Source: Candidatus Hodarchaeota archaeon (GTDB lineage Archaea; Asgardarchaeota; Heimdallarchaeia; Hodarchaeales; Hodarchaeaceae). Taken from it: a DNA stretch of 55,361 nt. A program made the translations under genes and the position numbers. Below are positions 1-55,361 of this stretch, one piece after another. Location: NCBI GenBank assembly GCA_016839815.1, contig JAEOTM010000079.1, positions 1 to 55,361 of the forward strand, given 5' to 3'. The notes beneath the pieces are model-generated. The model was not told the origin of the DNA. It did not search any database and saw nothing but the letters and a program-made list of their open reading frames with translations. How positions within the stretch are numbered: the first letter of the stretch is position 1; each line of letters opens with the position of its first letter.

Positions 1-2
1 CG

Positions 3-1199
3 ATGTTTACTGGTGATACTCTAGTTGATTTACTAGGTACACATTGGGATACATATTTTTATTTAGTTATAGCTCAAAGTGGTCGATATTTTGATCCTAT
101 TAGACCCACTGATGCTCGTGTATGGAATTTTGCCCCCCTCTATCCATTCTTTACTCGTCTTTTCATGGATCTTGGTTCTCTTGTAGGAATTGATATTCCA
201 GTTACTCTTGCTGGAGTAATCATAGCAAATCTCTTCTCGGTGATTTCGGTCGCTGCATTCTTTTTCCTTGCCCGTCTTTACTTTGATGACTTTAAATCTG
301 CCTGTGCCTCATTACTCTTCGCTTTTTTTCCAACTGTCTTTATGTTTTCTTCAATTGCCTATGCTGAACCAATTTTCATTACTTTTGCCATTATTTCCTG
401 GTATTATTTTGAAAAAAAGCGATATGCTTTTTCTGGCCTTACGCTTGGATTAGCTTCACTCGCTAGATTCCCTGGGGCATTAATATTCTTCCTTTATATT
501 CCAATTTATGTTGCTAGACAAATCAAAGAGAAAAGTGTGAAGGAAGCTGTTGGTTCCTTAGTTGCTATTCCCTTATTCCCTCTTTTGGTAATTTTCCATA
601 CTGTTTCCAGTCTTTATCAAAGGCTGAATACTTTCTCAGGCATTGAAAAGACTATGAATGAAATAAAAACACGCTACCCATCATTTCAAACAAAGATGCA
701 AGAACTCAAGAGTTCTATCGATTTCTTTGATGTGGGTTTGGGGTGGATTCTCATTTTTGGACTTCTTCCCCTTACTTGGATACTGTATGTGAATCATACG
801 GCCCCTATGCCTTTGGCTAAGGTAACGGAAACTTACTGGGGAGCTAAGTTTATTTTTCCATTCACTGGATTTTTTGAATTACTTGCGGGTCAAAATGTAC
901 GCTGGACATTTGAGAAATATGTCTATATTTTCTTCTTTTTAGGACTCGGCTTTATTACGATAAAGAGGCGTACGAGTTTTTCCATTCTCATTCTTGGTCA
1001 GGCGCTTTTTTATACGGGTTATTCAGGTGTCCACTCTTGGGGAGCCCCTCGTTATGCAGGTACTATCTTTCATGGATTTTTGGTTCTTGCAGAAGAAATT
1101 AAAACGCTTAGATTGTTTTTCATCGTTTATATTGTCTTTCTAACGTATGCTTTTATTGGCCTCTGGGAATTTATTCACGGTAGTGTATGGCTTATTTGA
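3..1199 (+). CDS. GT-C fold membrane glycosyltransferase, PIG-V/GPI mannosyltransferase 2-like (probably 5'-truncated by the window edge)
   Basis: WDTYFYLVIAQSG..Y, NFAPLYP, ANLFS, FFPTVFMFSSIAYAEPIF and LASLARFPG match PIG-V-like GT-C motifs; multiple TM segments. Confidence 0.75.
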   Translation: MFTGDTLVDLLGTHWDTYFYLVIAQSGRYFDPIRPTDARVWNFAPLYPFFTRLFMDLGSLVGIDIPVTLAGVIIANLFSVISVAAFFFLARLYFDDFKSACASLLFAFFPTVFMFSSIAYAEPIFITFAIISWYYFEKKRYAFSGLTLGLASLARFPGALIFFLYIPIYVARQIKEKSVKEAVGSLVAIPLFPLLVIFHTVSSLYQRLNTFSGIEKTMNEIKTRYPSFQTKMQELKSSIDFFDVGLGWILIFGLLPLTWILYVNHTAPMPLAKVTETYWGAKFIFPFTGFFELLAGQNVRWTFEKYVYIFFFLGLGFITIKRRTSFSILILGQALFYTGYSGVHSWGAPRYAGTIFHGFLVLAEEIKTLRLFFIVYIVFLTYAFIGLWEFIHGSVWLI

Positions 1200-1255
1200 T
1201 CGTGTCTCTTAGATGGAGAAAAAAAGTTCCTTGAGGGAATTTTTAATAAAAAGTA

Positions 1256-3232
1256 TCACTTTTTGGTTTTAGTTTGATATTGGGTGTAAAATTTCTTCAT
1301 TCTTTCCCACATACCATATTCCAACGGAATTAAAACTATAATAACTAACAGGTTTACAATGAAACTCGCAAATAAGATATCTACTTGATTACTTTTGAAA
1401 ACCAAAACTAGATTTGAATTTGAAACATTTTCAATGCTCATGAATCCAACTTCAGTCTCTCTGGTGAGTAATAGGCTGGGATTATCTTGAATTTTCCAGC
1501 CAGGATGATGTGCTACCTTAATTAACACGTTTACAATAGTCACATTACTTTCAATTTCGATACGAAGTTTATTTGCTGAAGAATAAGTAAGAGTTCCATT
1601 CCCAAAAGGTGTGACATCAACCAGACTAATGGGTATTTTTGACTCATACAACCATTTAGACTGATTAGTTTCCCTAGAAACAAACCTCCAATTAGTAGCT
1701 GGTAAACCACCTTGTCCTTTGTTAGTGATCATCCATTTGACTCCGTACTTGTTAGGGTCATTCGCTACATCTTGAATGATGGTTGCATTTGGTCTATACT
1801 TTGTGGAATTTGGAGGTGTATCCTGAAACCAGCTCAATCGACATCCAGGAGGATTCCACCCATCAAAATAGGGTTTTCCAGTTAATGCGGGAAGATATGC
1901 TATAAAATCCCCTTGATAGTGGTATGGACAGACATAAAAGAAACCTTCTCGTTCGTTCAGGTCTTCAACAAGCGGATTTAGAGTATTCCAATGATTATCA
2001 TCGAATTGTAGATATCCATAATTGGAAATCCCATTCTGGGCTTCTGCAATGGGAAGAAGTAATATGAGAATTACAACAACAAGGCTTCGTTTCTGATTTA
2101 TCCCTCTAATCGTAATGAGTAGTATGAGCATCTGGGAGGTTAACACAAACCTAAGAACATCCATTCCCCTAAGAAATAGTGGCAATTCAACATTCGATTC
2201 TTGATAAAATAATAGGAATCCTGTTATAGTAATCAATACTCCTGCTAAAATCATCCCTAATTCTTTGTGATTAAATTGTTTAATAACAATCGAAAATCCA
2301 AATAGTAACATAAGCAAAAAGACGTCTCGAGTAATATAGTGATCTATGAAACTTCTTAGAACTCGTAATATATGATAAATGACATCAGGGCCATCTGTAA
2401 ACTGACTAAAACTAGTTCGGCTGACCATGATTAGCCCTATTGGCTCTGAAAAAAAGGTAGCCATCAGAGTTATAACCCAAATAAACGGAATTCCCCAGAT
2501 AAGCATTCTAAAAGCGGATTCCTTCAGAATCGGTTTTATTAATTTAAAATCACGTCTTTTTACAGCGCTCTCAACTGCTTGAAGATTTCTTCCTAATTTA
2601 ACTATTTCAGAGCATATGATCACAATGATGAAGAATCCAAACATCATGAAATGAGTTAAACTTAGGAGACAGGCTAAAGCAACAGCTGAATAGCGTTTTT
2701 CAGAATAATAGAGAGCAAGACAAAAGAAGAATAATGCAACTCCAATATGGGTAGGTGCTCTGGAATAAAACATAAAACTCGAATTTAAACTGGGTAAAGT
2801 CATAATAAACAATGAAGCTAAAACAGAGCTATAAACAGATCGATTAATCGTTATTCCAACCCAATATACCCCAATTGCTATAAGTAAATGTGTAAACGCT
2901 AAAAATATGACATAAGATTCGTTTATTGAAAAGAAAATATCAATTAACCACAAAAAGAAAGTAGTATTCGGTGGATACACTTCTAGAAAGGCTGTACCTG
3001 CATACCAAAGCCCATTCCATTCAGAGTTCAATCCATTTTCACTGATATAAGCTAAACGAAATAAATGGGCACCAAAATCGACACCTGCAGGAAGTGACCT
3101 AAGAAAAGGCCAGTAAATCCATCCCCAAATGCAAAAAATCACTCCTATTGCTAGAATATGATCCGCTAATTGGGTACTAGTATTTTCCTCTTGCGGTGGT
3201 ACCTCTAAAATTTCTTTTGACTCAGTTTCCAC
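1256..3232 (-). CDS. Polytopic membrane protein, GT-C-like ('6-pyruvoyl-tetrahydropterin synthase-related'/YfhO-like)
   Basis: GVDFGAHL, WNGLWYAG, YPP, LTH motifs; many TM helices; C-terminal extracellular domain with HHPGW and a final TM helix; overlaps the upstream gene by 11 bp. Confidence 0.65.
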   Translation of the reverse strand: METESKEILEVPPQEENTSTQLADHILAIGVIFCIWGWIYWPFLRSLPAGVDFGAHLFRLAYISENGLNSEWNGLWYAGTAFLEVYPPNTTFFLWLIDIFFSINESYVIFLAFTHLLIAIGVYWVGITINRSVYSSVLASLFIMTLPSLNSSFMFYSRAPTHIGVALFFFCLALYYSEKRYSAVALACLLSLTHFMMFGFFIIVIICSEIVKLGRNLQAVESAVKRRDFKLIKPILKESAFRMLIWGIPFIWVITLMATFFSEPIGLIMVSRTSFSQFTDGPDVIYHILRVLRSFIDHYITRDVFLLMLLFGFSIVIKQFNHKELGMILAGVLITITGFLLFYQESNVELPLFLRGMDVLRFVLTSQMLILLITIRGINQKRSLVVVILILLLPIAEAQNGISNYGYLQFDDNHWNTLNPLVEDLNEREGFFYVCPYHYQGDFIAYLPALTGKPYFDGWNPPGCRLSWFQDTPPNSTKYRPNATIIQDVANDPNKYGVKWMITNKGQGGLPATNWRFVSRETNQSKWLYESKIPISLVDVTPFGNGTLTYSSANKLRIEIESNVTIVNVLIKVAHHPGWKIQDNPSLLLTRETEVGFMSIENVSNSNLVLVFKSNQVDILFASFIVNLLVIIVLIPLEYGMWERMKKFYTQYQTKTKK

Positions 3233-6200
3233 CGTGATTTTTCTCCTGTTGAGAGATACTAGTTATATTCTTTTTAATAGTTTCTATTAATTCTTTTCTT
3301 ATTTTGTGTGTACCTGTGTAGACTAAAGTAATAATGAAGATAATTAACAGAAAGAAAAATAAATCTAATTCTTCTGGATATGTTAATAGTGACGAAGGAT
3401 CAGGTACTGATGATAAAGTAGAATAAAGGACTGTAATAAGGAGATAGAAAAAGACTACGCACCACCCACCAATTAATAGAACGCTCTGAAATCCAGTAGT
3501 TGATTGATGATCTCGAAAGTAGATCTCTCTTTCCTCTCGTACTTCTTTAGGTATACTGGGAATGGATTGATTGCGTTTAGATCGATAATCTACTAGGAGT
3601 AAAATGAAAATCATTATTTGTATGAGTAGCACAAGGATAAGATAAATAGGAACAGAATTTATTCCTTGAAAGAACCAGTTTCTGATAGAAAAAAGGTCAT
3701 TAAAGGGTCGAATGAAAATTAAATCGGATAAAGGAACTCTATTTTCTATGACCTGTGAAATAATTATTATTCCAAATATTACTGAGGAGACACATGTAAT
3801 TCCAAGCGCAAATAAACTTTCGATTAAATTTGCTGTAGTCCCAAGCTCCTCACTATCAAACTTGCTTATTTTTCTTTCAGTATCCATAGCTTCGTTTTCT
3901 TTTGGTTCAGTTACTTGTGCTAGTAAGGTAGAATTGGCAATCACCAACAAAATTACTGTTAAAATAATTATAACGTACTCGGAATAAAGCGAAGAGCCGG
4001 AATTAAATAAATATATAGTGATTATGCTTTCTCCAAAATATAGTGCTCCTAGTAGCTGATTAGCATAAAAAAATATCTGGTTTCGTTGATTATTTGTCTC
4101 TTTATTATTTGAGAAAGTCATTGTTTCGTCAGCGAATGTTAAAATTGCTGTACAAACTAGATATAGAAAGCTAGAGAATAACCACCGTTGTACAGTAAAG
4201 TATGGGGATCTAAAGAAGAGAAGATCAAGCAAAACAAAGATTATTGGGAAAATAGCCTCGCTTACAAAACTTATTATTGGTATATCTCCAATTGACTTCT
4301 TTATCGCTACAAGATCATTCCAGAGGTTTACTATTATATCATTAAAGGGAAACCCTAGTATTGAAATCAACTCTACACCCGCCCATATTATGAATAATGA
4401 TAAGATACTGCATCCTAAAATCACAATAGCTTTCAGAAATATATCATTTTTATCCTTCGAATGAAGATTATTTAGTTTTTTTCGTAAGAATGGTCCTAAG
4501 TTAGTTAGGGGAAAATAAGGATTCACAAGCAATATTAAAAATAGTATTCCAGCAAAAGCACTAATTTCATGAAGAGCTAACGACGAAGCAGCAGGCCAAT
4601 GAATATTTAGAGTGAAACTAGCAAAAATTAAGTCAATATGAATCTCTCCCATATAATGACCTTGAAGAAGATCAAGTGTAAGTTTCCCATTATAGTCCAA
4701 GTTTAAGTTAATCCAGCTAAACATTGCATCTAGGTGACCTTCCTGTTCTATTGATCCCCAAATCGGATTAGCCATACTTTGTCCCCCTAAAGGATAAACT
4801 CCAACCCAACCTCCAGCAAAATTAATAAGAAATGTAAGTATCCCTAAGATACCCGCACTTATTTTGAGAAAATATTGAATGATAAACTCTACTAGACTGT
4901 GAATTGAGGAAAATGGATTTCTTGGAATCTGCTGATTCAGAAGAAATGCTAGAGGAAGTATTATAAATGGGACGATCGGTACTAATTGCCTCGGTCCGTA
5001 GGCTAAACCACCTGTAGGTAAATAGTATTTACTATAAAGAGAAATAAGCATAAGAGGGGCAGTAATACACATTACTGCTAATGCTGGAGATTTCCGATAC
5101 ATTGGAATAATGCCCAATATTGAGATCAATATAATTGGCATGAATGTGAACAAACCATGATGCGAAGAGGTGAGAAGGATTTCCAAACCATCCATCATCG
5201 GAGCAGCAAAGTGTTGCACATCCTTGAAAAACCGTGCGAAGCTATAAGGAGTAGTAAAGGGACCTCCAAAACTTAGATAATTATAATAGGTGACTAAAAG
5301 TCCACAAATCACCATTGGAATAAGAAAAATCGTATTTGTGACAAGATAGTACTTGAGGTATTCTCGCCATGTCTTTCTAATCACATTCGGTTTCCATAAA
5401 ATGGGAATGAAGAGATACAGGTAGAAGAATGGCAGAAAAAACAAAAAAATGTAGTCACATACAACCATGTATCCAGCAAGAATACTTGACCATAACAGTG
5501 AGGTGTATGATCCAGTTTTTCTAAAAATCGATCCTTGATATAATACGAGTAAGATTAATCCTGCTGTAATCGAATGGGAGAAAAAAGTTCCGACATAGAC
5601 GTAGTATAAACTTCCTAAACCATATAAGAGAGCAACTCGGTGTGAATTTGTGTGATTAATTCCTTCAAGTCGTAGGAAATCATACATCTTTAACACAGTA
5701 AAGGCACCGAAAATAAGGACACAGATCATGGTTACAAACTTGATGAAATCATCCATTCCTCGCCAATCTAATTCATTTCTTCCCATCAATTGGGTATATA
5801 TAACTTCTCCAGCCCAATATATTGGAACAGCAAGTAAAGAAACGCCTGGAGGTTTATCAGAATAACTATAGTAGATTTCGAAATCATCAAGAAAAACCGT
5901 ACTTGAATTCATATTCTCTATTTGAAACGAGCTTATACTCCTATTCTGATCATTTTCGCTGAATTGTAATGAGTATTTTCGGAAGAAGAGAGAATTGACT
6001 CTAATCCAATATGTGGAGTTGCTAGAATCTGTGAAGTGAAATGTAAATCTAAGATATGTGCTTTCTCCTTCATCACGACTAGCATAAAATGTTAGGGTAT
6101 AATTCTCATAGATTTTATTAACATCTATTGAAGTAAATTCTTGTCCTACCCATGTTTGGGATTGGAGCTGAAAAGAATAATTTCCTGAATGAAATAATGT

Positions 6201-6551
6201 GCTGGTCCTATTAGAATGTAATCCATTAGTCAACCATGCAATTGATTGATTGTCAGAATCTCCTTCCTCAAATCCTGGATTAGTAATCTGGTTTATAACT
6301 GAGAAATCCAAGTAGCTATAATATTCTCGTACTTCCTCCCTGATTGCAAAATCCCCATTCTGCGCTATTTCTTTTGTTAGCATGAAACGAGAACCAGGAT
6401 TAGTATTGGTGATGTTTAAGGTTGCTCCCGCTAGGTATATCAAAAATATAAACATGAAAAAACGAAACCGGAAGGATTTTCCAAGTATCTCGAATATCAC
6501 ATTTATAGATAACTTGGATAGAGCTTTATTTCCGTTTTTCGATGCACTCAT
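3222..6551 (-). CDS. Large GT-C-like membrane glycosyltransferase with an inserted carbohydrate-binding-like domain
   Basis: SRFMLT, YSDKPPGVSLLAVP, TFFSH, YNY..FGGPF, HGLFTFMP, YGPRQLVP motifs; NPGFE..LDDF jelly-roll insert; extra C-terminal TM bundle. Confidence 0.6.
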   Translation of the reverse strand: MSASKNGNKALSKLSINVIFEILGKSFRFRFFMFIFLIYLAGATLNITNTNPGSRFMLTKEIAQNGDFAIREEVREYYSYLDFSVINQITNPGFEEGDSDNQSIAWLTNGLHSNRTSTLFHSGNYSFQLQSQTWVGQEFTSIDVNKIYENYTLTFYASRDEGESTYLRFTFHFTDSSNSTYWIRVNSLFFRKYSLQFSENDQNRSISSFQIENMNSSTVFLDDFEIYYSYSDKPPGVSLLAVPIYWAGEVIYTQLMGRNELDWRGMDDFIKFVTMICVLIFGAFTVLKMYDFLRLEGINHTNSHRVALLYGLGSLYYVYVGTFFSHSITAGLILLVLYQGSIFRKTGSYTSLLWSSILAGYMVVCDYIFLFFLPFFYLYLFIPILWKPNVIRKTWREYLKYYLVTNTIFLIPMVICGLLVTYYNYLSFGGPFTTPYSFARFFKDVQHFAAPMMDGLEILLTSSHHGLFTFMPIILISILGIIPMYRKSPALAVMCITAPLMLISLYSKYYLPTGGLAYGPRQLVPIVPFIILPLAFLLNQQIPRNPFSSIHSLVEFIIQYFLKISAGILGILTFLINFAGGWVGVYPLGGQSMANPIWGSIEQEGHLDAMFSWINLNLDYNGKLTLDLLQGHYMGEIHIDLIFASFTLNIHWPAASSLALHEISAFAGILFLILLVNPYFPLTNLGPFLRKKLNNLHSKDKNDIFLKAIVILGCSILSLFIIWAGVELISILGFPFNDIIVNLWNDLVAIKKSIGDIPIISFVSEAIFPIIFVLLDLLFFRSPYFTVQRWLFSSFLYLVCTAILTFADETMTFSNNKETNNQRNQIFFYANQLLGALYFGESIITIYLFNSGSSLYSEYVIIILTVILLVIANSTLLAQVTEPKENEAMDTERKISKFDSEELGTTANLIESLFALGITCVSSVIFGIIIISQVIENRVPLSDLIFIRPFNDLFSIRNWFFQGINSVPIYLILVLLIQIMIFILLLVDYRSKRNQSIPSIPKEVREEREIYFRDHQSTTGFQSVLLIGGWCVVFFYLLITVLYSTLSSVPDPSSLLTYPEELDLFFFLLIIFIITLVYTGTHKIRKELIETIKKNITSISQQEKNHGGN

Positions 6552-6676
6552 TGAAATACCCTTGGGAAAATCTTCGTAAGAACATTCACAGAAATTACTG
6601 GTTCACACATAACAGGACTACAACTATTTAAAAATTCCAGCTTAGTCGGAGTGAAAATCGATCCATTAAATGATTT

Positions 6677-7951
6677 TTAGATTTTAAGTGCAAATCGTGG
6701 AACCATTCGTGCGACAATTTCTCCTAGACCTAGCTCAACCGTATGAATCACTACACTTCGGCCTCGGTATGTGAATTGAAGATCTCGTGGGGATTCAAAC
6801 ATCAAGGTTCCAATACCTGTACCAAGATCAACTGAAAAATATCTCCTTTTTTCAACCGTTTCAAATATCTCAGGAATCGCAATGATATGAGGAAAAGCAT
6901 AACCCCCTCCATGAGGAAGAATATTTGCATTTTTAATTCGCTCTTCAAGACCAAACTTCTCCATTCGCTCTTTAAAATTCAAAGTTTCTACTGCTTCATC
7001 AGAAAAGTTTGAAATTCCTTTCATGAGGTAACAAGGTAAGTCTGCCCTCAATGTGATCGGAAAAAACTGGTTTTGAGAGGAATTTTTGAAAGTATATGCC
7101 CCCAATACAACCTCGTTTAAGTTCATCATTCCTTGGTGACAGGTGTTTGAAATAACATCAAATCCCTTCCCAAAAATCATTTCAGCTGCTAGAATTCGTC
7201 TTTTAGCACCAATCGTATCAGCCCATTTAAAGAAATCATAATAACGTGTAGCATTAGACCCGACTAGGTAATGAATATCTCCAAAGGGTGTTTCCATAGT
7301 TTCTGCAAAATACTGCAATGCCTCGCTTTCGTGGTAATATAATCCCATTCGCTTCGGATTGTCATCTGTCCGTAATTCCGAGGGGGAAGAGTGTGTAATA
7401 AAAGTGTATTCAGGTAAATCGGTCGATTCACCTACCGCCGGATTAGGAAGGACTTCAAATACATTGATAAAGTGATTTCCACTTCCAAAATTCCAATGAA
7501 TTGGGATTCCATCAATTTCAATGTCCCCAGAACTATCATTCAGTTCATGAACTTTCTGAATTAGTTCTATTGGGTCAGGTATCTCATTTAAAGACCCTAC
7601 TAGCATTCCACACGCATTTGGCATGGTGTCAATAAATACTAATGGTTCATTTCCGTCTCCCCACGTAATTTTCCCTCCATACCCGATTCCATTTCTCCAT
7701 CGTCGAATATTACGAGTAATGGTACAATCAGGGGCGGCAATAAATGTTGCGGTAGGATCCATACCGAGCTTCGATTGTACTAAGTGCATCTTTGCTAACC
7801 CATAGATAAAGTTGATCCGAGATAATTTAGAGGCACTATCTTCAATTGCTGTAGAAAAGATAAACTTTCTGGACCGTGAAAGTAATTTTCCCCTGCTCAT
7901 ATTTCTATTTAGCTCCATAGAATCAACTCTCAATCTGAGGATGTCGATCAA
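6677..7951 (-). CDS. Divergent RtcB-fold (RNA ligase-like) protein
   Basis: Ordered motifs APD, NACGM, GSGNHF, THSS, CHQ, PHGGG parallel the RtcB motifs MPD, INCG, GSGNHF, HSGS, HN, HGAG. True start may be the ATG of MELNRN or MSRGK. Confidence 0.6.
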   Translation of the reverse strand: MIDILRLRVDSMELNRNMSRGKLLSRSRKFIFSTAIEDSASKLSRINFIYGLAKMHLVQSKLGMDPTATFIAAPDCTITRNIRRWRNGIGYGGKITWGDGNEPLVFIDTMPNACGMLVGSLNEIPDPIELIQKVHELNDSSGDIEIDGIPIHWNFGSGNHFINVFEVLPNPAVGESTDLPEYTFITHSSPSELRTDDNPKRMGLYYHESEALQYFAETMETPFGDIHYLVGSNATRYYDFFKWADTIGAKRRILAAEMIFGKGFDVISNTCHQGMMNLNEVVLGAYTFKNSSQNQFFPITLRADLPCYLMKGISNFSDEAVETLNFKERMEKFGLEERIKNANILPHGGGYAFPHIIAIPEIFETVEKRRYFSVDLGTGIGTLMFESPRDLQFTYRGRSVVIHTVELGLGEIVARMVPRFALKI

Positions 7952-8232
7952 CTTGGTTCTGCATGAAATAATCCGAAATTAACGCTAATAACCTCTCATC
8001 CTCACAAGATCACCATTATATTTATTGTTATTCTTTGTTCATCTATTTTGATTATTGTCGAATTTATAGCTCATCTCAAGTTTTCACTTGTGGAAAAAAC
8101 AGAGATAATTTAAGTTCAGGGCAAACTATTCACATAAAAGATGTTTCCTCGATACCATTCTAAACACGATAATGACTTGCTACCCTATAAGAGAATCATA
8201 TGTTTAACTGCAATCCCTAAGGAGATAATTAG

Positions 8233-8850
8233 ATGTTAAGAAGTATAAAGGTATCTAACACCTTGAAAATCGTGATAACAGGCCTTGGTTCAACTGCAAT
8301 ACTCTTAATTATTGCCATGGCTTTATATCCAAACTATAATCAACTCGAGCTTACCATATCAAAATTAGGCAACATTTGGCCTTCTTCGTTCTTCTTCTCA
8401 CTTGCTCTTCTAATTGAAGCTAGTACCCTTACATACATTTTATCAAAGGTAAAAAGGGGAGCCTTAATTCTATTTAAAGAACATAAACAGGATATGTTGA
8501 TAAACTACATTCTGTACAATATCATGATTCTCTGTATCATAGGAGTGGTCATTTTTCCCAGTCAAGGTGCTACATCCGATATTCATGATGCTATTGCTAT
8601 AACCTTGTTTATCTTGATGGCAATTACTACTACCTGGATATCCTCAATCGCTAATGCTGAATTAGAGGCTTGGAATAAGAATGTCTCCTATCTTGGGTAT
8701 ATTTGCTCCATTTCGGTCGTCATTCTTGGTTATCTGTTAGCCTTTGGTGTCCTCGGCCCACTAATACAAAAACTCACGGTTGTTTTATTCAGTGTTTGGG
8801 TAATATTGATGGTTTATGCACTTCAAAAGTACTCTATATTTGGAATCTAA
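8233..8850 (+). CDS. DUF998-like (Frag1/DRAM-like) six-TM membrane protein
   Basis: YPNYN..TISKLG, IGVVIFP, IHDAIA, LIQKL motifs with 6 hydrophobic segments. Confidence 0.6.
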   Translation: MLRSIKVSNTLKIVITGLGSTAILLIIAMALYPNYNQLELTISKLGNIWPSSFFFSLALLIEASTLTYILSKVKRGALILFKEHKQDMLINYILYNIMILCIIGVVIFPSQGATSDIHDAIAITLFILMAITTTWISSIANAELEAWNKNVSYLGYICSISVVILGYLLAFGVLGPLIQKLTVVLFSVWVILMVYALQKYSIFGI

Positions 8851-10058
8851 TGGGAGCGATAATATTGGACGAAAAAAAGGATTCTTCAAAAAAGAATGAA
8901 GGATCACAAAATGGAGACTGGGGGATATACGAAATTAAGGATATACTGCCAATTGAAAGGTTTGACCCATTTACCACCTATATTGATGAATCGGGTTTAA
9001 TTGTTGGCCAAAAGACAATTTTTAGTACTATTCGAAGAAAGAGACCTGATGATTACAAGCACATTCAGAATCTGCCAATGAAAAACAGCGATTCTTCATT
9101 AAAAGATACATTTTGTAAAATAATCGAGGGTACTCTCCCATCAATCGTCATAACTAAAGATTTAGTTATTGAAAACGATCCATTCTCAACACAGTCACTT
9201 AATAATGATCTTCGCTCAACTAAAGTGTTTAGTACTATCAATTTATACCCTCCTATCTTCCGAGTTATAGAATCAAAAGAAAATCAAGAAAGTATTCAAC
9301 CGCACCCTTTCGGCCTCTCATTAGTCCATATTTTCACAAAACATTATCTCTACCCTGATAAAATTCCAATCAAGGAATGGGAGATTTTCCTAAAAAATTA
9401 CTGTTTGACAATGAAATCTTGCCTAGAGCACCCAAACGTCGAACGAGGGAAAAACCTCACACTTCATACCTTTTTTAACATCGGGTCGCGTGCTGGAGCA
9501 AGTATTCCCCATCTCCATGGACAGTCAGTATTATATATCAACAGTTCTGGATCAGGAAGTAAATATAACTCGTATATCCAAGCCTCCCAGAGTCACAAAG
9601 AGTGTATAAAGTGTCAATATTGGCTTAAGGAAAATATCACATTTTTCTCTAATTCACTGTTAATAAAGGACAGAGTGCTTGTAAAAAATGAGGATTGGAT
9701 GGCGTGTTTAGCTTACGCCCCAGAAAAAGATGCTCATATTCGATTGATACCCCGTCGACATGTATCAGCTCTTTGGCAACTCACAGAAAAGGAACTTAAT
9801 TCTCTCGCTTCACTTATTATTCAGTGTAATGTAGTGCTTACGAAATTTATTGAACATAGTGGAACAAAGTTGAAGCTTGTCAAAGACAGAAATATGATTG
9901 TACGTCAGCTCATCCATCCAGACAATAATCACTTCCATATGTTTATTGATTTACTCCCAGTACAACAACTAGGAGGATTAGAAATATCTGATAATCAAAA
10001 GATTTCTAGTTACCTCCCCGAAACTCTCGTATCGCAGATGAAAATTTATATTTCATAG
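8850..10058 (+). CDS. Galactose-1-phosphate uridylyltransferase-like (GalT/HIT superfamily) nucleotidyltransferase
   Basis: NIGSRAGASIPHLHGQ (HxHxQ), RFDPFT..RRKRP, CxxC, IPRRHV. Start moved to the ATG at 8850, which overlaps the upstream stop (TAATG). Confidence 0.8.
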   Translation: MGAIILDEKKDSSKKNEGSQNGDWGIYEIKDILPIERFDPFTTYIDESGLIVGQKTIFSTIRRKRPDDYKHIQNLPMKNSDSSLKDTFCKIIEGTLPSIVITKDLVIENDPFSTQSLNNDLRSTKVFSTINLYPPIFRVIESKENQESIQPHPFGLSLVHIFTKHYLYPDKIPIKEWEIFLKNYCLTMKSCLEHPNVERGKNLTLHTFFNIGSRAGASIPHLHGQSVLYINSSGSGSKYNSYIQASQSHKECIKCQYWLKENITFFSNSLLIKDRVLVKNEDWMACLAYAPEKDAHIRLIPRRHVSALWQLTEKELNSLASLIIQCNVVLTKFIEHSGTKLKLVKDRNMIVRQLIHPDNNHFHMFIDLLPVQQLGGLEISDNQKISSYLPETLVSQMKIYIS

Positions 10059-10234
10059 AATTGACTTGTCAGAAACGGATTCCGTGGTTTTTCCGGATGG
10101 ATTCATCTCTGATATGTTTATTAATTTTCACCTGATGTAACCTGTATCCGTCATAGGGGTCTTTTTAAGAGATTATGTTCCAATGTTTACTATCGGCAAT
10201 AATGCTTCACCTGCCATGGAATTGAGTGATAAAA

Positions 10235-10537
10235 ATGGAACCACTTAACGAAGATCAATTAAAAGTAGTAAGCTCTTTAAAAGAGAAATCCTCTTATATT
10301 TCCGATGCCGACAATGGATTTAAAGGACTTCCCTACAAAGAAATTGTGAAAGCAACCGATTTAACAGTAGAAAAAACTCTCCTCTCTCTCGGGGCGCTGG
10401 AAGCAAAACAACTTGTTAAACACACTTGCGCTGTGCAACGACAAATTGTTGATTATATGGGGAGCTCCAGTGTTGAAATTGCGGGACAGAAGGTAGTTCG
10501 TGTATTTTCATTAACATCTAAAGGTCTGAAGACATAA
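10235..10537 (+). CDS. Small winged-helix protein (paralog 1)
   Basis: LNEDQLKVV..GLPYKEIVKATDLTVEKTLLSLGALEAKQLV..FSLTSKG is a wHTH pattern; start ATG 10235 or GTG 10226. Confidence 0.7.
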   Translation: MEPLNEDQLKVVSSLKEKSSYISDADNGFKGLPYKEIVKATDLTVEKTLLSLGALEAKQLVKHTCAVQRQIVDYMGSSSVEIAGQKVVRVFSLTSKGLKT

Positions 10538-10542
10538 GAGAT

Positions 10543-10615
10543 AGGGGTGATAATTTAAATTATCTATACACCCCTTTTCTATTTCCATTTCTCTTTTTAA
10601 TATGTACTTTTTTTT
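10543..10615 (+). terminator. Hairpin plus T-rich tract after wHTH paralog 1
   Basis: AGGGGTG (10543-10549) / CACCCCT (10569-10575) inverted repeat around the palindrome GATAATTTAAATTATC, followed by T runs. Confidence 0.5.
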
Positions 10616-10824
10616 AATTTTGTGAAATATTTACCTTTATCTCTTCTTCACCAATTTTAAAGAAGTTTACCTAGTTTAACCATAAATCTCGCAGAATTTT
10701 AGAGTATTAGGATTCTTCAATACAGGGAGTACCACCCATTTCAGGAATACATACGAAATAATGTTAAGCAAAGGTTGATTCGCGTTATTCAGCCCATTCT
10801 GATAATAAATTAAGGTGTTTGAAC

Positions 10825-11175
10825 ATGATGGATATTAACGAATTAAATCAAGATCAAAGAAAAGTTATCTTAGCATTAGGCGATCCTGCAGAATTCTTTC
10901 GTGGGTTTCAATCAACCGCAGGGATTCGAGGAGTTCCCTATAAGAAAATTCAAGAAAAAAGTGGGTTAACTTTAGAAAAAGTTCTTCTGTCCTTAGGCTG
11001 GTTAGAAGCAACTAATTATGTTGATCACGACATGGCTGTCGTTAGAAAGACTTTAGATTACCTTGGTCAGACAAATATAGAGGTTACAGGACAATCAGTC
11101 CTTAGAATGTTTTACCTGACCGAAAAAGGCAAGGACGCTCTTTCAACCCTTAAAAAATCTGGAGTTGAACTATAG
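10825..11175 (+). CDS. Small winged-helix protein (paralog 2), adjacent to gap
   Basis: Paralog of 10235-10537; AGGTG SD-like motif upstream; its TAG stop is immediately followed by the GAPDH ATG. Confidence 0.75.
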   Translation: MMDINELNQDQRKVILALGDPAEFFRGFQSTAGIRGVPYKKIQEKSGLTLEKVLLSLGWLEATNYVDHDMAVVRKTLDYLGQTNIEVTGQSVLRMFYLTEKGKDALSTLKKSGVEL

Positions 11176-12273
11176 ATGGCAAAAACAAAGGCAAATGTTG
11201 GTGTTGTTGGTTATGGAGTAATCGGCAAACGAGTGGCAGATGCAGTAGCCACTCAATCTGATATGAGGCTCGTTGGAGTTGCCGATATTATTTCTGATGT
11301 TCGTTTACGAATTGCTGTTGAAAGAAAATATCCCATTTACTGTAGTGTACCAGACTTCGAACCGAAAATGCGCGAAGCTGGGTATGAAACGGTTGGTTAC
11401 CTAGACGATATGGTGAAACAATGTGATATAGTGGTCGATTGCACTCCCTCTGGTGTTCCACAACAGAATTTCCCCCTATATGATGACGAAAATGTGAAAT
11501 GCATCGTACAAGGAGGAGAAAAGCATGGATTAACCAATCGAAGCTTTAGCACCTTTGGAAATTACTATTCACATCTGGGGATTGATAAGACTCGAGTTGT
11601 CTCATGTAACACAACGGCTCTCACAAGGATCATTTCTACTTTAGCACAAGCTTACGGTGTTTCTGACGCATTCGTAGCTCTAGCCCGAAGAGCCAGTGAT
11701 CCAGCTCGTACAAACAGAGGCCCAATCAATGCAATTACACCTGTCCTCGGTGTTTCACATCATGGATCAGATTTAGTGACTGTAATGCCAAATTTCAAAG
11801 ATAAAGTCCATTCGTTAGCCATTGCAGGATCCTGGACTCTTTCTCATGTTCATATGCTCAGAGTCACTCTTGAGAGTAATCCTAGTAAAGACGATGTAGT
11901 AGCATTATTCAAACGTGCACCTCGAATTTTGATTGAACCTGGAAAACAAGGATTGTTTGACTCTGCTCAGCTCGTAGAATACTTCCGTGATTTAGGAAGA
12001 CCCAGATATGATCGCCCTGAAGTTTTCATTTGGCAAGAGACAATGAGTACCGATTCACGCAATAATCTATACTTGATTTATGATGTTCATATGGAGTCCA
12101 TTCCTATTCCTGAAAATGTGGATGTTATACGCGCTATGCTTGAAATGGAATCAAGTGCAGTCAAATCCGTTGAGAAAACGGATAAATCATTGAACATTGA
12201 CCAGAAAGGAGCTTATTCTCAGTCACTTTACGGTGAAGCTGAACCACAAGTAGCGCAAAGTGACACAGAATAG
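11176..12273 (+). CDS. gap: Glyceraldehyde-3-phosphate dehydrogenase, archaeal type II
   Basis: GYGVIGKRVADAV Rossmann motif, DCTP, QGGEK, catalytic VVSCNTT, SHHG, ESIPIPENVD. Confidence 0.95.
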   Translation: MAKTKANVGVVGYGVIGKRVADAVATQSDMRLVGVADIISDVRLRIAVERKYPIYCSVPDFEPKMREAGYETVGYLDDMVKQCDIVVDCTPSGVPQQNFPLYDDENVKCIVQGGEKHGLTNRSFSTFGNYYSHLGIDKTRVVSCNTTALTRIISTLAQAYGVSDAFVALARRASDPARTNRGPINAITPVLGVSHHGSDLVTVMPNFKDKVHSLAIAGSWTLSHVHMLRVTLESNPSKDDVVALFKRAPRILIEPGKQGLFDSAQLVEYFRDLGRPRYDRPEVFIWQETMSTDSRNNLYLIYDVHMESIPIPENVDVIRAMLEMESSAVKSVEKTDKSLNIDQKGAYSQSLYGEAEPQVAQSDTE

Positions 12274-12300
12274 GTTTTTTTTCTTCTTTTCTTTTTCATT
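12274..12300 (+). terminator. Oligo-T archaeal terminator after gap
   Basis: GTTTTTTTTCTTCTTTTCTTTTTC directly after the stop codon. Confidence 0.55.
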
Positions 12301-12469
12301 AATATCTAAAGTTTTTGAATTCTTAATTTTCTCTTCTAGCTTAGGAAAATAAAGAATTTTGACCATTCTCCCCTTGTTTATTTTTCTGTGAAAAGTTAGC
12401 TTTTTAAATTTCGTTAATCTTAGACAAGCAAACTAATTTTCTCTTCATTCGCTTTGTGAGGTTTTATGG

Positions 12470-13201
12470 ATGAAAGATATTCCTGAAATTAAATCTATTG
12501 CTGATAAATTGTTTGAGGACCATAATATCAATCAGGTTCTTATTGCCACTAGTGATGGGTCCCCTATTTATGGATTAGAACGAGGAAAAGAAGGGTTAGG
12601 AGAAGAATTATTTATTATACCTGCAGCCATCTCAAGTGCTCTTGCTATATCTCATGGATTTATGCAAGAAACTCTCAATGACCAAGTTTATGAGTATGTT
12701 GTATTTCAGGAAGATTCCATAATTCTTGCCTCTCGTGAAGGTGATACGGTCCTTATTATTACTTATAATCTTCCCAAAACTTCATTTGAAAAACGACCTC
12801 CAATTGACGATTTAATTTCTCTTTCAAGAGAAGCTGTCGCGAAGATTGGTGCTATTGTTAAGACGCTTGATATTGAAGATAGTTTGATCGAAAAACTACA
12901 AAGAGCGATTCCTGAAGCGAGTGCGATTTTGTTACTTTCATCTGCAGGTATCCCTCTTTCTGACCTTCTATCCAGTTTAGATGTGGATTCAGCTCAGTTA
13001 GCCGCAGTTTCTTCCGCTTTATCTCTTCCCACAAAAATTCTAGGAAAACAATGCCATAGTGTAGCCGTAACAGGAAAGAGTAATCTTATTCTCCTATATG
13101 CTTTAGACGCAGATAGAATCTTAATGGTATCATTGAAACCAAAACAAAGTGTAGAATCATACTTGACTCTAATTTCTCAAATTGTATCACATCGAGAATA
13201 A
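12470..13201 (+). CDS. Tandem roadblock/LC7 (MglB/LAMTOR-like) domain protein
   Basis: Two repeats of the roadblock pattern: VLIATSDGSPI..PAAISSAL and ILLLSSAGIPL..LAAVSSAL; GTGAGG SD upstream. Confidence 0.75.
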   Translation: MKDIPEIKSIADKLFEDHNINQVLIATSDGSPIYGLERGKEGLGEELFIIPAAISSALAISHGFMQETLNDQVYEYVVFQEDSIILASREGDTVLIITYNLPKTSFEKRPPIDDLISLSREAVAKIGAIVKTLDIEDSLIEKLQRAIPEASAILLLSSAGIPLSDLLSSLDVDSAQLAAVSSALSLPTKILGKQCHSVAVTGKSNLILLYALDADRILMVSLKPKQSVESYLTLISQIVSHRE

Positions 13202-13261
13202 TTACCTCATCTGATGCAGTTTGGGTCATGAATGATAGTATTAGAGAATTCACAAAAAGAC

Positions 13262-13318
13262 TATATAAATCTGGTAAAATTGACCAAAATCAATAACCCC
13301 TGAGAATTGTCAATTCTC
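13262..13318 (+). promoter_or_regulatory. TATA box plus 17-bp palindromic operator-like site
   Basis: TATATAAA at 13262-13269; GAGAATTG-T-CAATTCTC at 13302-13318. Confidence 0.5.
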
Positions 13319-13339
13319 TAAATTCTGTGAGGTTGTAAA

Positions 13340-14035
13340 ATGGATATCGCGCATGCCATAAAAGAAGCAAAGACTTTAATTGTTGAGAAAAAGGCAGAGG
13401 AAGCCACAGAGTTACTTACAAACGCTTTGGCTTTTATTCAATCTCCCGAGTACGAAACTGGAGAACAGGATGTAAAATTAGTACTCGAAGCTGCTATCCA
13501 AGAAAATCTAGGGGATGCTAAAATTATTGATCAAAAAGATCAGGAAGCATTAAGTCATTTATTAATGGCTTTAACCCAACTACAAACCCTGGAATCCATT
13601 TCAGAGCAATCAGCAATTGATCCTCTCTTTCGTGTTTATAGAAAGATGTCAGGAGCTTTCAATCGTCTAGGACAGCAATTTGAGGCAGAAAAATACCTCC
13701 GTAAAGCGGGGGATATCAAAGGATCCATATTAAAGAAGGAATTATATTCACGACTAAAAGCTGCAGGATACAAATTTCAAGAAGATGTTCGAGTAATTGA
13801 GACAGAAGCCACTCCTGTAGATATTATGGCCGAAAAAGGTGGTATGTTCAAGAAAAAACGTCTTGCTATTTGGTTCGCAATGGATGACTCCGAAGTAGAT
13901 ACTATCTCTTTCATCACACGGGGTTATGCGAAATACGCCAAATCCAGGTATATCCTCTTACTCATGGGCACCCCCACAATTATGGAAATTGAAGGGGTGA
14001 AAATAGTTAATTCTATTGATGATATCAAACTCTAG
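13340..14035 (+). CDS. TPR-like helical repeats fused to a degenerate restriction-endonuclease-like (Mrr/PD-(D/E)xK) domain
   Basis: ENLGDA..EALSHLLMAL and RLGQQFEAEKYLRKA TPR-like helices; LKAAGYKF..VDIMAEK..LAIWF. Confidence 0.55.
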   Translation: MDIAHAIKEAKTLIVEKKAEEATELLTNALAFIQSPEYETGEQDVKLVLEAAIQENLGDAKIIDQKDQEALSHLLMALTQLQTLESISEQSAIDPLFRVYRKMSGAFNRLGQQFEAEKYLRKAGDIKGSILKKELYSRLKAAGYKFQEDVRVIETEATPVDIMAEKGGMFKKKRLAIWFAMDDSEVDTISFITRGYAKYAKSRYILLLMGTPTIMEIEGVKIVNSIDDIKL

Positions 14036-14183
14036 ATTCAGTAGATATTTGGCCCCGATGGTCATCATATAGTACAGAAGATGGATTATATCTCTTCTCT
14101 AGTTGATCCGTTCTTCAAAAAATTAGCAGAAATACCACAAATGATGCTTGGAACGAAGCTAAACGGTCATTTCCAAGATATAA

Positions 14184-15002
14184 CTATTTTATTATTTTCT
14201 GTATACGTTTCCATAGAATAATTAAACTTAGTACCCCTAAAGTTATCACAGCGGAGATTATGCCAAGATCCAACCAGTTTACTGGAGGAGCAGAAGAAAG
14301 AGAACTACTAGGAGTAAGGTTAGTATAATATATCCGGGGAGAGGGATCTACATAAGGAGAATCATTGTACCCCCATTTTTCCCAAAATCCCAAGTAATCG
14401 TGTCTGGTGACATTGATAGAGTCAATCCATTTAATCCATTTATACCCATAAAATCGAGGACATACCAAACGCAAGGGAAATCCATGATCAGCAGGTAAAG
14501 TGACTTCGTTCATTTCATAAGCCAGAATGACGTCATCCCAAAATGCTTCTTCCACCTGAAGGCTAGTTGAATATCCATCCTTAGAAGTATCAGGAGTGCG
14601 AAAAACGATATCATAGGCTAAATTTAGGTTGATTTGAGCTAAGTTCAATATTTCAGATAACTTCACTCCCGTCCAGTTGGCTACCCCAGTCAATCCAAAG
14701 TAACCAAATTTAAAATTGATACAAGAAAGACGAACAATTTGAGAAGTGACTGGAAAACTCTTAATCTCAGCTAATGAGAGATTGAGAGGATTTAAGACAT
14801 CTCCGAATACTTTCAAGCGATAGATATCTGGATCAATTTCAAAAGGTTGTCTTTCAATGGAAACTTTGAAAAAATCGTCATTAGGGGTGATAATCGAATC
14901 TGTTATTACGATTGCTAAGCTGGATTGTTTTAAAGTAAATATACTCATAAATAATACGAATACTATGAATAACAGTTTAGGAGGATAGAAAGAATCATGC
15001 AT
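14184..15002 (-). CDS. Molybdopterin-dependent oxidoreductase (sulfite oxidase/MsrP family), exported and membrane-anchored
   Basis: Mo-ligand Cys in LSCI, WTGVKL, LAYEMN..HGFPLRL..YGYKWIKW, GFWE; N-terminal hydrophobic signal, Ser-rich linker, C-terminal TM. Confidence 0.88.
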   Translation of the reverse strand: MHDSFYPPKLLFIVFVLFMSIFTLKQSSLAIVITDSIITPNDDFFKVSIERQPFEIDPDIYRLKVFGDVLNPLNLSLAEIKSFPVTSQIVRLSCINFKFGYFGLTGVANWTGVKLSEILNLAQINLNLAYDIVFRTPDTSKDGYSTSLQVEEAFWDDVILAYEMNEVTLPADHGFPLRLVCPRFYGYKWIKWIDSINVTRHDYLGFWEKWGYNDSPYVDPSPRIYYTNLTPSSSLSSAPPVNWLDLGIISAVITLGVLSLIILWKRIQKIIK

Positions 15003-15178
15003 TATCGATGATTTGGGAAAGCGGATACATAAGGTTTTCTCTGGAAGTTTTTCACTAATCCAATTAGCTTTGATCCTCCAAATGATAAATTAGTGATATT
15101 GGTTCATCTAACAAGTTTTTCGAGTAAGTATCCTTAAGAAAAGGAAAATATTGAGTGATAAAGGAAAAAAGAGAATTT

Positions 15179-15739
15179 TTAGGGGGTTTGAGATTCCACA
15201 TAATCCAGATAGACATTTCCGAGCATATCAAAGGCTGCGGAAACATTCAAGCCTGATTTTGCGGAAGTAGGCATATATTTAACTAAAAAGCCTGCTTCTT
15301 TGGTCTTCTCAGAGACTTTTGCCGCAAATTCCTCCGCTTGTGCATCGGTTACATGATTGGGAAAAGATTCACGAAGGTCGACCTTATTGCCAAGTAAAAC
15401 AATTGGGATCTCACCCTTACCATTGTGTTTGTAGATTTCATCAATCCATGACTCAAGATTTGTAAACGTGTCTGGTCGTGTTACGTCAAAAACAAGCAAT
15501 GCACCTAAACAGCCGTAATAGTAGACACTTCGTACAGTCCCAAAACGGGGTTGGCCTGCTAAGTCCCAGATTTGGAATTTAATTGATTTTTCTCTAATGT
15601 TTGCCTCTTTAAGAGCAAAATCAGCTCCTATGGTCATCATGTAGTTACTAGAGAAGCCCTTTCCCAGGTATCTTTCTCTTAATGCTGTTTTTCCCACAGC
15701 GCCGTCGCCTGCGAGCACTATTTTCATTAGAAAGCTCAT
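15179..15739 (-). CDS. Rab-like small GTPase
   Basis: G1 GDGAVGKT, TIGADF, G3 WDLAGQ, YYYG, G4 GNKVD, G5 TSAK; no C-terminal Cys motif. Confidence 0.93.
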   Translation of the reverse strand: MSFLMKIVLAGDGAVGKTALRERYLGKGFSSNYMMTIGADFALKEANIREKSIKFQIWDLAGQPRFGTVRSVYYYGCLGALLVFDVTRPDTFTNLESWIDEIYKHNGKGEIPIVLLGNKVDLRESFPNHVTDAQAEEFAAKVSEKTKEAGFLVKYMPTSAKSGLNVSAAFDMLGNVYLDYVESQTP

Positions 15740-15953
15740 AACATTACCTCATTTTTGAATATCAATTGTTGGTGACTATACGTCGTCAGTAAATATTGTT
15801 GTTAGTATTTATCTAATAAAGTTTGCTTTAACTTTAACTTTACTTCTGAATTGAAAATATTTCTGGATCTTCACAATTTAAAGGTTTTCAATTATTGGGG
15901 AAACCTACAATTACCACACATAGTTTCCCATGAATAATGAATTCTGTCTGTTG

Positions 15954-16877
15954 TCAAATCTTCTTATGGCCACCTAAAGCGTCTTCTTCCCATGTTTCTA
16001 CCTGGATTTGATGCCAGCGAGTAGTAACACGTCCTTGACGGAGCGCGATTTGACTTGCCATCCATATCCATTTTTGAGTCAGCACGAGAATTCTCTCTAC
16101 TCCTAAGAATTCAAGTGGAGGAATACTCAAAACCTCATTGAGGATGGTACCAATAAGTTGTTCATCAATCCTATTTTCTTGGACAATTATCCATACTAAT
16201 CCCCCAGTTTTTTCATCAATACCAATCAAATCCACTGTACCAGCCACTGGAGGTGGAATAATGACGCTTAAATACACACATCCAAACATTCGGTAATTTA
16301 CCAAAGCTCGAATGATCAGATCTCCTTTCCGATTTTCTGATCGTGTGATAAGAGAGTTATGAATTGATTTGATGATCTGGGGTTTCTGGGAAAAGATTTC
16401 CCATAATAGTGCTTTTTTATCTCGAACCCAATCGGATGCTTTAGGAGGGAAATCGGAGTGAAAGAGAAGATCAAGTATTTGAGGAGTATCCAATAGTTCA
16501 TAACTGATTAAATCATTTACGAAATCCTTTGAAATAACTTCCCGCTGTGTAGAATAAAACCAGCTCCTCCTAATTTGATCCACAGGTCGAACAGTTGGAG
16601 ATAAACGAGAGAAATGAAACCCAAAAGCTAACCCAAGTTGATGTGCACGATCAACAGTAATTTCAGACATACTACTATTACATTTTGGGCATAAATATTC
16701 CGAGCTCAGCCTATCACGACCTAGTACGTCGTTACAAAGGTACTTTTCCTGACAATTTCGGCAGTAATAGATAATATCTTCTGCTTGGGTTTTCACATCC
16801 TTCTCACGGGAATGTTTACAGACATGACAAGGTCCATCGCAGACAACTTTTGATTCATATTCACTAGTTACTTCCAT
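15954..16877 (-). CDS. Cys-rich zinc-finger domain plus degenerate PD-(D/E)xK-like domain
   Basis: CDGPCHVC, CRNC, LC, CPKC; C-terminal GTVDLIGID..LVWIIVQ alpha/beta pattern. Confidence 0.5.
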   Translation of the reverse strand: MEVTSEYESKVVCDGPCHVCKHSREKDVKTQAEDIIYYCRNCQEKYLCNDVLGRDRLSSEYLCPKCNSSMSEITVDRAHQLGLAFGFHFSRLSPTVRPVDQIRRSWFYSTQREVISKDFVNDLISYELLDTPQILDLLFHSDFPPKASDWVRDKKALLWEIFSQKPQIIKSIHNSLITRSENRKGDLIIRALVNYRMFGCVYLSVIIPPPVAGTVDLIGIDEKTGGLVWIIVQENRIDEQLIGTILNEVLSIPPLEFLGVERILVLTQKWIWMASQIALRQGRVTTRWHQIQVETWEEDALGGHKKI

Positions 16878-17052
16878 GGCCTTTCTGACCTTAGTGTGTT
16901 AATTTTTGGACAAAGAAATTCTTTAGAGTCTAATTTATTCTAATTTATTCAATTGTTACCAAGAGTGTATAGCTAGTTCTTCAATTTTTTCATTTCATTT
17001 TCATTTTCGTAGTACTCTCACAGTCTCTTTTTTTGGGTGCTTATAAAGCTCA

Positions 17053-17679
17053 ATGAGAGTGAGGATATTGAAGATGAGAACGATGAAACATTCAAGCAAG
17101 GTTGTAGCAACTCGGTCGATTCGTGATTACTTAAATTTAGACTTAAATCCGTGGTTGGTGGAGTTCGATGTACTTGATTTTTCGGCATCATTATCCTCCC
17201 TTTTCGAACTCCCCCTTCCAGTTTACATGATACAAGCAAAGGAATTTTTCTGGAAATTCATAGCTTCTTTTTTCAGTACCTGTTCTATCGCTTTTATTCA
17301 AAGAATTCACCAAGATATGGTAGATTTAGCTCTACTTGGTCACTGGAACAATGAACAATTAGCTATTCCATTATGGATTATGAATGACACACTGATTGGA
17401 TTTGAAATTCTCTCATATAGAAATTACAGTGTAATAGATTCGTCATTATTGAAATTTAAACCCTCTTTCCATCAAACACACAATAAATCACATAAGAAGG
17501 ATCATTATGTTATGGATAACGAATTATTTAATGGAAATAGACTCTATTTGAAAATTATTAATAATTCACTTCTTATATCAGATTACAATCATATTGATGA
17601 CTTAGCATTTTTTGAGAGAATTGCGTCAACTATCATCCCAGAACTTGATAAGAATCTTCCTAACGATAGTATGGAATAG
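17053..17679 (+). CDS. Hypothetical protein (start uncertain)
   Basis: 208-codon ORF filling the space between flanking genes; no motif recognised. Confidence 0.55.
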   Translation: MRVRILKMRTMKHSSKVVATRSIRDYLNLDLNPWLVEFDVLDFSASLSSLFELPLPVYMIQAKEFFWKFIASFFSTCSIAFIQRIHQDMVDLALLGHWNNEQLAIPLWIMNDTLIGFEILSYRNYSVIDSSLLKFKPSFHQTHNKSHKKDHYVMDNELFNGNRLYLKIINNSLLISDYNHIDDLAFFERIASTIIPELDKNLPNDSME

Positions 17680-17703
17680 TGAAGATTCTCTTCTTCTTTT
17701 CTT

Positions 17704-17994
17704 TCAGCTTACAACTCCAATATCGACTTTTGATACTTTCCCAGACGTCATTGTATTTAATAGCTGTTCCATCTCTTGAGATTTGGTCTCCAATTGTTGA
17801 TAAACCACCTCTAAATACTCTACATCCTGAAAAAATACTTGTATTTCATAGGATGTCCCTCCAGTCTTTTTACGTATTTTCTTGATTTTTCTTGGTAGAT
17901 GATCGAACGGGCATATACTCATTAACGATTGGAGGAGAATTGTTCTTCCAACCCGATGTTCGAAGTCAAGTGTAAAAGTAATATATGGTTTCAT
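17704..17994 (-). CDS. Small hypothetical protein, possibly ACT/ferredoxin-like fold
   Basis: Apparent beta-alpha-beta-beta-alpha-beta periodicity (ITFTLDF..YEIQVFF..VSKVDI). Confidence 0.55.
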   Translation of the reverse strand: MKPYITFTLDFEHRVGRTILLQSLMSICPFDHLPRKIKKIRKKTGGTSYEIQVFFQDVEYLEVVYQQLETKSQEMEQLLNTMTSGKVSKVDIGVVS

Positions 17995-18146
17995 AAACTG
18001 AGTTTCCGGAATATCAGCAAGAGAACTCTTGTTCTACTCTTTTTTGGAATAATACACAAAAAATGTTTCCAAATTCATTCTTGGGGAAATTTTTAATTAT
18101 TTCTTTAGAATCAAGACGAAAACGTCGCACTCATGGAGTTTACACA

Positions 18147-20342
18147 ATGGATCTGGTTAAATTACTCAAAACTAATTGGATAACTTTAATATTATTATTT
18201 ATTACTCTGCTTGTATTATTAGCGGGTATTTCTGACTCTACTTATGTTATAATGTGCTATGTTATGTTAGGATTTCTTCTTGCTTGGTTAATCTATTCTG
18301 CAGGCTTTTTAAGTATTCATATTGCTTCTGAAAATACAGCTCAAGACAAACATACTTCCCAGACTTATTACTCAATGAAAGAGTGGCATTTGGTTGACAA
18401 AAAACGAGATCAGCTGCTTATTAAGGCACTGATGTTGATTACGATTCTGGTAATTGTATTTGTTCTCCTCTTTGAGAGATTAAACCAATTTCCATCTTTC
18501 TTCACCCCCGAGTTGAATGATTCCATTAAATTCTTCGTGGTGAATAGCTGGCAGATTTTTGCTGGAATATTTCTCATTATCTACATTATTGTGCTAATCC
18601 TGCTAATTATGAAACGATTACCTGAAGAAATGCTAAATGTATTCCGTGGAGTAGTTAATATTGCGATTTTTTGTCTAGGTTTTGTAATCTACATAGCTAT
18701 AAGTGTTTGGGCAGTTATAAATGAGTTCCTAAGCATTGAAGCTGTATTGGTGGGATTTCTAATTCTTCCGATTGCTTTAGTTATTAATCGTGTTGAAGGA
18801 AAATTCTTCTATTTATTTGCGATTAACCAATGGAACCAGTTTCGTAAATATGATTTCTTAGAGGGCTCGCAAATACACGAGACATCAAGTAGCTTTTTTA
18901 AACAATTGAAAGCTCTAATAGCTCTCTTAATTCTCCCTATCTCTTTAGTCTCAACATTGTTAGGGATAATTGATGTGATGACAGGAAATTTAGGAATAGA
19001 TAATGAAAGCTTACTAGCAACATTTATTGATTCATTCCTGAACACATTTCCTGATTTGTCTACACTTGTCCTTTTTCTCGTCACGATGGGGCCATTACTA
19101 GTATTAATCTTCCGGCCATTTGCTTTTGTGGAAGTATGGTTGAATCAGGGATTATACGAGAAGATGGCTTCACCTTGGGATCTTGACACTTTAAATGATA
19201 ATATGACGAAGTATTCTTCGTTATTTAGAATTGCCCATAAAACTCGTGGTTTTAGATGGAGTTTATTCTTATCAGGAGCTTCTATTCTGAGCTTACTTGG
19301 TTTAAGTTTTGTTTCTTCGTTCATTACTGCTGAATCCCAGGTCTATATGTACATTCAAGAGGGGTTGATTCTCATTACTTTTGTGACATCAATCATCTTT
19401 ATCCTAACTTTACTTCAACTAACTTGGGATCCAATTGAGGAAAAAACCTTGTTGTTATTTGGACGGGAGAGTAGACGATCAAAAATTGATTTAGTAAATT
19501 ATTCACTATATGGAGAATGGTTACTTCACGAAACATCAGATATGGAGATTTATCTCAAATCCTGCCCTATTCATTGGGGTTTACCATGGTTTTTGAAAGG
19601 TTTAAATCTCTTTTATTCTGACGAAGATCGACTAATGGCTTTTGAACGCGCTCTGGATAATCAAACCTTTTTGTTAAAATCAATCACCCCGATAGCCTGG
19701 AATGATTACGGTGTTTTATTAACACAAAGTGGTAGAAATGAAGAAGCTTTGGATGCATTTCTAAAGGGACAAAAAGCACTTGATAAATCCGAGGAGGAAG
19801 TAATGAGAGAAATGAAGGAGATAATTGCACGAGAATCTGAACCGCTCTTGGTTGAAAATATGATGATCGGAGAACCCCTTGCTCAAACAGCTATGGACAT
19901 TCCCATGTATGCACAGATGGCTATGGATGGGGGAGACCCAAGTCCAGAGACTCCTCCAGAAAGAAAAGGACGACTATTAAGTTATGATGAGCTAGTCGGA
20001 GCAGAGAATAAAGAAAATTTAGTATCTTTACTGGATCAAAGATATAGTAGAAGGTCCCGCTCAAAATTGAACAGAAATCTTGCCTATTTAATGCAATTAC
20101 GAGATGATCTAGAATCAAATTGGGCTACAATTAAGGAATTGGATAACTACTTAGCTGAGAATCCAAATGATAACGAAAAATGGATAGAGCTGGCTGAAAT
20201 CTGTGAAAAAATGAGTTTTCTTAAGAAAGCACGGACATCCTATCAAAAAGCGGCAGAATTATATAAATCACAAGGAAATAACGAACGTTACACACAAATT
20301 ATTCGAAAACTTGAAGATCTAGGGGAACTTGATATAGAATAG
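18147..20342 (+). CDS. Multi-pass membrane protein with C-terminal TPR repeats
   Basis: About 10 TM segments, then AWNDYGVLL..EEALDAF and WIELAEI..ARTSYQKA TPRs; start set at ATG 18147 (GGAG upstream). Confidence 0.7.
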   Translation: MDLVKLLKTNWITLILLFITLLVLLAGISDSTYVIMCYVMLGFLLAWLIYSAGFLSIHIASENTAQDKHTSQTYYSMKEWHLVDKKRDQLLIKALMLITILVIVFVLLFERLNQFPSFFTPELNDSIKFFVVNSWQIFAGIFLIIYIIVLILLIMKRLPEEMLNVFRGVVNIAIFCLGFVIYIAISVWAVINEFLSIEAVLVGFLILPIALVINRVEGKFFYLFAINQWNQFRKYDFLEGSQIHETSSSFFKQLKALIALLILPISLVSTLLGIIDVMTGNLGIDNESLLATFIDSFLNTFPDLSTLVLFLVTMGPLLVLIFRPFAFVEVWLNQGLYEKMASPWDLDTLNDNMTKYSSLFRIAHKTRGFRWSLFLSGASILSLLGLSFVSSFITAESQVYMYIQEGLILITFVTSIIFILTLLQLTWDPIEEKTLLLFGRESRRSKIDLVNYSLYGEWLLHETSDMEIYLKSCPIHWGLPWFLKGLNLFYSDEDRLMAFERALDNQTFLLKSITPIAWNDYGVLLTQSGRNEEALDAFLKGQKALDKSEEEVMREMKEIIARESEPLLVENMMIGEPLAQTAMDIPMYAQMAMDGGDPSPETPPERKGRLLSYDELVGAENKENLVSLLDQRYSRRSRSKLNRNLAYLMQLRDDLESNWATIKELDNYLAENPNDNEKWIELAEICEKMSFLKKARTSYQKAAELYKSQGNNERYTQIIRKLEDLGELDIE

Positions 20343-20365
20343 GAGTTCAACTCTCCTTTACATCT

Positions 20366-20647
20366 TCAATAAGTAATTTGAAAATCGTGATACTCTCGTA
20401 CATCAAGATCACTCCAAGATATCTCAGTATTTTTAATTCTAGAGCCTGGCGATCCTTTTTTACCTGCCCAATTTATCAAAGTTAATAGTGATGTCTCTGA
20501 TCCTTCAGCAAAGATTTCGACTCGACCATCACGGAGATTTCGAACATAACCTGTGACATCAGATAATTCCCGAGCTAATTTTTGGGTATAAACGCGAAAA
20601 AATACCCCTTGAACTCGGCCAGAAATTAAGATTTGGACTCTTTTCAT
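20366..20647 (-). CDS. acyP: Acylphosphatase
   Basis: GRVQGVFFR and GYVRNLRDGRVE signatures. Confidence 0.95.
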   Translation of the reverse strand: MKRVQILISGRVQGVFFRVYTQKLARELSDVTGYVRNLRDGRVEIFAEGSETSLLTLINWAGKKGSPGSRIKNTEISWSDLDVREYHDFQITY

Positions 20648-20665
20648 TTTTCAGAAATTTTCCAG

Positions 20666-21736
20666 CTAATCTGCACGATCTCCAGCAATAAACTCCTCAA
20701 AACGTTTTACAGAATCCTGTTCTCCGACATGGACTGGCGGATATTTGAAGCCATATGCCGAAACAGAGACAAGTGGTCCATCAATTCCCCGATTCAAAGC
20801 AATTTTTGTCGCACGTATTACATTAACCAGTGTACCTGCAGCATTAGGACCATCAGTTGTCTTAATAGTCACATCTATCTTAAAGGGTGTATCTACGAAG
20901 TAATTGCCATATATCCAAAAGTAACCTGTCCGATCATTTCCCAAAAAGTCGAGATAGTCTGTTGTCCCAGAAGCGATATCATCGTCTTTCAAATAGGGTA
21001 AGACACGTTTAATGCTATCAGTTTTTATCTTCCTTTTTTCAAATCTGCGATCTGTATAGAGTGTATTCATGCCTTCACTTCCTCCAGAAACATCTAATTG
21101 GTATGTGTTTCTTACTTTCGCTCCAAAAGCATTCAACATCTCTAATAATCCTTTATGGATACGTGTTCCTCCTAATTGTGATTGTAAATCGTCACCCACA
21201 ACAGGTAAGTTTGCTTTCTTGAATTTTCTTACCCATTGATCATCCGAACAAATTCGAGTGGGGGCTGCCTCTATGAACGCCATATCTGCATCAATGGCTG
21301 CGTTTGCATAGGCATAAGTAGCTTCTTTTGCGCCAGAGGGAAGAAGAGAGACTACCATGTCAGCTCCGCTTTCTTTAAACTCCTTAGCAAGATTTTGATT
21401 AGTGGGTGGAGAAACAACTTCAACCGTCTCCCCAAGCATTGGAGAAATCCCATCATGAACAGGGCCTCCTTTTACTGGTATTCCCAGAGGTGAAGAGAAT
21501 TCCACAAATTTAGGAGCTACATTGGGTTCTGCGAATATCGCTTCGCTTAAATCGGCGTTCACCTTACTTCTGACAACATCATAAGCAGCTGCTATTTCAA
21601 TATCTTCTAACCTCATTCCTCCGATCGTCTCGTATCTAAGTACTGAAGTATCATGGTCTGAATAATATTTAAGGGCCTGAACTAAGGCCGATGTTGCATT
21701 CCCAACTCCAACTAGTATAACTCTTGCTTTCACCAC
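20666..21736 (-). CDS. ino1: myo-inositol-1-phosphate synthase
   Basis: VGVGNATSALVQ, VGDDLQSQLGGTRIH, TYQLDVSG, KIKT, DGPNAAG, SAYGFKYPP. Confidence 0.9.
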   Translation of the reverse strand: MVKARVILVGVGNATSALVQALKYYSDHDTSVLRYETIGGMRLEDIEIAAAYDVVRSKVNADLSEAIFAEPNVAPKFVEFSSPLGIPVKGGPVHDGISPMLGETVEVVSPPTNQNLAKEFKESGADMVVSLLPSGAKEATYAYANAAIDADMAFIEAAPTRICSDDQWVRKFKKANLPVVGDDLQSQLGGTRIHKGLLEMLNAFGAKVRNTYQLDVSGGSEGMNTLYTDRRFEKRKIKTDSIKRVLPYLKDDDIASGTTDYLDFLGNDRTGYFWIYGNYFVDTPFKIDVTIKTTDGPNAAGTLVNVIRATKIALNRGIDGPLVSVSAYGFKYPPVHVGEQDSVKRFEEFIAGDRAD

Positions 21737-22076
21737 TTTACTGACATCCTACTAAAAGAAAAGAAGTATTTGAGTAAATATTTCATCTTTTATAGTACAA
21801 TTAATAATTTTTTTAGTCCCTCTAAGTATTTTCCCTTAATTAGAGATTTGTTATCCTTTAACTGTGTCAGTAAAAAATGTAGCATGTTAGGCTCCCTGAT
21901 TAGTATAATACCCTTAAATTTCTCAAACGACTGGTTTAACTCACATAAATTAGTAAAGACATTAGAATTTAATCTGATTTGGGCCTAGCTGATTTATCCG
22001 CATTTATATTAATTAGGTTTTTAAGTTGACAATCGAATAGGTAAACAAGTCGTATTGAATCAAGAGGGCAATATCC

Positions 22077-22862
22077 GTGGTTAAACTTTTTAAACGAAAA
22101 GATCCGAAAACTTCTGTTTTCAAGTTTAATGCTTCTATTAAAATTAAAGATCTTCCTAACGAAGAATATTCACATGTGGCCTTTGCTTTTAAAACCGCAG
22201 TCTTACGTTTTGAGAGAATGTTAAAGGAATCTCTTTTAGAAGGGTATATCACCTCTACTACTTTGGAACGAATTTCTCAAGAATTTAATTTCGCCATGAT
22301 TCGTGATATACCCATTCCGGAATCTGACACGGTACAAGCTATCTTTGGCCAGGAATCAGCTGAATTAGTCCCTAAGCCTTCTATTCCGATTGTTGAAAAA
22401 GAGGTCGTTTCAGATATTGTGGTTCCTACTGAACCAGAGTCAGTTGCACCAACGCCAGTTGTAACACCAGAGAAGGTTCCTTTAGTAGAAGAACCTCCAG
22501 AAGCTCCTACACCAGCTACAGCTAAAACACCTGCTCCCCAAATTAGTTTTTCCTTCCCTACAGCAGCTTCCGAACCATTACCTACGGTTAGTCCAAAACC
22601 AGTTCCATCAGTTAGTGCTCCAGAACAAAAATCGGAGGAAAAGGAATCAGCGGCTCCAGCCCCGCTTTCTCCACCGTCTATACCAAAAATCTCCTTTCCT
22701 ACTGCAACCAAACCTGCAGAATCTACACCGATAAATCCATTAGCCCAAGTTCGCGGCCGACGGGAAGAAGATCGTGCAACAGGAATAGCAATTTTACGAA
22801 AACAAATGCTAACTGAACTTAAGAAAATTCGATCTGTTGTTGCAGAGCAAGATCAAACATAA
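22077..22862 (+). CDS. Hypothetical protein: folded N-terminus, Pro/Ala/Ser/Glu-rich disordered linker, C-terminal basic amphipathic helix
   Basis: PEA/PAP-rich central ~130 aa with repeated (Q/K)ISF(S/P); ends EEDRATGIAILRKQMLTELKKIRSVV. Confidence 0.75.
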   Translation: MVKLFKRKDPKTSVFKFNASIKIKDLPNEEYSHVAFAFKTAVLRFERMLKESLLEGYITSTTLERISQEFNFAMIRDIPIPESDTVQAIFGQESAELVPKPSIPIVEKEVVSDIVVPTEPESVAPTPVVTPEKVPLVEEPPEAPTPATAKTPAPQISFSFPTAASEPLPTVSPKPVPSVSAPEQKSEEKESAAPAPLSPPSIPKISFPTATKPAESTPINPLAQVRGRREEDRATGIAILRKQMLTELKKIRSVVAEQDQT

Positions 22863-23081
22863 TAAAGGGTAGAATTACTTCCCTTTTTCTCTGTTCTATC
22901 TTCTCTCTACCATTAAATTTGTTGGATAAATGGTTTTATCTATCTAATCCTCTTGATAAATATCTATACAAGAATACCGAACATTTTCTCCAGGTAATTT
23001 GTAGCTGTTTTTATTCTATGTCCATTATTGAATAATAGATAGTATCCATATCTCTGGGATCGTGTTCACGAGGATTAGAAT

Positions 23082-24875
23082 TTGATCGATCTTATTTCTG
23101 AGTTGTTTCCTCTTGCACTTCTTCTTGTATGTGCCATGAGTTTTGTTTTAGGATTGTATGTTCTAGTCAATAATTCCAGAAACCAATTAAATAGAAGTTT
23201 TTTTGTATTAGCAATGTTAGCATCCTATTGGATGGTATTTGCATTATTTAGACATATTACACGCGATTTCGCTTTAATGCAATTCTGGTTTCATGCAATA
23301 TTCTTATGGCCGTTTGTTATCGTTGCGTTAACAAGATTTATAGTTATATTTTGTCAAGCAGAGGCAATCTTAAATCGGATTTCAATGAGAATGTTATTAT
23401 ATATTCCCGCAACTAGTTTCTCTCTATACTGGCTCTTTGGAAACATGGATCAGTATTTAATCAGACGATCCTGGGGTTGACAAGTTTTTATCTCAACTTT
23501 TCATCCAATCAGCTCACTGATTACTTTATGGGCTATTTTCTTAACCGTAATCTCTTTTAAAGTTGCTTCAGAATATTATAAAACCATTCAAAACAAGATA
23601 ATTCAACAGCAGACGCGGTTGGTTTTCGTTGCGTCATTGGTGACAGTATTTAGCGCAATATTATCAGAAGTTATTTTCCGAACTTTTTTAGTTGATTTAC
23701 CACCATTTACCTCAATAGGATTTGGAATTACTTGTGTTATTCTAGCTATTTCAATGATGAAATTTAAGCTCTTTTTGATCAATCCTGAAATGGCAGCAAG
23801 AAATATTCTAGCTCAGATGACAGAAACGGTATTTTTACTTAATCCAGCTGGTGAAATCATTTCAATAAATCTTGCTGGACTAAGTTTGCTTAATTATACA
23901 GAACGTGAATTACTAGGAAAAAATGTTCTAGAATTCCTCACTGAACAATATCGATCTCAAAGCTCATTCAATGAACTCCTAAATCACGTAAATCCATCTC
24001 AGCAACATGAATTTGAATTAGAGTTTCTAACTAAAGAAGGGAGAAAAATTCCTGTTTCCATATCTAATTCATTACTTAATAGTGAAGACAATAAAGAAGT
24101 TAAAGGTATTGTATGGTTAAGTAAAGATATAACCAAACAAAAACAACTTGAAGAGCAACAACAGAAGACAGAATTAGTTAGAAAAGAATTGGAGGAAAAA
24201 AAGCATACTTTCATAACAATGACCTCTCATGAGCTTAGAACTCCCTTAACCGCAATATTGGGGTACACAGAGTTTTTGGAGAAGACTATAAAGAGTGATT
24301 TTAATGAAGAGGTGTTCACACATCAATTAGGCATTGTGAAGAAAAATGCACTACGATTAGATCGCCTTACTAGGGGTCTGATGGATATAAATCAAATTGA
24401 TGAACAAAAGTTTCGGATCAAGAAGGAAAATGTTAATTTTTTGGATTTCTTGGAGGAATCATTCTCTATTTATAAGCAACGATTGAAAGATAGATTTCTA
24501 GTGGAAATTTCCCATGACATATCCCCAATATTATTAAACATGGATTCAGATAGAATTAACCAAGTACTAGTCAATATTATTGACAATGCAACCAAAAATA
24601 GTGGAAAAGAAAACCTACACATTCATATAAAGTTAGAAATAACACCAGAGACAGTTCATCTCAGTATCACAGATCAGGGACCTGGAATCGAGAAAAAATA
24701 TCTTGAACACATCTTTGAAAAATTTGTTTCTATTCCAACAAAGAATTCGGTTATTGGATCTGGAATTGGCCTGTATGTCTCTCGGATGATTATTAAGGCT
24801 CACGGAGGAAGATTATATGCCGAGAGTGAGGGAATGGACAGAGGAGCCACTTTTCACATTATTTTACCAAGATAA
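23082..24875 (+). pseudogene. HisKA_7TM-PAS sensor histidine kinase interrupted by one in-frame TGA (23478-23480)
   Basis: ORFs 23082-23480 and 23619-24875 share a frame, with open hydrophobic sequence between them; PAS, SHELRTPLT H-box, N, D/G1 (DQGPGI), F and G2 (GSGIGL) boxes are intact. Confidence 0.75.
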
Positions 24876-24905
24876 GAAAAAAAAGGAAGAGCGGAATTAA
24901 ATAAA

Positions 24906-27900
24906 TTAAATACGTCGTTTACGTACATAAGTACTAATTCCTGCTCCAGTCACAAATGCAAATATAATTAACGAGATTATGGGAATAAATGGAATGAAGA
25001 TTGTACTAAGTTCAAGCATATGAATACTATCACTCGTTACAAAAACATTACCAGCATAATCCATAATTTCAACATAGACTTGAGCATTCCCTGCAGCTAA
25101 TCCTCGTCCTTTGGCAACCCATTGGGTACCTTCAGCATAACAATCAAATGAAAACCATGAGGATTGTTTAATGTAGACTTTTACAGAGGCAACACCCCAA
25201 TTATCGGTCGCAACAACTTCTATGTTCAAGTAGGGTGAATCTACATCTTGAATTTCTGATAATTTGAGACGGTTTAACGTGGGATAAATCAAATCCTTGA
25301 CAATTTCACCTGTCTGTGGATCAATTGGAATACGTGCTTCTCCTAGGATAGCAGGTGCACTTCTAACAATCCAGTCATCGTACATACTTGATAATTTCGC
25401 AGGTACAACTAAAGATTGACGTATATTCGATGCAATCAACCCATACTTAACCTTAGTTTCTCCTGCGGGTAATTGAGCAAAGAAAAAGGTTATTCTCGTG
25501 CTTGAAATGCTGTACATTTCTTGACTGTGTTGAACAGTGCTTGGATCAACCGTGAATCCTGACGGGATTGATTCCTCCAACATGAGGAAATTCATTGTCT
25601 CATTCTCATTGTTCACCTTAAGAGTTACCTGAATTAAGTCTCCGGGTTGAATATATTTCTCCTGTGAAAATTCTCGATCTAATGACAATCCTACTACTCT
25701 AGATTTCGATTGAAGACTCATTTGAACTTCAGATTTAGGATTATTTGGGTCAGAAATCGGTGTTGACACAGTAAGGATACCTTCAACGGAATTACTTACT
25801 ACAAGTGTTATTGGACCATATTGCCGACTTATGATTCCAGGAGAGAATGATGACTGATCACTATTTGCTAGAAGATAGAAAATTTCAAATCCAGGAATCG
25901 TATACGTTCCAGGAACAGAGGGAGCTTCATACCTGAAGGTTAATGTAGTCTCATGAGTTAATAATTGAATGGTTTGGGGGAGATTAATAATAGGAAGAAT
26001 CTCTCCTTGTACTGGACTGATTGTGACATTCGCTGCAAACACCTCGGCTGATTGAGGACTTAGCTGGATTGGAATATTGACTTCTTGCGTTGGAGCAACA
26101 GTTATCTCTGAAGGAAGGAGAATTTCAGGTAAAGCACGTAGAGTTTGATGGCTATAGAAGTAATAACTGACGTTCCCCGTTCCAGATTTGCTAAAAGTGA
26201 AATTATTTTCTCCAGATTGGATAAGAGATTTGAGATTTAGGTATATGACAGGTTCTCCATTTACTGAAAGATCGTAATTACCGATTTCTTCCTCATTTAG
26301 ATATACTTTCACATTAGTATCCTCATCAGAGCTGAATCCTTCTTTACTAATTGTGATTAGACTAGAAATTGCTGCAGAAGTATCTGCGGTATTTCCCCAT
26401 CCATATCGTGATTGTCTTCCTAACAACCATTGAATTGCACCACGTATGATCGGCATGTGGGAAGTGGGATCTTTCTTAACTAGTGCTTTCAATGCCAAAC
26501 CAGTAATCTCTACTTGACCACCCAAAGCTCTCCAATAATATCCAGGAGTGGAGGAATATTTCCAAAAGTTTCCATCTCCAGATAACTGAACTTCACTCAC
26601 AAGATAGGAGAGGAGATTTGATTCGAATGTAGGAGAACCAAATGATGAATCCACGACCGCATCAAGATATAGAGCAGCCAAATAGGATGATTGCTTAGTA
26701 GAATCACTCCACGCACTGGACACGTAACTGATTGCATCATTAATTGGATCTATATCTGTAAGTTCAGCAGACCAGTAGATAAGTGATCGTAGAGCAAATG
26801 CTGTAAATGAAACCTCGTCAATATTTCGCCATGAATCAGGAGTCCAGCTTCCATCATAATTTTGTTTGGTTAATATCGAGTTAAGAGCTGCCTTTACTAC
26901 AAGTGGATCAACATAAATCCCAACATCTCGTACTGCACTCAATCCATAAAGGACGAGAGCCGTCATATAAACTCGAGATGAATCACTAGACCACCAACCC
27001 CAACCTCCATCAGGGTGCTGTTGACTATATAACCGAGATAATCCTGTGACAAGCATATCTGTTAATAAATCAGCAGTTTCATTGGTTAATTGACCTGTTT
27101 CATTCAAATAGTTCAATATCAGTGCATCAGGCACGATTCGTGATATTGTTTGTTCTGTGCATCCGTATGGATAACCCACTAACCGCTCCCATGAACTTAT
27201 CGCGGTTGAACCTAAACCTAATGATAATTCTAAGAATTCTATCTGTTTTACAGCGTCAGAGTATCGTAAATACTCGAAGTGTGGTTTCTGGTATACAAAT
27301 CCGCTTTCTTTAAATTCCGTTTCAACTCCATTAGGAATAATATCCACTGCTTTTCTGATTGCGTCAGAATACCGAGAGCCATTATTTAGTTCAGTAGTTG
27401 CATAAATTGTAACATTGACAAAATCAGCATCTTCTGCTAAACAGGCCCAGGATATCGATCCTAAAAAGTCTCCAGGTAGTCGAATTCTTTGCGAAGCATC
27501 TCCTAAAACCGTTATTCCATTCGCTGGGTCTATAGATACATCTATTTCAGCTAATTCCCCTAAATAGTTGTAAACTACACCTTTGATAATAAAAATATCA
27601 TCTTGCAATACAAATGGATCTTTAACAATCTCCACAAAGAACGGTATGAACGTTTTGAATGTATATTTTGTTAAGGTACCTATACCAGAAGTAGGTGAGG
27701 TTGCAACAACTCGAACTGTCCATTCACCAATAGTATCGGGAAGAGTAATAGTGATTGAGATTAATCCATCCTCTTCAATTGCAAATGGTGTCCAAAACGC
27801 ATTCTCTGGTAGGTTATCTCTGATTTTTTGCCCTACATCGGCATCAGGAGGACTTTCCTCTGTATTTTTGAATCCTTGTTCATTTGTAGGCGCACCATAG

Positions 27901-30776
27901 TCAATCATGACATCTCCTTCATAATAACCTCCTCTCCAATAAGATGGGTATCCAAATCCGTAGAAATCATCGCACCACCAGAACCACCAATCGAGTTGGC
28001 GACTTTTCCATGAAGATACCGTCCAAACTGAAGGCCAAAACTGTTGATCCTTAAAATGTTCAAGTTCCGATTCAGGATCTGGTTCGACTCCAAAGACCGA
28101 GCTATCAATGAATGAAATCGCCAGAACAGTTGAAATAGGGTTATTTTTGGCATCGAATACCTGAATATCTATTTTAGCTTCTTCACCCGGTGTGTAAACA
28201 TCTTTATCAGATTTAATCTCCACAATAAGGGATGAGTCAATTTCCACATATAAACGTACTTCTTGAATAACCCCAGTGGACAAGATTGCAAATCCATAAA
28301 TCCAAACTTTTGGTGCAAGGGTGGAAATATCACTAAGTGTCAAACTAAATGAGCTTGCTGTACTAGATGGAATATATTGAGTTGTGAGTATTCCTTTCTT
28401 CACAAATTGGACCATGACAGGAGCGTTTGTTTCCCCTTCTACCTCTCCTGAAATTGTCATACTGTCACTTAGAGTGTAGCTAGCTTTATCCAAAGTCATT
28501 GAGAACTCTTGAGAGGGGCCTACTGTGAAAAAAGCTGTTGTATCATATTTATAATAATTATATGATCCCCATTCGTATGTAAAAGTTTTCCTTACATAGA
28601 TATGCACAAAATACTTTCCATTTGGTGCATAGGAGGAAAGTTGGAATGAAAAAGTCTCTCCAGATGTAGGTACAAAACTCCTTTTTTCACCGATTAACTC
28701 GTAATCTGTATCAAAGATACGTACACGGACATTTCCAGATAGTTGACTAAAAGTTAAAAGACTATGAAGATTTACGTTAATATTCACTGTTTCACCAGGC
28801 AAATAGGATTCTGAATCAAGAGATACATCGGCTCTTAACAGATCTACAGAGAAGTAAAATGATGACATGCCATTCCGACCATCCCCTGAATTTAATTCAA
28901 CTACTCCATAAAATCTGGTAGTAAGAATTAAGATTTCTTGCGGGATAGCAAATTCGTAACGACCATATCCATTTTCGTCTGTTTGTGATTCAAAAGTGGC
29001 TACATAGATTGTAGTATCTTGAGATAACATTCCATAAAGCTTAATGGTTACTTCAGCTTCAGGAAGGGGTTGAAAGCTTCTCCAGTAATAATATCCAGCA
29101 GAATATTGATAAGCACCAAAATAAAGGGTAACATTTTCATCTGCTTTTGGGAACCATGGATTTACCCACGCCCAAACGTAAACATTTTCTGTGATTTGAA
29201 CAGAGGTAGAGAAACTAACCTCTCGATCTACAGTGTCAGTTACTGTTGCATTTAATGATATACCATATAATCCACTATCTTTCAATGAGGAAGGTAATCT
29301 ATAGGAAAATTTCCATAATCCATTTTCATCAGTTTCTCCAGATAATGTTGTAAGATCTCCAATCAGAAGTTCTACCTGTCCTTGAATCACAGGTTTTCCA
29401 AAATAGTAGATAGCACTTAATGTTCCAGACACTCTTTGACCAGGAGCAACATACTCTTTATCCAACTCGATCTCAACCCTGTATGCGGGTTTTTCATATT
29501 TATCGACTCGAATATCAGTTGTGGTAATTACCTCATCCTTCTGGGTGACAATACTATATGCTCCCAGTTCACTTTCTGAATCAAGCACGAAGGAATATTC
29601 GGAAACACCATATGAATTTGATTTTAGAGATTTTTGGAATAAAGTATGATGAGAGGGAGATAGTAATTTCAAAGTAAATGATGTGGAAATAGGTTGCTTT
29701 GTCGCTTTCAGGTAATCATTTTGCCATAATAGAATTCGGGCTTGAACGGTCTCTCCTGGATTATAGATTGGCTTATCGGTTGTCACAATGAACTCGTAAG
29801 GACTAAATTCCTGATATCCATCAGAGGTCCAGTAATATCCTCCGCGGTAAATGTCCCGTAAAACGTACGTAGTTTCCCCATTATACGTAACAGAGAGATT
29901 GGCCATAAAATGATAATTTTCACTAAAATTAGATGGAGGAATAAACGTGATTTCAGTAACTCCCTGTACATCTGAGATTCCACCGAACAGTTCTTCAGAG
30001 TAGATGGAATAATTTCCAGATTGATAATCATAAGTAAATAACTCTCCCGTGAGCGTTACCGCCGCTCCTGTAATAGGCGAAAAGTCAGTAGTATTTAGTA
30101 CATATGCTACTGAATAATGCGGTTGCCCTTTGACAAATTCACGTGAGACTCTCCAAAAAATACCAATATCTGCGATATTGAATGATCGAGATTTATAGTA
30201 ATAAGCATCATATTCATCACGTATAATTATTGAATATCGCCCTTGAACAGAAGTTTGAAATATTCCCTCATACTGGCCATCTGAATTTGTAGTGACGATT
30301 TTTCTTTCAATGATTCGATCTTCATAATTCACAATATCATAATAATAATAATGATACCATCCCCAGTACTCACCTTTAATAATCTCAATAGTGATTCTTT
30401 CACCTGGTACTGGATTCAAGCCTCTTGAAGCTTGGATGACATATCGTAGAGGTTGCCCAGGTTGAGTAATTTCCTTTTCCAGATCAATTTGGATTACTAG
30501 TCGCTCATCATCACCTTGACCAATCTTAGACGTGACTTCTGGAGTCATATTATTAAAATTCAGGGGACTAGGATCAAATGATTCGTACGAGGCTGTTTCA
30601 GGTTGTTCAATTGCCTGAATTTCTGGTTCAAGCTCAGGTGCTTGATAATTTTGATTATTCAAAACATCTATTGCTGTAGAATCATGTTCTACCATTAAGT
30701 CAGCTGATGTGACCTGTACTATTCCAAATAATAAGACTAATAATAGTGTTAAGCTAATTACTCTGTTTTTGATCAT
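24906..30776 (-). CDS. Alpha-2-macroglobulin / thioester-containing protein, secreted and C-terminally membrane-anchored
   Basis: TDKPIYNPGE (MG2), YEKP, YYFGKPV, IRDNLPE, LPDTIGEW, thioester YPYGCTEQT, QHPDGGWGWW TED; signal peptide and C-terminal TM+RKRR; start set at ATG 30776. Confidence 0.93.
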   Translation of the reverse strand: MIKNRVISLTLLLVLLFGIVQVTSADLMVEHDSTAIDVLNNQNYQAPELEPEIQAIEQPETASYESFDPSPLNFNNMTPEVTSKIGQGDDERLVIQIDLEKEITQPGQPLRYVIQASRGLNPVPGERITIEIIKGEYWGWYHYYYYDIVNYEDRIIERKIVTTNSDGQYEGIFQTSVQGRYSIIIRDEYDAYYYKSRSFNIADIGIFWRVSREFVKGQPHYSVAYVLNTTDFSPITGAAVTLTGELFTYDYQSGNYSIYSEELFGGISDVQGVTEITFIPPSNFSENYHFMANLSVTYNGETTYVLRDIYRGGYYWTSDGYQEFSPYEFIVTTDKPIYNPGETVQARILLWQNDYLKATKQPISTSFTLKLLSPSHHTLFQKSLKSNSYGVSEYSFVLDSESELGAYSIVTQKDEVITTTDIRVDKYEKPAYRVEIELDKEYVAPGQRVSGTLSAIYYFGKPVIQGQVELLIGDLTTLSGETDENGLWKFSYRLPSSLKDSGLYGISLNATVTDTVDREVSFSTSVQITENVYVWAWVNPWFPKADENVTLYFGAYQYSAGYYYWRSFQPLPEAEVTIKLYGMLSQDTTIYVATFESQTDENGYGRYEFAIPQEILILTTRFYGVVELNSGDGRNGMSSFYFSVDLLRADVSLDSESYLPGETVNINVNLHSLLTFSQLSGNVRVRIFDTDYELIGEKRSFVPTSGETFSFQLSSYAPNGKYFVHIYVRKTFTYEWGSYNYYKYDTTAFFTVGPSQEFSMTLDKASYTLSDSMTISGEVEGETNAPVMVQFVKKGILTTQYIPSSTASSFSLTLSDISTLAPKVWIYGFAILSTGVIQEVRLYVEIDSSLIVEIKSDKDVYTPGEEAKIDIQVFDAKNNPISTVLAISFIDSSVFGVEPDPESELEHFKDQQFWPSVWTVSSWKSRQLDWWFWWCDDFYGFGYPSYWRGGYYEGDVMIDYGAPTNEQGFKNTEESPPDADVGQKIRDNLPENAFWTPFAIEEDGLISITITLPDTIGEWTVRVVATSPTSGIGTLTKYTFKTFIPFFVEIVKDPFVLQDDIFIIKGVVYNYLGELAEIDVSIDPANGITVLGDASQRIRLPGDFLGSISWACLAEDADFVNVTIYATTELNNGSRYSDAIRKAVDIIPNGVETEFKESGFVYQKPHFEYLRYSDAVKQIEFLELSLGLGSTAISSWERLVGYPYGCTEQTISRIVPDALILNYLNETGQLTNETADLLTDMLVTGLSRLYSQQHPDGGWGWWSSDSSRVYMTALVLYGLSAVRDVGIYVDPLVVKAALNSILTKQNYDGSWTPDSWRNIDEVSFTAFALRSLIYWSAELTDIDPINDAISYVSSAWSDSTKQSSYLAALYLDAVVDSSFGSPTFESNLLSYLVSEVQLSGDGNFWKYSSTPGYYWRALGGQVEITGLALKALVKKDPTSHMPIIRGAIQWLLGRQSRYGWGNTADTSAAISSLITISKEGFSSDEDTNVKVYLNEEEIGNYDLSVNGEPVIYLNLKSLIQSGENNFTFSKSGTGNVSYYFYSHQTLRALPEILLPSEITVAPTQEVNIPIQLSPQSAEVFAANVTISPVQGEILPIINLPQTIQLLTHETTLTFRYEAPSVPGTYTIPGFEIFYLLANSDQSSFSPGIISRQYGPITLVVSNSVEGILTVSTPISDPNNPKSEVQMSLQSKSRVVGLSLDREFSQEKYIQPGDLIQVTLKVNNENETMNFLMLEESIPSGFTVDPSTVQHSQEMYSISSTRITFFFAQLPAGETKVKYGLIASNIRQSLVVPAKLSSMYDDWIVRSAPAILGEARIPIDPQTGEIVKDLIYPTLNRLKLSEIQDVDSPYLNIEVVATDNWGVASVKVYIKQSSWFSFDCYAEGTQWVAKGRGLAAGNAQVYVEIMDYAGNVFVTSDSIHMLELSTIFIPFIPIISLIIFAFVTGAGISTYVRKRRI

Positions 30777-30852
30777 TTTTATCACATTTGGGGAAAAATT
30801 GAGATTCTCTTTTCTAATTCGAATACTCACTCCCGTCATATTAGATACCAAG

Positions 30853-30885
30853 CATTAGAACACCTTTGAACTGCGTGTTCTAGTG
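30853..30885. repeat. 11-bp imperfect inverted repeat between polB and the A2M gene
   Basis: CATTAGAACAC (30853-30863) / GTGTTCTAGTG (30875-30885), 11-nt spacer. Confidence 0.55.
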
Positions 30886-30972
30886 TTTCGAAGCCTGTTC
30901 AAAACGGATTTTTTCGAAGATATTCAAGGTTAAAATCGAGTAAGAGACAGAATAAGGATAAAAAGAGATTTC

Positions 30973-33582
30973 TTAGCTCTCTAAATGAAAGAATTCAGTC
31001 AATGGAATGATAAAACGGCCGTGAAGGGCTTCATTCTCATTAAGAGAAATGCCAAATCGATTACTAGCCCCAAGAATTTCTTTTATATAGTGAAACCGAT
31101 CAATTTTCTTCTGACCTGATCGAAAAACATCTGGATGAAAGGCACGCTTAAACTGTGGCTGATTAAGTCCACTCTTGGCTATTATATATGGAAATCCATC
31201 CCATTGTGTCCATTCAATCTCGGAATCAAGATTCTGTGCCCTGCAATAGTTAAGAAACGCACCTACTGCAGGAGTACGGGTTTTGTACTTGGTAGGAGCC
31301 CGTTTTACAGGCCCCCTAATCCTCAATTCCGGAAGAAGTTCAGAAAGAGGTGCCTTTAAAATAAAACGACAAGTCTGGATTACAAACCTCCGAGCTTTAT
31401 ACATTCGACGATCACTAAAGTCCATTAGGAGAATTTCAAGTAATTTTCGTTGAGTTTTTTTAGCTAATGGAGACCAATCAGACCTGACTGCTTCAAAACC
31501 CCGAATAATGACATCTTGAGAGAGGAGTGAGAGATATGCATATGCTTTCTTTCTTCCTTTTTTTAAAATAATTCTGAGGGCGATATCTTCGAGTTTTAAC
31601 TCAAGAAGATCTGGTAGCTGATTGGATAAAAACTCTTGGTACTTTTCGATAAAAGTATGGAGTAAACGTAGGTTCTTGATTCGGTGATCTTCAGGCACTG
31701 ATGGAAGAAAATCGGACGGGTCTAGGCTAGAGCTAATAAACTCACAAAATATAGAATCTGTATCTCCATAACGTACTACTACATTAAATTCTTGTGTTTT
31801 GGAAAATTCCTTTGTCCAATCTTGTAGGCGTTCACCTAATAACTCCCGTGCAATTCCTGTAATACTATTTGATAAGAGGTGATGATAAAAACGCCCTCGT
31901 GGATAATTTGCTGCTCCACACAGCGAGTTCGCCATCAATTTTAAGGAGCGTTGCTGTTTTTCAAGTAACTGGATTCGTCTACGCTGATCATTTGATATTC
32001 CATTTTCTCTTAGAGATTGCAGTGATTTAATGGAATGATATCTCTCATCAAGAATTCGATCCATAAGATCCGCAAAAGCACCTCTTGGTTCATTGAAAAA
32101 CCTATCTTCAGGTGATTTCGACTCAGAATGTGGAATAAGGGTTTCTCCAGAAATATTATGCGTTCTAACAATATTCGGATACAAAGAACGAAAGTCAAAG
32201 ATTGCCACAAAAAGGGCCTCATCGACTTCTGGATCAATTACCCATCCTCCAAGATGAGGATACTTCTTTTTCAATACATTTCGTTCCGAGATTTCAGATT
32301 TCGAAGGCTTAGAAGGAACAAGAATATTACGATCATGCAAAATGCGCATTAACTCAAATTCACCAATATTTCGACTAGTGGAGAGTAAACCCTCGGGTAA
32401 AAGATATCCAGCAAGCTTACATAATTCAATCGCGGTGATTACACCTAATTCTGCAACTAATCGAAATGTAAGGATTGAGTCGGTTATTGAATAATCATAA
32501 AATTGCTCTCCATCACTAAAGGATCCATTAATACTATTCCTCCAGAGTTCTCCCAAGCTTTTTTCGGATTTAACTTTAGTCTCTCCTAATAATAAACTCG
32601 CAATTGTATCAAGATTCTTTTTACCAGAGAGAGGATGAATATAACGCGTTTTAGGGATTAAGTCTACAACTGCTCTTCCTTTCAAACGAAATCCATCTAT
32701 AGGAACAGAAGTTCGAATGATATCAGCCTGGCGGTGCTCGAATAATGCAAGCGATCCTAAAGATAAACCATATCTTCCCATTCGGGCTTTAAGATAAGGA
32801 ATATCAAAATATGTTCCGTTAAATGATACAAGTACATCAGGATCAATTTTTCTAATGTTTTGAACAAATTGGTTAAGTAATTTCTTTTCAGCAACATCAG
32901 TATCAGCTTGTAGGATAAGTGCGTTTGCTTCAGGAGTATTTTCACCTGATTTTCCCCAAGCATAAGAGATGGCAGTCACTCTACGTATTTTACTAGAAAA
33001 TAGTTCTTGAAAAGTTTCCCCTTGTTCATTTACTTCAATGTCAAATGTCAGAATTAAGGGTTGATAATCAGCTAATTGTGCGTCCGATGGTTGTAATTTT
33101 TGATAGTCAGCTTCTAATGAGATTTTATCAGGAGCCTCATTAATTATTTTCCCGTCTACAGAAAGCATTTGAAGTCCCCGTAGATTTCGATCAATTAAGA
33201 ACCGTTTGGTAAAGGGAATATCTGCTTCAAAAACGTTAATACCCCGAAGTTCAAACAGAGACCGTATCTTGGGTACTTGATAGGGACGACGACCAGTAAG
33301 TTTAGTTAGAATTTTCTGCTCCGCACCAAAATAGGTTTGTTTATTACACTCCTCTATTCCAATGATCCATGATTGAATAATCTCTCCTTCTTCCTCAATT
33401 ATCTCATGAACTGATTCTACACTTGTTTCAACATAAAAGTAAGGGAAGAATCCAGTTACTACAACTTCAACTCTATGATTTTCACTTCTCCCCCATAAAT
33501 GAATATTCGTAGTTTGTTGGTCACTAGAGACAGAATAATCCGCATCTAATAAGATAAAGTCTATTTCTGTCTCCAATTTCAA
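30973..33582 (-). CDS. polB: Family B DNA polymerase with 3'-5' exonuclease
   Basis: ExoI FDIE, ExoII FNG..FDIPYL, ExoIII YSITD, region II DFRSLYP, region III KLMANSLCG, region I YGDTDS, KKAY, RGFEAVRSDWS. Confidence 0.93.
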   Translation of the reverse strand: MKLETEIDFILLDADYSVSSDQQTTNIHLWGRSENHRVEVVVTGFFPYFYVETSVESVHEIIEEEGEIIQSWIIGIEECNKQTYFGAEQKILTKLTGRRPYQVPKIRSLFELRGINVFEADIPFTKRFLIDRNLRGLQMLSVDGKIINEAPDKISLEADYQKLQPSDAQLADYQPLILTFDIEVNEQGETFQELFSSKIRRVTAISYAWGKSGENTPEANALILQADTDVAEKKLLNQFVQNIRKIDPDVLVSFNGTYFDIPYLKARMGRYGLSLGSLALFEHRQADIIRTSVPIDGFRLKGRAVVDLIPKTRYIHPLSGKKNLDTIASLLLGETKVKSEKSLGELWRNSINGSFSDGEQFYDYSITDSILTFRLVAELGVITAIELCKLAGYLLPEGLLSTSRNIGEFELMRILHDRNILVPSKPSKSEISERNVLKKKYPHLGGWVIDPEVDEALFVAIFDFRSLYPNIVRTHNISGETLIPHSESKSPEDRFFNEPRGAFADLMDRILDERYHSIKSLQSLRENGISNDQRRRIQLLEKQQRSLKLMANSLCGAANYPRGRFYHHLLSNSITGIARELLGERLQDWTKEFSKTQEFNVVVRYGDTDSIFCEFISSSLDPSDFLPSVPEDHRIKNLRLLHTFIEKYQEFLSNQLPDLLELKLEDIALRIILKKGRKKAYAYLSLLSQDVIIRGFEAVRSDWSPLAKKTQRKLLEILLMDFSDRRMYKARRFVIQTCRFILKAPLSELLPELRIRGPVKRAPTKYKTRTPAVGAFLNYCRAQNLDSEIEWTQWDGFPYIIAKSGLNQPQFKRAFHPDVFRSGQKKIDRFHYIKEILGASNRFGISLNENEALHGRFIIPLTEFFHLES

Positions 33583-33657
33583 CTCTCCATCTATTCATGT
33601 AACACACGATGTATTACTGCGATTATTTTACCTCTAGAATCCTCAGAATTCCTTAAA

Positions 33658-34185
33658 TTATTCATTCACTTTCTTTAATCCTGTTAAATATCGGGGAGCT
33701 AATTCAGCATACAGATTTGCAGAAAATTCAATTAAGGAACAATTTGAATCAGAAATTTTCATAACAATCTTGGCAGGTACCCCAACGACCAACGATTCTT
33801 CTTCAATTATTTTTTTTCCAGTAACCAATGAACCAACAGCAATTATACACCAGTCTTTTATTTCCGCATGATCATTTACAATGGCAGCCATACCTATAAT
33901 CACATTATTATGAATTGTTGGTCTATGTACGATTGCTCCATGGCCTATTGTGACATTATCTCCGATAATAGCAACCTGATCAGGACCAGCATGTAAAATA
34001 CACTTTTCCTGAACTGATGTCCGATTTCCAATGTGGATTTTTCCATAATCTCCACAGATTTTTGCACCTGATCCAATATAGCAATTCTTACCGACTACTA
34101 CATCTCCGACGACTTCTGCAGAACTAGCAACATACGAATCCTTTCCAATAATTGGAGTAGACCCTTCAAATTGGTAGATTGTCAT
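33658..34185 (-). CDS. Gamma carbonic anhydrase family (left-handed beta-helix) protein
   Basis: Hexapeptide repeats; three His ligands (CILH, IGH, IVH); GVPAK. Confidence 0.88.
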   Translation of the reverse strand: MTIYQFEGSTPIIGKDSYVASSAEVVGDVVVGKNCYIGSGAKICGDYGKIHIGNRTSVQEKCILHAGPDQVAIIGDNVTIGHGAIVHRPTIHNNVIIGMAAIVNDHAEIKDWCIIAVGSLVTGKKIIEEESLVVGVPAKIVMKISDSNCSLIEFSANLYAELAPRYLTGLKKVNE

Positions 34186-34382
34186 ATTATATCTTAATTC
34201 ATAACTCGATAATCCCTCTTTTCAAGATTTTTGGTAAAAACAAAACCAAATATCTGATAAACCGAAGGATTCGACCAATGTATTTCTAAATCATACTTAG
34301 TATTAATACCAAGTAATAGAAAAAAGAGGGAAAAGGAGGTAATGAAATCCGTATATTTCATACGATCGAATTAAAAATTTCA

Positions 34383-35384
34383 TTAGCTCGCTTTAGCTTC
34401 GGAATATTTTCCACGGGATACAATATCCAGAAAACGAACAATGATGAACATCTCTATGATTCCTACACCCAAACCAAAGACTATTAGTACAAACATGATG
34501 AATGAAATCTGTAGTGTAGTATCACCATTAAATTCTTGGGAGGCGAGTACGAAAAGGCCACCTAAAAAGGTCCAGATTCCAAGTCCCAAAGAATATACGA
34601 GAATTTTTTTGTGAAATGATTTTTGATTGTTCTGTATTCTATCTGTTCCAATAACAATGGCACTAAGGCGTTTGTTAAAACCTATATAAACACGATAAGT
34701 TCTCTCATAGATATTCCCAGGTGTAGTGATTATAAAACTGACAGTTTTAACAATGATGGAAATTGCGCGTGAAACAATACCAGTCTCTGAAATAACAATC
34801 CAAACCACGGCGATTGCTACTCCTACAAGTCCAATACCAATGAATAGGAGTGCAGGATCTGATGTAAAAACTCCAGTTAAGATTTCAAAAATTCCACGGA
34901 AGAAGTCCACAATACCCCACCGTTCGATTTTATCTTCACCAGTTCCAGTATCGAGACCGATAATCCATAAAATGATTTCTAAGAATAATCCCAGTATGTC
35001 ACCAAGATTTTCCACTAATGAATCAATACTGAGATCTTCCAAAAAGTTGCTTACTGCATCACTGCCAAAAACAGCGACTACCACTGCCACCAATATTCCA
35101 ACAAAGAAACCGACAAGAATGAAGAAGGTCGGAGTACTTTCCATAAATAATTGCTCATCTTCTGTTAATAACTTGTCACTAGATTCTCTTGTTTTTATGA
35201 ATCTTACCGAACGACTTAACATCCGTAATATCCAGACATATGGGAAGAGAACTAACTTCAAGAGGAAAGCTATAAAATTCCAGATTCCTGCGAAGATAGC
35301 AAATATATCATCTTTACCAAAGCCATCACTTAAATCAAATCGATATTTTTCTTGCGTCATAAAATAGACCTCATGAAAACTCAT
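34383..35384 (-). CDS. Hypothetical multi-pass membrane protein
   Basis: About 6 hydrophobic segments; divergent from actin; probable start MTQEK. Confidence 0.7.
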   Translation of the reverse strand: MSFHEVYFMTQEKYRFDLSDGFGKDDIFAIFAGIWNFIAFLLKLVLFPYVWILRMLSRSVRFIKTRESSDKLLTEDEQLFMESTPTFFILVGFFVGILVAVVVAVFGSDAVSNFLEDLSIDSLVENLGDILGLFLEIILWIIGLDTGTGEDKIERWGIVDFFRGIFEILTGVFTSDPALLFIGIGLVGVAIAVVWIVISETGIVSRAISIIVKTVSFIITTPGNIYERTYRVYIGFNKRLSAIVIGTDRIQNNQKSFHKKILVYSLGLGIWTFLGGLFVLASQEFNGDTTLQISFIMFVLIVFGLGVGIIEMFIIVRFLDIVSRGKYSEAKAS

Positions 35385-35944
35385 GTAATTGTTAAGAAAA
35401 TGAAGAAGCTTTCTTTCTTCCTCAGAATTTAGTAGATAATCATAAACATCCCAAAGGATTTTTTATACTTTTTTAAATTGAAGAGAGAACGGAAAGCTCG
35501 AACGTTTTTGATGAGTTCCTAGAGATAGAAAATATATAGCTCCAATTACTGTTTCAAAAAACTTTGGGCTAGAGAACGGACTAAATCTGCATATGTCTGA
35601 TCTACTAAGGAAAAATCATTTAAAACTGCCTTCAACTGATAAAAATTCTTTTAAAAGTGAATTAAAGTGAATCTACAACATCATACACTGTTTTGAGCCG
35701 TTTTTACCTGAGAATCCTAATTATACGCCGCAACTTGTTCTCATTTTCTATTTAAATCGCAATTTCGATTAAGCGGATAATTTCACTAGAGAATCTTATC
35801 GTGAGCCAAAATTGGCTGATTCTTCATCTTTTTTGAAAACGACGTGACAAAAATCCAGTACTCAACTAACCAGCATTTTTTGTGTGATAAAGTGAGAACC
35901 AACCCCTAAAATTGACACAAAACTTGTTTAAAGATCTTCATCTA

Positions 35945-35968
35945 GCGAAAGGGAACCTTTATAATAAA
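35945..35968 (+). promoter_or_regulatory. Candidate BRE/TATA promoter for actin
   Basis: GCGAAAGGGAACC followed by TTTATAAT (35958-35965), about 180 bp upstream of the actin ATG. Confidence 0.45.
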
Positions 35969-35994
35969 ACAAGAACACCCATGACTTGCATTAA

Positions 35995-36111
35995 GCCAAT
36001 CGAACCCGCAGAAACAGTTTCACTTACTCGAGTGAAACGATATCTGTTCGAGTATATAAAAGGAAAACCACGAAATCGAAAATAAGAGTGGTTGGCAATA
36101 CTTTGGTTCGA
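35995..36111 (+). promoter_or_regulatory. Structured actin leader or operator array
   Basis: GTTTCACT/AGTGAAAC, CAGA/TCTG, TCGAAC(C) with two alternative partners, AACCAC/GTGGTT, GCCAAT/GTTGGC. Confidence 0.45.
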
Positions 36112-36145
36112 GAAGCAGAAAAACAACAACTAAAAAGTGATTAAA

Positions 36146-37288
36146 ATGTCCCTAGCAGAAGGAATTACAGGTAAACCCCTCGTTATTGATAATGGTACTG
36201 GTTTATCAAAAAATGGTTATGCTGGTGAGGATCAACCTCGTTCAGTTTTTCCAACATTAATAGGATATCCCAAATACCAATCCATTATGTCTGACGTCGA
36301 CCACTATGTTCGTGAATATTACGTAGGTGAAGAAGCTATGAACCTACGGGGTGTATTGAAACTTATTTACCCTATCGTGCACGGAGTAGTTACAGACTGG
36401 GACGCGATGGAAAAGATTTGGCATTATACGTTCCACAATGACTTACGAGTCAATCCAAGTGAACATCCAGTTCTCTTGACAGAAGCTCCTCTTAATCCAG
36501 GAAAGAACCGAGAGAAGATGGCAGAAATTCTCTTTGAAACATTCAATGTTCCAGCGATGTATGTGTCCATGCAAGCTGTCTTATCTTTGTATGCTTCCGG
36601 AAGAACCACTGGTCTAGTTATAGATGCAGGAGATGGAGTAATACACATTGTACCTATTTATGAAGGCTTCGCAATCGCTCATGCAATTAGTCGTATTGAC
36701 ATTGCCGGTCGTGATATCACTGAATATCTACGACGATTATTACGAACCCGTGGACGTGCTTTAACCTCTTCCGCCGAACGAGAAATTGTACGAGATATCA
36801 AAGAACGACTATGCTATGTTGCTCTTGATCCTGAGAAGGAGCTCAAGTTAGCAGAGAAAGTCTCTGGTATGGAAAAGCAATATACTCTCCCTGATGGTGA
36901 AACTTTGACCATTGGTCCTGAACGATTCTTAGCTCCTGAAGCTTTCTTCAACCCCTCAGCTATTGGAAAAGAAGAAACTCCTTTGGATGAAGCTATTTAT
37001 GCCTCTGTTCAACTTTGTGATATTGACCTTCGAAAAGAACTTTACCAAAACATTGTCCTATCTGGTGGATCAACCATGTTCCCTGGATTAAAAGAACGTC
37101 TTCACAAAGAACTCACTGAGCTCGTACCTGACAATGTCGAGATCCGAATTGTTGCCCCTCCCGAACGTCGTTACTCTGTTTGGATTGGCGGTTCTATTCT
37201 CTCCTCTCTAAAAACCTTCCAACGCCTCTGGGTTGCTCGTAAAGAATATCAAGAGCAAGGTCCAGGCGTTATCAAACGAGCTATCTAA
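36146..37288 (+). CDS. Actin (Asgard eukaryote-like actin, Lokiactin-type)
   Basis: [101 protein letters not shown]. Confidence 0.98.
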
Positions 37289-37372
37289 GAGCATTTTCTT
37301 GCTCCCCTTTCTTTTTTTCCTTTTCTATCGACTTTACTTTTATCCTCTTTTTCCTGATTATTACTTTTTCCA
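37289..37372 (+). terminator. Pyrimidine/T-rich terminator region after actin
   Basis: CCCCTTTCTTTTTTTCCTTTTC and further T runs. Confidence 0.5.
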
Positions 37373-37377
37373 GTCAA

Positions 37378-38460
37378 TTACTTACTAAAAGTATGGTACA
37401 TGAGTGTGATGAAATCCTCTAGCACCTGATAGCACCAGAGATTCTCATTCAGAAATTGCTCAAATTTCTTTTTACCCTCTTCATCCGTAGAAAACTTATT
37501 TAGTTCTGGTAGAAGCTCTGTACTTATACCAGTCTTTATCCGAGTAAAAATGCGCTTTTGATTCGTATACTTTGAAAAACTATAGTCTGCCATATCAATA
37601 AGAGGAGAATAATACTTTTTTCGATCTTTGGGCTTCTTAACTAATTTGACAGTTTTAAGTTGAGTAAATAGGGAAAGCGTTTCAGAAATTGCAGTACGAC
37701 TTGCTCCAGTCAACTCTTTGAGTTGATCTTGAGTTACGGGTTCTCGTTCCAAGTATAGTCCAAAATAGACAGCTATTAAGTCTCGCTGCTTACCCGAAGG
37801 TGGTAGATTATCTAAGAGATATGTAATAAAATCTCTCTTTATTTGTGTCAAATCATCTGATTTTGGTACTTCAATTTCAGAAGTAGGGGATGATAAGGTT
37901 ACTTTCTCTTGAGATTTTACTATATAGGGATTGATATCGGGGAACTTCCCTGTTTCTAAGATCAAATCCAATTGATCTTCAACATAGGATATTAATGCTT
38001 GTACACTTGAGTAAGTAGATTTAAGAAATATAAATAAGTCAAATACATGCTTTACATCTGGGGTTTGAGGGGTTAATGCTTCTAAACGCGGGAAAAGTTT
38101 ATCAATAAAATCATAACTTGTTTCAGAAGATTCTAAGTTCGTTTTTGCTAGGATCTTTGTGTATTGTAGAAATGAAAGGGGACAGCTATAGTATTTTCTC
38201 TTCTCACCTGGTTTGCGAATTTCTCTTACAGAATACCGACTTGAAAAATCTGTAAGTTCTGATAATGTTTCTGATACCATCGAGCGACTATAACCTGTTA
38301 ACTCCATAATCTGTTCTTGAGATAATGACTCCCCTTCTAGCATCAAGGTAAATAATACTCCCTTTAAATAAGGATTATAACCTAAACTTTTGTTTGCTTG
38401 AGCTATAAAGTTTAAATAATCCTTCTTCAGCTCTAATAACTGATCTTCTATATTGGACAT
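37378..38460 (-). CDS. Transcriptional regulator with two tandem GbsR/MarR-type wHTH domains
   Basis: LSQEQIMELTGYSRSMVSETL..KPGEKRKYY and VTQDQLKELTGASRTAISETL..KPKDRKKYY. Confidence 0.82.
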   Translation of the reverse strand: MSNIEDQLLELKKDYLNFIAQANKSLGYNPYLKGVLFTLMLEGESLSQEQIMELTGYSRSMVSETLSELTDFSSRYSVREIRKPGEKRKYYSCPLSFLQYTKILAKTNLESSETSYDFIDKLFPRLEALTPQTPDVKHVFDLFIFLKSTYSSVQALISYVEDQLDLILETGKFPDINPYIVKSQEKVTLSSPTSEIEVPKSDDLTQIKRDFITYLLDNLPPSGKQRDLIAVYFGLYLEREPVTQDQLKELTGASRTAISETLSLFTQLKTVKLVKKPKDRKKYYSPLIDMADYSFSKYTNQKRIFTRIKTGISTELLPELNKFSTDEEGKKKFEQFLNENLWCYQVLEDFITLMYHTFSK

Positions 38461-38570
38461 AACCTATAAATCCGAAAAATCCTTAGTTCTAGCCTTTTAT
38501 TATACTAGATCATTTATTTGTTACCTATTTAACTTTTTGGAATTTTTGTTTTTTTGAATTTTTGGATTTA

Positions 38571-38588
38571 CGAAAAACCTTATAAAGG
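38571..38588 (+). promoter_or_regulatory. BRE/TATA candidate for the ABC exporter operon
   Basis: CGAAAAACC TTATAAA in the divergent intergenic region. Confidence 0.45.
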
Positions 38589-38617
38589 TATATTCGAGAT
38601 ACTTACTTGAGTTTCAA

Positions 38618-39643
38618 ATGTTGCGTCAGTTGTGCAATCAATCTGAAAAAACAAGAAACAAACAATTAAAAATGAAAAAATCAATAATGGAGAAAATGAA
38701 AGTGACAGAAACTGTTTCTGAAACTATTCTTCAAGTTTCAAATCTAACAAAAACTTATGGGTATGAACTACGCTTTAGTGATAAGCTGAAGTTTGGCCAA
38801 CAAGTACGTGGAGCTCTTAATGTGAGTTTTCAGGTGAAAAAGGGAGAAATATTTGGTTTTCTTGGGCCAAATGGGGCGGGAAAAACCACAACAATGAGAG
38901 CGATTTTAGACTATCTTAGACTAGATAGTGGAAAAGTCGATATTTTGGGATATGACCATCGAAATGACCGAGTAGAAATTCGAAAGCAGATAGGTTATGT
39001 TCCAGGAGATATGGCATTATTTGAGAATTTTACCGGAGAGGAATTGATTGAATATTTCGGTAAATTCCGTCCCATTGATCAGGAATTCCTGCAGGAACTT
39101 AGATCATTATTCAGAGTTAAGCTTCATAAGAAAATAAAAAATTTATCAAAAGGAAATCGTCAGCAAGTTGGTTTAATTGCTGTTATGGCCTCTAAACCAT
39201 CCTTATTAATATTAGATGAACCAACAAGCGGCCTTGATCCGTTAATGACAGCTAACTTTCATAAAGTTTTGAAAAAACTCCAAAAACAAGGAGTTACAAT
39301 CTTCCTAAGCTCTCATGATTTAGCAGAAGTCCAGGCCATATGTAATCGAGTGGGAATTATTCGTAATGGGGAGATGATCCTTGTGGAAGCGGTAACAGAT
39401 CTCAAAGCCAAATTCCTACAAAAGCTGTTTGTGCAATTCAAGGGAGAAAATATCCCCTCAAAGGAAGACTTTGAGCAAGTAAAGGCGATAATTGCTGTTG
39501 AAAATACTATACCTCATATTTTCAATTTGAAAATTGGTAAAGATGTCGGAGAAGTGTTAAAATTCATTTCAAAATATGATATTGTGCGATTTTCATGTGA
39601 AGATGCAGATTTGGAAGAAATTTTCCTTCAATATTACAAATAA
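38618..39643 (+). CDS. ABC-2 type exporter ATP-binding subunit (start probably near 38688-38702)
   Basis: GPNGAGKTT, LSKGNRQ, LILDEPTSGLDP, SSH. Confidence 0.93.
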   Translation: MLRQLCNQSEKTRNKQLKMKKSIMEKMKVTETVSETILQVSNLTKTYGYELRFSDKLKFGQQVRGALNVSFQVKKGEIFGFLGPNGAGKTTTMRAILDYLRLDSGKVDILGYDHRNDRVEIRKQIGYVPGDMALFENFTGEELIEYFGKFRPIDQEFLQELRSLFRVKLHKKIKNLSKGNRQQVGLIAVMASKPSLLILDEPTSGLDPLMTANFHKVLKKLQKQGVTIFLSSHDLAEVQAICNRVGIIRNGEMILVEAVTDLKAKFLQKLFVQFKGENIPSKEDFEQVKAIIAVENTIPHIFNLKIGKDVGEVLKFISKYDIVRFSCEDADLEEIFLQYYK

Positions 39644-39654
39644 AACAAATAAAG

Positions 39655-40464
39655 GTGATAAAAATGGTTCATGTATATTTAAAAAATCTTAAAAAGTCAT
39701 GGTTAACAGGAATTGTCCCTCCATTAGTTATAATAGGTTTTGTGGGCACTATTGCAATTGGGTGGCCATCAATGCAAGAATTGATCCTTCAACGATTGGA
39801 AACAATGGACAATCCGATAATGAAGGCAATTATAGGAGATCTAGGAATATCTGGATTAGGCGCCACTTGGGAGGCCGCGCTCTTTATGTATGCAGGAGGA
39901 ACAATGAACATATTGTTATTATTCGTTGCAATCTTCATCCCAGCTCGCTTACTATCTACCGAGATAGATAAAAATACTTTTGACATTATGTTAAGTTTAC
40001 CAATTCCCCGATGGAGATATTTATTAGAAAAATTTAGTGTTTATTTATCTTATAGTCTTGTAATACCAATTGCAATGGTAGGTATTATGCTAGGTTCCAC
40101 AGCATACCTGGGAGAATCGATATCAACCTCTTTGGTCCTTTACTATTCCTTAGGGTATTTTATTTTACTATTCACTCTGGGATCAATATCTTTACTTTGT
40201 GCTACTATCTTTCTGGACTCAAACAAGTCTTTAGCTGCTGCAGGAGTACTCATTGGAGGTCAATATTTTCTCGACAGTATGAGTGGACTATTAGCAGGTT
40301 TTGGAAATTTTGAGGTGCTTTCTCTATTCAATTACTTCAGTATAGGAGCCATTCAAGAAGCTGGGATGTTGCCAGTTGGAGAAATAGGTGTAGTAGGTGT
40401 AATTGGGCTTTTAGCGCTCATTAGTGCTCTTTCGATTTTCCATAGAAGAGAATTTGCATTCTAA
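39655..40464 (+). CDS. ABC-2 type exporter permease
   Basis: STEIDKNTFDIMLSLPIPR..LLEK, six TM, LSLFNY, FHRRE. Confidence 0.88.
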   Translation: MIKMVHVYLKNLKKSWLTGIVPPLVIIGFVGTIAIGWPSMQELILQRLETMDNPIMKAIIGDLGISGLGATWEAALFMYAGGTMNILLLFVAIFIPARLLSTEIDKNTFDIMLSLPIPRWRYLLEKFSVYLSYSLVIPIAMVGIMLGSTAYLGESISTSLVLYYSLGYFILLFTLGSISLLCATIFLDSNKSLAAAGVLIGGQYFLDSMSGLLAGFGNFEVLSLFNYFSIGAIQEAGMLPVGEIGVVGVIGLLALISALSIFHRREFAF

Positions 40465-40652
40465 AGCCCACAAATATCCCTCCCACCTATTTTTTCTTTT
40501 TATTCTTCTGGATTTTTCCCTTATTTTTATCCCTATTCTAGTGACAATACTGTAAAAAATTCGATTTCCACACATATTTGTTTCTTACCTAAGCATATAA
40601 AGGAGGATTTAAAATGTGGGATTGATGAAGCATCATTCAAGGTGACATATTC

Positions 40653-42203
40653 ATGCGTTCTATTCGTAAATTCCTTTTCGGCATAATACCACAAGTAAGA
40701 TCTTCAGATGTATTTAAATTTGGTCTTCTTGTATTACTTTTTTTAACCAACTTTCTTCTCTTATCTGGACCAAGCTGGACGACAACTGCGATACCTCCAG
40801 ATAATGATTCAAGTTCTATACCAATGATAGGTGATAAGATACAATTTCAATCCTATTCTATTGGTGATGAGGAAGGCTTTAGTGTTTGGGATTTCTATGC
40901 AGAAGAGAAAAATCCTGTAACAGCCACCTGTCGTGCCATAGGGGACGAATCCTACATATTTTTAGACAATAAACTCCCTTACTCCCAAAATTATTCTATT
41001 ATTGCTGAAATGGTTGATACATATATGATTCCCATATTATCCACCAATTTTGCTACTCCTCCAGATGTGGATAACAATGATCGTGTAATAATTCTATATA
41101 CAATTCTTAATGGTGCAGGAGGATATTTCTCACCTAGTGACTCCCTTGGAGGAGAGATAGTGTATATCGATGGTCAGAATAATGCTCTCCGAGAAGATAC
41201 AGTTATTCACGAATTACAACATTTAGTAAACCATGGATATGATACACAAGAAACTATTTGGTTTAATGAAGGATGTTCAATGTTTAGTGAATTCCTGCTT
41301 GATTATGCAGAGGGATACACCGAACCTCACTCATTATATTACCCTCATGATGTTTCCCTTCTATTCTGGGACTATGACAATGCGGGATTGGGATCTGACT
41401 ATAAGGCAGCCTTGACATTTATTGCATATTTACAAGACCAATACGGTAGTCAGAATCTTTCGGATATTTACCATGCAGAAAGTGGAGGTATTAATTTGCA
41501 AAGCTCCACTGCAATCATGCATATTGTGAATCAATATTTCCCTAATTTGACCTTTGAAGAGCTGTACATGAATTTCATTAAGGCTACTATTCTCGATAAT
41601 AAATATGTAGGAGAGAAACGAGAACTCTATTATGAAGATTATATCTCTTTACCCAGTCCCTTAAGGTTTCCTGCTGGAGGAGTTATTCAACAGGAGTATC
41701 CTTTCGATTCAACATCAAAAATAGTACCCTGGTCAACAAAGATTTATATGTTCAGATATTTTCCTGATCCAAAAAATATCACTGTATCACTCAGCATACC
41801 AGAAGATTCCCAAGATCACCTCTTTGGGGTTAGTATAATAAAAGAAAATCGATCATTAAATTATACGGATACTAGCCACCAATCATTTATTCTTAGTCCT
41901 GAAAATAGCTCAGCAGGAATTCTCCTATCGTTAAATGCAACGGCTGAAGGATTTGATCACTTTTACCTGACCGTTAGTCATCTCGATGGAGGAGAAGGAG
42001 GTTACTATTGGGATATTCCTTCCTCTGAAAAAAATGTCAAGGTTTCCCTCCAAGTCTTTGCTGGAGAATCAGATGATGATCAGACATCGGGGATAAAAAC
42101 TGATGATACTGACAAAGAGAAAACAACCTCTGCAGTCTCATTTCTATATGTAATAGTTTTTAGTTTAAGTCTAGCTCTTCTGAGAAAACTGAATTCTCAC
42201 TAG
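40653..42203 (+). CDS. Exported zinc metallopeptidase (HExxH..E, M30/MA-like), C-terminally anchored
   Basis: DVDNNDRV, GGYF, IHELQHLV, WFNEG; signal peptide; acidic/Thr linker; terminal TM. Confidence 0.8.
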   Translation: MRSIRKFLFGIIPQVRSSDVFKFGLLVLLFLTNFLLLSGPSWTTTAIPPDNDSSSIPMIGDKIQFQSYSIGDEEGFSVWDFYAEEKNPVTATCRAIGDESYIFLDNKLPYSQNYSIIAEMVDTYMIPILSTNFATPPDVDNNDRVIILYTILNGAGGYFSPSDSLGGEIVYIDGQNNALREDTVIHELQHLVNHGYDTQETIWFNEGCSMFSEFLLDYAEGYTEPHSLYYPHDVSLLFWDYDNAGLGSDYKAALTFIAYLQDQYGSQNLSDIYHAESGGINLQSSTAIMHIVNQYFPNLTFEELYMNFIKATILDNKYVGEKRELYYEDYISLPSPLRFPAGGVIQQEYPFDSTSKIVPWSTKIYMFRYFPDPKNITVSLSIPEDSQDHLFGVSIIKENRSLNYTDTSHQSFILSPENSSAGILLSLNATAEGFDHFYLTVSHLDGGEGGYYWDIPSSEKNVKVSLQVFAGESDDDQTSGIKTDDTDKEKTTSAVSFLYVIVFSLSLALLRKLNSH

Positions 42204-42211
42204 AAATGAAA

Positions 42212-42931
42212 TCAGAGCGTAATCAGACGACTCAGTGATTGCTGATACATCATTATCAGCTCTTCACTCAGTTCCTGTTCAAGAATAAAGTTCATTCTTT
42301 GGAGAGCACGTTGAATACGTTCATAGTCACCCGCCTCGAGAACCCGATCAAGTAAGAGGATAAGCGTATTTACACGGGTTTTGACTAATTGTTGCTCTTC
42401 TTGCACGAGGGAAAGAACATGATACGACTCCAGGAAATGATTAAGTTGAGAACGGATCTTCTCTCCCTGATTAATGATATCAAGTTTTCGCTGTAAAATG
42501 ACATCGATGGCGGAAGCCAATGCAGTAATAACAGCTAATTTGTCTTCAACTGGTGCTCCTTCGTACGAAGCAAAATATTGCTGAAAAATTGCTTGAATTT
42601 GTCTAAGATCTACCCAAGAATTCTCCATGAAGAAAGCGGGAATAAGAATTGAGATGAGATTAATATTAAATCCACCCCGACTTGCCTCAGAGTACTCATA
42701 AAGAACAGTTGAGACAGAGAATACCTCATATTCAGGAAAGGGAATTGTGGCGATCATTTTAGAATATGAAATATTGGATGGTCGACTTGAAAAAACACTC
42801 ATACCACGTAATGAAATACTGAAGATTACTTCATCAGTAAGGTGATTAGGGGTTGAAGCGACCGGTTTAGCTCCACGAACCTCATCAAATTCAGTCCATA
42901 TTGCCCCACGAAGTACTACATAGTCTCTCAT
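42212..42931 (-). CDS. uDENN/longin-like domain protein
   Basis: GAIWTEFDEVRGAKP (EFD..G pattern), IPFPEY, ASRGG..LISILI; helical C-terminus. Confidence 0.55.
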   Translation of the reverse strand: MRDYVVLRGAIWTEFDEVRGAKPVASTPNHLTDEVIFSISLRGMSVFSSRPSNISYSKMIATIPFPEYEVFSVSTVLYEYSEASRGGFNINLISILIPAFFMENSWVDLRQIQAIFQQYFASYEGAPVEDKLAVITALASAIDVILQRKLDIINQGEKIRSQLNHFLESYHVLSLVQEEQQLVKTRVNTLILLLDRVLEAGDYERIQRALQRMNFILEQELSEELIMMYQQSLSRLITL

Positions 42932-43032
42932 TGCCTATCCGAACCGTATCATTAGTTTAAACAGAATCTCTTCTTATTACTCAATTGATTTTCTTAATTA
43001 ATAAAAAACTTCTGTAGGTGTTACTTCGTCCA

Positions 43033-43353
43033 TTAGTGTTGATTCTTAATTAATTCAGCGACAAGAGCACAGATCTTTTCAATCTTGGGATCTGCTAAAG
43101 AATAGAAGACTTCATTCCCTTTACGCTCTTTTCGGACCACTTTTTTCTCCCGTAGAACCCGTAAATGTTGTGAGATAAACGGCTGAGGTCTTTGAGTTTC
43201 TTCTAAGATTTGTGAAACATTTTTTTCCCCATTACTTAGAAGCTGTAGTATTTTCAAACGAAATGGGTGAGTTAACGATTGACAAAGTTCCGCCTGTAAC
43301 ATTAATGTAGCCATTTCTTGCTCAGAGGGAGATACATCTGAATTATTGGACAT
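43033..43353 (-). CDS. ArsR/SmtB family transcriptional regulator
   Basis: LTHPFRLKIL..ISQHLRVLR..ERKGNEVFYSL. Confidence 0.92.
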   Translation of the reverse strand: MSNNSDVSPSEQEMATLMLQAELCQSLTHPFRLKILQLLSNGEKNVSQILEETQRPQPFISQHLRVLREKKVVRKERKGNEVFYSLADPKIEKICALVAELIKNQH

Positions 43354-43393
43354 TTGTCTTCATTAACCAACTCTTCATAAAACTATTTATATA

Positions 43394-43411
43394 TATCTGA
43401 ATATTCAAATA
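43394..43411. promoter_or_regulatory. Palindromic operator candidate for ArsR
   Basis: TATCTGAATATTCAAATA with perfect core TGAATATTCA (43398-43407) between divergent TATA-like tracts. Confidence 0.5.
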
Positions 43412-43460
43412 ACACAATATTTATAAAGATTTGTATAAAGTGTTCAATCAAGGTGATATC

Positions 43461-44117
43461 ATGTCTGAACACAAAGTTAAGATTGAAGATAAGATATTAA
43501 ATGAAATCAAAGGTATGTTTCAATCCATTGAAACAGATGTAACACTTCATATGTTTACTCGTAAAGATCACTGTTTATTATGTAATGAAACATTAAGTCT
43601 GGTAGAACAGGTGTCTGCTCAATCAGATAAGATCATACTAGATCACTGTGAATGCGATATCAATAGTGAAAAAGCCCAGAAATATAAGATCGAACGTCAT
43701 CCAGCCATTGTTGTCGAAGGCCAAAGCAAGGGACTCATCCGTTTTTATGGAATTCCTTCTGGTTATGAGTTTGGAAGTCTCATTGAATCTATTATTATGT
43801 CAGGTAAGACGACTGGTTCTGATTTAGACCCTGAACTTGTAGAAGAAATCGAAGCAATTGATAAACCTCTTCATTTACAAGTATTTGTTACACCTACATG
43901 TCCATATTGCCCCACAGCTGTACTTACCGCATTCAAACTCGCTATGCTTAATGAAAATATCATTGCTGATATGGTAGAAGCAACAGAGTTCCAAGAACTA
44001 TCCATGAAGTATCAAGTACAAGGTGTACCAAAAACTGTGATCAATGACTCTTGGGATGTTGTAGGAGGCGTACCACCTCAAGTAGTTATGGAAAAAGTTC
44101 GTCAGGCATTAGCGTAA
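43461..44117 (+). CDS. Protein disulfide oxidoreductase (two thioredoxin folds, PDO/AhpF N-terminal type)
   Basis: CLLC and TPTCPYCP, RFYGIPSGYEF, VQGVPK; AGGTGA SD before ATG 43461. Confidence 0.92.
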   Translation: MSEHKVKIEDKILNEIKGMFQSIETDVTLHMFTRKDHCLLCNETLSLVEQVSAQSDKIILDHCECDINSEKAQKYKIERHPAIVVEGQSKGLIRFYGIPSGYEFGSLIESIIMSGKTTGSDLDPELVEEIEAIDKPLHLQVFVTPTCPYCPTAVLTAFKLAMLNENIIADMVEATEFQELSMKYQVQGVPKTVINDSWDVVGGVPPQVVMEKVRQALA

Positions 44118-44169
44118 AAATTTTTAACACTTTTTCCACTTCTCTTTTTTCAAATGGCGGTGACTAAAC

Positions 44170-44775
44170 TTGATTGATAGAATAACCTATACCTTTTTTA
44201 ACAAAGGAATGACCTTCGATGAGTTTCTAAAAGATGCTACGGAAGATGATCGAAAACGTTTTAATTATTACTTTGATAAAAGTGCAAAAAACCACTCTCC
44301 AGAGTCTCTCAAGATTGATCTGAAGTATCCACTTAACATTCTTGTCTTAGCAACAACCTGGTGTTGGGATTCTCAAACTAATCTTCCGATTATTGCTCAT
44401 TTAGCAGCACAAAATCCAAATATTAACCTGAAAATCATGAATAAGGATCATCTACCCTTCATGGTTACCAAGGTTAATAACGGTGAAAAAGTACCACAAG
44501 TTCTTGTATTTACTGAGGATTTTTATTACCTTGATCGATGGGTCGAAAGATCGACTCGTGCTTATCGCTTATATGCTGAATACCGAAAAAAGTTTGGTTG
44601 GACGGACGAAAATAAAGATGCATTTGTTAAGCAATATAGAAAAGCATTTCTGAAAGATCAGATCGAAGTAGAAAAATCGGTAGTCGAGGAAATCAAGACA
44701 TTATTGACAAGAGCTGATATTATATCAGCTACTACTGCAAGACTTGCAGATGCAGAGGGTTCTTGTGACGATTAA
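44170..44775 (+). CDS. Thioredoxin-family protein (monothiol WCWDS)
   Basis: TTWCWDS, KVPQVL, WVER. Confidence 0.8.
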   Translation: MIDRITYTFFNKGMTFDEFLKDATEDDRKRFNYYFDKSAKNHSPESLKIDLKYPLNILVLATTWCWDSQTNLPIIAHLAAQNPNINLKIMNKDHLPFMVTKVNNGEKVPQVLVFTEDFYYLDRWVERSTRAYRLYAEYRKKFGWTDENKDAFVKQYRKAFLKDQIEVEKSVVEEIKTLLTRADIISATTARLADAEGSCDD

Positions 44776-44958
44776 TCCTCTTCCTCTCTCGTTTATTCTT
44801 CTACATTAAGACATTAATTCATTTCACTTCTTTGAGGAACGAGAATTAATGAATAGAAAAATTATTCTTTTCTCGGATCTCTCCTAAGGTAATCTATTTA
44901 TACCCCACTTATTAGAAATCAGTTGTTTATCGCACACATAGTTGAATGTGGGATTTTT

Positions 44959-47574
44959 TTGGATAAGCGAGTGATTGAATGGAATCTCCCCTTGATGGAG
45001 ATATCTAAAGCCTCAAGACATGAAAAAAGTGTAAGACATGGTCACCCAAGCACTTTACACCTCTGGTGGGCTCGTCGTCCACTCGCTAGTTCTAGAGCTA
45101 CTATACTTGCTGCACTACTAGATTTACCCAAATCTAAAGCTGATCAAGATGACATTCTAAGGTTAATCTCAGATATCTCACCATGGAATATAGTGAAAGC
45201 TCCGAATAATCCCCAAATAGAAAGAGGAAGAAAAATAATCAGATCTCATTGGCCATCACATCCTCCCAAAATATTAGACCCCTTTTGTGGAGGTGGTTCA
45301 ATTCCAATGGAAGCAATGAGATTGGGATGTGAAACTTATGCCTCTGATCTGAACCCAGTTGCTGTGTTAATCTCTAAAGCAACTTTAGAATGGCCACACA
45401 CTTGTGGATCAAATAAGCTGGCTGATTTCGTTGCTTATTGGGCTGAAAGGATTCGTGTACAAGTGAATGAGGAACTAAAACAGTTTTATCCAGCAGATTC
45501 TAATGGAAATGTCCCCATTGGTTATCTCTGGGCAAGGACAGTCCCTTGTGCAAATCCAAGATGTGGTAATTCTATTCCATTAATCAAACACTTCTGGTTA
45601 GCTCGGACAAAAACACGACAAATTGCCTACAAACCAATAGTTAACCATGATCCAAAGAATTCTCTTTCATTTATAATCCAGAAAAACGAGGAAATTGATT
45701 TTAATCCATCAGAAGGAACGATTTCAAGAGCTACAGTACGATGTCTCTTTTGTCATCAGGTTATGTCTTCACAAAGGGTTCGAGAATATGCTAAACAGGA
45801 GAAAATCGGTCAAATAATGACTATCGTTATCTTACGTAATCCAATAAAAGCCAAGAAGGTATATCGACCTGCATCAAAGCAGGATCTCAAAACGTATCTC
45901 GAAGCATGTTCTTTTCTATCGGAAAAAATGGAAACTGACAACCAATTTATGGAACTTATTCCAGATGAACGATTACCACCTAAAGGAACTTTAGGGTTTA
46001 GTGTGCAGAATTATGGGCTCCTTAAATGGAAAGATTTGTTTAATAATCGACAATTACTCTCTCTAGTATTCTTTTTAAAAGAAATTAGGACCAGTTTCCC
46101 TTTCATTCGTCAGTGGCTGAAGTCCAACCATCCTAAATCCATTTCAGATGGTAAGGAAATTGATAAGCTAATTATAACCTACCTAGCTATTATCCTGGGA
46201 CGATTGACTGATAAATGTTCGAACCTCGTCATCTACAATGCGTACGGGGAGAAAATTGAGCATGTATTTGGTAGAACAGCTCTTCCAATGGCTTGGGATT
46301 ATGTTGAATTAAATGTGTTTTCAGGTGCCAATGGAGATTGGTCAAAACAGACAGAATGGGTTATTCGATACCTGCAAAATAATTCGTGGGAAGCATCATC
46401 CAATGTGACTGTTGAACAGGCTTCAGCCACAAAGCTGGAGTACCCAAATGATTTCTTTGACGCAGTTATAACGGATCCGCCGTATTATGATAATGTTCCA
46501 TATTCTGATCTTTCTGATTTTTTTTATGTATGGTTTAAACGAGCAGTAGGCGACCTTTATCCCCAATTATTCTCCACTCCCTTGACCCCAAAAGCTTTAG
46601 AAATTGTAGCTAATAAAGGCCGTCAGGAAAACCCAAAAGAATTCTTTGAATCACAGATATCCCAAGCTTTTCAAGAGATTTATCGAGTTCTTTCACCAAA
46701 TGGGATTGCCTTATTTGTTTATGCACATAAATCTACTAAAGGATGGGAGACCATGCTCGGAGCTCTTATCCAAGCAGGGTTTACAATAACTTCGTCTTGG
46801 CCGATTCATACAGAAATGAGAACACGGTTAAGAGCTCGTACCTCTGCAGCATTAGCCTCCTCAATTTATCTTGTATGTCGGAAAGGGAAACAACACCCAG
46901 ATGGTTACTTCCGAGAGATATTAACCAAAGCAGAAATTAACATAAAAACACAGTTAGAACGATATTGGTCAGACGGGATTCGAGGAGGAGACTTCTTTAT
47001 ATCTGCAATTGGCCCCGGAATGGAAATATTTAGTCAGTACAAGGCGATCCAGAAATATTCTGGAGAAAGAGTTTCGATCTCCGATCAACTAATAGAAATT
47101 CGCAAAATATCTACGAACTTTTTATTTCAAATACTAACCAATCTCTCACATGATGTGAAGATTGATGAAACTGGCCAATTTTATCTTGCTTTTCGATGGA
47201 CATATGGAGAATCGATTGTTGACTACGGAGAAGTTCAAGTCCTGGCTCAAGCTTACGGTTTTGATCTAAAACGATTTTCGAGATCTGATGGATTTATTGA
47301 AATATCAGGTTCAAAGGTAACAGTTAAATCAGCGTTACAGCGCTCTGAATTTAATTTGGACCATCCTTCACTTGTTGATATAATGCATCGAACCATTCTT
47401 GCATGGAAAGCGAATGATAAGGAGCTTTTAATGTCCTTGAATAAAACAATACTAAAACCTATCAACAATATTTTTGGTCCATTCTGTCAAGCTGTTGCGG
47501 AATGTTTACCTCCCCATAATCAAGAAAAGCAGTTAATAGAGGGATTGCTTGTGAGCAATTTCCTATCGAGGTGA
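44959..47574 (+). CDS. DUF1156-family DNA adenine methyltransferase with Zn-ribbon inserts
   Basis: TLHLWWARRPLA, LDPFCGGGSIP, SDLNPVA, TDPPYYDN, WPIHTE; CxxxxC and CxxC; start probably TTG 44959. Confidence 0.9.
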   Translation: MDKRVIEWNLPLMEISKASRHEKSVRHGHPSTLHLWWARRPLASSRATILAALLDLPKSKADQDDILRLISDISPWNIVKAPNNPQIERGRKIIRSHWPSHPPKILDPFCGGGSIPMEAMRLGCETYASDLNPVAVLISKATLEWPHTCGSNKLADFVAYWAERIRVQVNEELKQFYPADSNGNVPIGYLWARTVPCANPRCGNSIPLIKHFWLARTKTRQIAYKPIVNHDPKNSLSFIIQKNEEIDFNPSEGTISRATVRCLFCHQVMSSQRVREYAKQEKIGQIMTIVILRNPIKAKKVYRPASKQDLKTYLEACSFLSEKMETDNQFMELIPDERLPPKGTLGFSVQNYGLLKWKDLFNNRQLLSLVFFLKEIRTSFPFIRQWLKSNHPKSISDGKEIDKLIITYLAIILGRLTDKCSNLVIYNAYGEKIEHVFGRTALPMAWDYVELNVFSGANGDWSKQTEWVIRYLQNNSWEASSNVTVEQASATKLEYPNDFFDAVITDPPYYDNVPYSDLSDFFYVWFKRAVGDLYPQLFSTPLTPKALEIVANKGRQENPKEFFESQISQAFQEIYRVLSPNGIALFVYAHKSTKGWETMLGALIQAGFTITSSWPIHTEMRTRLRARTSAALASSIYLVCRKGKQHPDGYFREILTKAEINIKTQLERYWSDGIRGGDFFISAIGPGMEIFSQYKAIQKYSGERVSISDQLIEIRKISTNFLFQILTNLSHDVKIDETGQFYLAFRWTYGESIVDYGEVQVLAQAYGFDLKRFSRSDGFIEISGSKVTVKSALQRSEFNLDHPSLVDIMHRTILAWKANDKELLMSLNKTILKPINNIFGPFCQAVAECLPPHNQEKQLIEGLLVSNFLSR

Positions 47575-47578
47575 CAAT

Positions 47579-48049
47579 TTATTCTTTACGTAATTTCAAT
47601 AATTCGGAATTTATCCTTGTAAGAATGTTTTCTATGACCTTCTGGCTCTTCAACAATGTTGTCAGCTCGTTCTGGATTGTCTTCATTGACGCTTCCATCA
47701 TTGATAACCGATTATCCACATTTGGAAGTAAGGAGTCTGAAACACTTCCTGCCGATAGAGAGGGAGAGGATGATTGTGTAGAGGGACTTGGTGCTGAGGA
47801 TGGAGTACTATAACCACTTGAGCTTGTGGGAGTTTTTTCTTTGTGTGAAGGAGGAGGTCCCATACTTTCCCGATCAGGAATTCCATCAACGAATGATGGA
47901 GCTGGAGGTTCCTCAAAATTACCTTGTAATTCTTTAGGGATAATTGGTTGAATATCTCTCTCCGTTCGATCCGTTAACGATAGATCGCTACCACAATGCG
48001 GGCAAGGAAAACCCATTATATAATTACGACATTTTTTACAAACAGGCAT
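47579..48049 (-). CDS. Zn-ribbon + Ser/Pro-rich linker + coiled-coil protein
   Basis: CKKC..CPHC; SSPS-rich centre; heptads VDNRLSMMEASMKTIQNEL. Confidence 0.7.
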   Translation of the reverse strand: MPVCKKCRNYIMGFPCPHCGSDLSLTDRTERDIQPIIPKELQGNFEEPPAPSFVDGIPDRESMGPPPSHKEKTPTSSSGYSTPSSAPSPSTQSSSPSLSAGSVSDSLLPNVDNRLSMMEASMKTIQNELTTLLKSQKVIENILTRINSELLKLRKE

Positions 48050-48176
48050 TTTTCCACCTTATTTTCGGGTGTAAAAAGGATGAAAATCTTCGAGGAGAAT
48101 ATGATCATTCCTCATTAAAAAAAATACCTAAAAAGAAAGAAAAGAAGGAGAGGGGAGAAAACATTCAAAAGACTGA

Positions 48177-49565
48177 TCACTGAGTAGCCGTGGTTACACG
48201 ACAGTCCTTAACACGAATAGTCGGGACCCATGTAGGTACTTGAACTTCCCACCATTTTACCTGGACACGATCATTACCCATTGCATCAATGTTAGCAAAG
48301 TGACTAAGGATTTTATCGCTGATTCGAAAATTCTTGATCGGAGTTGATAATTCGCCATTTTCAACAATAAAGGCTGCATCGCGCGGGATTGTACTGTATT
48401 CAGTTGATATTCTACTTGTAAATCGAGTGTACCAGTTACACGTAACATAAATGGTTTTACGTGAAGTTTTTAAAAGCTCATCAAAGGTGTGATCTCCATT
48501 GTTAAAAATTACATTTGAGGGAGCTGGAGCCATGATCTTACTGCCCATTCCAAAATTTATAAACGCTCCGTTTCCAGTGCTTTCAGCTTGAAACATGTTG
48601 CCTGTGGTAGTATTATGGATATAACTTTTTAAAATACCTTCACTAAATATTGAGGTGTTAGATCGAGGGGTTCCTTCAATATCAATAGGAGAGGTGGCTA
48701 ATCCTCCAGGTTGAAGTCCATTATCTTCAATATTTACAAAATCAGGAGCAAGTTTTTCTCCCATTTTATCCCCAAGAGAACTACGACCCATCATAATCAT
48801 AAGTGGATTTGCATCAGTAACAATAGTTCCGAGTACATTAGCCGCGACGGCGGGACTCATTATAATATCATAGTTTCCTGCTTCTGCCTGTTGGGCGTTT
48901 GAATGCATTTTGGAAAAACGACCAGCTTTACCAGCAGCAGTAACTAATTTACTTTCCGCTTCATTCGGAATACATCCACAGGCAAGACCTTGACCTGAAG
49001 CATCTAACTCATCTTGAAAGGCTCGTATGGTGAGATTGTAAAAGGTCTTCTTGAAGCTACCAGAAGGTCCAGCGGAGCTAGATAAATAATATGAATTCTT
49101 ACCAAACAGAAACGAACCTGCGATACGCTTTCCACCAGTATTAATAGCTTCATCTATACAGGTGTTGATGACTTGGGGAGCTTTTTCTCTGTAATCTTCG
49201 ATTTGTGGATCAAATTGACCACTTAAGGATGCTGTTTCATGTTTAATGGACTCAACTCCCATAAAGAAGGGACTAGGAGTCATATTCTGAGTAAATTTAA
49301 TTTGAGCGAGAACACGTTCTTTAATGTATGCTTCATCTCTTGGCGAAAAAGAGCCAATAGATACTTGATTTCCTTCAACAACAACCATTAATTCAATTAA
49401 ATCAGATTGCCATTCTTTATTAATATCAATTTTATTTTGAGAAAAACGAATCTGATTATTAACTGATTGAGAACCTAAGACAAGGATTAGATCGACGTTC
49501 TGTTTTTGTCCGATTGAAATTGCATAATCTACAAATGACTGTAACTCATCGTCCATGTTATTCAC
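48177..49565 (-). CDS. tldE: TldE/PmbA family protein
   Basis: IRFSQNKI, DIEG, STGN, WYTRF, ENGELSTPIKNFRISD; no HExxH. Confidence 0.85.
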   Translation of the reverse strand: MNNMDDELQSFVDYAISIGQKQNVDLILVLGSQSVNNQIRFSQNKIDINKEWQSDLIELMVVVEGNQVSIGSFSPRDEAYIKERVLAQIKFTQNMTPSPFFMGVESIKHETASLSGQFDPQIEDYREKAPQVINTCIDEAINTGGKRIAGSFLFGKNSYYLSSSAGPSGSFKKTFYNLTIRAFQDELDASGQGLACGCIPNEAESKLVTAAGKAGRFSKMHSNAQQAEAGNYDIIMSPAVAANVLGTIVTDANPLMIMMGRSSLGDKMGEKLAPDFVNIEDNGLQPGGLATSPIDIEGTPRSNTSIFSEGILKSYIHNTTTGNMFQAESTGNGAFINFGMGSKIMAPAPSNVIFNNGDHTFDELLKTSRKTIYVTCNWYTRFTSRISTEYSTIPRDAAFIVENGELSTPIKNFRISDKILSHFANIDAMGNDRVQVKWWEVQVPTWVPTIRVKDCRVTTATQ

Positions 49566-49566
49566 C

Positions 49567-50988
49567 TTAACCTAACCGAATACCTCGCATTCGTATTGAT
49601 CCCCCTCCAGCATAAACAGGGACTCCTTGTCCTGGGTCAGATTTCCCACATACTCCTGGAAAAGCAAAATTTAGATCCTTTGTTACCCCATCAATTGAAG
49701 AAAAGAGTCCAATAGATGTCAATTCCATCACTGGTCGTCTTACCATGGTTTCTGTTATTTCACCATCTTTGATTTCGTAACATTCAAACCCTACATATTT
49801 GGATTGATACCTTCGATCATCAATATTCCACTCTGTGAAGGATAACATGTAAATTCCGTGCTTTACATCCTCAACTAATTCATCAAATGAAAAATTTCCT
49901 GGTTTCATATAAGTATTAGCCATTCTAATAATCGGTTCTCTATTAAAGTCAGAAGATCGAGAAGAACCATTAGAACCCATTCCGAATTTAACACCAAATT
50001 CTCTATTGAGGAGCGGTTCAGTGATAATACCCTTTTCGATAAGAATCCGTTCACGTGCTTTTACGCCTTCATCATCATAAAGATAGTAACCCCCTGTTCC
50101 TGGAATTGTAGGATCCTCAAGTATCGTAACATGATCTGAACCCACACGAGACTCACCAAGAGTTAAATCACGCCAAAAAGACTCTCCAGCCTGTGCACCT
50201 TCCCTACCAGCGATTCTATCTCCTTCAGAGGGGTGACCTGCATTCTCATGACAAATGATTCCTACAACCTCTGGACCAACTACAAAATCTATTTTTCCAT
50301 TCAATTTATGATCTGACTGAGAAGCAACTTTAGCGATTCGGTTACATTCATTTTCATACTCATCGACCCAAGTTTTTGTTCCTTCCCAACCTGTGCTTCG
50401 TGTAAGATCCACAAAACGCTGTTCCGAGTCTAAAATTCCTTTAGCTGTTACTATTCCATAAAATTTTAGTAGAGACAAATCTGATTCTATTTTAGTCCCC
50501 TCAGAGGTCACTAAGTACTTAGTTAAACTTTGGGATTCGAACATACTAGCACGTGTACTAATCCCAGCTTCTTCTGCAACTTTATCCATTTCTTGTAACT
50601 TTATGATCATAGTTTCACTGGTAACATCTCTTAAATCCTGTTTAGCAGGGACATTCCACTTAGCTACATTTGAAACTGGGGAACCAAAATCAATCTTCTC
50701 CTTAGGATTCGAATTTCTGGCCATTTTCACACTTGAATTAATGGCTTTCTTAACTGCCTTCTTAGTAAGATTATCTACGGAAACAAAGGATAATCCACCA
50801 TTACATAAGACTCTAAATCCAATACCTTTCCATGGAAGTTCTGATCCTGAAATCAAATTCCCATTTTGCAAAACAAAAGCGACTCGTTGCCCATCTATAA
50901 GTCTGGCTTCCGAATAATCTGCTCCTTGTTCACGAGCGTATTCTATCCCAAATTCAGCTAAATCAGCGTACACAGACACACTTTTCAT
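49567..50988 (-). CDS. tldD: TldD family metalloprotease
   Basis: CHENAGHPSEGDRI (HExxGH), YDDEG, PIIRMANT, CGK..PGQ. Confidence 0.9.
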   Translation of the reverse strand: MKSVSVYADLAEFGIEYAREQGADYSEARLIDGQRVAFVLQNGNLISGSELPWKGIGFRVLCNGGLSFVSVDNLTKKAVKKAINSSVKMARNSNPKEKIDFGSPVSNVAKWNVPAKQDLRDVTSETMIIKLQEMDKVAEEAGISTRASMFESQSLTKYLVTSEGTKIESDLSLLKFYGIVTAKGILDSEQRFVDLTRSTGWEGTKTWVDEYENECNRIAKVASQSDHKLNGKIDFVVGPEVVGIICHENAGHPSEGDRIAGREGAQAGESFWRDLTLGESRVGSDHVTILEDPTIPGTGGYYLYDDEGVKARERILIEKGIITEPLLNREFGVKFGMGSNGSSRSSDFNREPIIRMANTYMKPGNFSFDELVEDVKHGIYMLSFTEWNIDDRRYQSKYVGFECYEIKDGEITETMVRRPVMELTSIGLFSSIDGVTKDLNFAFPGVCGKSDPGQGVPVYAGGGSIRMRGIRLG

Positions 50989-51134
50989 CTCTTTGGTTTA
51001 ATTACAAGCAAGTGTAGGTAACAAAGAGAGGAAATCGTCGGGTTTAATTCTGTTTCTTTAAGGTCAATTCTTGTCTTCCCCCGTTTTCTTCATGCGAATG
51101 AGTCTGGAAAAATAATGACTAGTTGCTACGAGTA

Positions 51135-51485
51135 TTAAATTAACATCACATCATAATCCAGTTTAATCCAGTCACGTAACGGAGGATGACCAGATAATTC
51201 GCCTTTGATTAGAAGTCCTTGCCGTTCTGCGCTTTCTAGTGCACCCATCGCCTTCGCGCAGACCTCACACACAGCAAATACTAGTTTTTTCTCTTTTAGT
51301 TGCTCATATTTTTCGTATTGTTTACCCTCGAATTCTGTGATAAACTTACATGCTTCACTCTCAAAAATTACTCCTACATCATAACCCTTCTCTGCTAAAT
51401 CAAGAACGTTTAACAAAATATGAGTAAATATCCCCTTATTGAAGTTAAATAGTACAAATAATTGCTTTCTCATCTTTATCATCAA
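51135..51485 (-). CDS. DsrE-like protein
   Basis: HILLNVLDL..GYDV.VIFE, AVCEVCA..MG, GHP. Confidence 0.75.
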   Translation of the reverse strand: MMIKMRKQLFVLFNFNKGIFTHILLNVLDLAEKGYDVGVIFESEACKFITEFEGKQYEKYEQLKEKKLVFAVCEVCAKAMGALESAERQGLLIKGELSGHPPLRDWIKLDYDVMLI

Positions 51486-51581
51486 ATTTAGTAAATTAAG
51501 ATAATTGAAGGAAAGACTTCTTTAAGTGTTTTACTCCAGATATCTCGAGAAGCAAACCCTCAAAATTAGAAAAAAGAAGAA

Positions 51582-52601
51582 TTAAAGACTTTTTGTAGTA
51601 TTTAATTCATTTTCAATCAATATTGGTGTATCAGCACCGATTATAAGGAGTGAGGAATCATGATCCCGCACAGCCATGACCCAAAGTAATGCTAAAAGTT
51701 CACTGGAGGTCAAATTGAGTTGTTGTCCCATCGCATAATATGCTAGCTTTTCAGCTGTCAGAGTAATATTCATAGCTTGAGCCTGAGCTTCCATTGAAAT
51801 AAGATAAGCTTCTGCATCAGCTTCAGCAGTAAGAACAGTAATATTTGCTTGAGCTTGGGCTTCTATTATCGCAGTTTGGGCTCGTACTATTGCTGCTTCC
51901 TGTTCATACAAAGCGATTTGATATTGTTGTTGTGCGATTTGTACTTGTTTTAAAGCTTCTTCAAATTCGTCAGGTAAATCTATTTCTCTCATTTGGAAAA
52001 AAACAACATCCACAAACATTTCCTGCAAATCAACATCAAGGAGTTGTTCCATGCTTACAGATATCGCTGTTCGATTATTAAAAAATTCAATTGCCGAATA
52101 AAAACTAACGACATCTCTCAATGTTGTTCGTGCTTGGCCGACAAACCGATCTTCATAGTCTAATCCGAATGTACCATACAGATTCAAAATATCATCCTTA
52201 TTGAGACGATAATGAAAAGCTAATTGTATGTGTATCAATAACCCATCTTCTGTTCGCGAATTCAACGGTCCTAATGGGTCTCCTGAACTTCCTAAGGTAT
52301 TAAAAAATTCTACTTTTTGTACTGTTTTGGGAAATTTTATGAATCGATGAAAAATTCCTATGTGGTATAGTCCTTTTTCGTATATTTTGATTTCGATCTT
52401 TTGACTAATTGTATCTTGGTTCAGGCCATACTCATTGTAACCAATTTGTTTGAATGCTAAAAAGAAATATCCTGCGAGAAGACTAGCAAAGAATAAGATT
52501 CCTATTGTGAATCCACCTATGATCTTTATTTTTCTATCAATCTTGATATTTAAATTATTATTACTTGAGTTCACCGTTAATCTGAGTATACTATCATCCA
52601 T
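51582..52601 (-). CDS. SPFH/Band 7 (prohibitin-like) protein
   Basis: N-terminal TM, RTEDGL..YRL, LRDVVS, IDLP..F, Ala/Glu-rich AEADAEA coiled coil. Confidence 0.9.
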   Translation of the reverse strand: MDDSILRLTVNSSNNNLNIKIDRKIKIIGGFTIGILFFASLLAGYFFLAFKQIGYNEYGLNQDTISQKIEIKIYEKGLYHIGIFHRFIKFPKTVQKVEFFNTLGSSGDPLGPLNSRTEDGLLIHIQLAFHYRLNKDDILNLYGTFGLDYEDRFVGQARTTLRDVVSFYSAIEFFNNRTAISVSMEQLLDVDLQEMFVDVVFFQMREIDLPDEFEEALKQVQIAQQQYQIALYEQEAAIVRAQTAIIEAQAQANITVLTAEADAEAYLISMEAQAQAMNITLTAEKLAYYAMGQQLNLTSSELLALLWVMAVRDHDSSLLIIGADTPILIENELNTTKSL

Positions 52602-52729
52602 TTCATTTTTAAATCATGGATTCCAGAATACGAAGCTTTAAAACCCGAATATACTCTTCTATCATAATTATATAAAAGAAAACTCTTTTTAGCCTTAGAA
52701 GAGTATCATTTCGAGAGGAAAGATCAACA

Positions 52730-53266
52730 TTGACTGGACAAATTTCAGATACACTGAATTTTAAGAATGAAGAGTATGATATCGCGGGGATCAAAGGAGA
52801 TGATTTATTTAATCCCGAATTTCAAGGAATTAACCTTTATTCACAGACCACAGCTTGCTGGAGAGGTTTCAGCCTATATTATGAGGTAATCGATCAAGTT
52901 CTGGTTTTACAGGGAATTTTACTCAATACTAAGGATGATCCAATTCCAATAAACAATAAATTTCCTATTAAAGCAGAAAAATACTCATTTGATTACATAT
53001 ACAATGATCTCGACTATAAATCCGACTTTACTGGGAAACTTCTTATAGCTAAGGATTTTATTCAAGAACTATATGTCCATATGGGGTTCCAAGCTCCAAC
53101 CTCTTACAAATTGGTAATAGAATTGGAATTAAAGGATGGAAGAATTATTTCTACAAAAGATATATCTGAAAAAATGGAACATTGGAGAACCCATGAAATG
53201 GGTGAGGAGGAGGAACCAGAGAATGTGCAAGGATGGATTGAGGAGAAATTCTCTAGAGATTTTTAG
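52730..53266 (+). CDS. Conserved hypothetical protein
   Basis: TGQISD, TACWRGF, YVHMGF motifs; GAGG SD-like motif before the TTG start. Confidence 0.7.
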   Translation: MTGQISDTLNFKNEEYDIAGIKGDDLFNPEFQGINLYSQTTACWRGFSLYYEVIDQVLVLQGILLNTKDDPIPINNKFPIKAEKYSFDYIYNDLDYKSDFTGKLLIAKDFIQELYVHMGFQAPTSYKLVIELELKDGRIISTKDISEKMEHWRTHEMGEEEEPENVQGWIEEKFSRDF

Positions 53267-53368
53267 CCGAATGAATGCATAGCGTGTTTTAAATATTCAG
53301 ATAAAAGAAAAAATCTCCCTCAAACACTATTTATCTGGTGTGTGAACATAGAGAAAAGAAAATTAATA

Positions 53369-53581
53369 TTACCTTTGTCTTAATATCTTAAGGACAGTAC
53401 CAGGTGCAATAAACAATATTAAAAAGAAAAGACCCAGAATAGTCAGTAGGATACCTATAATAATAAGGAAGAACATGTCGTTAGGATCAAGAACTTCGGT
53501 ACCAAGGTATATACACCCCACACCAATAATAAGACTCAATAAACCGACAAGTAAGAACTTTCGTAATTCTTTTCTACTCAT
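53369..53581 (-). CDS. Small two-TM membrane protein
   Basis: Two hydrophobic helices flanked by basic ends. Confidence 0.6.
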   Translation of the reverse strand: MSRKELRKFLLVGLLSLIIGVGCIYLGTEVLDPNDMFFLIIIGILLTILGLFFLILFIAPGTVLKILRQR

Positions 53582-53749
53582 TAGAAACCACTCTCAAAAT
53601 ATAACTTAAAGAAATGAGATTCTGTATATATAATTTGTCATTAATCAATATATTCCAATTTTAATGCTGAATTATACATTCAAGCAAGCAAGAAGGTTTT
53701 TAGAATATAAATATAGATTTTTTTAATAAAGAATAAAAAAACAGCGTAA

Positions 53750-53902
53750 TTAATGCCAGTTCCACTGAATTCGTCTTAGTTCATCAGACGAAATTTTGGG
53801 TTCTTTGCCATATTTACGCTCTAGATAATCATCTGGATCATTCGAAAAATTATCCATTTCTTTTTTTCGTGTTTTTTTGGGTATTTGTTTAGGAGGAATC
53901 AT
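53750..53902 (-). CDS. Small hypothetical protein (50 aa, not in ORF track)
   Basis: MIPPKQIPKKTRKKEMDNFSNDPDDYLERKYGKEPKISSDELRRIQWNWH*; T-tract downstream on the minus strand. Confidence 0.45.
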   Translation of the reverse strand: MIPPKQIPKKTRKKEMDNFSNDPDDYLERKYGKEPKISSDELRRIQWNWH

Positions 53903-54066
53903 ATATAATTAATTTCTGTTTGAAACATTTAAATTTGAAAGTGACAGAGATAAGTGAAAATGGCTAATTTTGTCTATTTGGAGTAAATCTTAGTAAAAAT
54001 GACACAATTTCAATGACTAATTTTGTTATCAATGAGTATAGAGAATGGTAATGTGTGTGTGAAATT

Positions 54067-54204
54067 ATGCCACGGAAAGGGAAAGGGGTTCAAAGAATAT
54101 TACGTGAAGAAAGACGACTCCGAGAGAAAGAAAAACAGAGAAAAAAGTTCTGGCGTTGGAAAAAAACTGAATCGATGAGGAAGGAAGAAAATGAGACTGG
54201 ATGA
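54067..54204 (+). CDS. Small highly basic protein (45 aa, not in ORF track)
   Basis: MPRKGKGVQRILREERRLREKEKQRKKFWRWKKTESMRKEENETG*; GTGTGA SD-like motif; overlaps the next gene's start by 14 bp. Confidence 0.55.
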   Translation: MPRKGKGVQRILREERRLREKEKQRKKFWRWKKTESMRKEENETG

Positions 54205-54913
54205 ATGGCTTGTTAAACAGGGATTATTTACCTCAAGGTCGAGAGCTCACCGTTTTATTCGAAATAATGGAGTAAGTGTCAACAAAAGGCCATGTATAAA
54301 ACCTGCTTATCTGGTGAAACAAACAGATAATATAAATTTGGATAAAGATAAATTAGAGGAATTTAATAAGCCTCTTGGATACCAAAAATTGAAATATTTT
54401 GTTAACCAATTAAATATAAAATTTTATTCAACTGATTCCGTTTTAGACATAGGTGCTAGTGCTGGAGGTTTTTGTCAGTTCATTCTTGAACAAAATATCA
54501 AACAACTTCATGCTATTGAGATTTCTCCTCAATTTGAACCCAATCTTAAATTATTGGAAGATAAAAATACCAATTTTTCTTACCATATCAAAGATATCTT
54601 CTCCACACTTCCAACTTTAAGAGGCCAAAAATATAACCTTGTAACTATAGATCTCACAGTTGACCCCATATTTCTTCTAGATCAAATTACACTCTTATTA
54701 AGCCTGGTTACTTCTTCTGAAAATCCAGCTCGCGTCCTATGTATGATAAAAATTGAAAATCCTAAAGAGACAAAAAAGATACTCAATGAATATGACCTTG
54801 AGATAAGAAAAACAATTCAGAATATCAACCAACTCATCTTTCTCGACTCCCTTCCAGAAAAAAACGAAAAAGCAATGTATTTAGAATTTTGGATAAATAC
54901 TAACAAACTTTGA
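54191..54913 (+). CDS. TlyA-like S4 domain + FtsJ-type RNA methyltransferase
   Basis: MRLDEWL..SRSRA S4 domain; GYQKL, VLDIGASAGGF, TIDL, MIK, terminal E. Confidence 0.85.
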   Translation: MRLDEWLVKQGLFTSRSRAHRFIRNNGVSVNKRPCIKPAYLVKQTDNINLDKDKLEEFNKPLGYQKLKYFVNQLNIKFYSTDSVLDIGASAGGFCQFILEQNIKQLHAIEISPQFEPNLKLLEDKNTNFSYHIKDIFSTLPTLRGQKYNLVTIDLTVDPIFLLDQITLLLSLVTSSENPARVLCMIKIENPKETKKILNEYDLEIRKTIQNINQLIFLDSLPEKNEKAMYLEFWINTNKL

Positions 54914-55361
54914 TGATTTCTCCATTTTGAGTTTCGTAAACGAAACCACTTACAGTAATACCCAAAGACGAAATAAGAGGATGATTTTGAATTGAAGAAA
55001 CCGTTTTTATTACTTGTTGAGAGACATTCTCAAATCCTAACAGGGCTTGATTAACATTTGTTGCCCCAAGGAGCTGTAAAACTTCCTCAGGACGAGAATT
55101 TATTTGTTTCGACATTTTTTCGATTGTTAGATCCATTTGTTCATGAGACATCTGCCCACCACAATTGGTATGTCCACAAACCAAAATATTACGCACATTA
55201 AGTTCATAAATGGCAATTAATAAGGAACGAAGACTATCTGGAGTTAATAATGCGCCTGCATTCCTTATAATCGTCAATTTTCCAGGATCTTCCACTCCAA
55301 ATACATTAGAAGTGATCCGACAATCCATACAAGTCAACACTGCGGTTCGCCACTTAGGAAC
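54900..55361 (-). CDS. Beta-class carbonic anhydrase (5' end outside the window)
   Basis: TCMDCR, IRNAG, GHTNCG zinc ligands; GFVYE..G. Confidence 0.9.
   Translation of the reverse strand, partial: VPKWRTAVLTCMDCRITSNVFGVEDPGKLTIIRNAGALLTPDSLRSLLIAIYELNVRNILVCGHTNCGGQMSHEQMDLTIEKMSKQINSRPEEVLQLLGATNVNQALLGFENVSQQVIKTVSSIQNHPLISSLGITVSGFVYETQNGEIIKVC

Follow-up and report, generated by a model that had tools for sequence, protein, structure and literature searches.

A membrane-anchored alpha-2-macroglobulin family protein of a Hodarchaeales archaeon: an Asgard-specific clade and a candidate protease trap

The 55,361 nucleotides analysed here (the window) derive from a Hodarchaeales (Asgard) archaeon and encode a 1,956-residue protein of the alpha-2-macroglobulin (A2M) family. 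This raises the questions of what such a protein may do at the surface of an archaeal cell, and whether it has any bearing on the origin of the eukaryotic TEP/complement proteins. A search of the literature on macroglobulin or thioester proteins in Asgard archaea returned no description of the clade to which the protein belongs, and all that we found in print for the family is a supplementary count (Makarova et al., 2021). That study reports 27 archaeal A2M homologs in 24 genomes, two of them listed for Heimdallarchaeota LC_3 in a supplementary phyletic row, while its passages on these proteins treat Halobacteria and Methanomicrobia, not Asgard archaea (PMC8416519). As described there, the archaeal homologs share with the window protein a signal peptide and a thioester domain (TED) with an intact CxEQ motif.

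Domain architecture and membrane topology

The reading frame (24906..30851, reverse strand) is open from a TTG, but the ATG at 30776, which gives the 1,956-residue product beginning MIKNR, is the best start because the N-termini of the orthologs begin at the same n-region. The gene is single-copy in its own genome, and its GC content (0.355-0.394) compares with 0.315-0.394 in 2-kb bins of the window. A single marine-sediment study accounts for the four DNA runs in which the stretch is present; no RNA run is listed.

Table 1. Features of the gene and its product; nucleotide positions refer to the window.
Feature	Residues	Position	Strand	Basis
Whole coding sequence	1-1956 plus stop	24906..30776	-	identical protein P0002 among the homologs
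Signal peptide (MIKNR..VQVTSA)	1-24	30705..30776	-	hydrophobicity scan, cysteine positions
Seven MG-like domains: extra "MG0" (92-228), then MG1-MG6 including the bait-region domain	92-930	27987..30503	-	Pfam, profile comparisons
Bait-like hypervariable segment	931-985	27822..27986	-	local entropy, gaps
MG7 ("A2M" domain)	986-1085	27522..27821	-	Pfam PF00207
Thioester domain (TED)	1195-1473	26358..27194	-	PF07678; same coordinates in genome search
Thioester motif GCTEQ	1205-1209	27150..27164	-	sequence; homolog conservation
Extra beta-sandwich A, between the CUB return strands and the MG8-like domain	1551-1660	25797..26126	-	AlphaFold2 (AF2) model residues 73-182
Disordered hypervariable linker	1665-1692	25701..25784	-	pLDDT <50 at model residues 187-214
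MG8/RBD-equivalent domain (bMG10)	1697-1811	25344..25688	-	Pfam bMG10, fold match
Membrane-proximal beta-sandwich C	1833-1921	25014..25280	-	AF2 model residues 355-443
C-terminal TM helix and basic cytoplasmic tail	1922-1956	24909..25013	-	hydrophobicity scan, AF2 helix 1930-1953

All diagnostic domains occur in A2M order, with Pfam scores that, as sequence matches, lie far beyond chance: MG2 (residues 329-423, 99.5 bits against a cut-off of 32.8), A2M (residues 993-1081, 53.3 against 21), TED_complement (93.9 against 22) and bMG10 (residues 1708-1800, 34.5 against 26.2). A2M_BRD (PF07703) reaches 30.7 bits against 22.7 over residues 761-895, although no single stretch passes alone, and scores 43-61 bits in homologs; bMG3 and the Pfam A2M_recep gave no match in the protein. 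The count of N-terminal domains was obtained from profile comparisons. Starting at its position 208, the profile built from residues 25-760 could be aligned with TEP1 residues 11-307; the matches comprise MG1-MG3 of TEP1 and, separately, MG2 of C3/A2M. In hhalign of alignment slices segment 92-228 matched MG2 at 95.4% and MG3 at 93.4%, segments in 541-900 were likewise MG-like, and internal repeats among the MG segments had probabilities of 85-96%.

The C-terminal quarter (residues 1479-1956) was modelled with AlphaFold2 (mean pLDDT 80.9) as three successive beta-sandwiches followed by a helix. The middle sandwich matches the RBD of bovine A2M (1ayo_B; VIA-align Z 14.1, rmsd 2.5, 120 aligned), E. 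coli A2M (4ziu_A; Z 13.2) and MG8 of C3 (Z 12.2-12.3), so that the two remaining sandwiches are extra, one lying ahead of the MG8-like domain and the other ahead of the anchor. Sandwich A, whose block pLDDT is mostly 87-94, yielded generic beta-sandwich matches only (Z 10-10.7), and an entropy peak at residues 1651-1710 spans the linker that follows it. The best fold matches of sandwich C are CBM56 beta-1,3-glucan-binding modules (Z 10.2-10.4, rmsd 2.1-2.4, 80-83 aligned), a mid-range likeness of the modelled fold only. Foldseek with the whole C-terminal model returned nothing beyond generic tandem-Ig matches (TM 0.13-0.26), and the profile of these 478 residues had no match among PDB sequences at E up to 0.1.

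A 19-residue hydrophobicity scan revealed two hydrophobic segments only, at residues 1-~30 and ~1918-1951. The N-terminal signal is devoid of a lipobox cysteine, the first of the four cysteines of the protein (residues 935, 1112, 1206 and 1879) lying far downstream, and of the 46 homolog clusters most have a signal-like N-terminus, the others being apparently truncated on this side. The C-terminal hydrophobic segment is present in every cluster; in 44 it is terminal apart from a basic tail (YVRKRRI in the window protein), and in P0042 and P0043 a longer polar tail follows. The protein is thus likely to adopt a type-I membrane topology, exported and held outside the cell by its C-terminal helix. 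An archaeosortase-type sorting signal was considered and dropped: the last 60 residues gave no match to PGF-, PEF- or VPXXXP-CTERM domains at E up to 10, one ortholog had a sub-threshold PEP-CTERM match (12.7 bits against a cut-off of 16), and no archaeosortase (PF09721) was found in the incomplete genome.

Two sites deserve closer attention with respect to function. The thioester motif is kept as GC[TVI]EQ in all 46 Asgard homolog clusters inspected, and across 41 aligned sequences Cys1206, Glu1208 and Gln1209, together with the flanking Y-P-Y-G-C-x-E-Q-T, are invariant. In contrast, the indel-rich segment 931-985, aromatic/Gly-rich and then acidic/polar, forms an entropy peak (2.14-2.33 bits, 9-13% gaps) between conserved blocks. 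It ends right before a conserved I-R-D-N-L-P-E-N, whose alignment with human A2M begins at residue 729, and so occupies the position of the human A2M bait, just ahead of the start of MG7. The human bait is described as sitting within the BRD inserted in MG6 (PMC13069473).

A prior sequence-only reading of this DNA had placed the start at 30776 and had proposed an intact GCTEQ at about 27150-27164, MG domains and a TED, a signal peptide without lipobox, an Ig-like insert ahead of the MG8-like domain, a further Ig-like domain before the anchor and a C-terminal TM helix with RKRR; all of these agree with the results above.

Distribution and descent of the clade

The same reading took the host for an Asgard archaeon and noted no PBP1C in this DNA, and this holds as well: actin (442 bits), a Ras-family GTPase and PolB are encoded nearby in the window, and homologs at 45-81% identity bear NCBI names such as Hodarchaeales, Heimdallarchaeota and Promethearchaeota. 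PBP1c (PF00912) had no match in the 89.5% complete genome or in the 41 window ORFs scanned, as is to be expected since the host is an archaeon.

The protein falls into an Asgard-only clade of proteins of about 2000 residues. Within Hodarchaeales its inheritance is old and vertical: the gene was found in 19 of 21 genomes of the same genus, and PolB lies directly upstream of it in 14 related loci, a synteny that is probably just gene order. In other Asgard lineages the clade is patchy (~31% identity), and neither the window nor the Hodarchaeales loci contain a homolog of the small wHTH-2TM gene that lies upstream there. Among other families of the same class, 31 genomes of one (f3) yielded no member of this A2M family, whose full-length form occurs in none of two more (f4 and f5).

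Phylogenies were calculated for 100 rows (LG+G4) and for a hand-chosen subset of 47 rows (LG+C20 PMSF), both including as their one eukaryotic sequence the metazoan A2M P0160, which scores 876 bits against human A2M. The Asgard clade received support 100 in both trees, and a branch with support 100 in the 100-row tree separates the window protein from a 40-row bMG3/bMG10 bacterial clade. A recent transfer from bacteria, which had been considered from the sequence alone, was rejected, as the protein belongs to an Asgard clade of its own, its GC content is in the range of the window and PolB is its upstream neighbour in those 14 loci. Similar in C-terminal layout (TED, a long gap and, where detected, bMG10 and CARDB) is a metagenomic A2M clade of ~2400 residues (P0145, P0148, P0157, P0161, P0244), whose members are ~400-800 residues longer and ~30% identical over the core; Pfam bMG10 and a CARDB beta-sandwich are each detected in three of the five, and a clear C-terminal TM helix only in P0157. 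The 100-row tree places this clade, the Asgard clade and the GCFEQ/GCGEQ bacteria plus metazoan A2M in an unresolved three-way split, and the 47-row tree groups it weakly with the remaining prokaryotic clades (SH-aLRT 84).

The Hodarchaeales, the order of the host, have been proposed as near eukaryotes, and it might be speculated that eukaryotes received their TEP/complement proteins by vertical descent from an Asgard ancestor, with the window protein as a forerunner or sister. In line with this idea, eukaryotic A2Ms are its best PDB sequence matches (E 6.5e-41, compared with E ~1e-5 to 1e-6 for E. coli and Salmonella A2M). However, P0160, albeit a single eukaryotic sequence, is placed by both trees (SH-aLRT 99) within a bacterial GCGEQ group and apart from the Asgard clade, and a constraint that unites Asgard with metazoan sequences lowers lnL by 83.5 (p-AU 0.030). 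Against the metazoan A2M P0160, the window protein (133 bits) ranks 93rd of 277 collected proteins, whereas bacterial GCGEQ proteins score 375-427 bits, and the bacterial P0048 outscores it against human A2M (220 versus 135 bits), CD109 (198 versus 97), TEP1 (155 versus 98), C4 (134 versus 83) and C3 (124 versus 37). The absences from related families of the class likewise speak against such a descent, which we consider hardly credible. The relevance to the eukaryotic proteins that had been suggested from the sequence alone is accordingly not supported: on these sequence comparisons the window protein belongs to a clade confined to Asgard archaea within the prokaryotic radiation of A2Ms; it is not a forerunner of animal TEPs, nor is it a close relative of animal immune proteins.

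Proposed function and rival explanations

The closest functional parallel is likely to be the bacterial type I A2M (ECAM/YfhM, SaA2M; 5a42, 4ziq, 4u48), whose monomeric snap-trap we adopt by analogy as the working model. Like the window protein, it is prokaryotic, membrane-tethered and faces the extracytoplasmic side, and both share the CxEQ thioester, a bait region, extra N-terminal MG domain(s) and a last MG of the bMG10 type. Bacterial type I A2Ms carry a lipoprotein signal with a lipobox cysteine and are encoded next to pbpC (PBP1c). The window protein differs by its C-terminal TM helix in place of an N-terminal lipid, by the missing PBP1c partner and by two extra beta-sandwiches in its C-terminal part, and its sequence similarity to the E. 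coli and Salmonella proteins is weak and confined to the TED (E 1e-5 to 1e-6). Eukaryotic A2M and A2ML1 (6tav, 7s62, 7q1y) are the best matches among solved structures (MG7-CUB-TED, E 6.5e-41 to 1e-38) and have their bait in the same place. They are, however, at most ~25% identical and not sister in the trees, and the window protein is membrane-anchored and not of the tetrameric type, with only four cysteines and no A2M_recep match. CD109 (8s3o, 9fx2), a PDB sequence match at 97 bits, is a C-terminally tethered cell-surface TEP, but by a GPI anchor and not a TM helix, so that the likeness is one of topology only.

We consider it rather probable that the window protein is a membrane-tethered, bait-triggered and thioester-dependent trap for foreign proteases. 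The analogy is drawn from monomeric thioester-dependent A2Ms (E. coli ECAM/YfhM, Salmonella SaA2M and human A2ML1), from which we infer thioester formation, bait cleavage, covalent capture and the identity of the target. A foreign protease would cut the exposed, fast-evolving segment 931-985, upon which the MG7-CUB-TED-MG8 body would rearrange; the buried Cys1206-Gln1209 thioester would thereby become exposed and acylate a lysine of the protease, which would end covalently fixed to the cell-bound trap. In this way, the trap might protect the surface proteins of an archaeon without an outer membrane. The ordered MG domains and TED, the motif kept in all clusters, the hypervariability at the bait position, the MG8-like domain confirmed by fold, and the export and anchoring signals of the homologs are in favour of this function, and the hypervariable bait-like segment makes the "protease trap or covalent tagging protein" of the sequence-only reading a natural one. 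Of that proposal, the C-terminally anchored cell-surface A2M/TEP with an intact thioester motif stands, and the eukaryotic TEP origin attached to it does not. Against the trap, the Hodarchaeales loci show, beyond gene order, no conserved neighbour that encodes a protease or another functional partner, and a protein fastened to the membrane of its own cell might just as well employ the thioester for tagging or tethering a different cell.

The latter would make it a covalent tagging or adhesion device in the manner of TEP/C3 or CD109, whose activated thioester would bind the surface of a syntrophic partner, a competitor or a virus and tether it to the archaeon or mark it. Such a role would suit the CD109-like topology, the lack of a conserved protease partner and the resemblance of the membrane-proximal domain to carbohydrate-binding CBM56 modules, which, however, is only a mid-range fold match. 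Ester linkage of TEPs to hydroxyls on surfaces is made possible by the catalytic His of C3/C4B. In the column aligned with human A2M Asn1088, which we take to be equivalent to that of this His, Asn is the commonest residue, not His (n=41: N 19, G 10, gap 6, S 2, H 2, D 1, P 1); a His-catalysed route to hydroxyl groups is thus not general, which fits capture of amines such as a protease lysine, although the column is aligned with low posterior confidence beside a gap of 6-7 residues and gives the nucleophile preference a weak basis. Makarova et al. (2021, PMC8416519) relate archaeal A2M homologs to immunity and to conflict between microbes. On the other hand, a bait that is hypervariable and lies where A2M has its own is a signature of protease sensing, and we regard a tagging device as unlikely. 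Even less credence is given to the variant that the proteins are, throughout the Asgard archaea, bait-triggered covalent "harpoons" which attach the foreign surface of a partner, a competitor or a virus to the archaeal membrane, with the membrane-proximal CBM56-like domain reading glycans, and are not, or not only, traps; if true, surface tagging in the style of TEP/CD109 would have a cell-bound equivalent among prokaryotes, with an origin separate from that of the animal system.

Large Ig-rich proteins are frequent on archaeal surfaces, and the A2M scaffold might serve a structural role in the envelope with no thioester function (type II, MagD-like) or be an inert surface-layer component. Type II bacterial A2Ms are described as trapping proteases without a thioester (PMC5764988). 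However, sequences only ~30% identical overall agree without exception in the thioester motif and its flanks, which argues for selection on the reactive site and renders a purely structural role very improbable.

With protease trapping as the preferred reading, the present evidence, which groups the animal proteins with bacterial ones, removes the tempting but unsupported claim of an Asgard descent for animal complement-type proteins. What it establishes in its place is a complete and apparently reactive machine of the A2M/TEP type as a stable single-copy component of the cell surface in Hodarchaeales, present also in several other Asgard lineages, with a membrane wiring opposite to that of the bacterial A2Ms. 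The Asgard A2M is a concrete candidate for surface defence or management in wall-less, partner-dependent archaea.

Gene, membrane topology and domain architecture

The open frame on the minus strand of window 24906..30851 comprises 1981 codons from a TTG, and an ATG at 30776 yields the 1956-residue window protein. As the orthologs, including distant ones, begin at the same n-region, this ATG, which the sequence-only reading had selected (24906..30776), is the best start. The resulting N-terminus has the classical n-region, h-region and A-x-A-like end (MIKNR...VQVTSA), and a 19-residue hydrophobicity scan revealed only one further hydrophobic stretch, residues ~1918-1951, which precedes the terminal RKRRI. 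The only four cysteines reside at positions 935, 1112, 1206 and 1879, so that a lipobox is absent. Thus, the signal peptide without lipobox, the C-terminal transmembrane segment with a basic end and the intact thioester GCTEQ (27150-27164; residues 1205-1209) were all recovered as previously described, as were the MG domains and the TED, with each Pfam match exceeding its curated cut-off. Neither an archaeosortase in the genome, which is 89.5% complete, nor a CTERM sorting domain at the C-terminus was found; we therefore regard the C-terminal helix as a simple stop-transfer anchor.

A profile of residues 25-760, built from 33 family members, aligned from profile position 208 on to TEP1 residues 11-307 (MG1-MG3), which leaves about 200 residues ahead of the MG1 equivalent, and its MG2 aligned to MG2 of C3, C4, A2M and CD109. 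In profile-profile comparisons of alignment slices, residues 92-228 were MG-like (95.4% to MG2, 93.4% to MG3), and likewise residues 541-650, 651-760 and 761-900. On the basis of these profiles, the N-terminal half is predicted to consist of a variable linker (25-~90) and an extra MG0, followed by MG1-MG6 with the bait-region domain.

The C-terminal quarter was modeled by AlphaFold2 from an alignment of 32 sequences; the mean pLDDT of 80.9 with a pTM of 0.34 indicates that the single domains are reliable but their relative arrangement is not. In a fold search against 48,161 representative PDB chains, the second of three predicted beta-sandwiches matched the receptor-binding (MG8) domain of bovine A2M (Z 14.1, rmsd 2.5, 120 residues), the MG7-to-C-terminus part of E. 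coli A2M (Z 13.2) and MG8 of C3, C4 and C5 (Z 11.2-12.3). The third, membrane-proximal sandwich matched CBM56 beta-1,3-glucan-binding modules (Z 10.2-10.4), and the first gave generic matches only. The predicted sandwiches and the MG8 matches thus bear out two Ig-like additions proposed earlier, one ahead of the MG8-like domain and another ahead of the anchor.

Features of the window protein (residue numbers), of the window and of related loci in other Asgard genomes
Feature	Position	Strand	Source or remark
MG2	residues 329-423	-	Pfam, 99.5 bits
A2M_BRD	residues 761-895	-	Pfam, 30.7 bits
A2M/MG7	residues 993-1081	-	Pfam, 53.3 bits
TED_complement	residues 1195-1473	-	Pfam, 93.9 bits
bMG10	residues 1708-1800	-	Pfam, 34.5 bits
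Returning CUB strands	within the 1479-1956 model, ahead of 1551	-	AlphaFold2
Beta-sandwich 1	residues 1551-1660	-	AlphaFold2
Disordered stretch	residues 1665-1692	-	AlphaFold2
Beta-sandwich 2 (MG8-like)	residues 1697-1811	-	AlphaFold2
Beta-sandwich 3 (membrane-proximal)	residues 1833-1921	-	AlphaFold2
Helix	residues 1930-1953	-	AlphaFold2
Eukaryote-signature cluster	window 12470-13201, 15179-15739, 36137-37288	+, -, +	Roadblock/LC7 protein, Ras-family small GTPase (150 bits), actin (442 bits)
Two adjacent large ORFs (658, 1109 aa)	window 1256-6551	-	no Pfam match at E <= 1e-4
Histidine kinase and 7TM fragment	window 23082-24875	+	
PolB (family-B DNA polymerase)	window 30973-33582	-	
883-aa protein	window 44923-47574	+	DUF1156 and DNA methyltransferase domains (N6_N4_Mtase and others)
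Small wHTH-2TM gene	L012:6889-7446	+	
Small wHTH-2TM gene	L111:6098-6610		
Small wHTH-2TM gene	L113:6307-6840		
Small wHTH-2TM gene	L120:6029-6604		and nine more loci

Distribution of the family and its genomic surroundings

A word-indexed protein search with the window protein returned 188 matches, the first 46 clusters of which are 45-81% and then 30-35% identical and nearly all 1920-2011 residues long; on passing to the bacterial A2Ms, the score falls sharply from 870 to 249 bits, and these cover only ~30% of the query. GC[T/V/I]EQ and a C-terminal hydrophobic segment are present in all 46 clusters. The segment is terminal with a basic tail in 44 of them, a longer polar tail following it in the homologs P0042 and P0043; a signal-like N-terminus occurs in most, the remainder appearing N-terminally cut. 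An exhaustive representative search with residues 940-1830 yielded 8756 proteins at a threshold of E <= 1e-3 and, at the stricter E <= 1e-30, 863. The top ranks, down to E 1.6e-95, are taken by about 25 members of the ~2000-residue family among the representatives, and the next score is 255 bits.

The window's own genome carries one copy of the gene. Of 21 other genomes in the same GTDB genus, 19 contain it, and the two that lack it are 87% and 71% complete. Across the phylum, 49 of 400 genomes matched at E <= 1e-10. By count from the match table, 39 of these, the window's own included, harbor the long family, with 19 genomes in GTDB family f1, one in f6, eight in f19 (among them Candidatus Harpocratesius repetitus, locus L012), nine in f20 and one in f32; outside the genus, identity is ~30-33%. 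The other ten have shorter A2M types or fragments only, and none of the 31 genomes of f3, a family of the same class, matched in this survey. A second, shorter A2M type (~1550-1670 aa) occurs in some Asgard genomes (G117, G127, G280, G281, G229, G081, G050) and matches only residues ~980-1540 at 25-29% identity, indicating more than one A2M lineage in the phylum.

The assembly measures 4.24 Mb in 206 contigs (7.8% contamination), and DNA runs that contain the stretch are labelled marine sediment metagenome. Homologs at 45-81% identity bear NCBI names such as Candidatus Hodarchaeales, Heimdallarchaeota and Promethearchaeota archaeon, the gene is surrounded by actin, Ras-family GTPase, PolB and PAS histidine kinase genes, with a Roadblock/LC7 protein farther away, and its GC content resembles that of the rest of the window. 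The locus is old, vertically kept DNA and not a recent arrival. PolB lies 197 bp upstream on the same strand and is the immediate upstream neighbour in 14 loci inside the genus, an adjacency that is probably gene order only. Downstream, many genus loci have a 261-aa ORF and inositol-1-phosphate synthase; in the window, two genes separate the macroglobulin gene from the 261-aa ORF, a PAS/HisKA/HATPase histidine kinase and, ahead of it, a separate 132-aa ORF that codes for the N-terminal portion of a 7TM sensor domain. Since this pair had no tblastn match in the related genus loci, it appears to be an insertion; the kinase may have been split from its membrane part. Elsewhere in the window, the 883-aa protein is a possible restriction or defence-type methylase.

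All 13 non-Hodarchaeales family loci examined (f19, f20) contain a small gene (154-202 aa). Its product combines a basic tail at the N-terminus with a winged HTH of ArsR/TrmB-like type (Pfam matches at E 7e-4 to 5e-3, below cut-off) and two predicted transmembrane helices. In 11 of these loci the small gene immediately precedes the macroglobulin gene, with both on one strand, and in L110 and L118 a single ORF separates the two; neither the window nor the Hodarchaeales loci have a homolog. The protein may regulate the macroglobulin gene from the membrane in these lineages.

Relation to eukaryotic and bacterial macroglobulins

The sequence-only reading had considered the protein relevant to the origin of eukaryotic TEP and complement proteins. 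A PDB sequence search did rank eukaryotic A2Ms first (E 6.5e-41 to 1e-38), followed by A2ML1, TEP1, CD109, C4 and C3, with E. coli and Salmonella A2M at only about 1e-5 to 1e-6. This contrast, however, does not survive wider sampling: against each class of eukaryotic protein, the window protein is outscored by P0048, a bacterial A2M of the GCFEQ group (A2M 220 vs 135 bits, CD109 198 vs 97, TEP1 155 vs 98, C4 134 vs 83, C3 124 vs 37). The metazoan A2M P0160, a fused gene model with 42 cysteines that scores 876 bits against human A2M, matched 277 of 284 collected proteins. Its best prokaryotic matches are seven bacterial GCGEQ proteins (375-427 bits), with GCFEQ proteins next (about 210-240 bits); the window protein ranked 93rd (133 bits).

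Phylogenetic analysis of the MG7-CUB-TED core was based on 100 hand-chosen rows (25 Asgard-type, 22 other long or TM-anchored, 35 bacterial matches, 17 translations of named bacterial or DPANN loci, and P0160 in its first copy), with ~180 other collected proteins left out. In the LG+G4 quick-search tree (552 columns, SH-aLRT only), the Asgard-type family formed a single clade with support 100, which does not support its nesting among bacteria as a recent transfer. The metazoan A2M branched among the GCGEQ bacteria (99), in a 22-row clade that also includes GCFEQ bacteria (99). This clade, the Asgard clade and a clade of ~2400 residues formed a three-way split without resolution; a DPANN-containing clade and a 40-row bacterial bMG3/bMG10 clade lay farther out. 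A 47-row LG+C20+F+G4 PMSF tree gave the same picture, a 98-supported branch splitting the Asgard clade from the metazoan-plus-bacterial one. Constraining Asgard and metazoan sequences together, the grouping proposed earlier and tested after the tree had been seen, cost 83.5 log-likelihood units (p-AU 0.030). Within the limits of these quick searches without bootstraps, which contain one eukaryotic sequence on a long branch (1.06-1.7), trees, test and bit scores do not bear out the proposed relevance.

The related clade of very long metagenomic A2Ms (P0145, P0148, P0157, P0161, P0244; 2382-2811 aa) has a C-terminal layout similar to that of the Asgard family. Pfam identified bMG10 in P0145, P0157 and P0244, and a CARDB domain beyond the bMG10 position in P0148, P0157 and P0244; a clear C-terminal transmembrane helix is present in P0157 only. 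In P0244, bacterial TSP3 repeats lie shortly ahead of the A2M (MG7) domain, close to the bait position.

Thioester site, bait-like segment and proposed function

Across 41 aligned full-length members, the thioester surroundings Y-P-Y-G-C-x-E-Q-T are invariant, and column entropy peaks at residues 1-90, 931-990 and 1651-1710. The 931-990 peak, with many indels, is aromatic/Gly-rich and then acidic/polar, and stops at a conserved I-R-D-N-L-P-E-N motif, which HMMER aligned to human A2M from residue 729 (E-T-V-R-K-Y-F-P-E-T-W). By this alignment, the motif directly follows the site of the human bait. According to the review PMC13069473, the bait comprises 39 residues within the BRD inserted in MG6, and the thioester glutamine is Gln975, in agreement with Cys972 as counted in the printed alignment. 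Counting on, human Asn1088 falls on N1318 of the window protein. N is the commonest residue in this column (19 of the 41 sequences), followed by G (10), a gap (6), S and H (2 each), and D and P (1 each); a conserved His is absent from its vicinity. We take Asn1088 to be the equivalent of the catalytic His of C3 and C4B; the column might thus favour direct amine reaction (A2M style) over His-catalysed transfer to hydroxyls (C3/C4B style), a weak pointer given low posterior confidence and a neighbouring gap.

Solved monomeric thioester-dependent A2Ms are the E. coli and Salmonella type I A2Ms and human A2ML1. The window protein combines export, a C-terminal tether, a fast-evolving bait, a conserved thioester and an MG8-like domain, which is all that such a protein needs; by analogy, the bait would be exposed and the thioester buried, with the MG8-like domain shielding it. 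Bacterial type I A2M is described as thioester-dependent and paired with PBP1c (PMC5764988), and monomeric A2ML1 is stated to rely on covalent binding (PMC9156758). The main alternative, a role in tagging or adhesion, would be in line with the self-anchored topology and the predicted CBM56-like membrane-proximal domain, but appears rather unlikely to us. We consider a membrane-tethered protease trap guarding the surface the probable function, and adopt this plausible earlier reading.

For archaeal A2M homologs with signal peptide and intact CxEQ, Makarova et al. 2021 (PMC8416519) count 27 proteins in 24 genomes; the text treats Halobacteria and Methanomicrobia, and a supplementary phyletic row gives two A2M homologs for Heimdallarchaeota LC_3. 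Our literature searches found no published description of an Asgard A2M clade. Within a known superfamily, the family forms a distinct clade that has type-I membrane topology, one additional MG domain at the N-terminus and two additional beta-sandwiches toward the C-terminus. Overall, the initial observation is confirmed and its functional reading plausible, with the evolutionary reading unsupported. Membership of a known superfamily without a supported eukaryote link reduces its appeal; the Asgard family nevertheless represents a well-conserved, experimentally tractable surface machine in the Hodarchaeales, the archaeal group proposed to be closest to eukaryotes.

Follow-up and report, generated by a model that had tools for sequence, protein, structure and literature searches.

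A conserved 19-bp box in the folded leader of a Hodarchaeales actin gene, a candidate operator

The actin locus and its upstream promoter

The window, that is, the whole stretch of 55,361 nucleotides that we analyzed, is contig C20 of a 4.24-Mb genome with a completeness of 89.5%. It carries a lokiactin-type actin gene encoding 380 amino acids (PF00022, E 1.4e-132), and members of the 90% cluster of this actin, which numbers 93, are annotated as Candidatus Hodarchaeales. A gap of 760 bp lies 5' of actin, followed by a divergent membrane-protein gene, and a convergent MarR-like gene adjoins actin on the 3' side. Neither neighbor is constant across the genus, where the MarR-like gene is without synteny, and the sequence box described below stays with actin despite the changing upstream neighbors. 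Actin loci were drawn from 40 related genomes, metagenomes, and exact-protein look-ups, giving 35 distinct leaders of the same cluster. The features of the locus are as follows.

35948-35957, forward strand: purine-rich BRE-like element of promoter P1, purine-rich in all leaders compared
35958-35965, forward strand: TATA box of promoter P1, kept as TTTWWAAW in same-genus leaders
35981-36085, forward strand: 34-codon ORF, judged not functional, its ATG 7 nt 5' of the predicted start
35984-35991, forward strand: Inr-like motif with the predicted start G35988 (TATA+30), placed by promoter geometry
35995-36006, forward strand: 5' arm of outer helix P1, paired with 36105-36116
36009-36027, reverse strand: inverted, weaker copy of the box (PWM 15.0, second-best in the locus), which is the 5' arm of a hairpin described in an earlier note
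36028-36046, forward strand: 19-bp asymmetric actin box, consensus YYRASYGAAACGRTNNCTG, the best PWM site in the genome (30.8 bits)
36053-36060, forward strand: second TATA-like octamer, TATA2, of a possible promoter P2, recognized by its spacing to the box core
36066-36093, forward strand: lineage-variable inner helix AACCAC/GTGGTT (p 0.95-0.99 in this strain)
36105-36116, forward strand: 3' arm of outer helix P1, paired with 35995-36006
36135-36140, forward strand: Shine-Dalgarno-like AAGTGA at the end of an A-rich tail, kept before the ATG across the genus
36146-37288, forward strand: actin

Several other features were seen in the window and the genome. On the reverse strand at 37378-38460, convergent on actin and divergent from an ABC transporter, lies the gene of a 360-aa protein with two MarR/GbsR-like wHTH domains, which is in two pieces in L154. 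A 1981-aa ORF at 24906-30851, also on the reverse strand, resembles the alpha-2-macroglobulin family and has a thioester-type GCTEQ motif, read by eye. Two tandem actin paralogues (G000:C66:89309-91881) are 34-39% identical to the main actin and have no upstream box, and the same tRNA-like sequence with apparent inserts stands at two contig ends (G000:C41 near 7047 and G000:C65 near 23419).

The first TATA-like octamer TTTATAAT at 35958, the second, TATATAAA, at 36053, and the actin ATG at 36146 are located where the earlier note had read them. The A three bases 5' of the first TATA forms an invariant column in the alignment of 17 loci; the BRE column in the 35-leader scoring was fixed by the search pattern, and the BRE is supported by the 17-locus alignment and the comparison of purine-richness. 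Boxes similar to the promoter P1 TATA are present in two genomes of other families. A pyrimidine-purine step, which has a background of ~0.22 per position and usually sits within ACTTGCA, occurs exactly at TATA+30 in 34 of the 35 distinct leaders as scored, these being related and not independent sequences. Calibration of TATA across the whole genome yielded no positional signal that could be used. The archaeal promoter geometry thus predicts a start at G35988 and a leader of 158 nt, and the predicted leaders of relatives measure 113-170 nt. The Shine-Dalgarno-like AAGTGA lies outside outer helix P1 in the fold of this strain.

The 19-bp actin box and its copies

The core of the box was found in all 22 loci that have an actin at least 92% identical and at least 100 nt of upstream DNA, and the box is present in the 35 distinct same-cluster leaders, with the last G of the core variable in a few strains. 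In G022, which belongs to another family and whose actin is 78% identical, the box scores 23.6 bits at the same distance from the ATG; this match is out of sample, as the PWM was trained solely on the 22 loci. Searches 5' of actin did not detect the box in G023 of the same order or in some 75 more distant Asgard actin loci, except for a weak 10.6-bit match in L106. Within this genome the next-best PWM site (23.4 bits) is inside an ORF, no other intergenic site exceeds 17.1 bits, and none stands at the two actin paralogues on C66. BLAST and a covariance model detected no further copies of the region in this genome. Away from actin, the occurrences of the box pattern in sets of 22 and 83 genomes are mostly inside ORFs and their counts are near those of reversed-pattern controls. 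Because of these control-like counts and the lack of a strong second intergenic site, the box is, by sequence comparison, specific to actin and without a detectable regulon; it is restricted to the order Hodarchaeales, in which it spans two families.

Some partial matches were recorded elsewhere. The first 14 bases of the box occur at L211:222 (G048) and L214:1500 (G064), intergenic, just 3' of a TATA-like word, and in both cases 5' of one and the same 93-aa gene; the two genomes belong to another family, and the occurrences may be chance matches or a related operator. At L226:1500 (G009:C1:307005), a 14-base box core lies between two divergent TATA-like words, and the flanking genes, judged by eye from their translations, have an Lrp/AsnC-like start and an HTH-like start, respectively. 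In L019 (G023), a TATA2-like octamer forms the center of a 20-bp palindrome ~75-95 nt 5' of the actin start, and the leader is long, without the box and without a folding signal (z -1.1).

The earlier note described a hairpin upstream of actin, whose stem strings GTTTCACT (36017-24) and AGTGAAAC (36031-38) we recovered exactly, and overlooked that the two arms of this hairpin are copies of a single 19-bp sequence motif. The two inverted boxes abut (36009-36046, +22 to +59) in a 38-bp imperfect palindrome, and it is because they abut as inverted copies that the strand folds into the hairpin. Seven positions (GAAA, T, and TG) are invariant in both the sense and the inverted copy, and the degenerate positions of the inverted copy vary largely independently of the sense partner, often breaking pairs. 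In L162, the inverted copy is a perfect consensus box, yet it mismatches its sense partner. Overall the hairpin is 83% paired, with two-sided changes at 3 of its 17 pairs, and A-C mismatches number 34 versus 21 G-U wobbles.

The arrangement of the copies differs among lineages. The inverted copy is downstream of the box in G001 and G016; in L045, two direct copies lie 39 nt from each other and flank a partial inverted copy; the short-leader group and G022 have a single full copy, and in some lineages an extra copy has decayed. All lineages have their strongest copy on the sense strand. At the place expected for TATA2, L016 (G001:C1:457471-457514) and G016:C2:125-168 each have two full boxes facing one another 6 nt apart within a ~45-nt inverted duplication, and the whole leader there is one long stem with a z of -6 to -7.

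TATA2 is located 18-19 nt 3' of the GAAACG core in 33 of 35 leaders and is missing in four lineages (L016, L186, L045, and L028). The box lies 31-68 nt from the start site and 80-121 nt from the ATG, and both distances vary among leaders. There is no genome-wide enrichment of GAAACG at 18-19 nt from TATA-like words, and no fixed start-site signal is present at +30 of TATA2; promoter P2 is a candidate. The geometry of the copies, their independent variation, and the fixed spacing to TATA2 favor recognition by a protein that would read duplex DNA; the inverted copy keeps the box consensus rather than its pairing. The box sequence is kept across lineages while the fold differs.

Folding of the leader and alternative readings

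Folded from the predicted start at 35988, the leader reaches -35.4 kcal/mol with a z of -3.3 to -3.4. Values of that order occur in 2.7-3.8% of 956 upstream regions of this genome (26/956 at z <= -3.4), a rough comparison that used 15 shuffles per region. The longer interval 35940-36145 also folds better than its shuffles (-38.8 kcal/mol, z -2.36, 4 of 200 shuffles as good), and so do all 19 representative leaders (z -1.6 to -6.3). The mean z is -3.4 for the sense strand, -2.6 for the antisense strand, and -1.5 with the box region removed, and the sense strand folds better than the antisense strand in only 12 of the 19 leaders; we count both results in favor of a DNA operator. A box that travels with actin and a leader that folds better than chance support the proposal of a cis-element in the earlier note, and this element is conserved. 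Its pairing strings TCGAACC (36000-06) and GGTTCGA (36105-11), as well as AACCAC (36066-71) and GTGGTT (36088-93), are present as described. Its closure of a 52-nt hairpin by TCGAA/TTCGA has a probability of 0.01 in the full leader, compared with 0.97-0.99 for TCGAACC/GGTTCGA, and is not the predicted one.

The main alternative is that the box acts in RNA, as the site of an RNA-binding protein or a small RNA within a structured 5' UTR where the complementary arm masks it, with an effect on the stability or translation of actin mRNA. We regard such a site as rather unlikely, although it has several observations in its favor: the strongest copy is always in the sense orientation, every representative leader beats its shuffles, and outer helix P1 is paired in 87% of the cells in 18 sequences (18-34% in slid controls), with three columns changed on both sides and some compensatory and G-U changes. 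In addition, the leaders of the short-leader group form a closing stem of their own as well as a second hairpin, and the partner arm of G022 pairs with the sequence flanking the box but does not retain the GAAA core of the box. However, the invariant core of the box lies in at least three different predicted structural contexts, the consensus folding energy is only -6.4 kcal/mol against -31 to -44 kcal/mol for the individual folds, and the A-C mismatches in the hairpin outnumber the G-U wobbles. The covariance model of the long type does not match the short-type, G001, or G022 leaders, and other lineages (the L007 group and G022) enclose the box in non-homologous helices. An alignment of relatives, which the earlier note had proposed together with a covariation analysis, confirmed the conservation of the box sequence; the covariation of outer helix P1 was matched by 24-79 of 500 shuffles, came mostly from one lineage, and was not clearly above the shuffles.

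The modeled helices around the box in leaders without a full inverted copy, together with the ~35-bp stem of L016 (z -6 to -7), suggest selection on RNA. This selection is probably a loose one for a folded and stabilizing 5' end, not for one conserved RNA architecture. The ompA-type structured 5' UTRs have a stabilizing 5'-proximal stem, and the actin leader resembles them in being long, in folding above chance with a helix near the 5' end, and in belonging to the gene of an abundant protein. The actin leaders differ from the ompA type in that their pairing partners are not homologous from one lineage to the next and in that they contain an invariant sequence box.

It is very unlikely that promoter P1 yields a separate small RNA of ~130 nt while actin is transcribed from TATA2 only. 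Outer helix P1 does close a compact domain from +8 to +129, and the retention of TATA2 in nearly all leaders would suit this arrangement, but in this group the domain is followed by an A-rich tail and no terminator, and the 3' arm of outer helix P1 is downstream of the would-be start of promoter P2. Lineages without TATA2 would then have no actin promoter, and no second copy of such an RNA was found in the genome.

A riboswitch or attenuator, which the earlier note had placed first and which would use alternative pairings and the 34-codon ORF as a leader peptide, is less credible still. This strain does have the alternative 5-bp closure, which could form for a short time while the RNA is being transcribed, and some short-type leaders carry U-runs after a hairpin, but this strain has no U-tract 3' of the hairpin. 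The competing pairings have probabilities of at most 0.01, are 5-6 kcal/mol worse, and are disrupted in the majority of 18 close relatives. One of them, GCCAAT/GTTGGC, is indeed present in the sequence, with five Watson-Crick pairs and one U-G rather than six perfect pairs, and its probability is 0.00. The register of AACCAC/GTGGTT, well formed in this strain, is likewise broken in most of the 18 close relatives. The inverted arm is complementary to the Shine-Dalgarno sequence, but the two are not brought together when the box is blocked, and the probability of the Shine-Dalgarno helix then stays at 0.00-0.03 in 18 of 20 leaders. The ORF proved to be peculiar to this strain in its ATG: in the 34 other leaders its place is taken by TTG or by a codon that is not a start, and the frame spans 2-55 codons in relatives, those with an identical actin protein having TTG and a 55-codon frame and others having no start and 2-30 codons. 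An Rfam 15 search, also suggested in the earlier note, returned nothing for the leader even at E <= 10 save a 12.5-bit chance match, and none of four relatives' leaders had a match at the gathering score.

That the boxes are Orc1/Cdc6 origin recognition boxes, marking a replication origin or a site of Orc1 as a regulator, is just as hard to credit: the genome has four Cdc6_C genes, and an asymmetric box ending in GAAAC in inverted pairs resembles mini-ORBs, but the spacing differs from the ORB consensus, the G-string is absent, the four cdc6 genes lie on four other contigs with none on this one, and the box keeps its place at the actin promoter even where the neighboring genes differ between genomes.

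Some RNA motifs were considered in addition. No bulge-helix-bulge site is present in this strain, and some relatives have scattered G-U-rich matches; this candidate was rejected. K-turn/C-D box, hammerhead, GNRA, and T-loop motifs were rejected by inspection, as the closing pairs or GA steps that such motifs need are variable in relatives.

A candidate operator and its relation to known systems

We lean towards the box being the operator of a dedicated actin regulator, within a 158-nt leader whose outer helix is probably a real RNA structure. A DNA operator upstream of the second TATA, a secondary idea in the earlier note, has thereby become our leading explanation. In the proposed mechanism, promoter P1 with its BRE and TATA, starting at the predicted position 35988, would produce an actin mRNA with the 158-nt leader, and a dedicated sequence-specific protein would recognize the 19-bp asymmetric DNA box inside that leader. 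By analogy with known archaeal regulators, the factor bound just 5' of TATA2 may recruit TFB/TBP to promoter P2, which has a weak BRE, and/or may block the polymerase arriving from promoter P1; four TFB paralogues were counted in this genome. The choice of promoter would set both the actin level and the length of the leader (158 versus about 60 nt), and outer helix P1 would probably protect the 5' end of an abundant mRNA without switching. The conservation of the box, its uniqueness, the geometry of its copies, their spacing to TATA2, and folding above shuffles are what the comparisons show, whereas the start site, the binding of a protein, the recognition of DNA over RNA, the activity of promoter P2, and the sign of regulation are what we infer. 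The points that we count against an operator are the bias of the box towards the sense strand, the lineages lacking TATA2, the alternative helices enclosing the box, and the two-sided changes in the hairpin. A further point against it is that E2F/DP, KilA-N, and SRF-type domains were not found in this 89.5% complete genome with the queries used, two of which had silent controls.

MDR1 of Archaeoglobus is a repressor that binds downstream of the promoter. Archaeal activators with sites at a conserved distance 5' of a weak BRE have been described, as have archaeal repressors that act downstream of the promoter (PMC5937170, PMC10665913), and a fixed spacing to the BRE/TATA has been described as the signature of TFB-RF1 and EarA sites (PMC5937170; PMC10665913). 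The TFB-RF1 motif of Thermococcales is similar to the actin box in its conservation, in its conserved distance upstream of a weak BRE/TATA, and in its very small regulon (PMC5937170). That motif, TRBM, is a 13-nt palindrome beside the regulator's own operon (PMC5937170), whereas the actin box is a 19-bp asymmetric sequence of variable orientation that is present one to three times within the leader belonging to an upstream promoter and shares no sequence with TRBM. In the case of the archaellin genes, the EarA sites, like the actin box, consist of one to three copies of an asymmetric motif at a fixed distance from the BRE and lie 5' of the gene of an abundant structural filament protein (PMC10665913). 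The EarA motif, however, has 6-8 nt and forms direct repeats upstream of the only promoter described (PMC10665913), while the actin box has 19 bp, is often inverted, and is located downstream of the main TATA. The actin box copies resemble the sites of archaeal repressors that bind downstream of promoters (PMC5937170) in being situated in the initially transcribed region, at +22 to +59. Unlike those repressors, no syntenic regulator gene is found at actin, and repression is a proposal made here. Operators within folded leaders are a familiar kind of element, and the actin box is most likely one of them and not a riboswitch or attenuator. In the literature searched, which covered few subscription papers, we found no description of a cis-regulatory element of an Asgard actin gene.

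The lineage of the Hodarchaeales has been proposed as the closest to eukaryotes. Cultured Hodarchaeales show actin-containing protrusions only when they are not dividing (10.1101/2025.02.26.640444), and because these protrusions form only in non-dividing cells, the supply of actin is probably regulated. The precise, actin-specific box of 19 bp, which spans two families, provides a ready bait for pulling down the regulator. A more far-reaching version of the operator, which we regard as improbable, is that a dedicated and possibly G-actin-sensing regulator toggles the two promoters and thereby produces two 5' UTR isoforms, one long and structured and the other short. If true, such a toggle would be a prokaryotic functional analogue of the feedback that SRF/MRTF exerts on actin genes, and it might be linked to the transition between cells that divide and cells that form protrusions.
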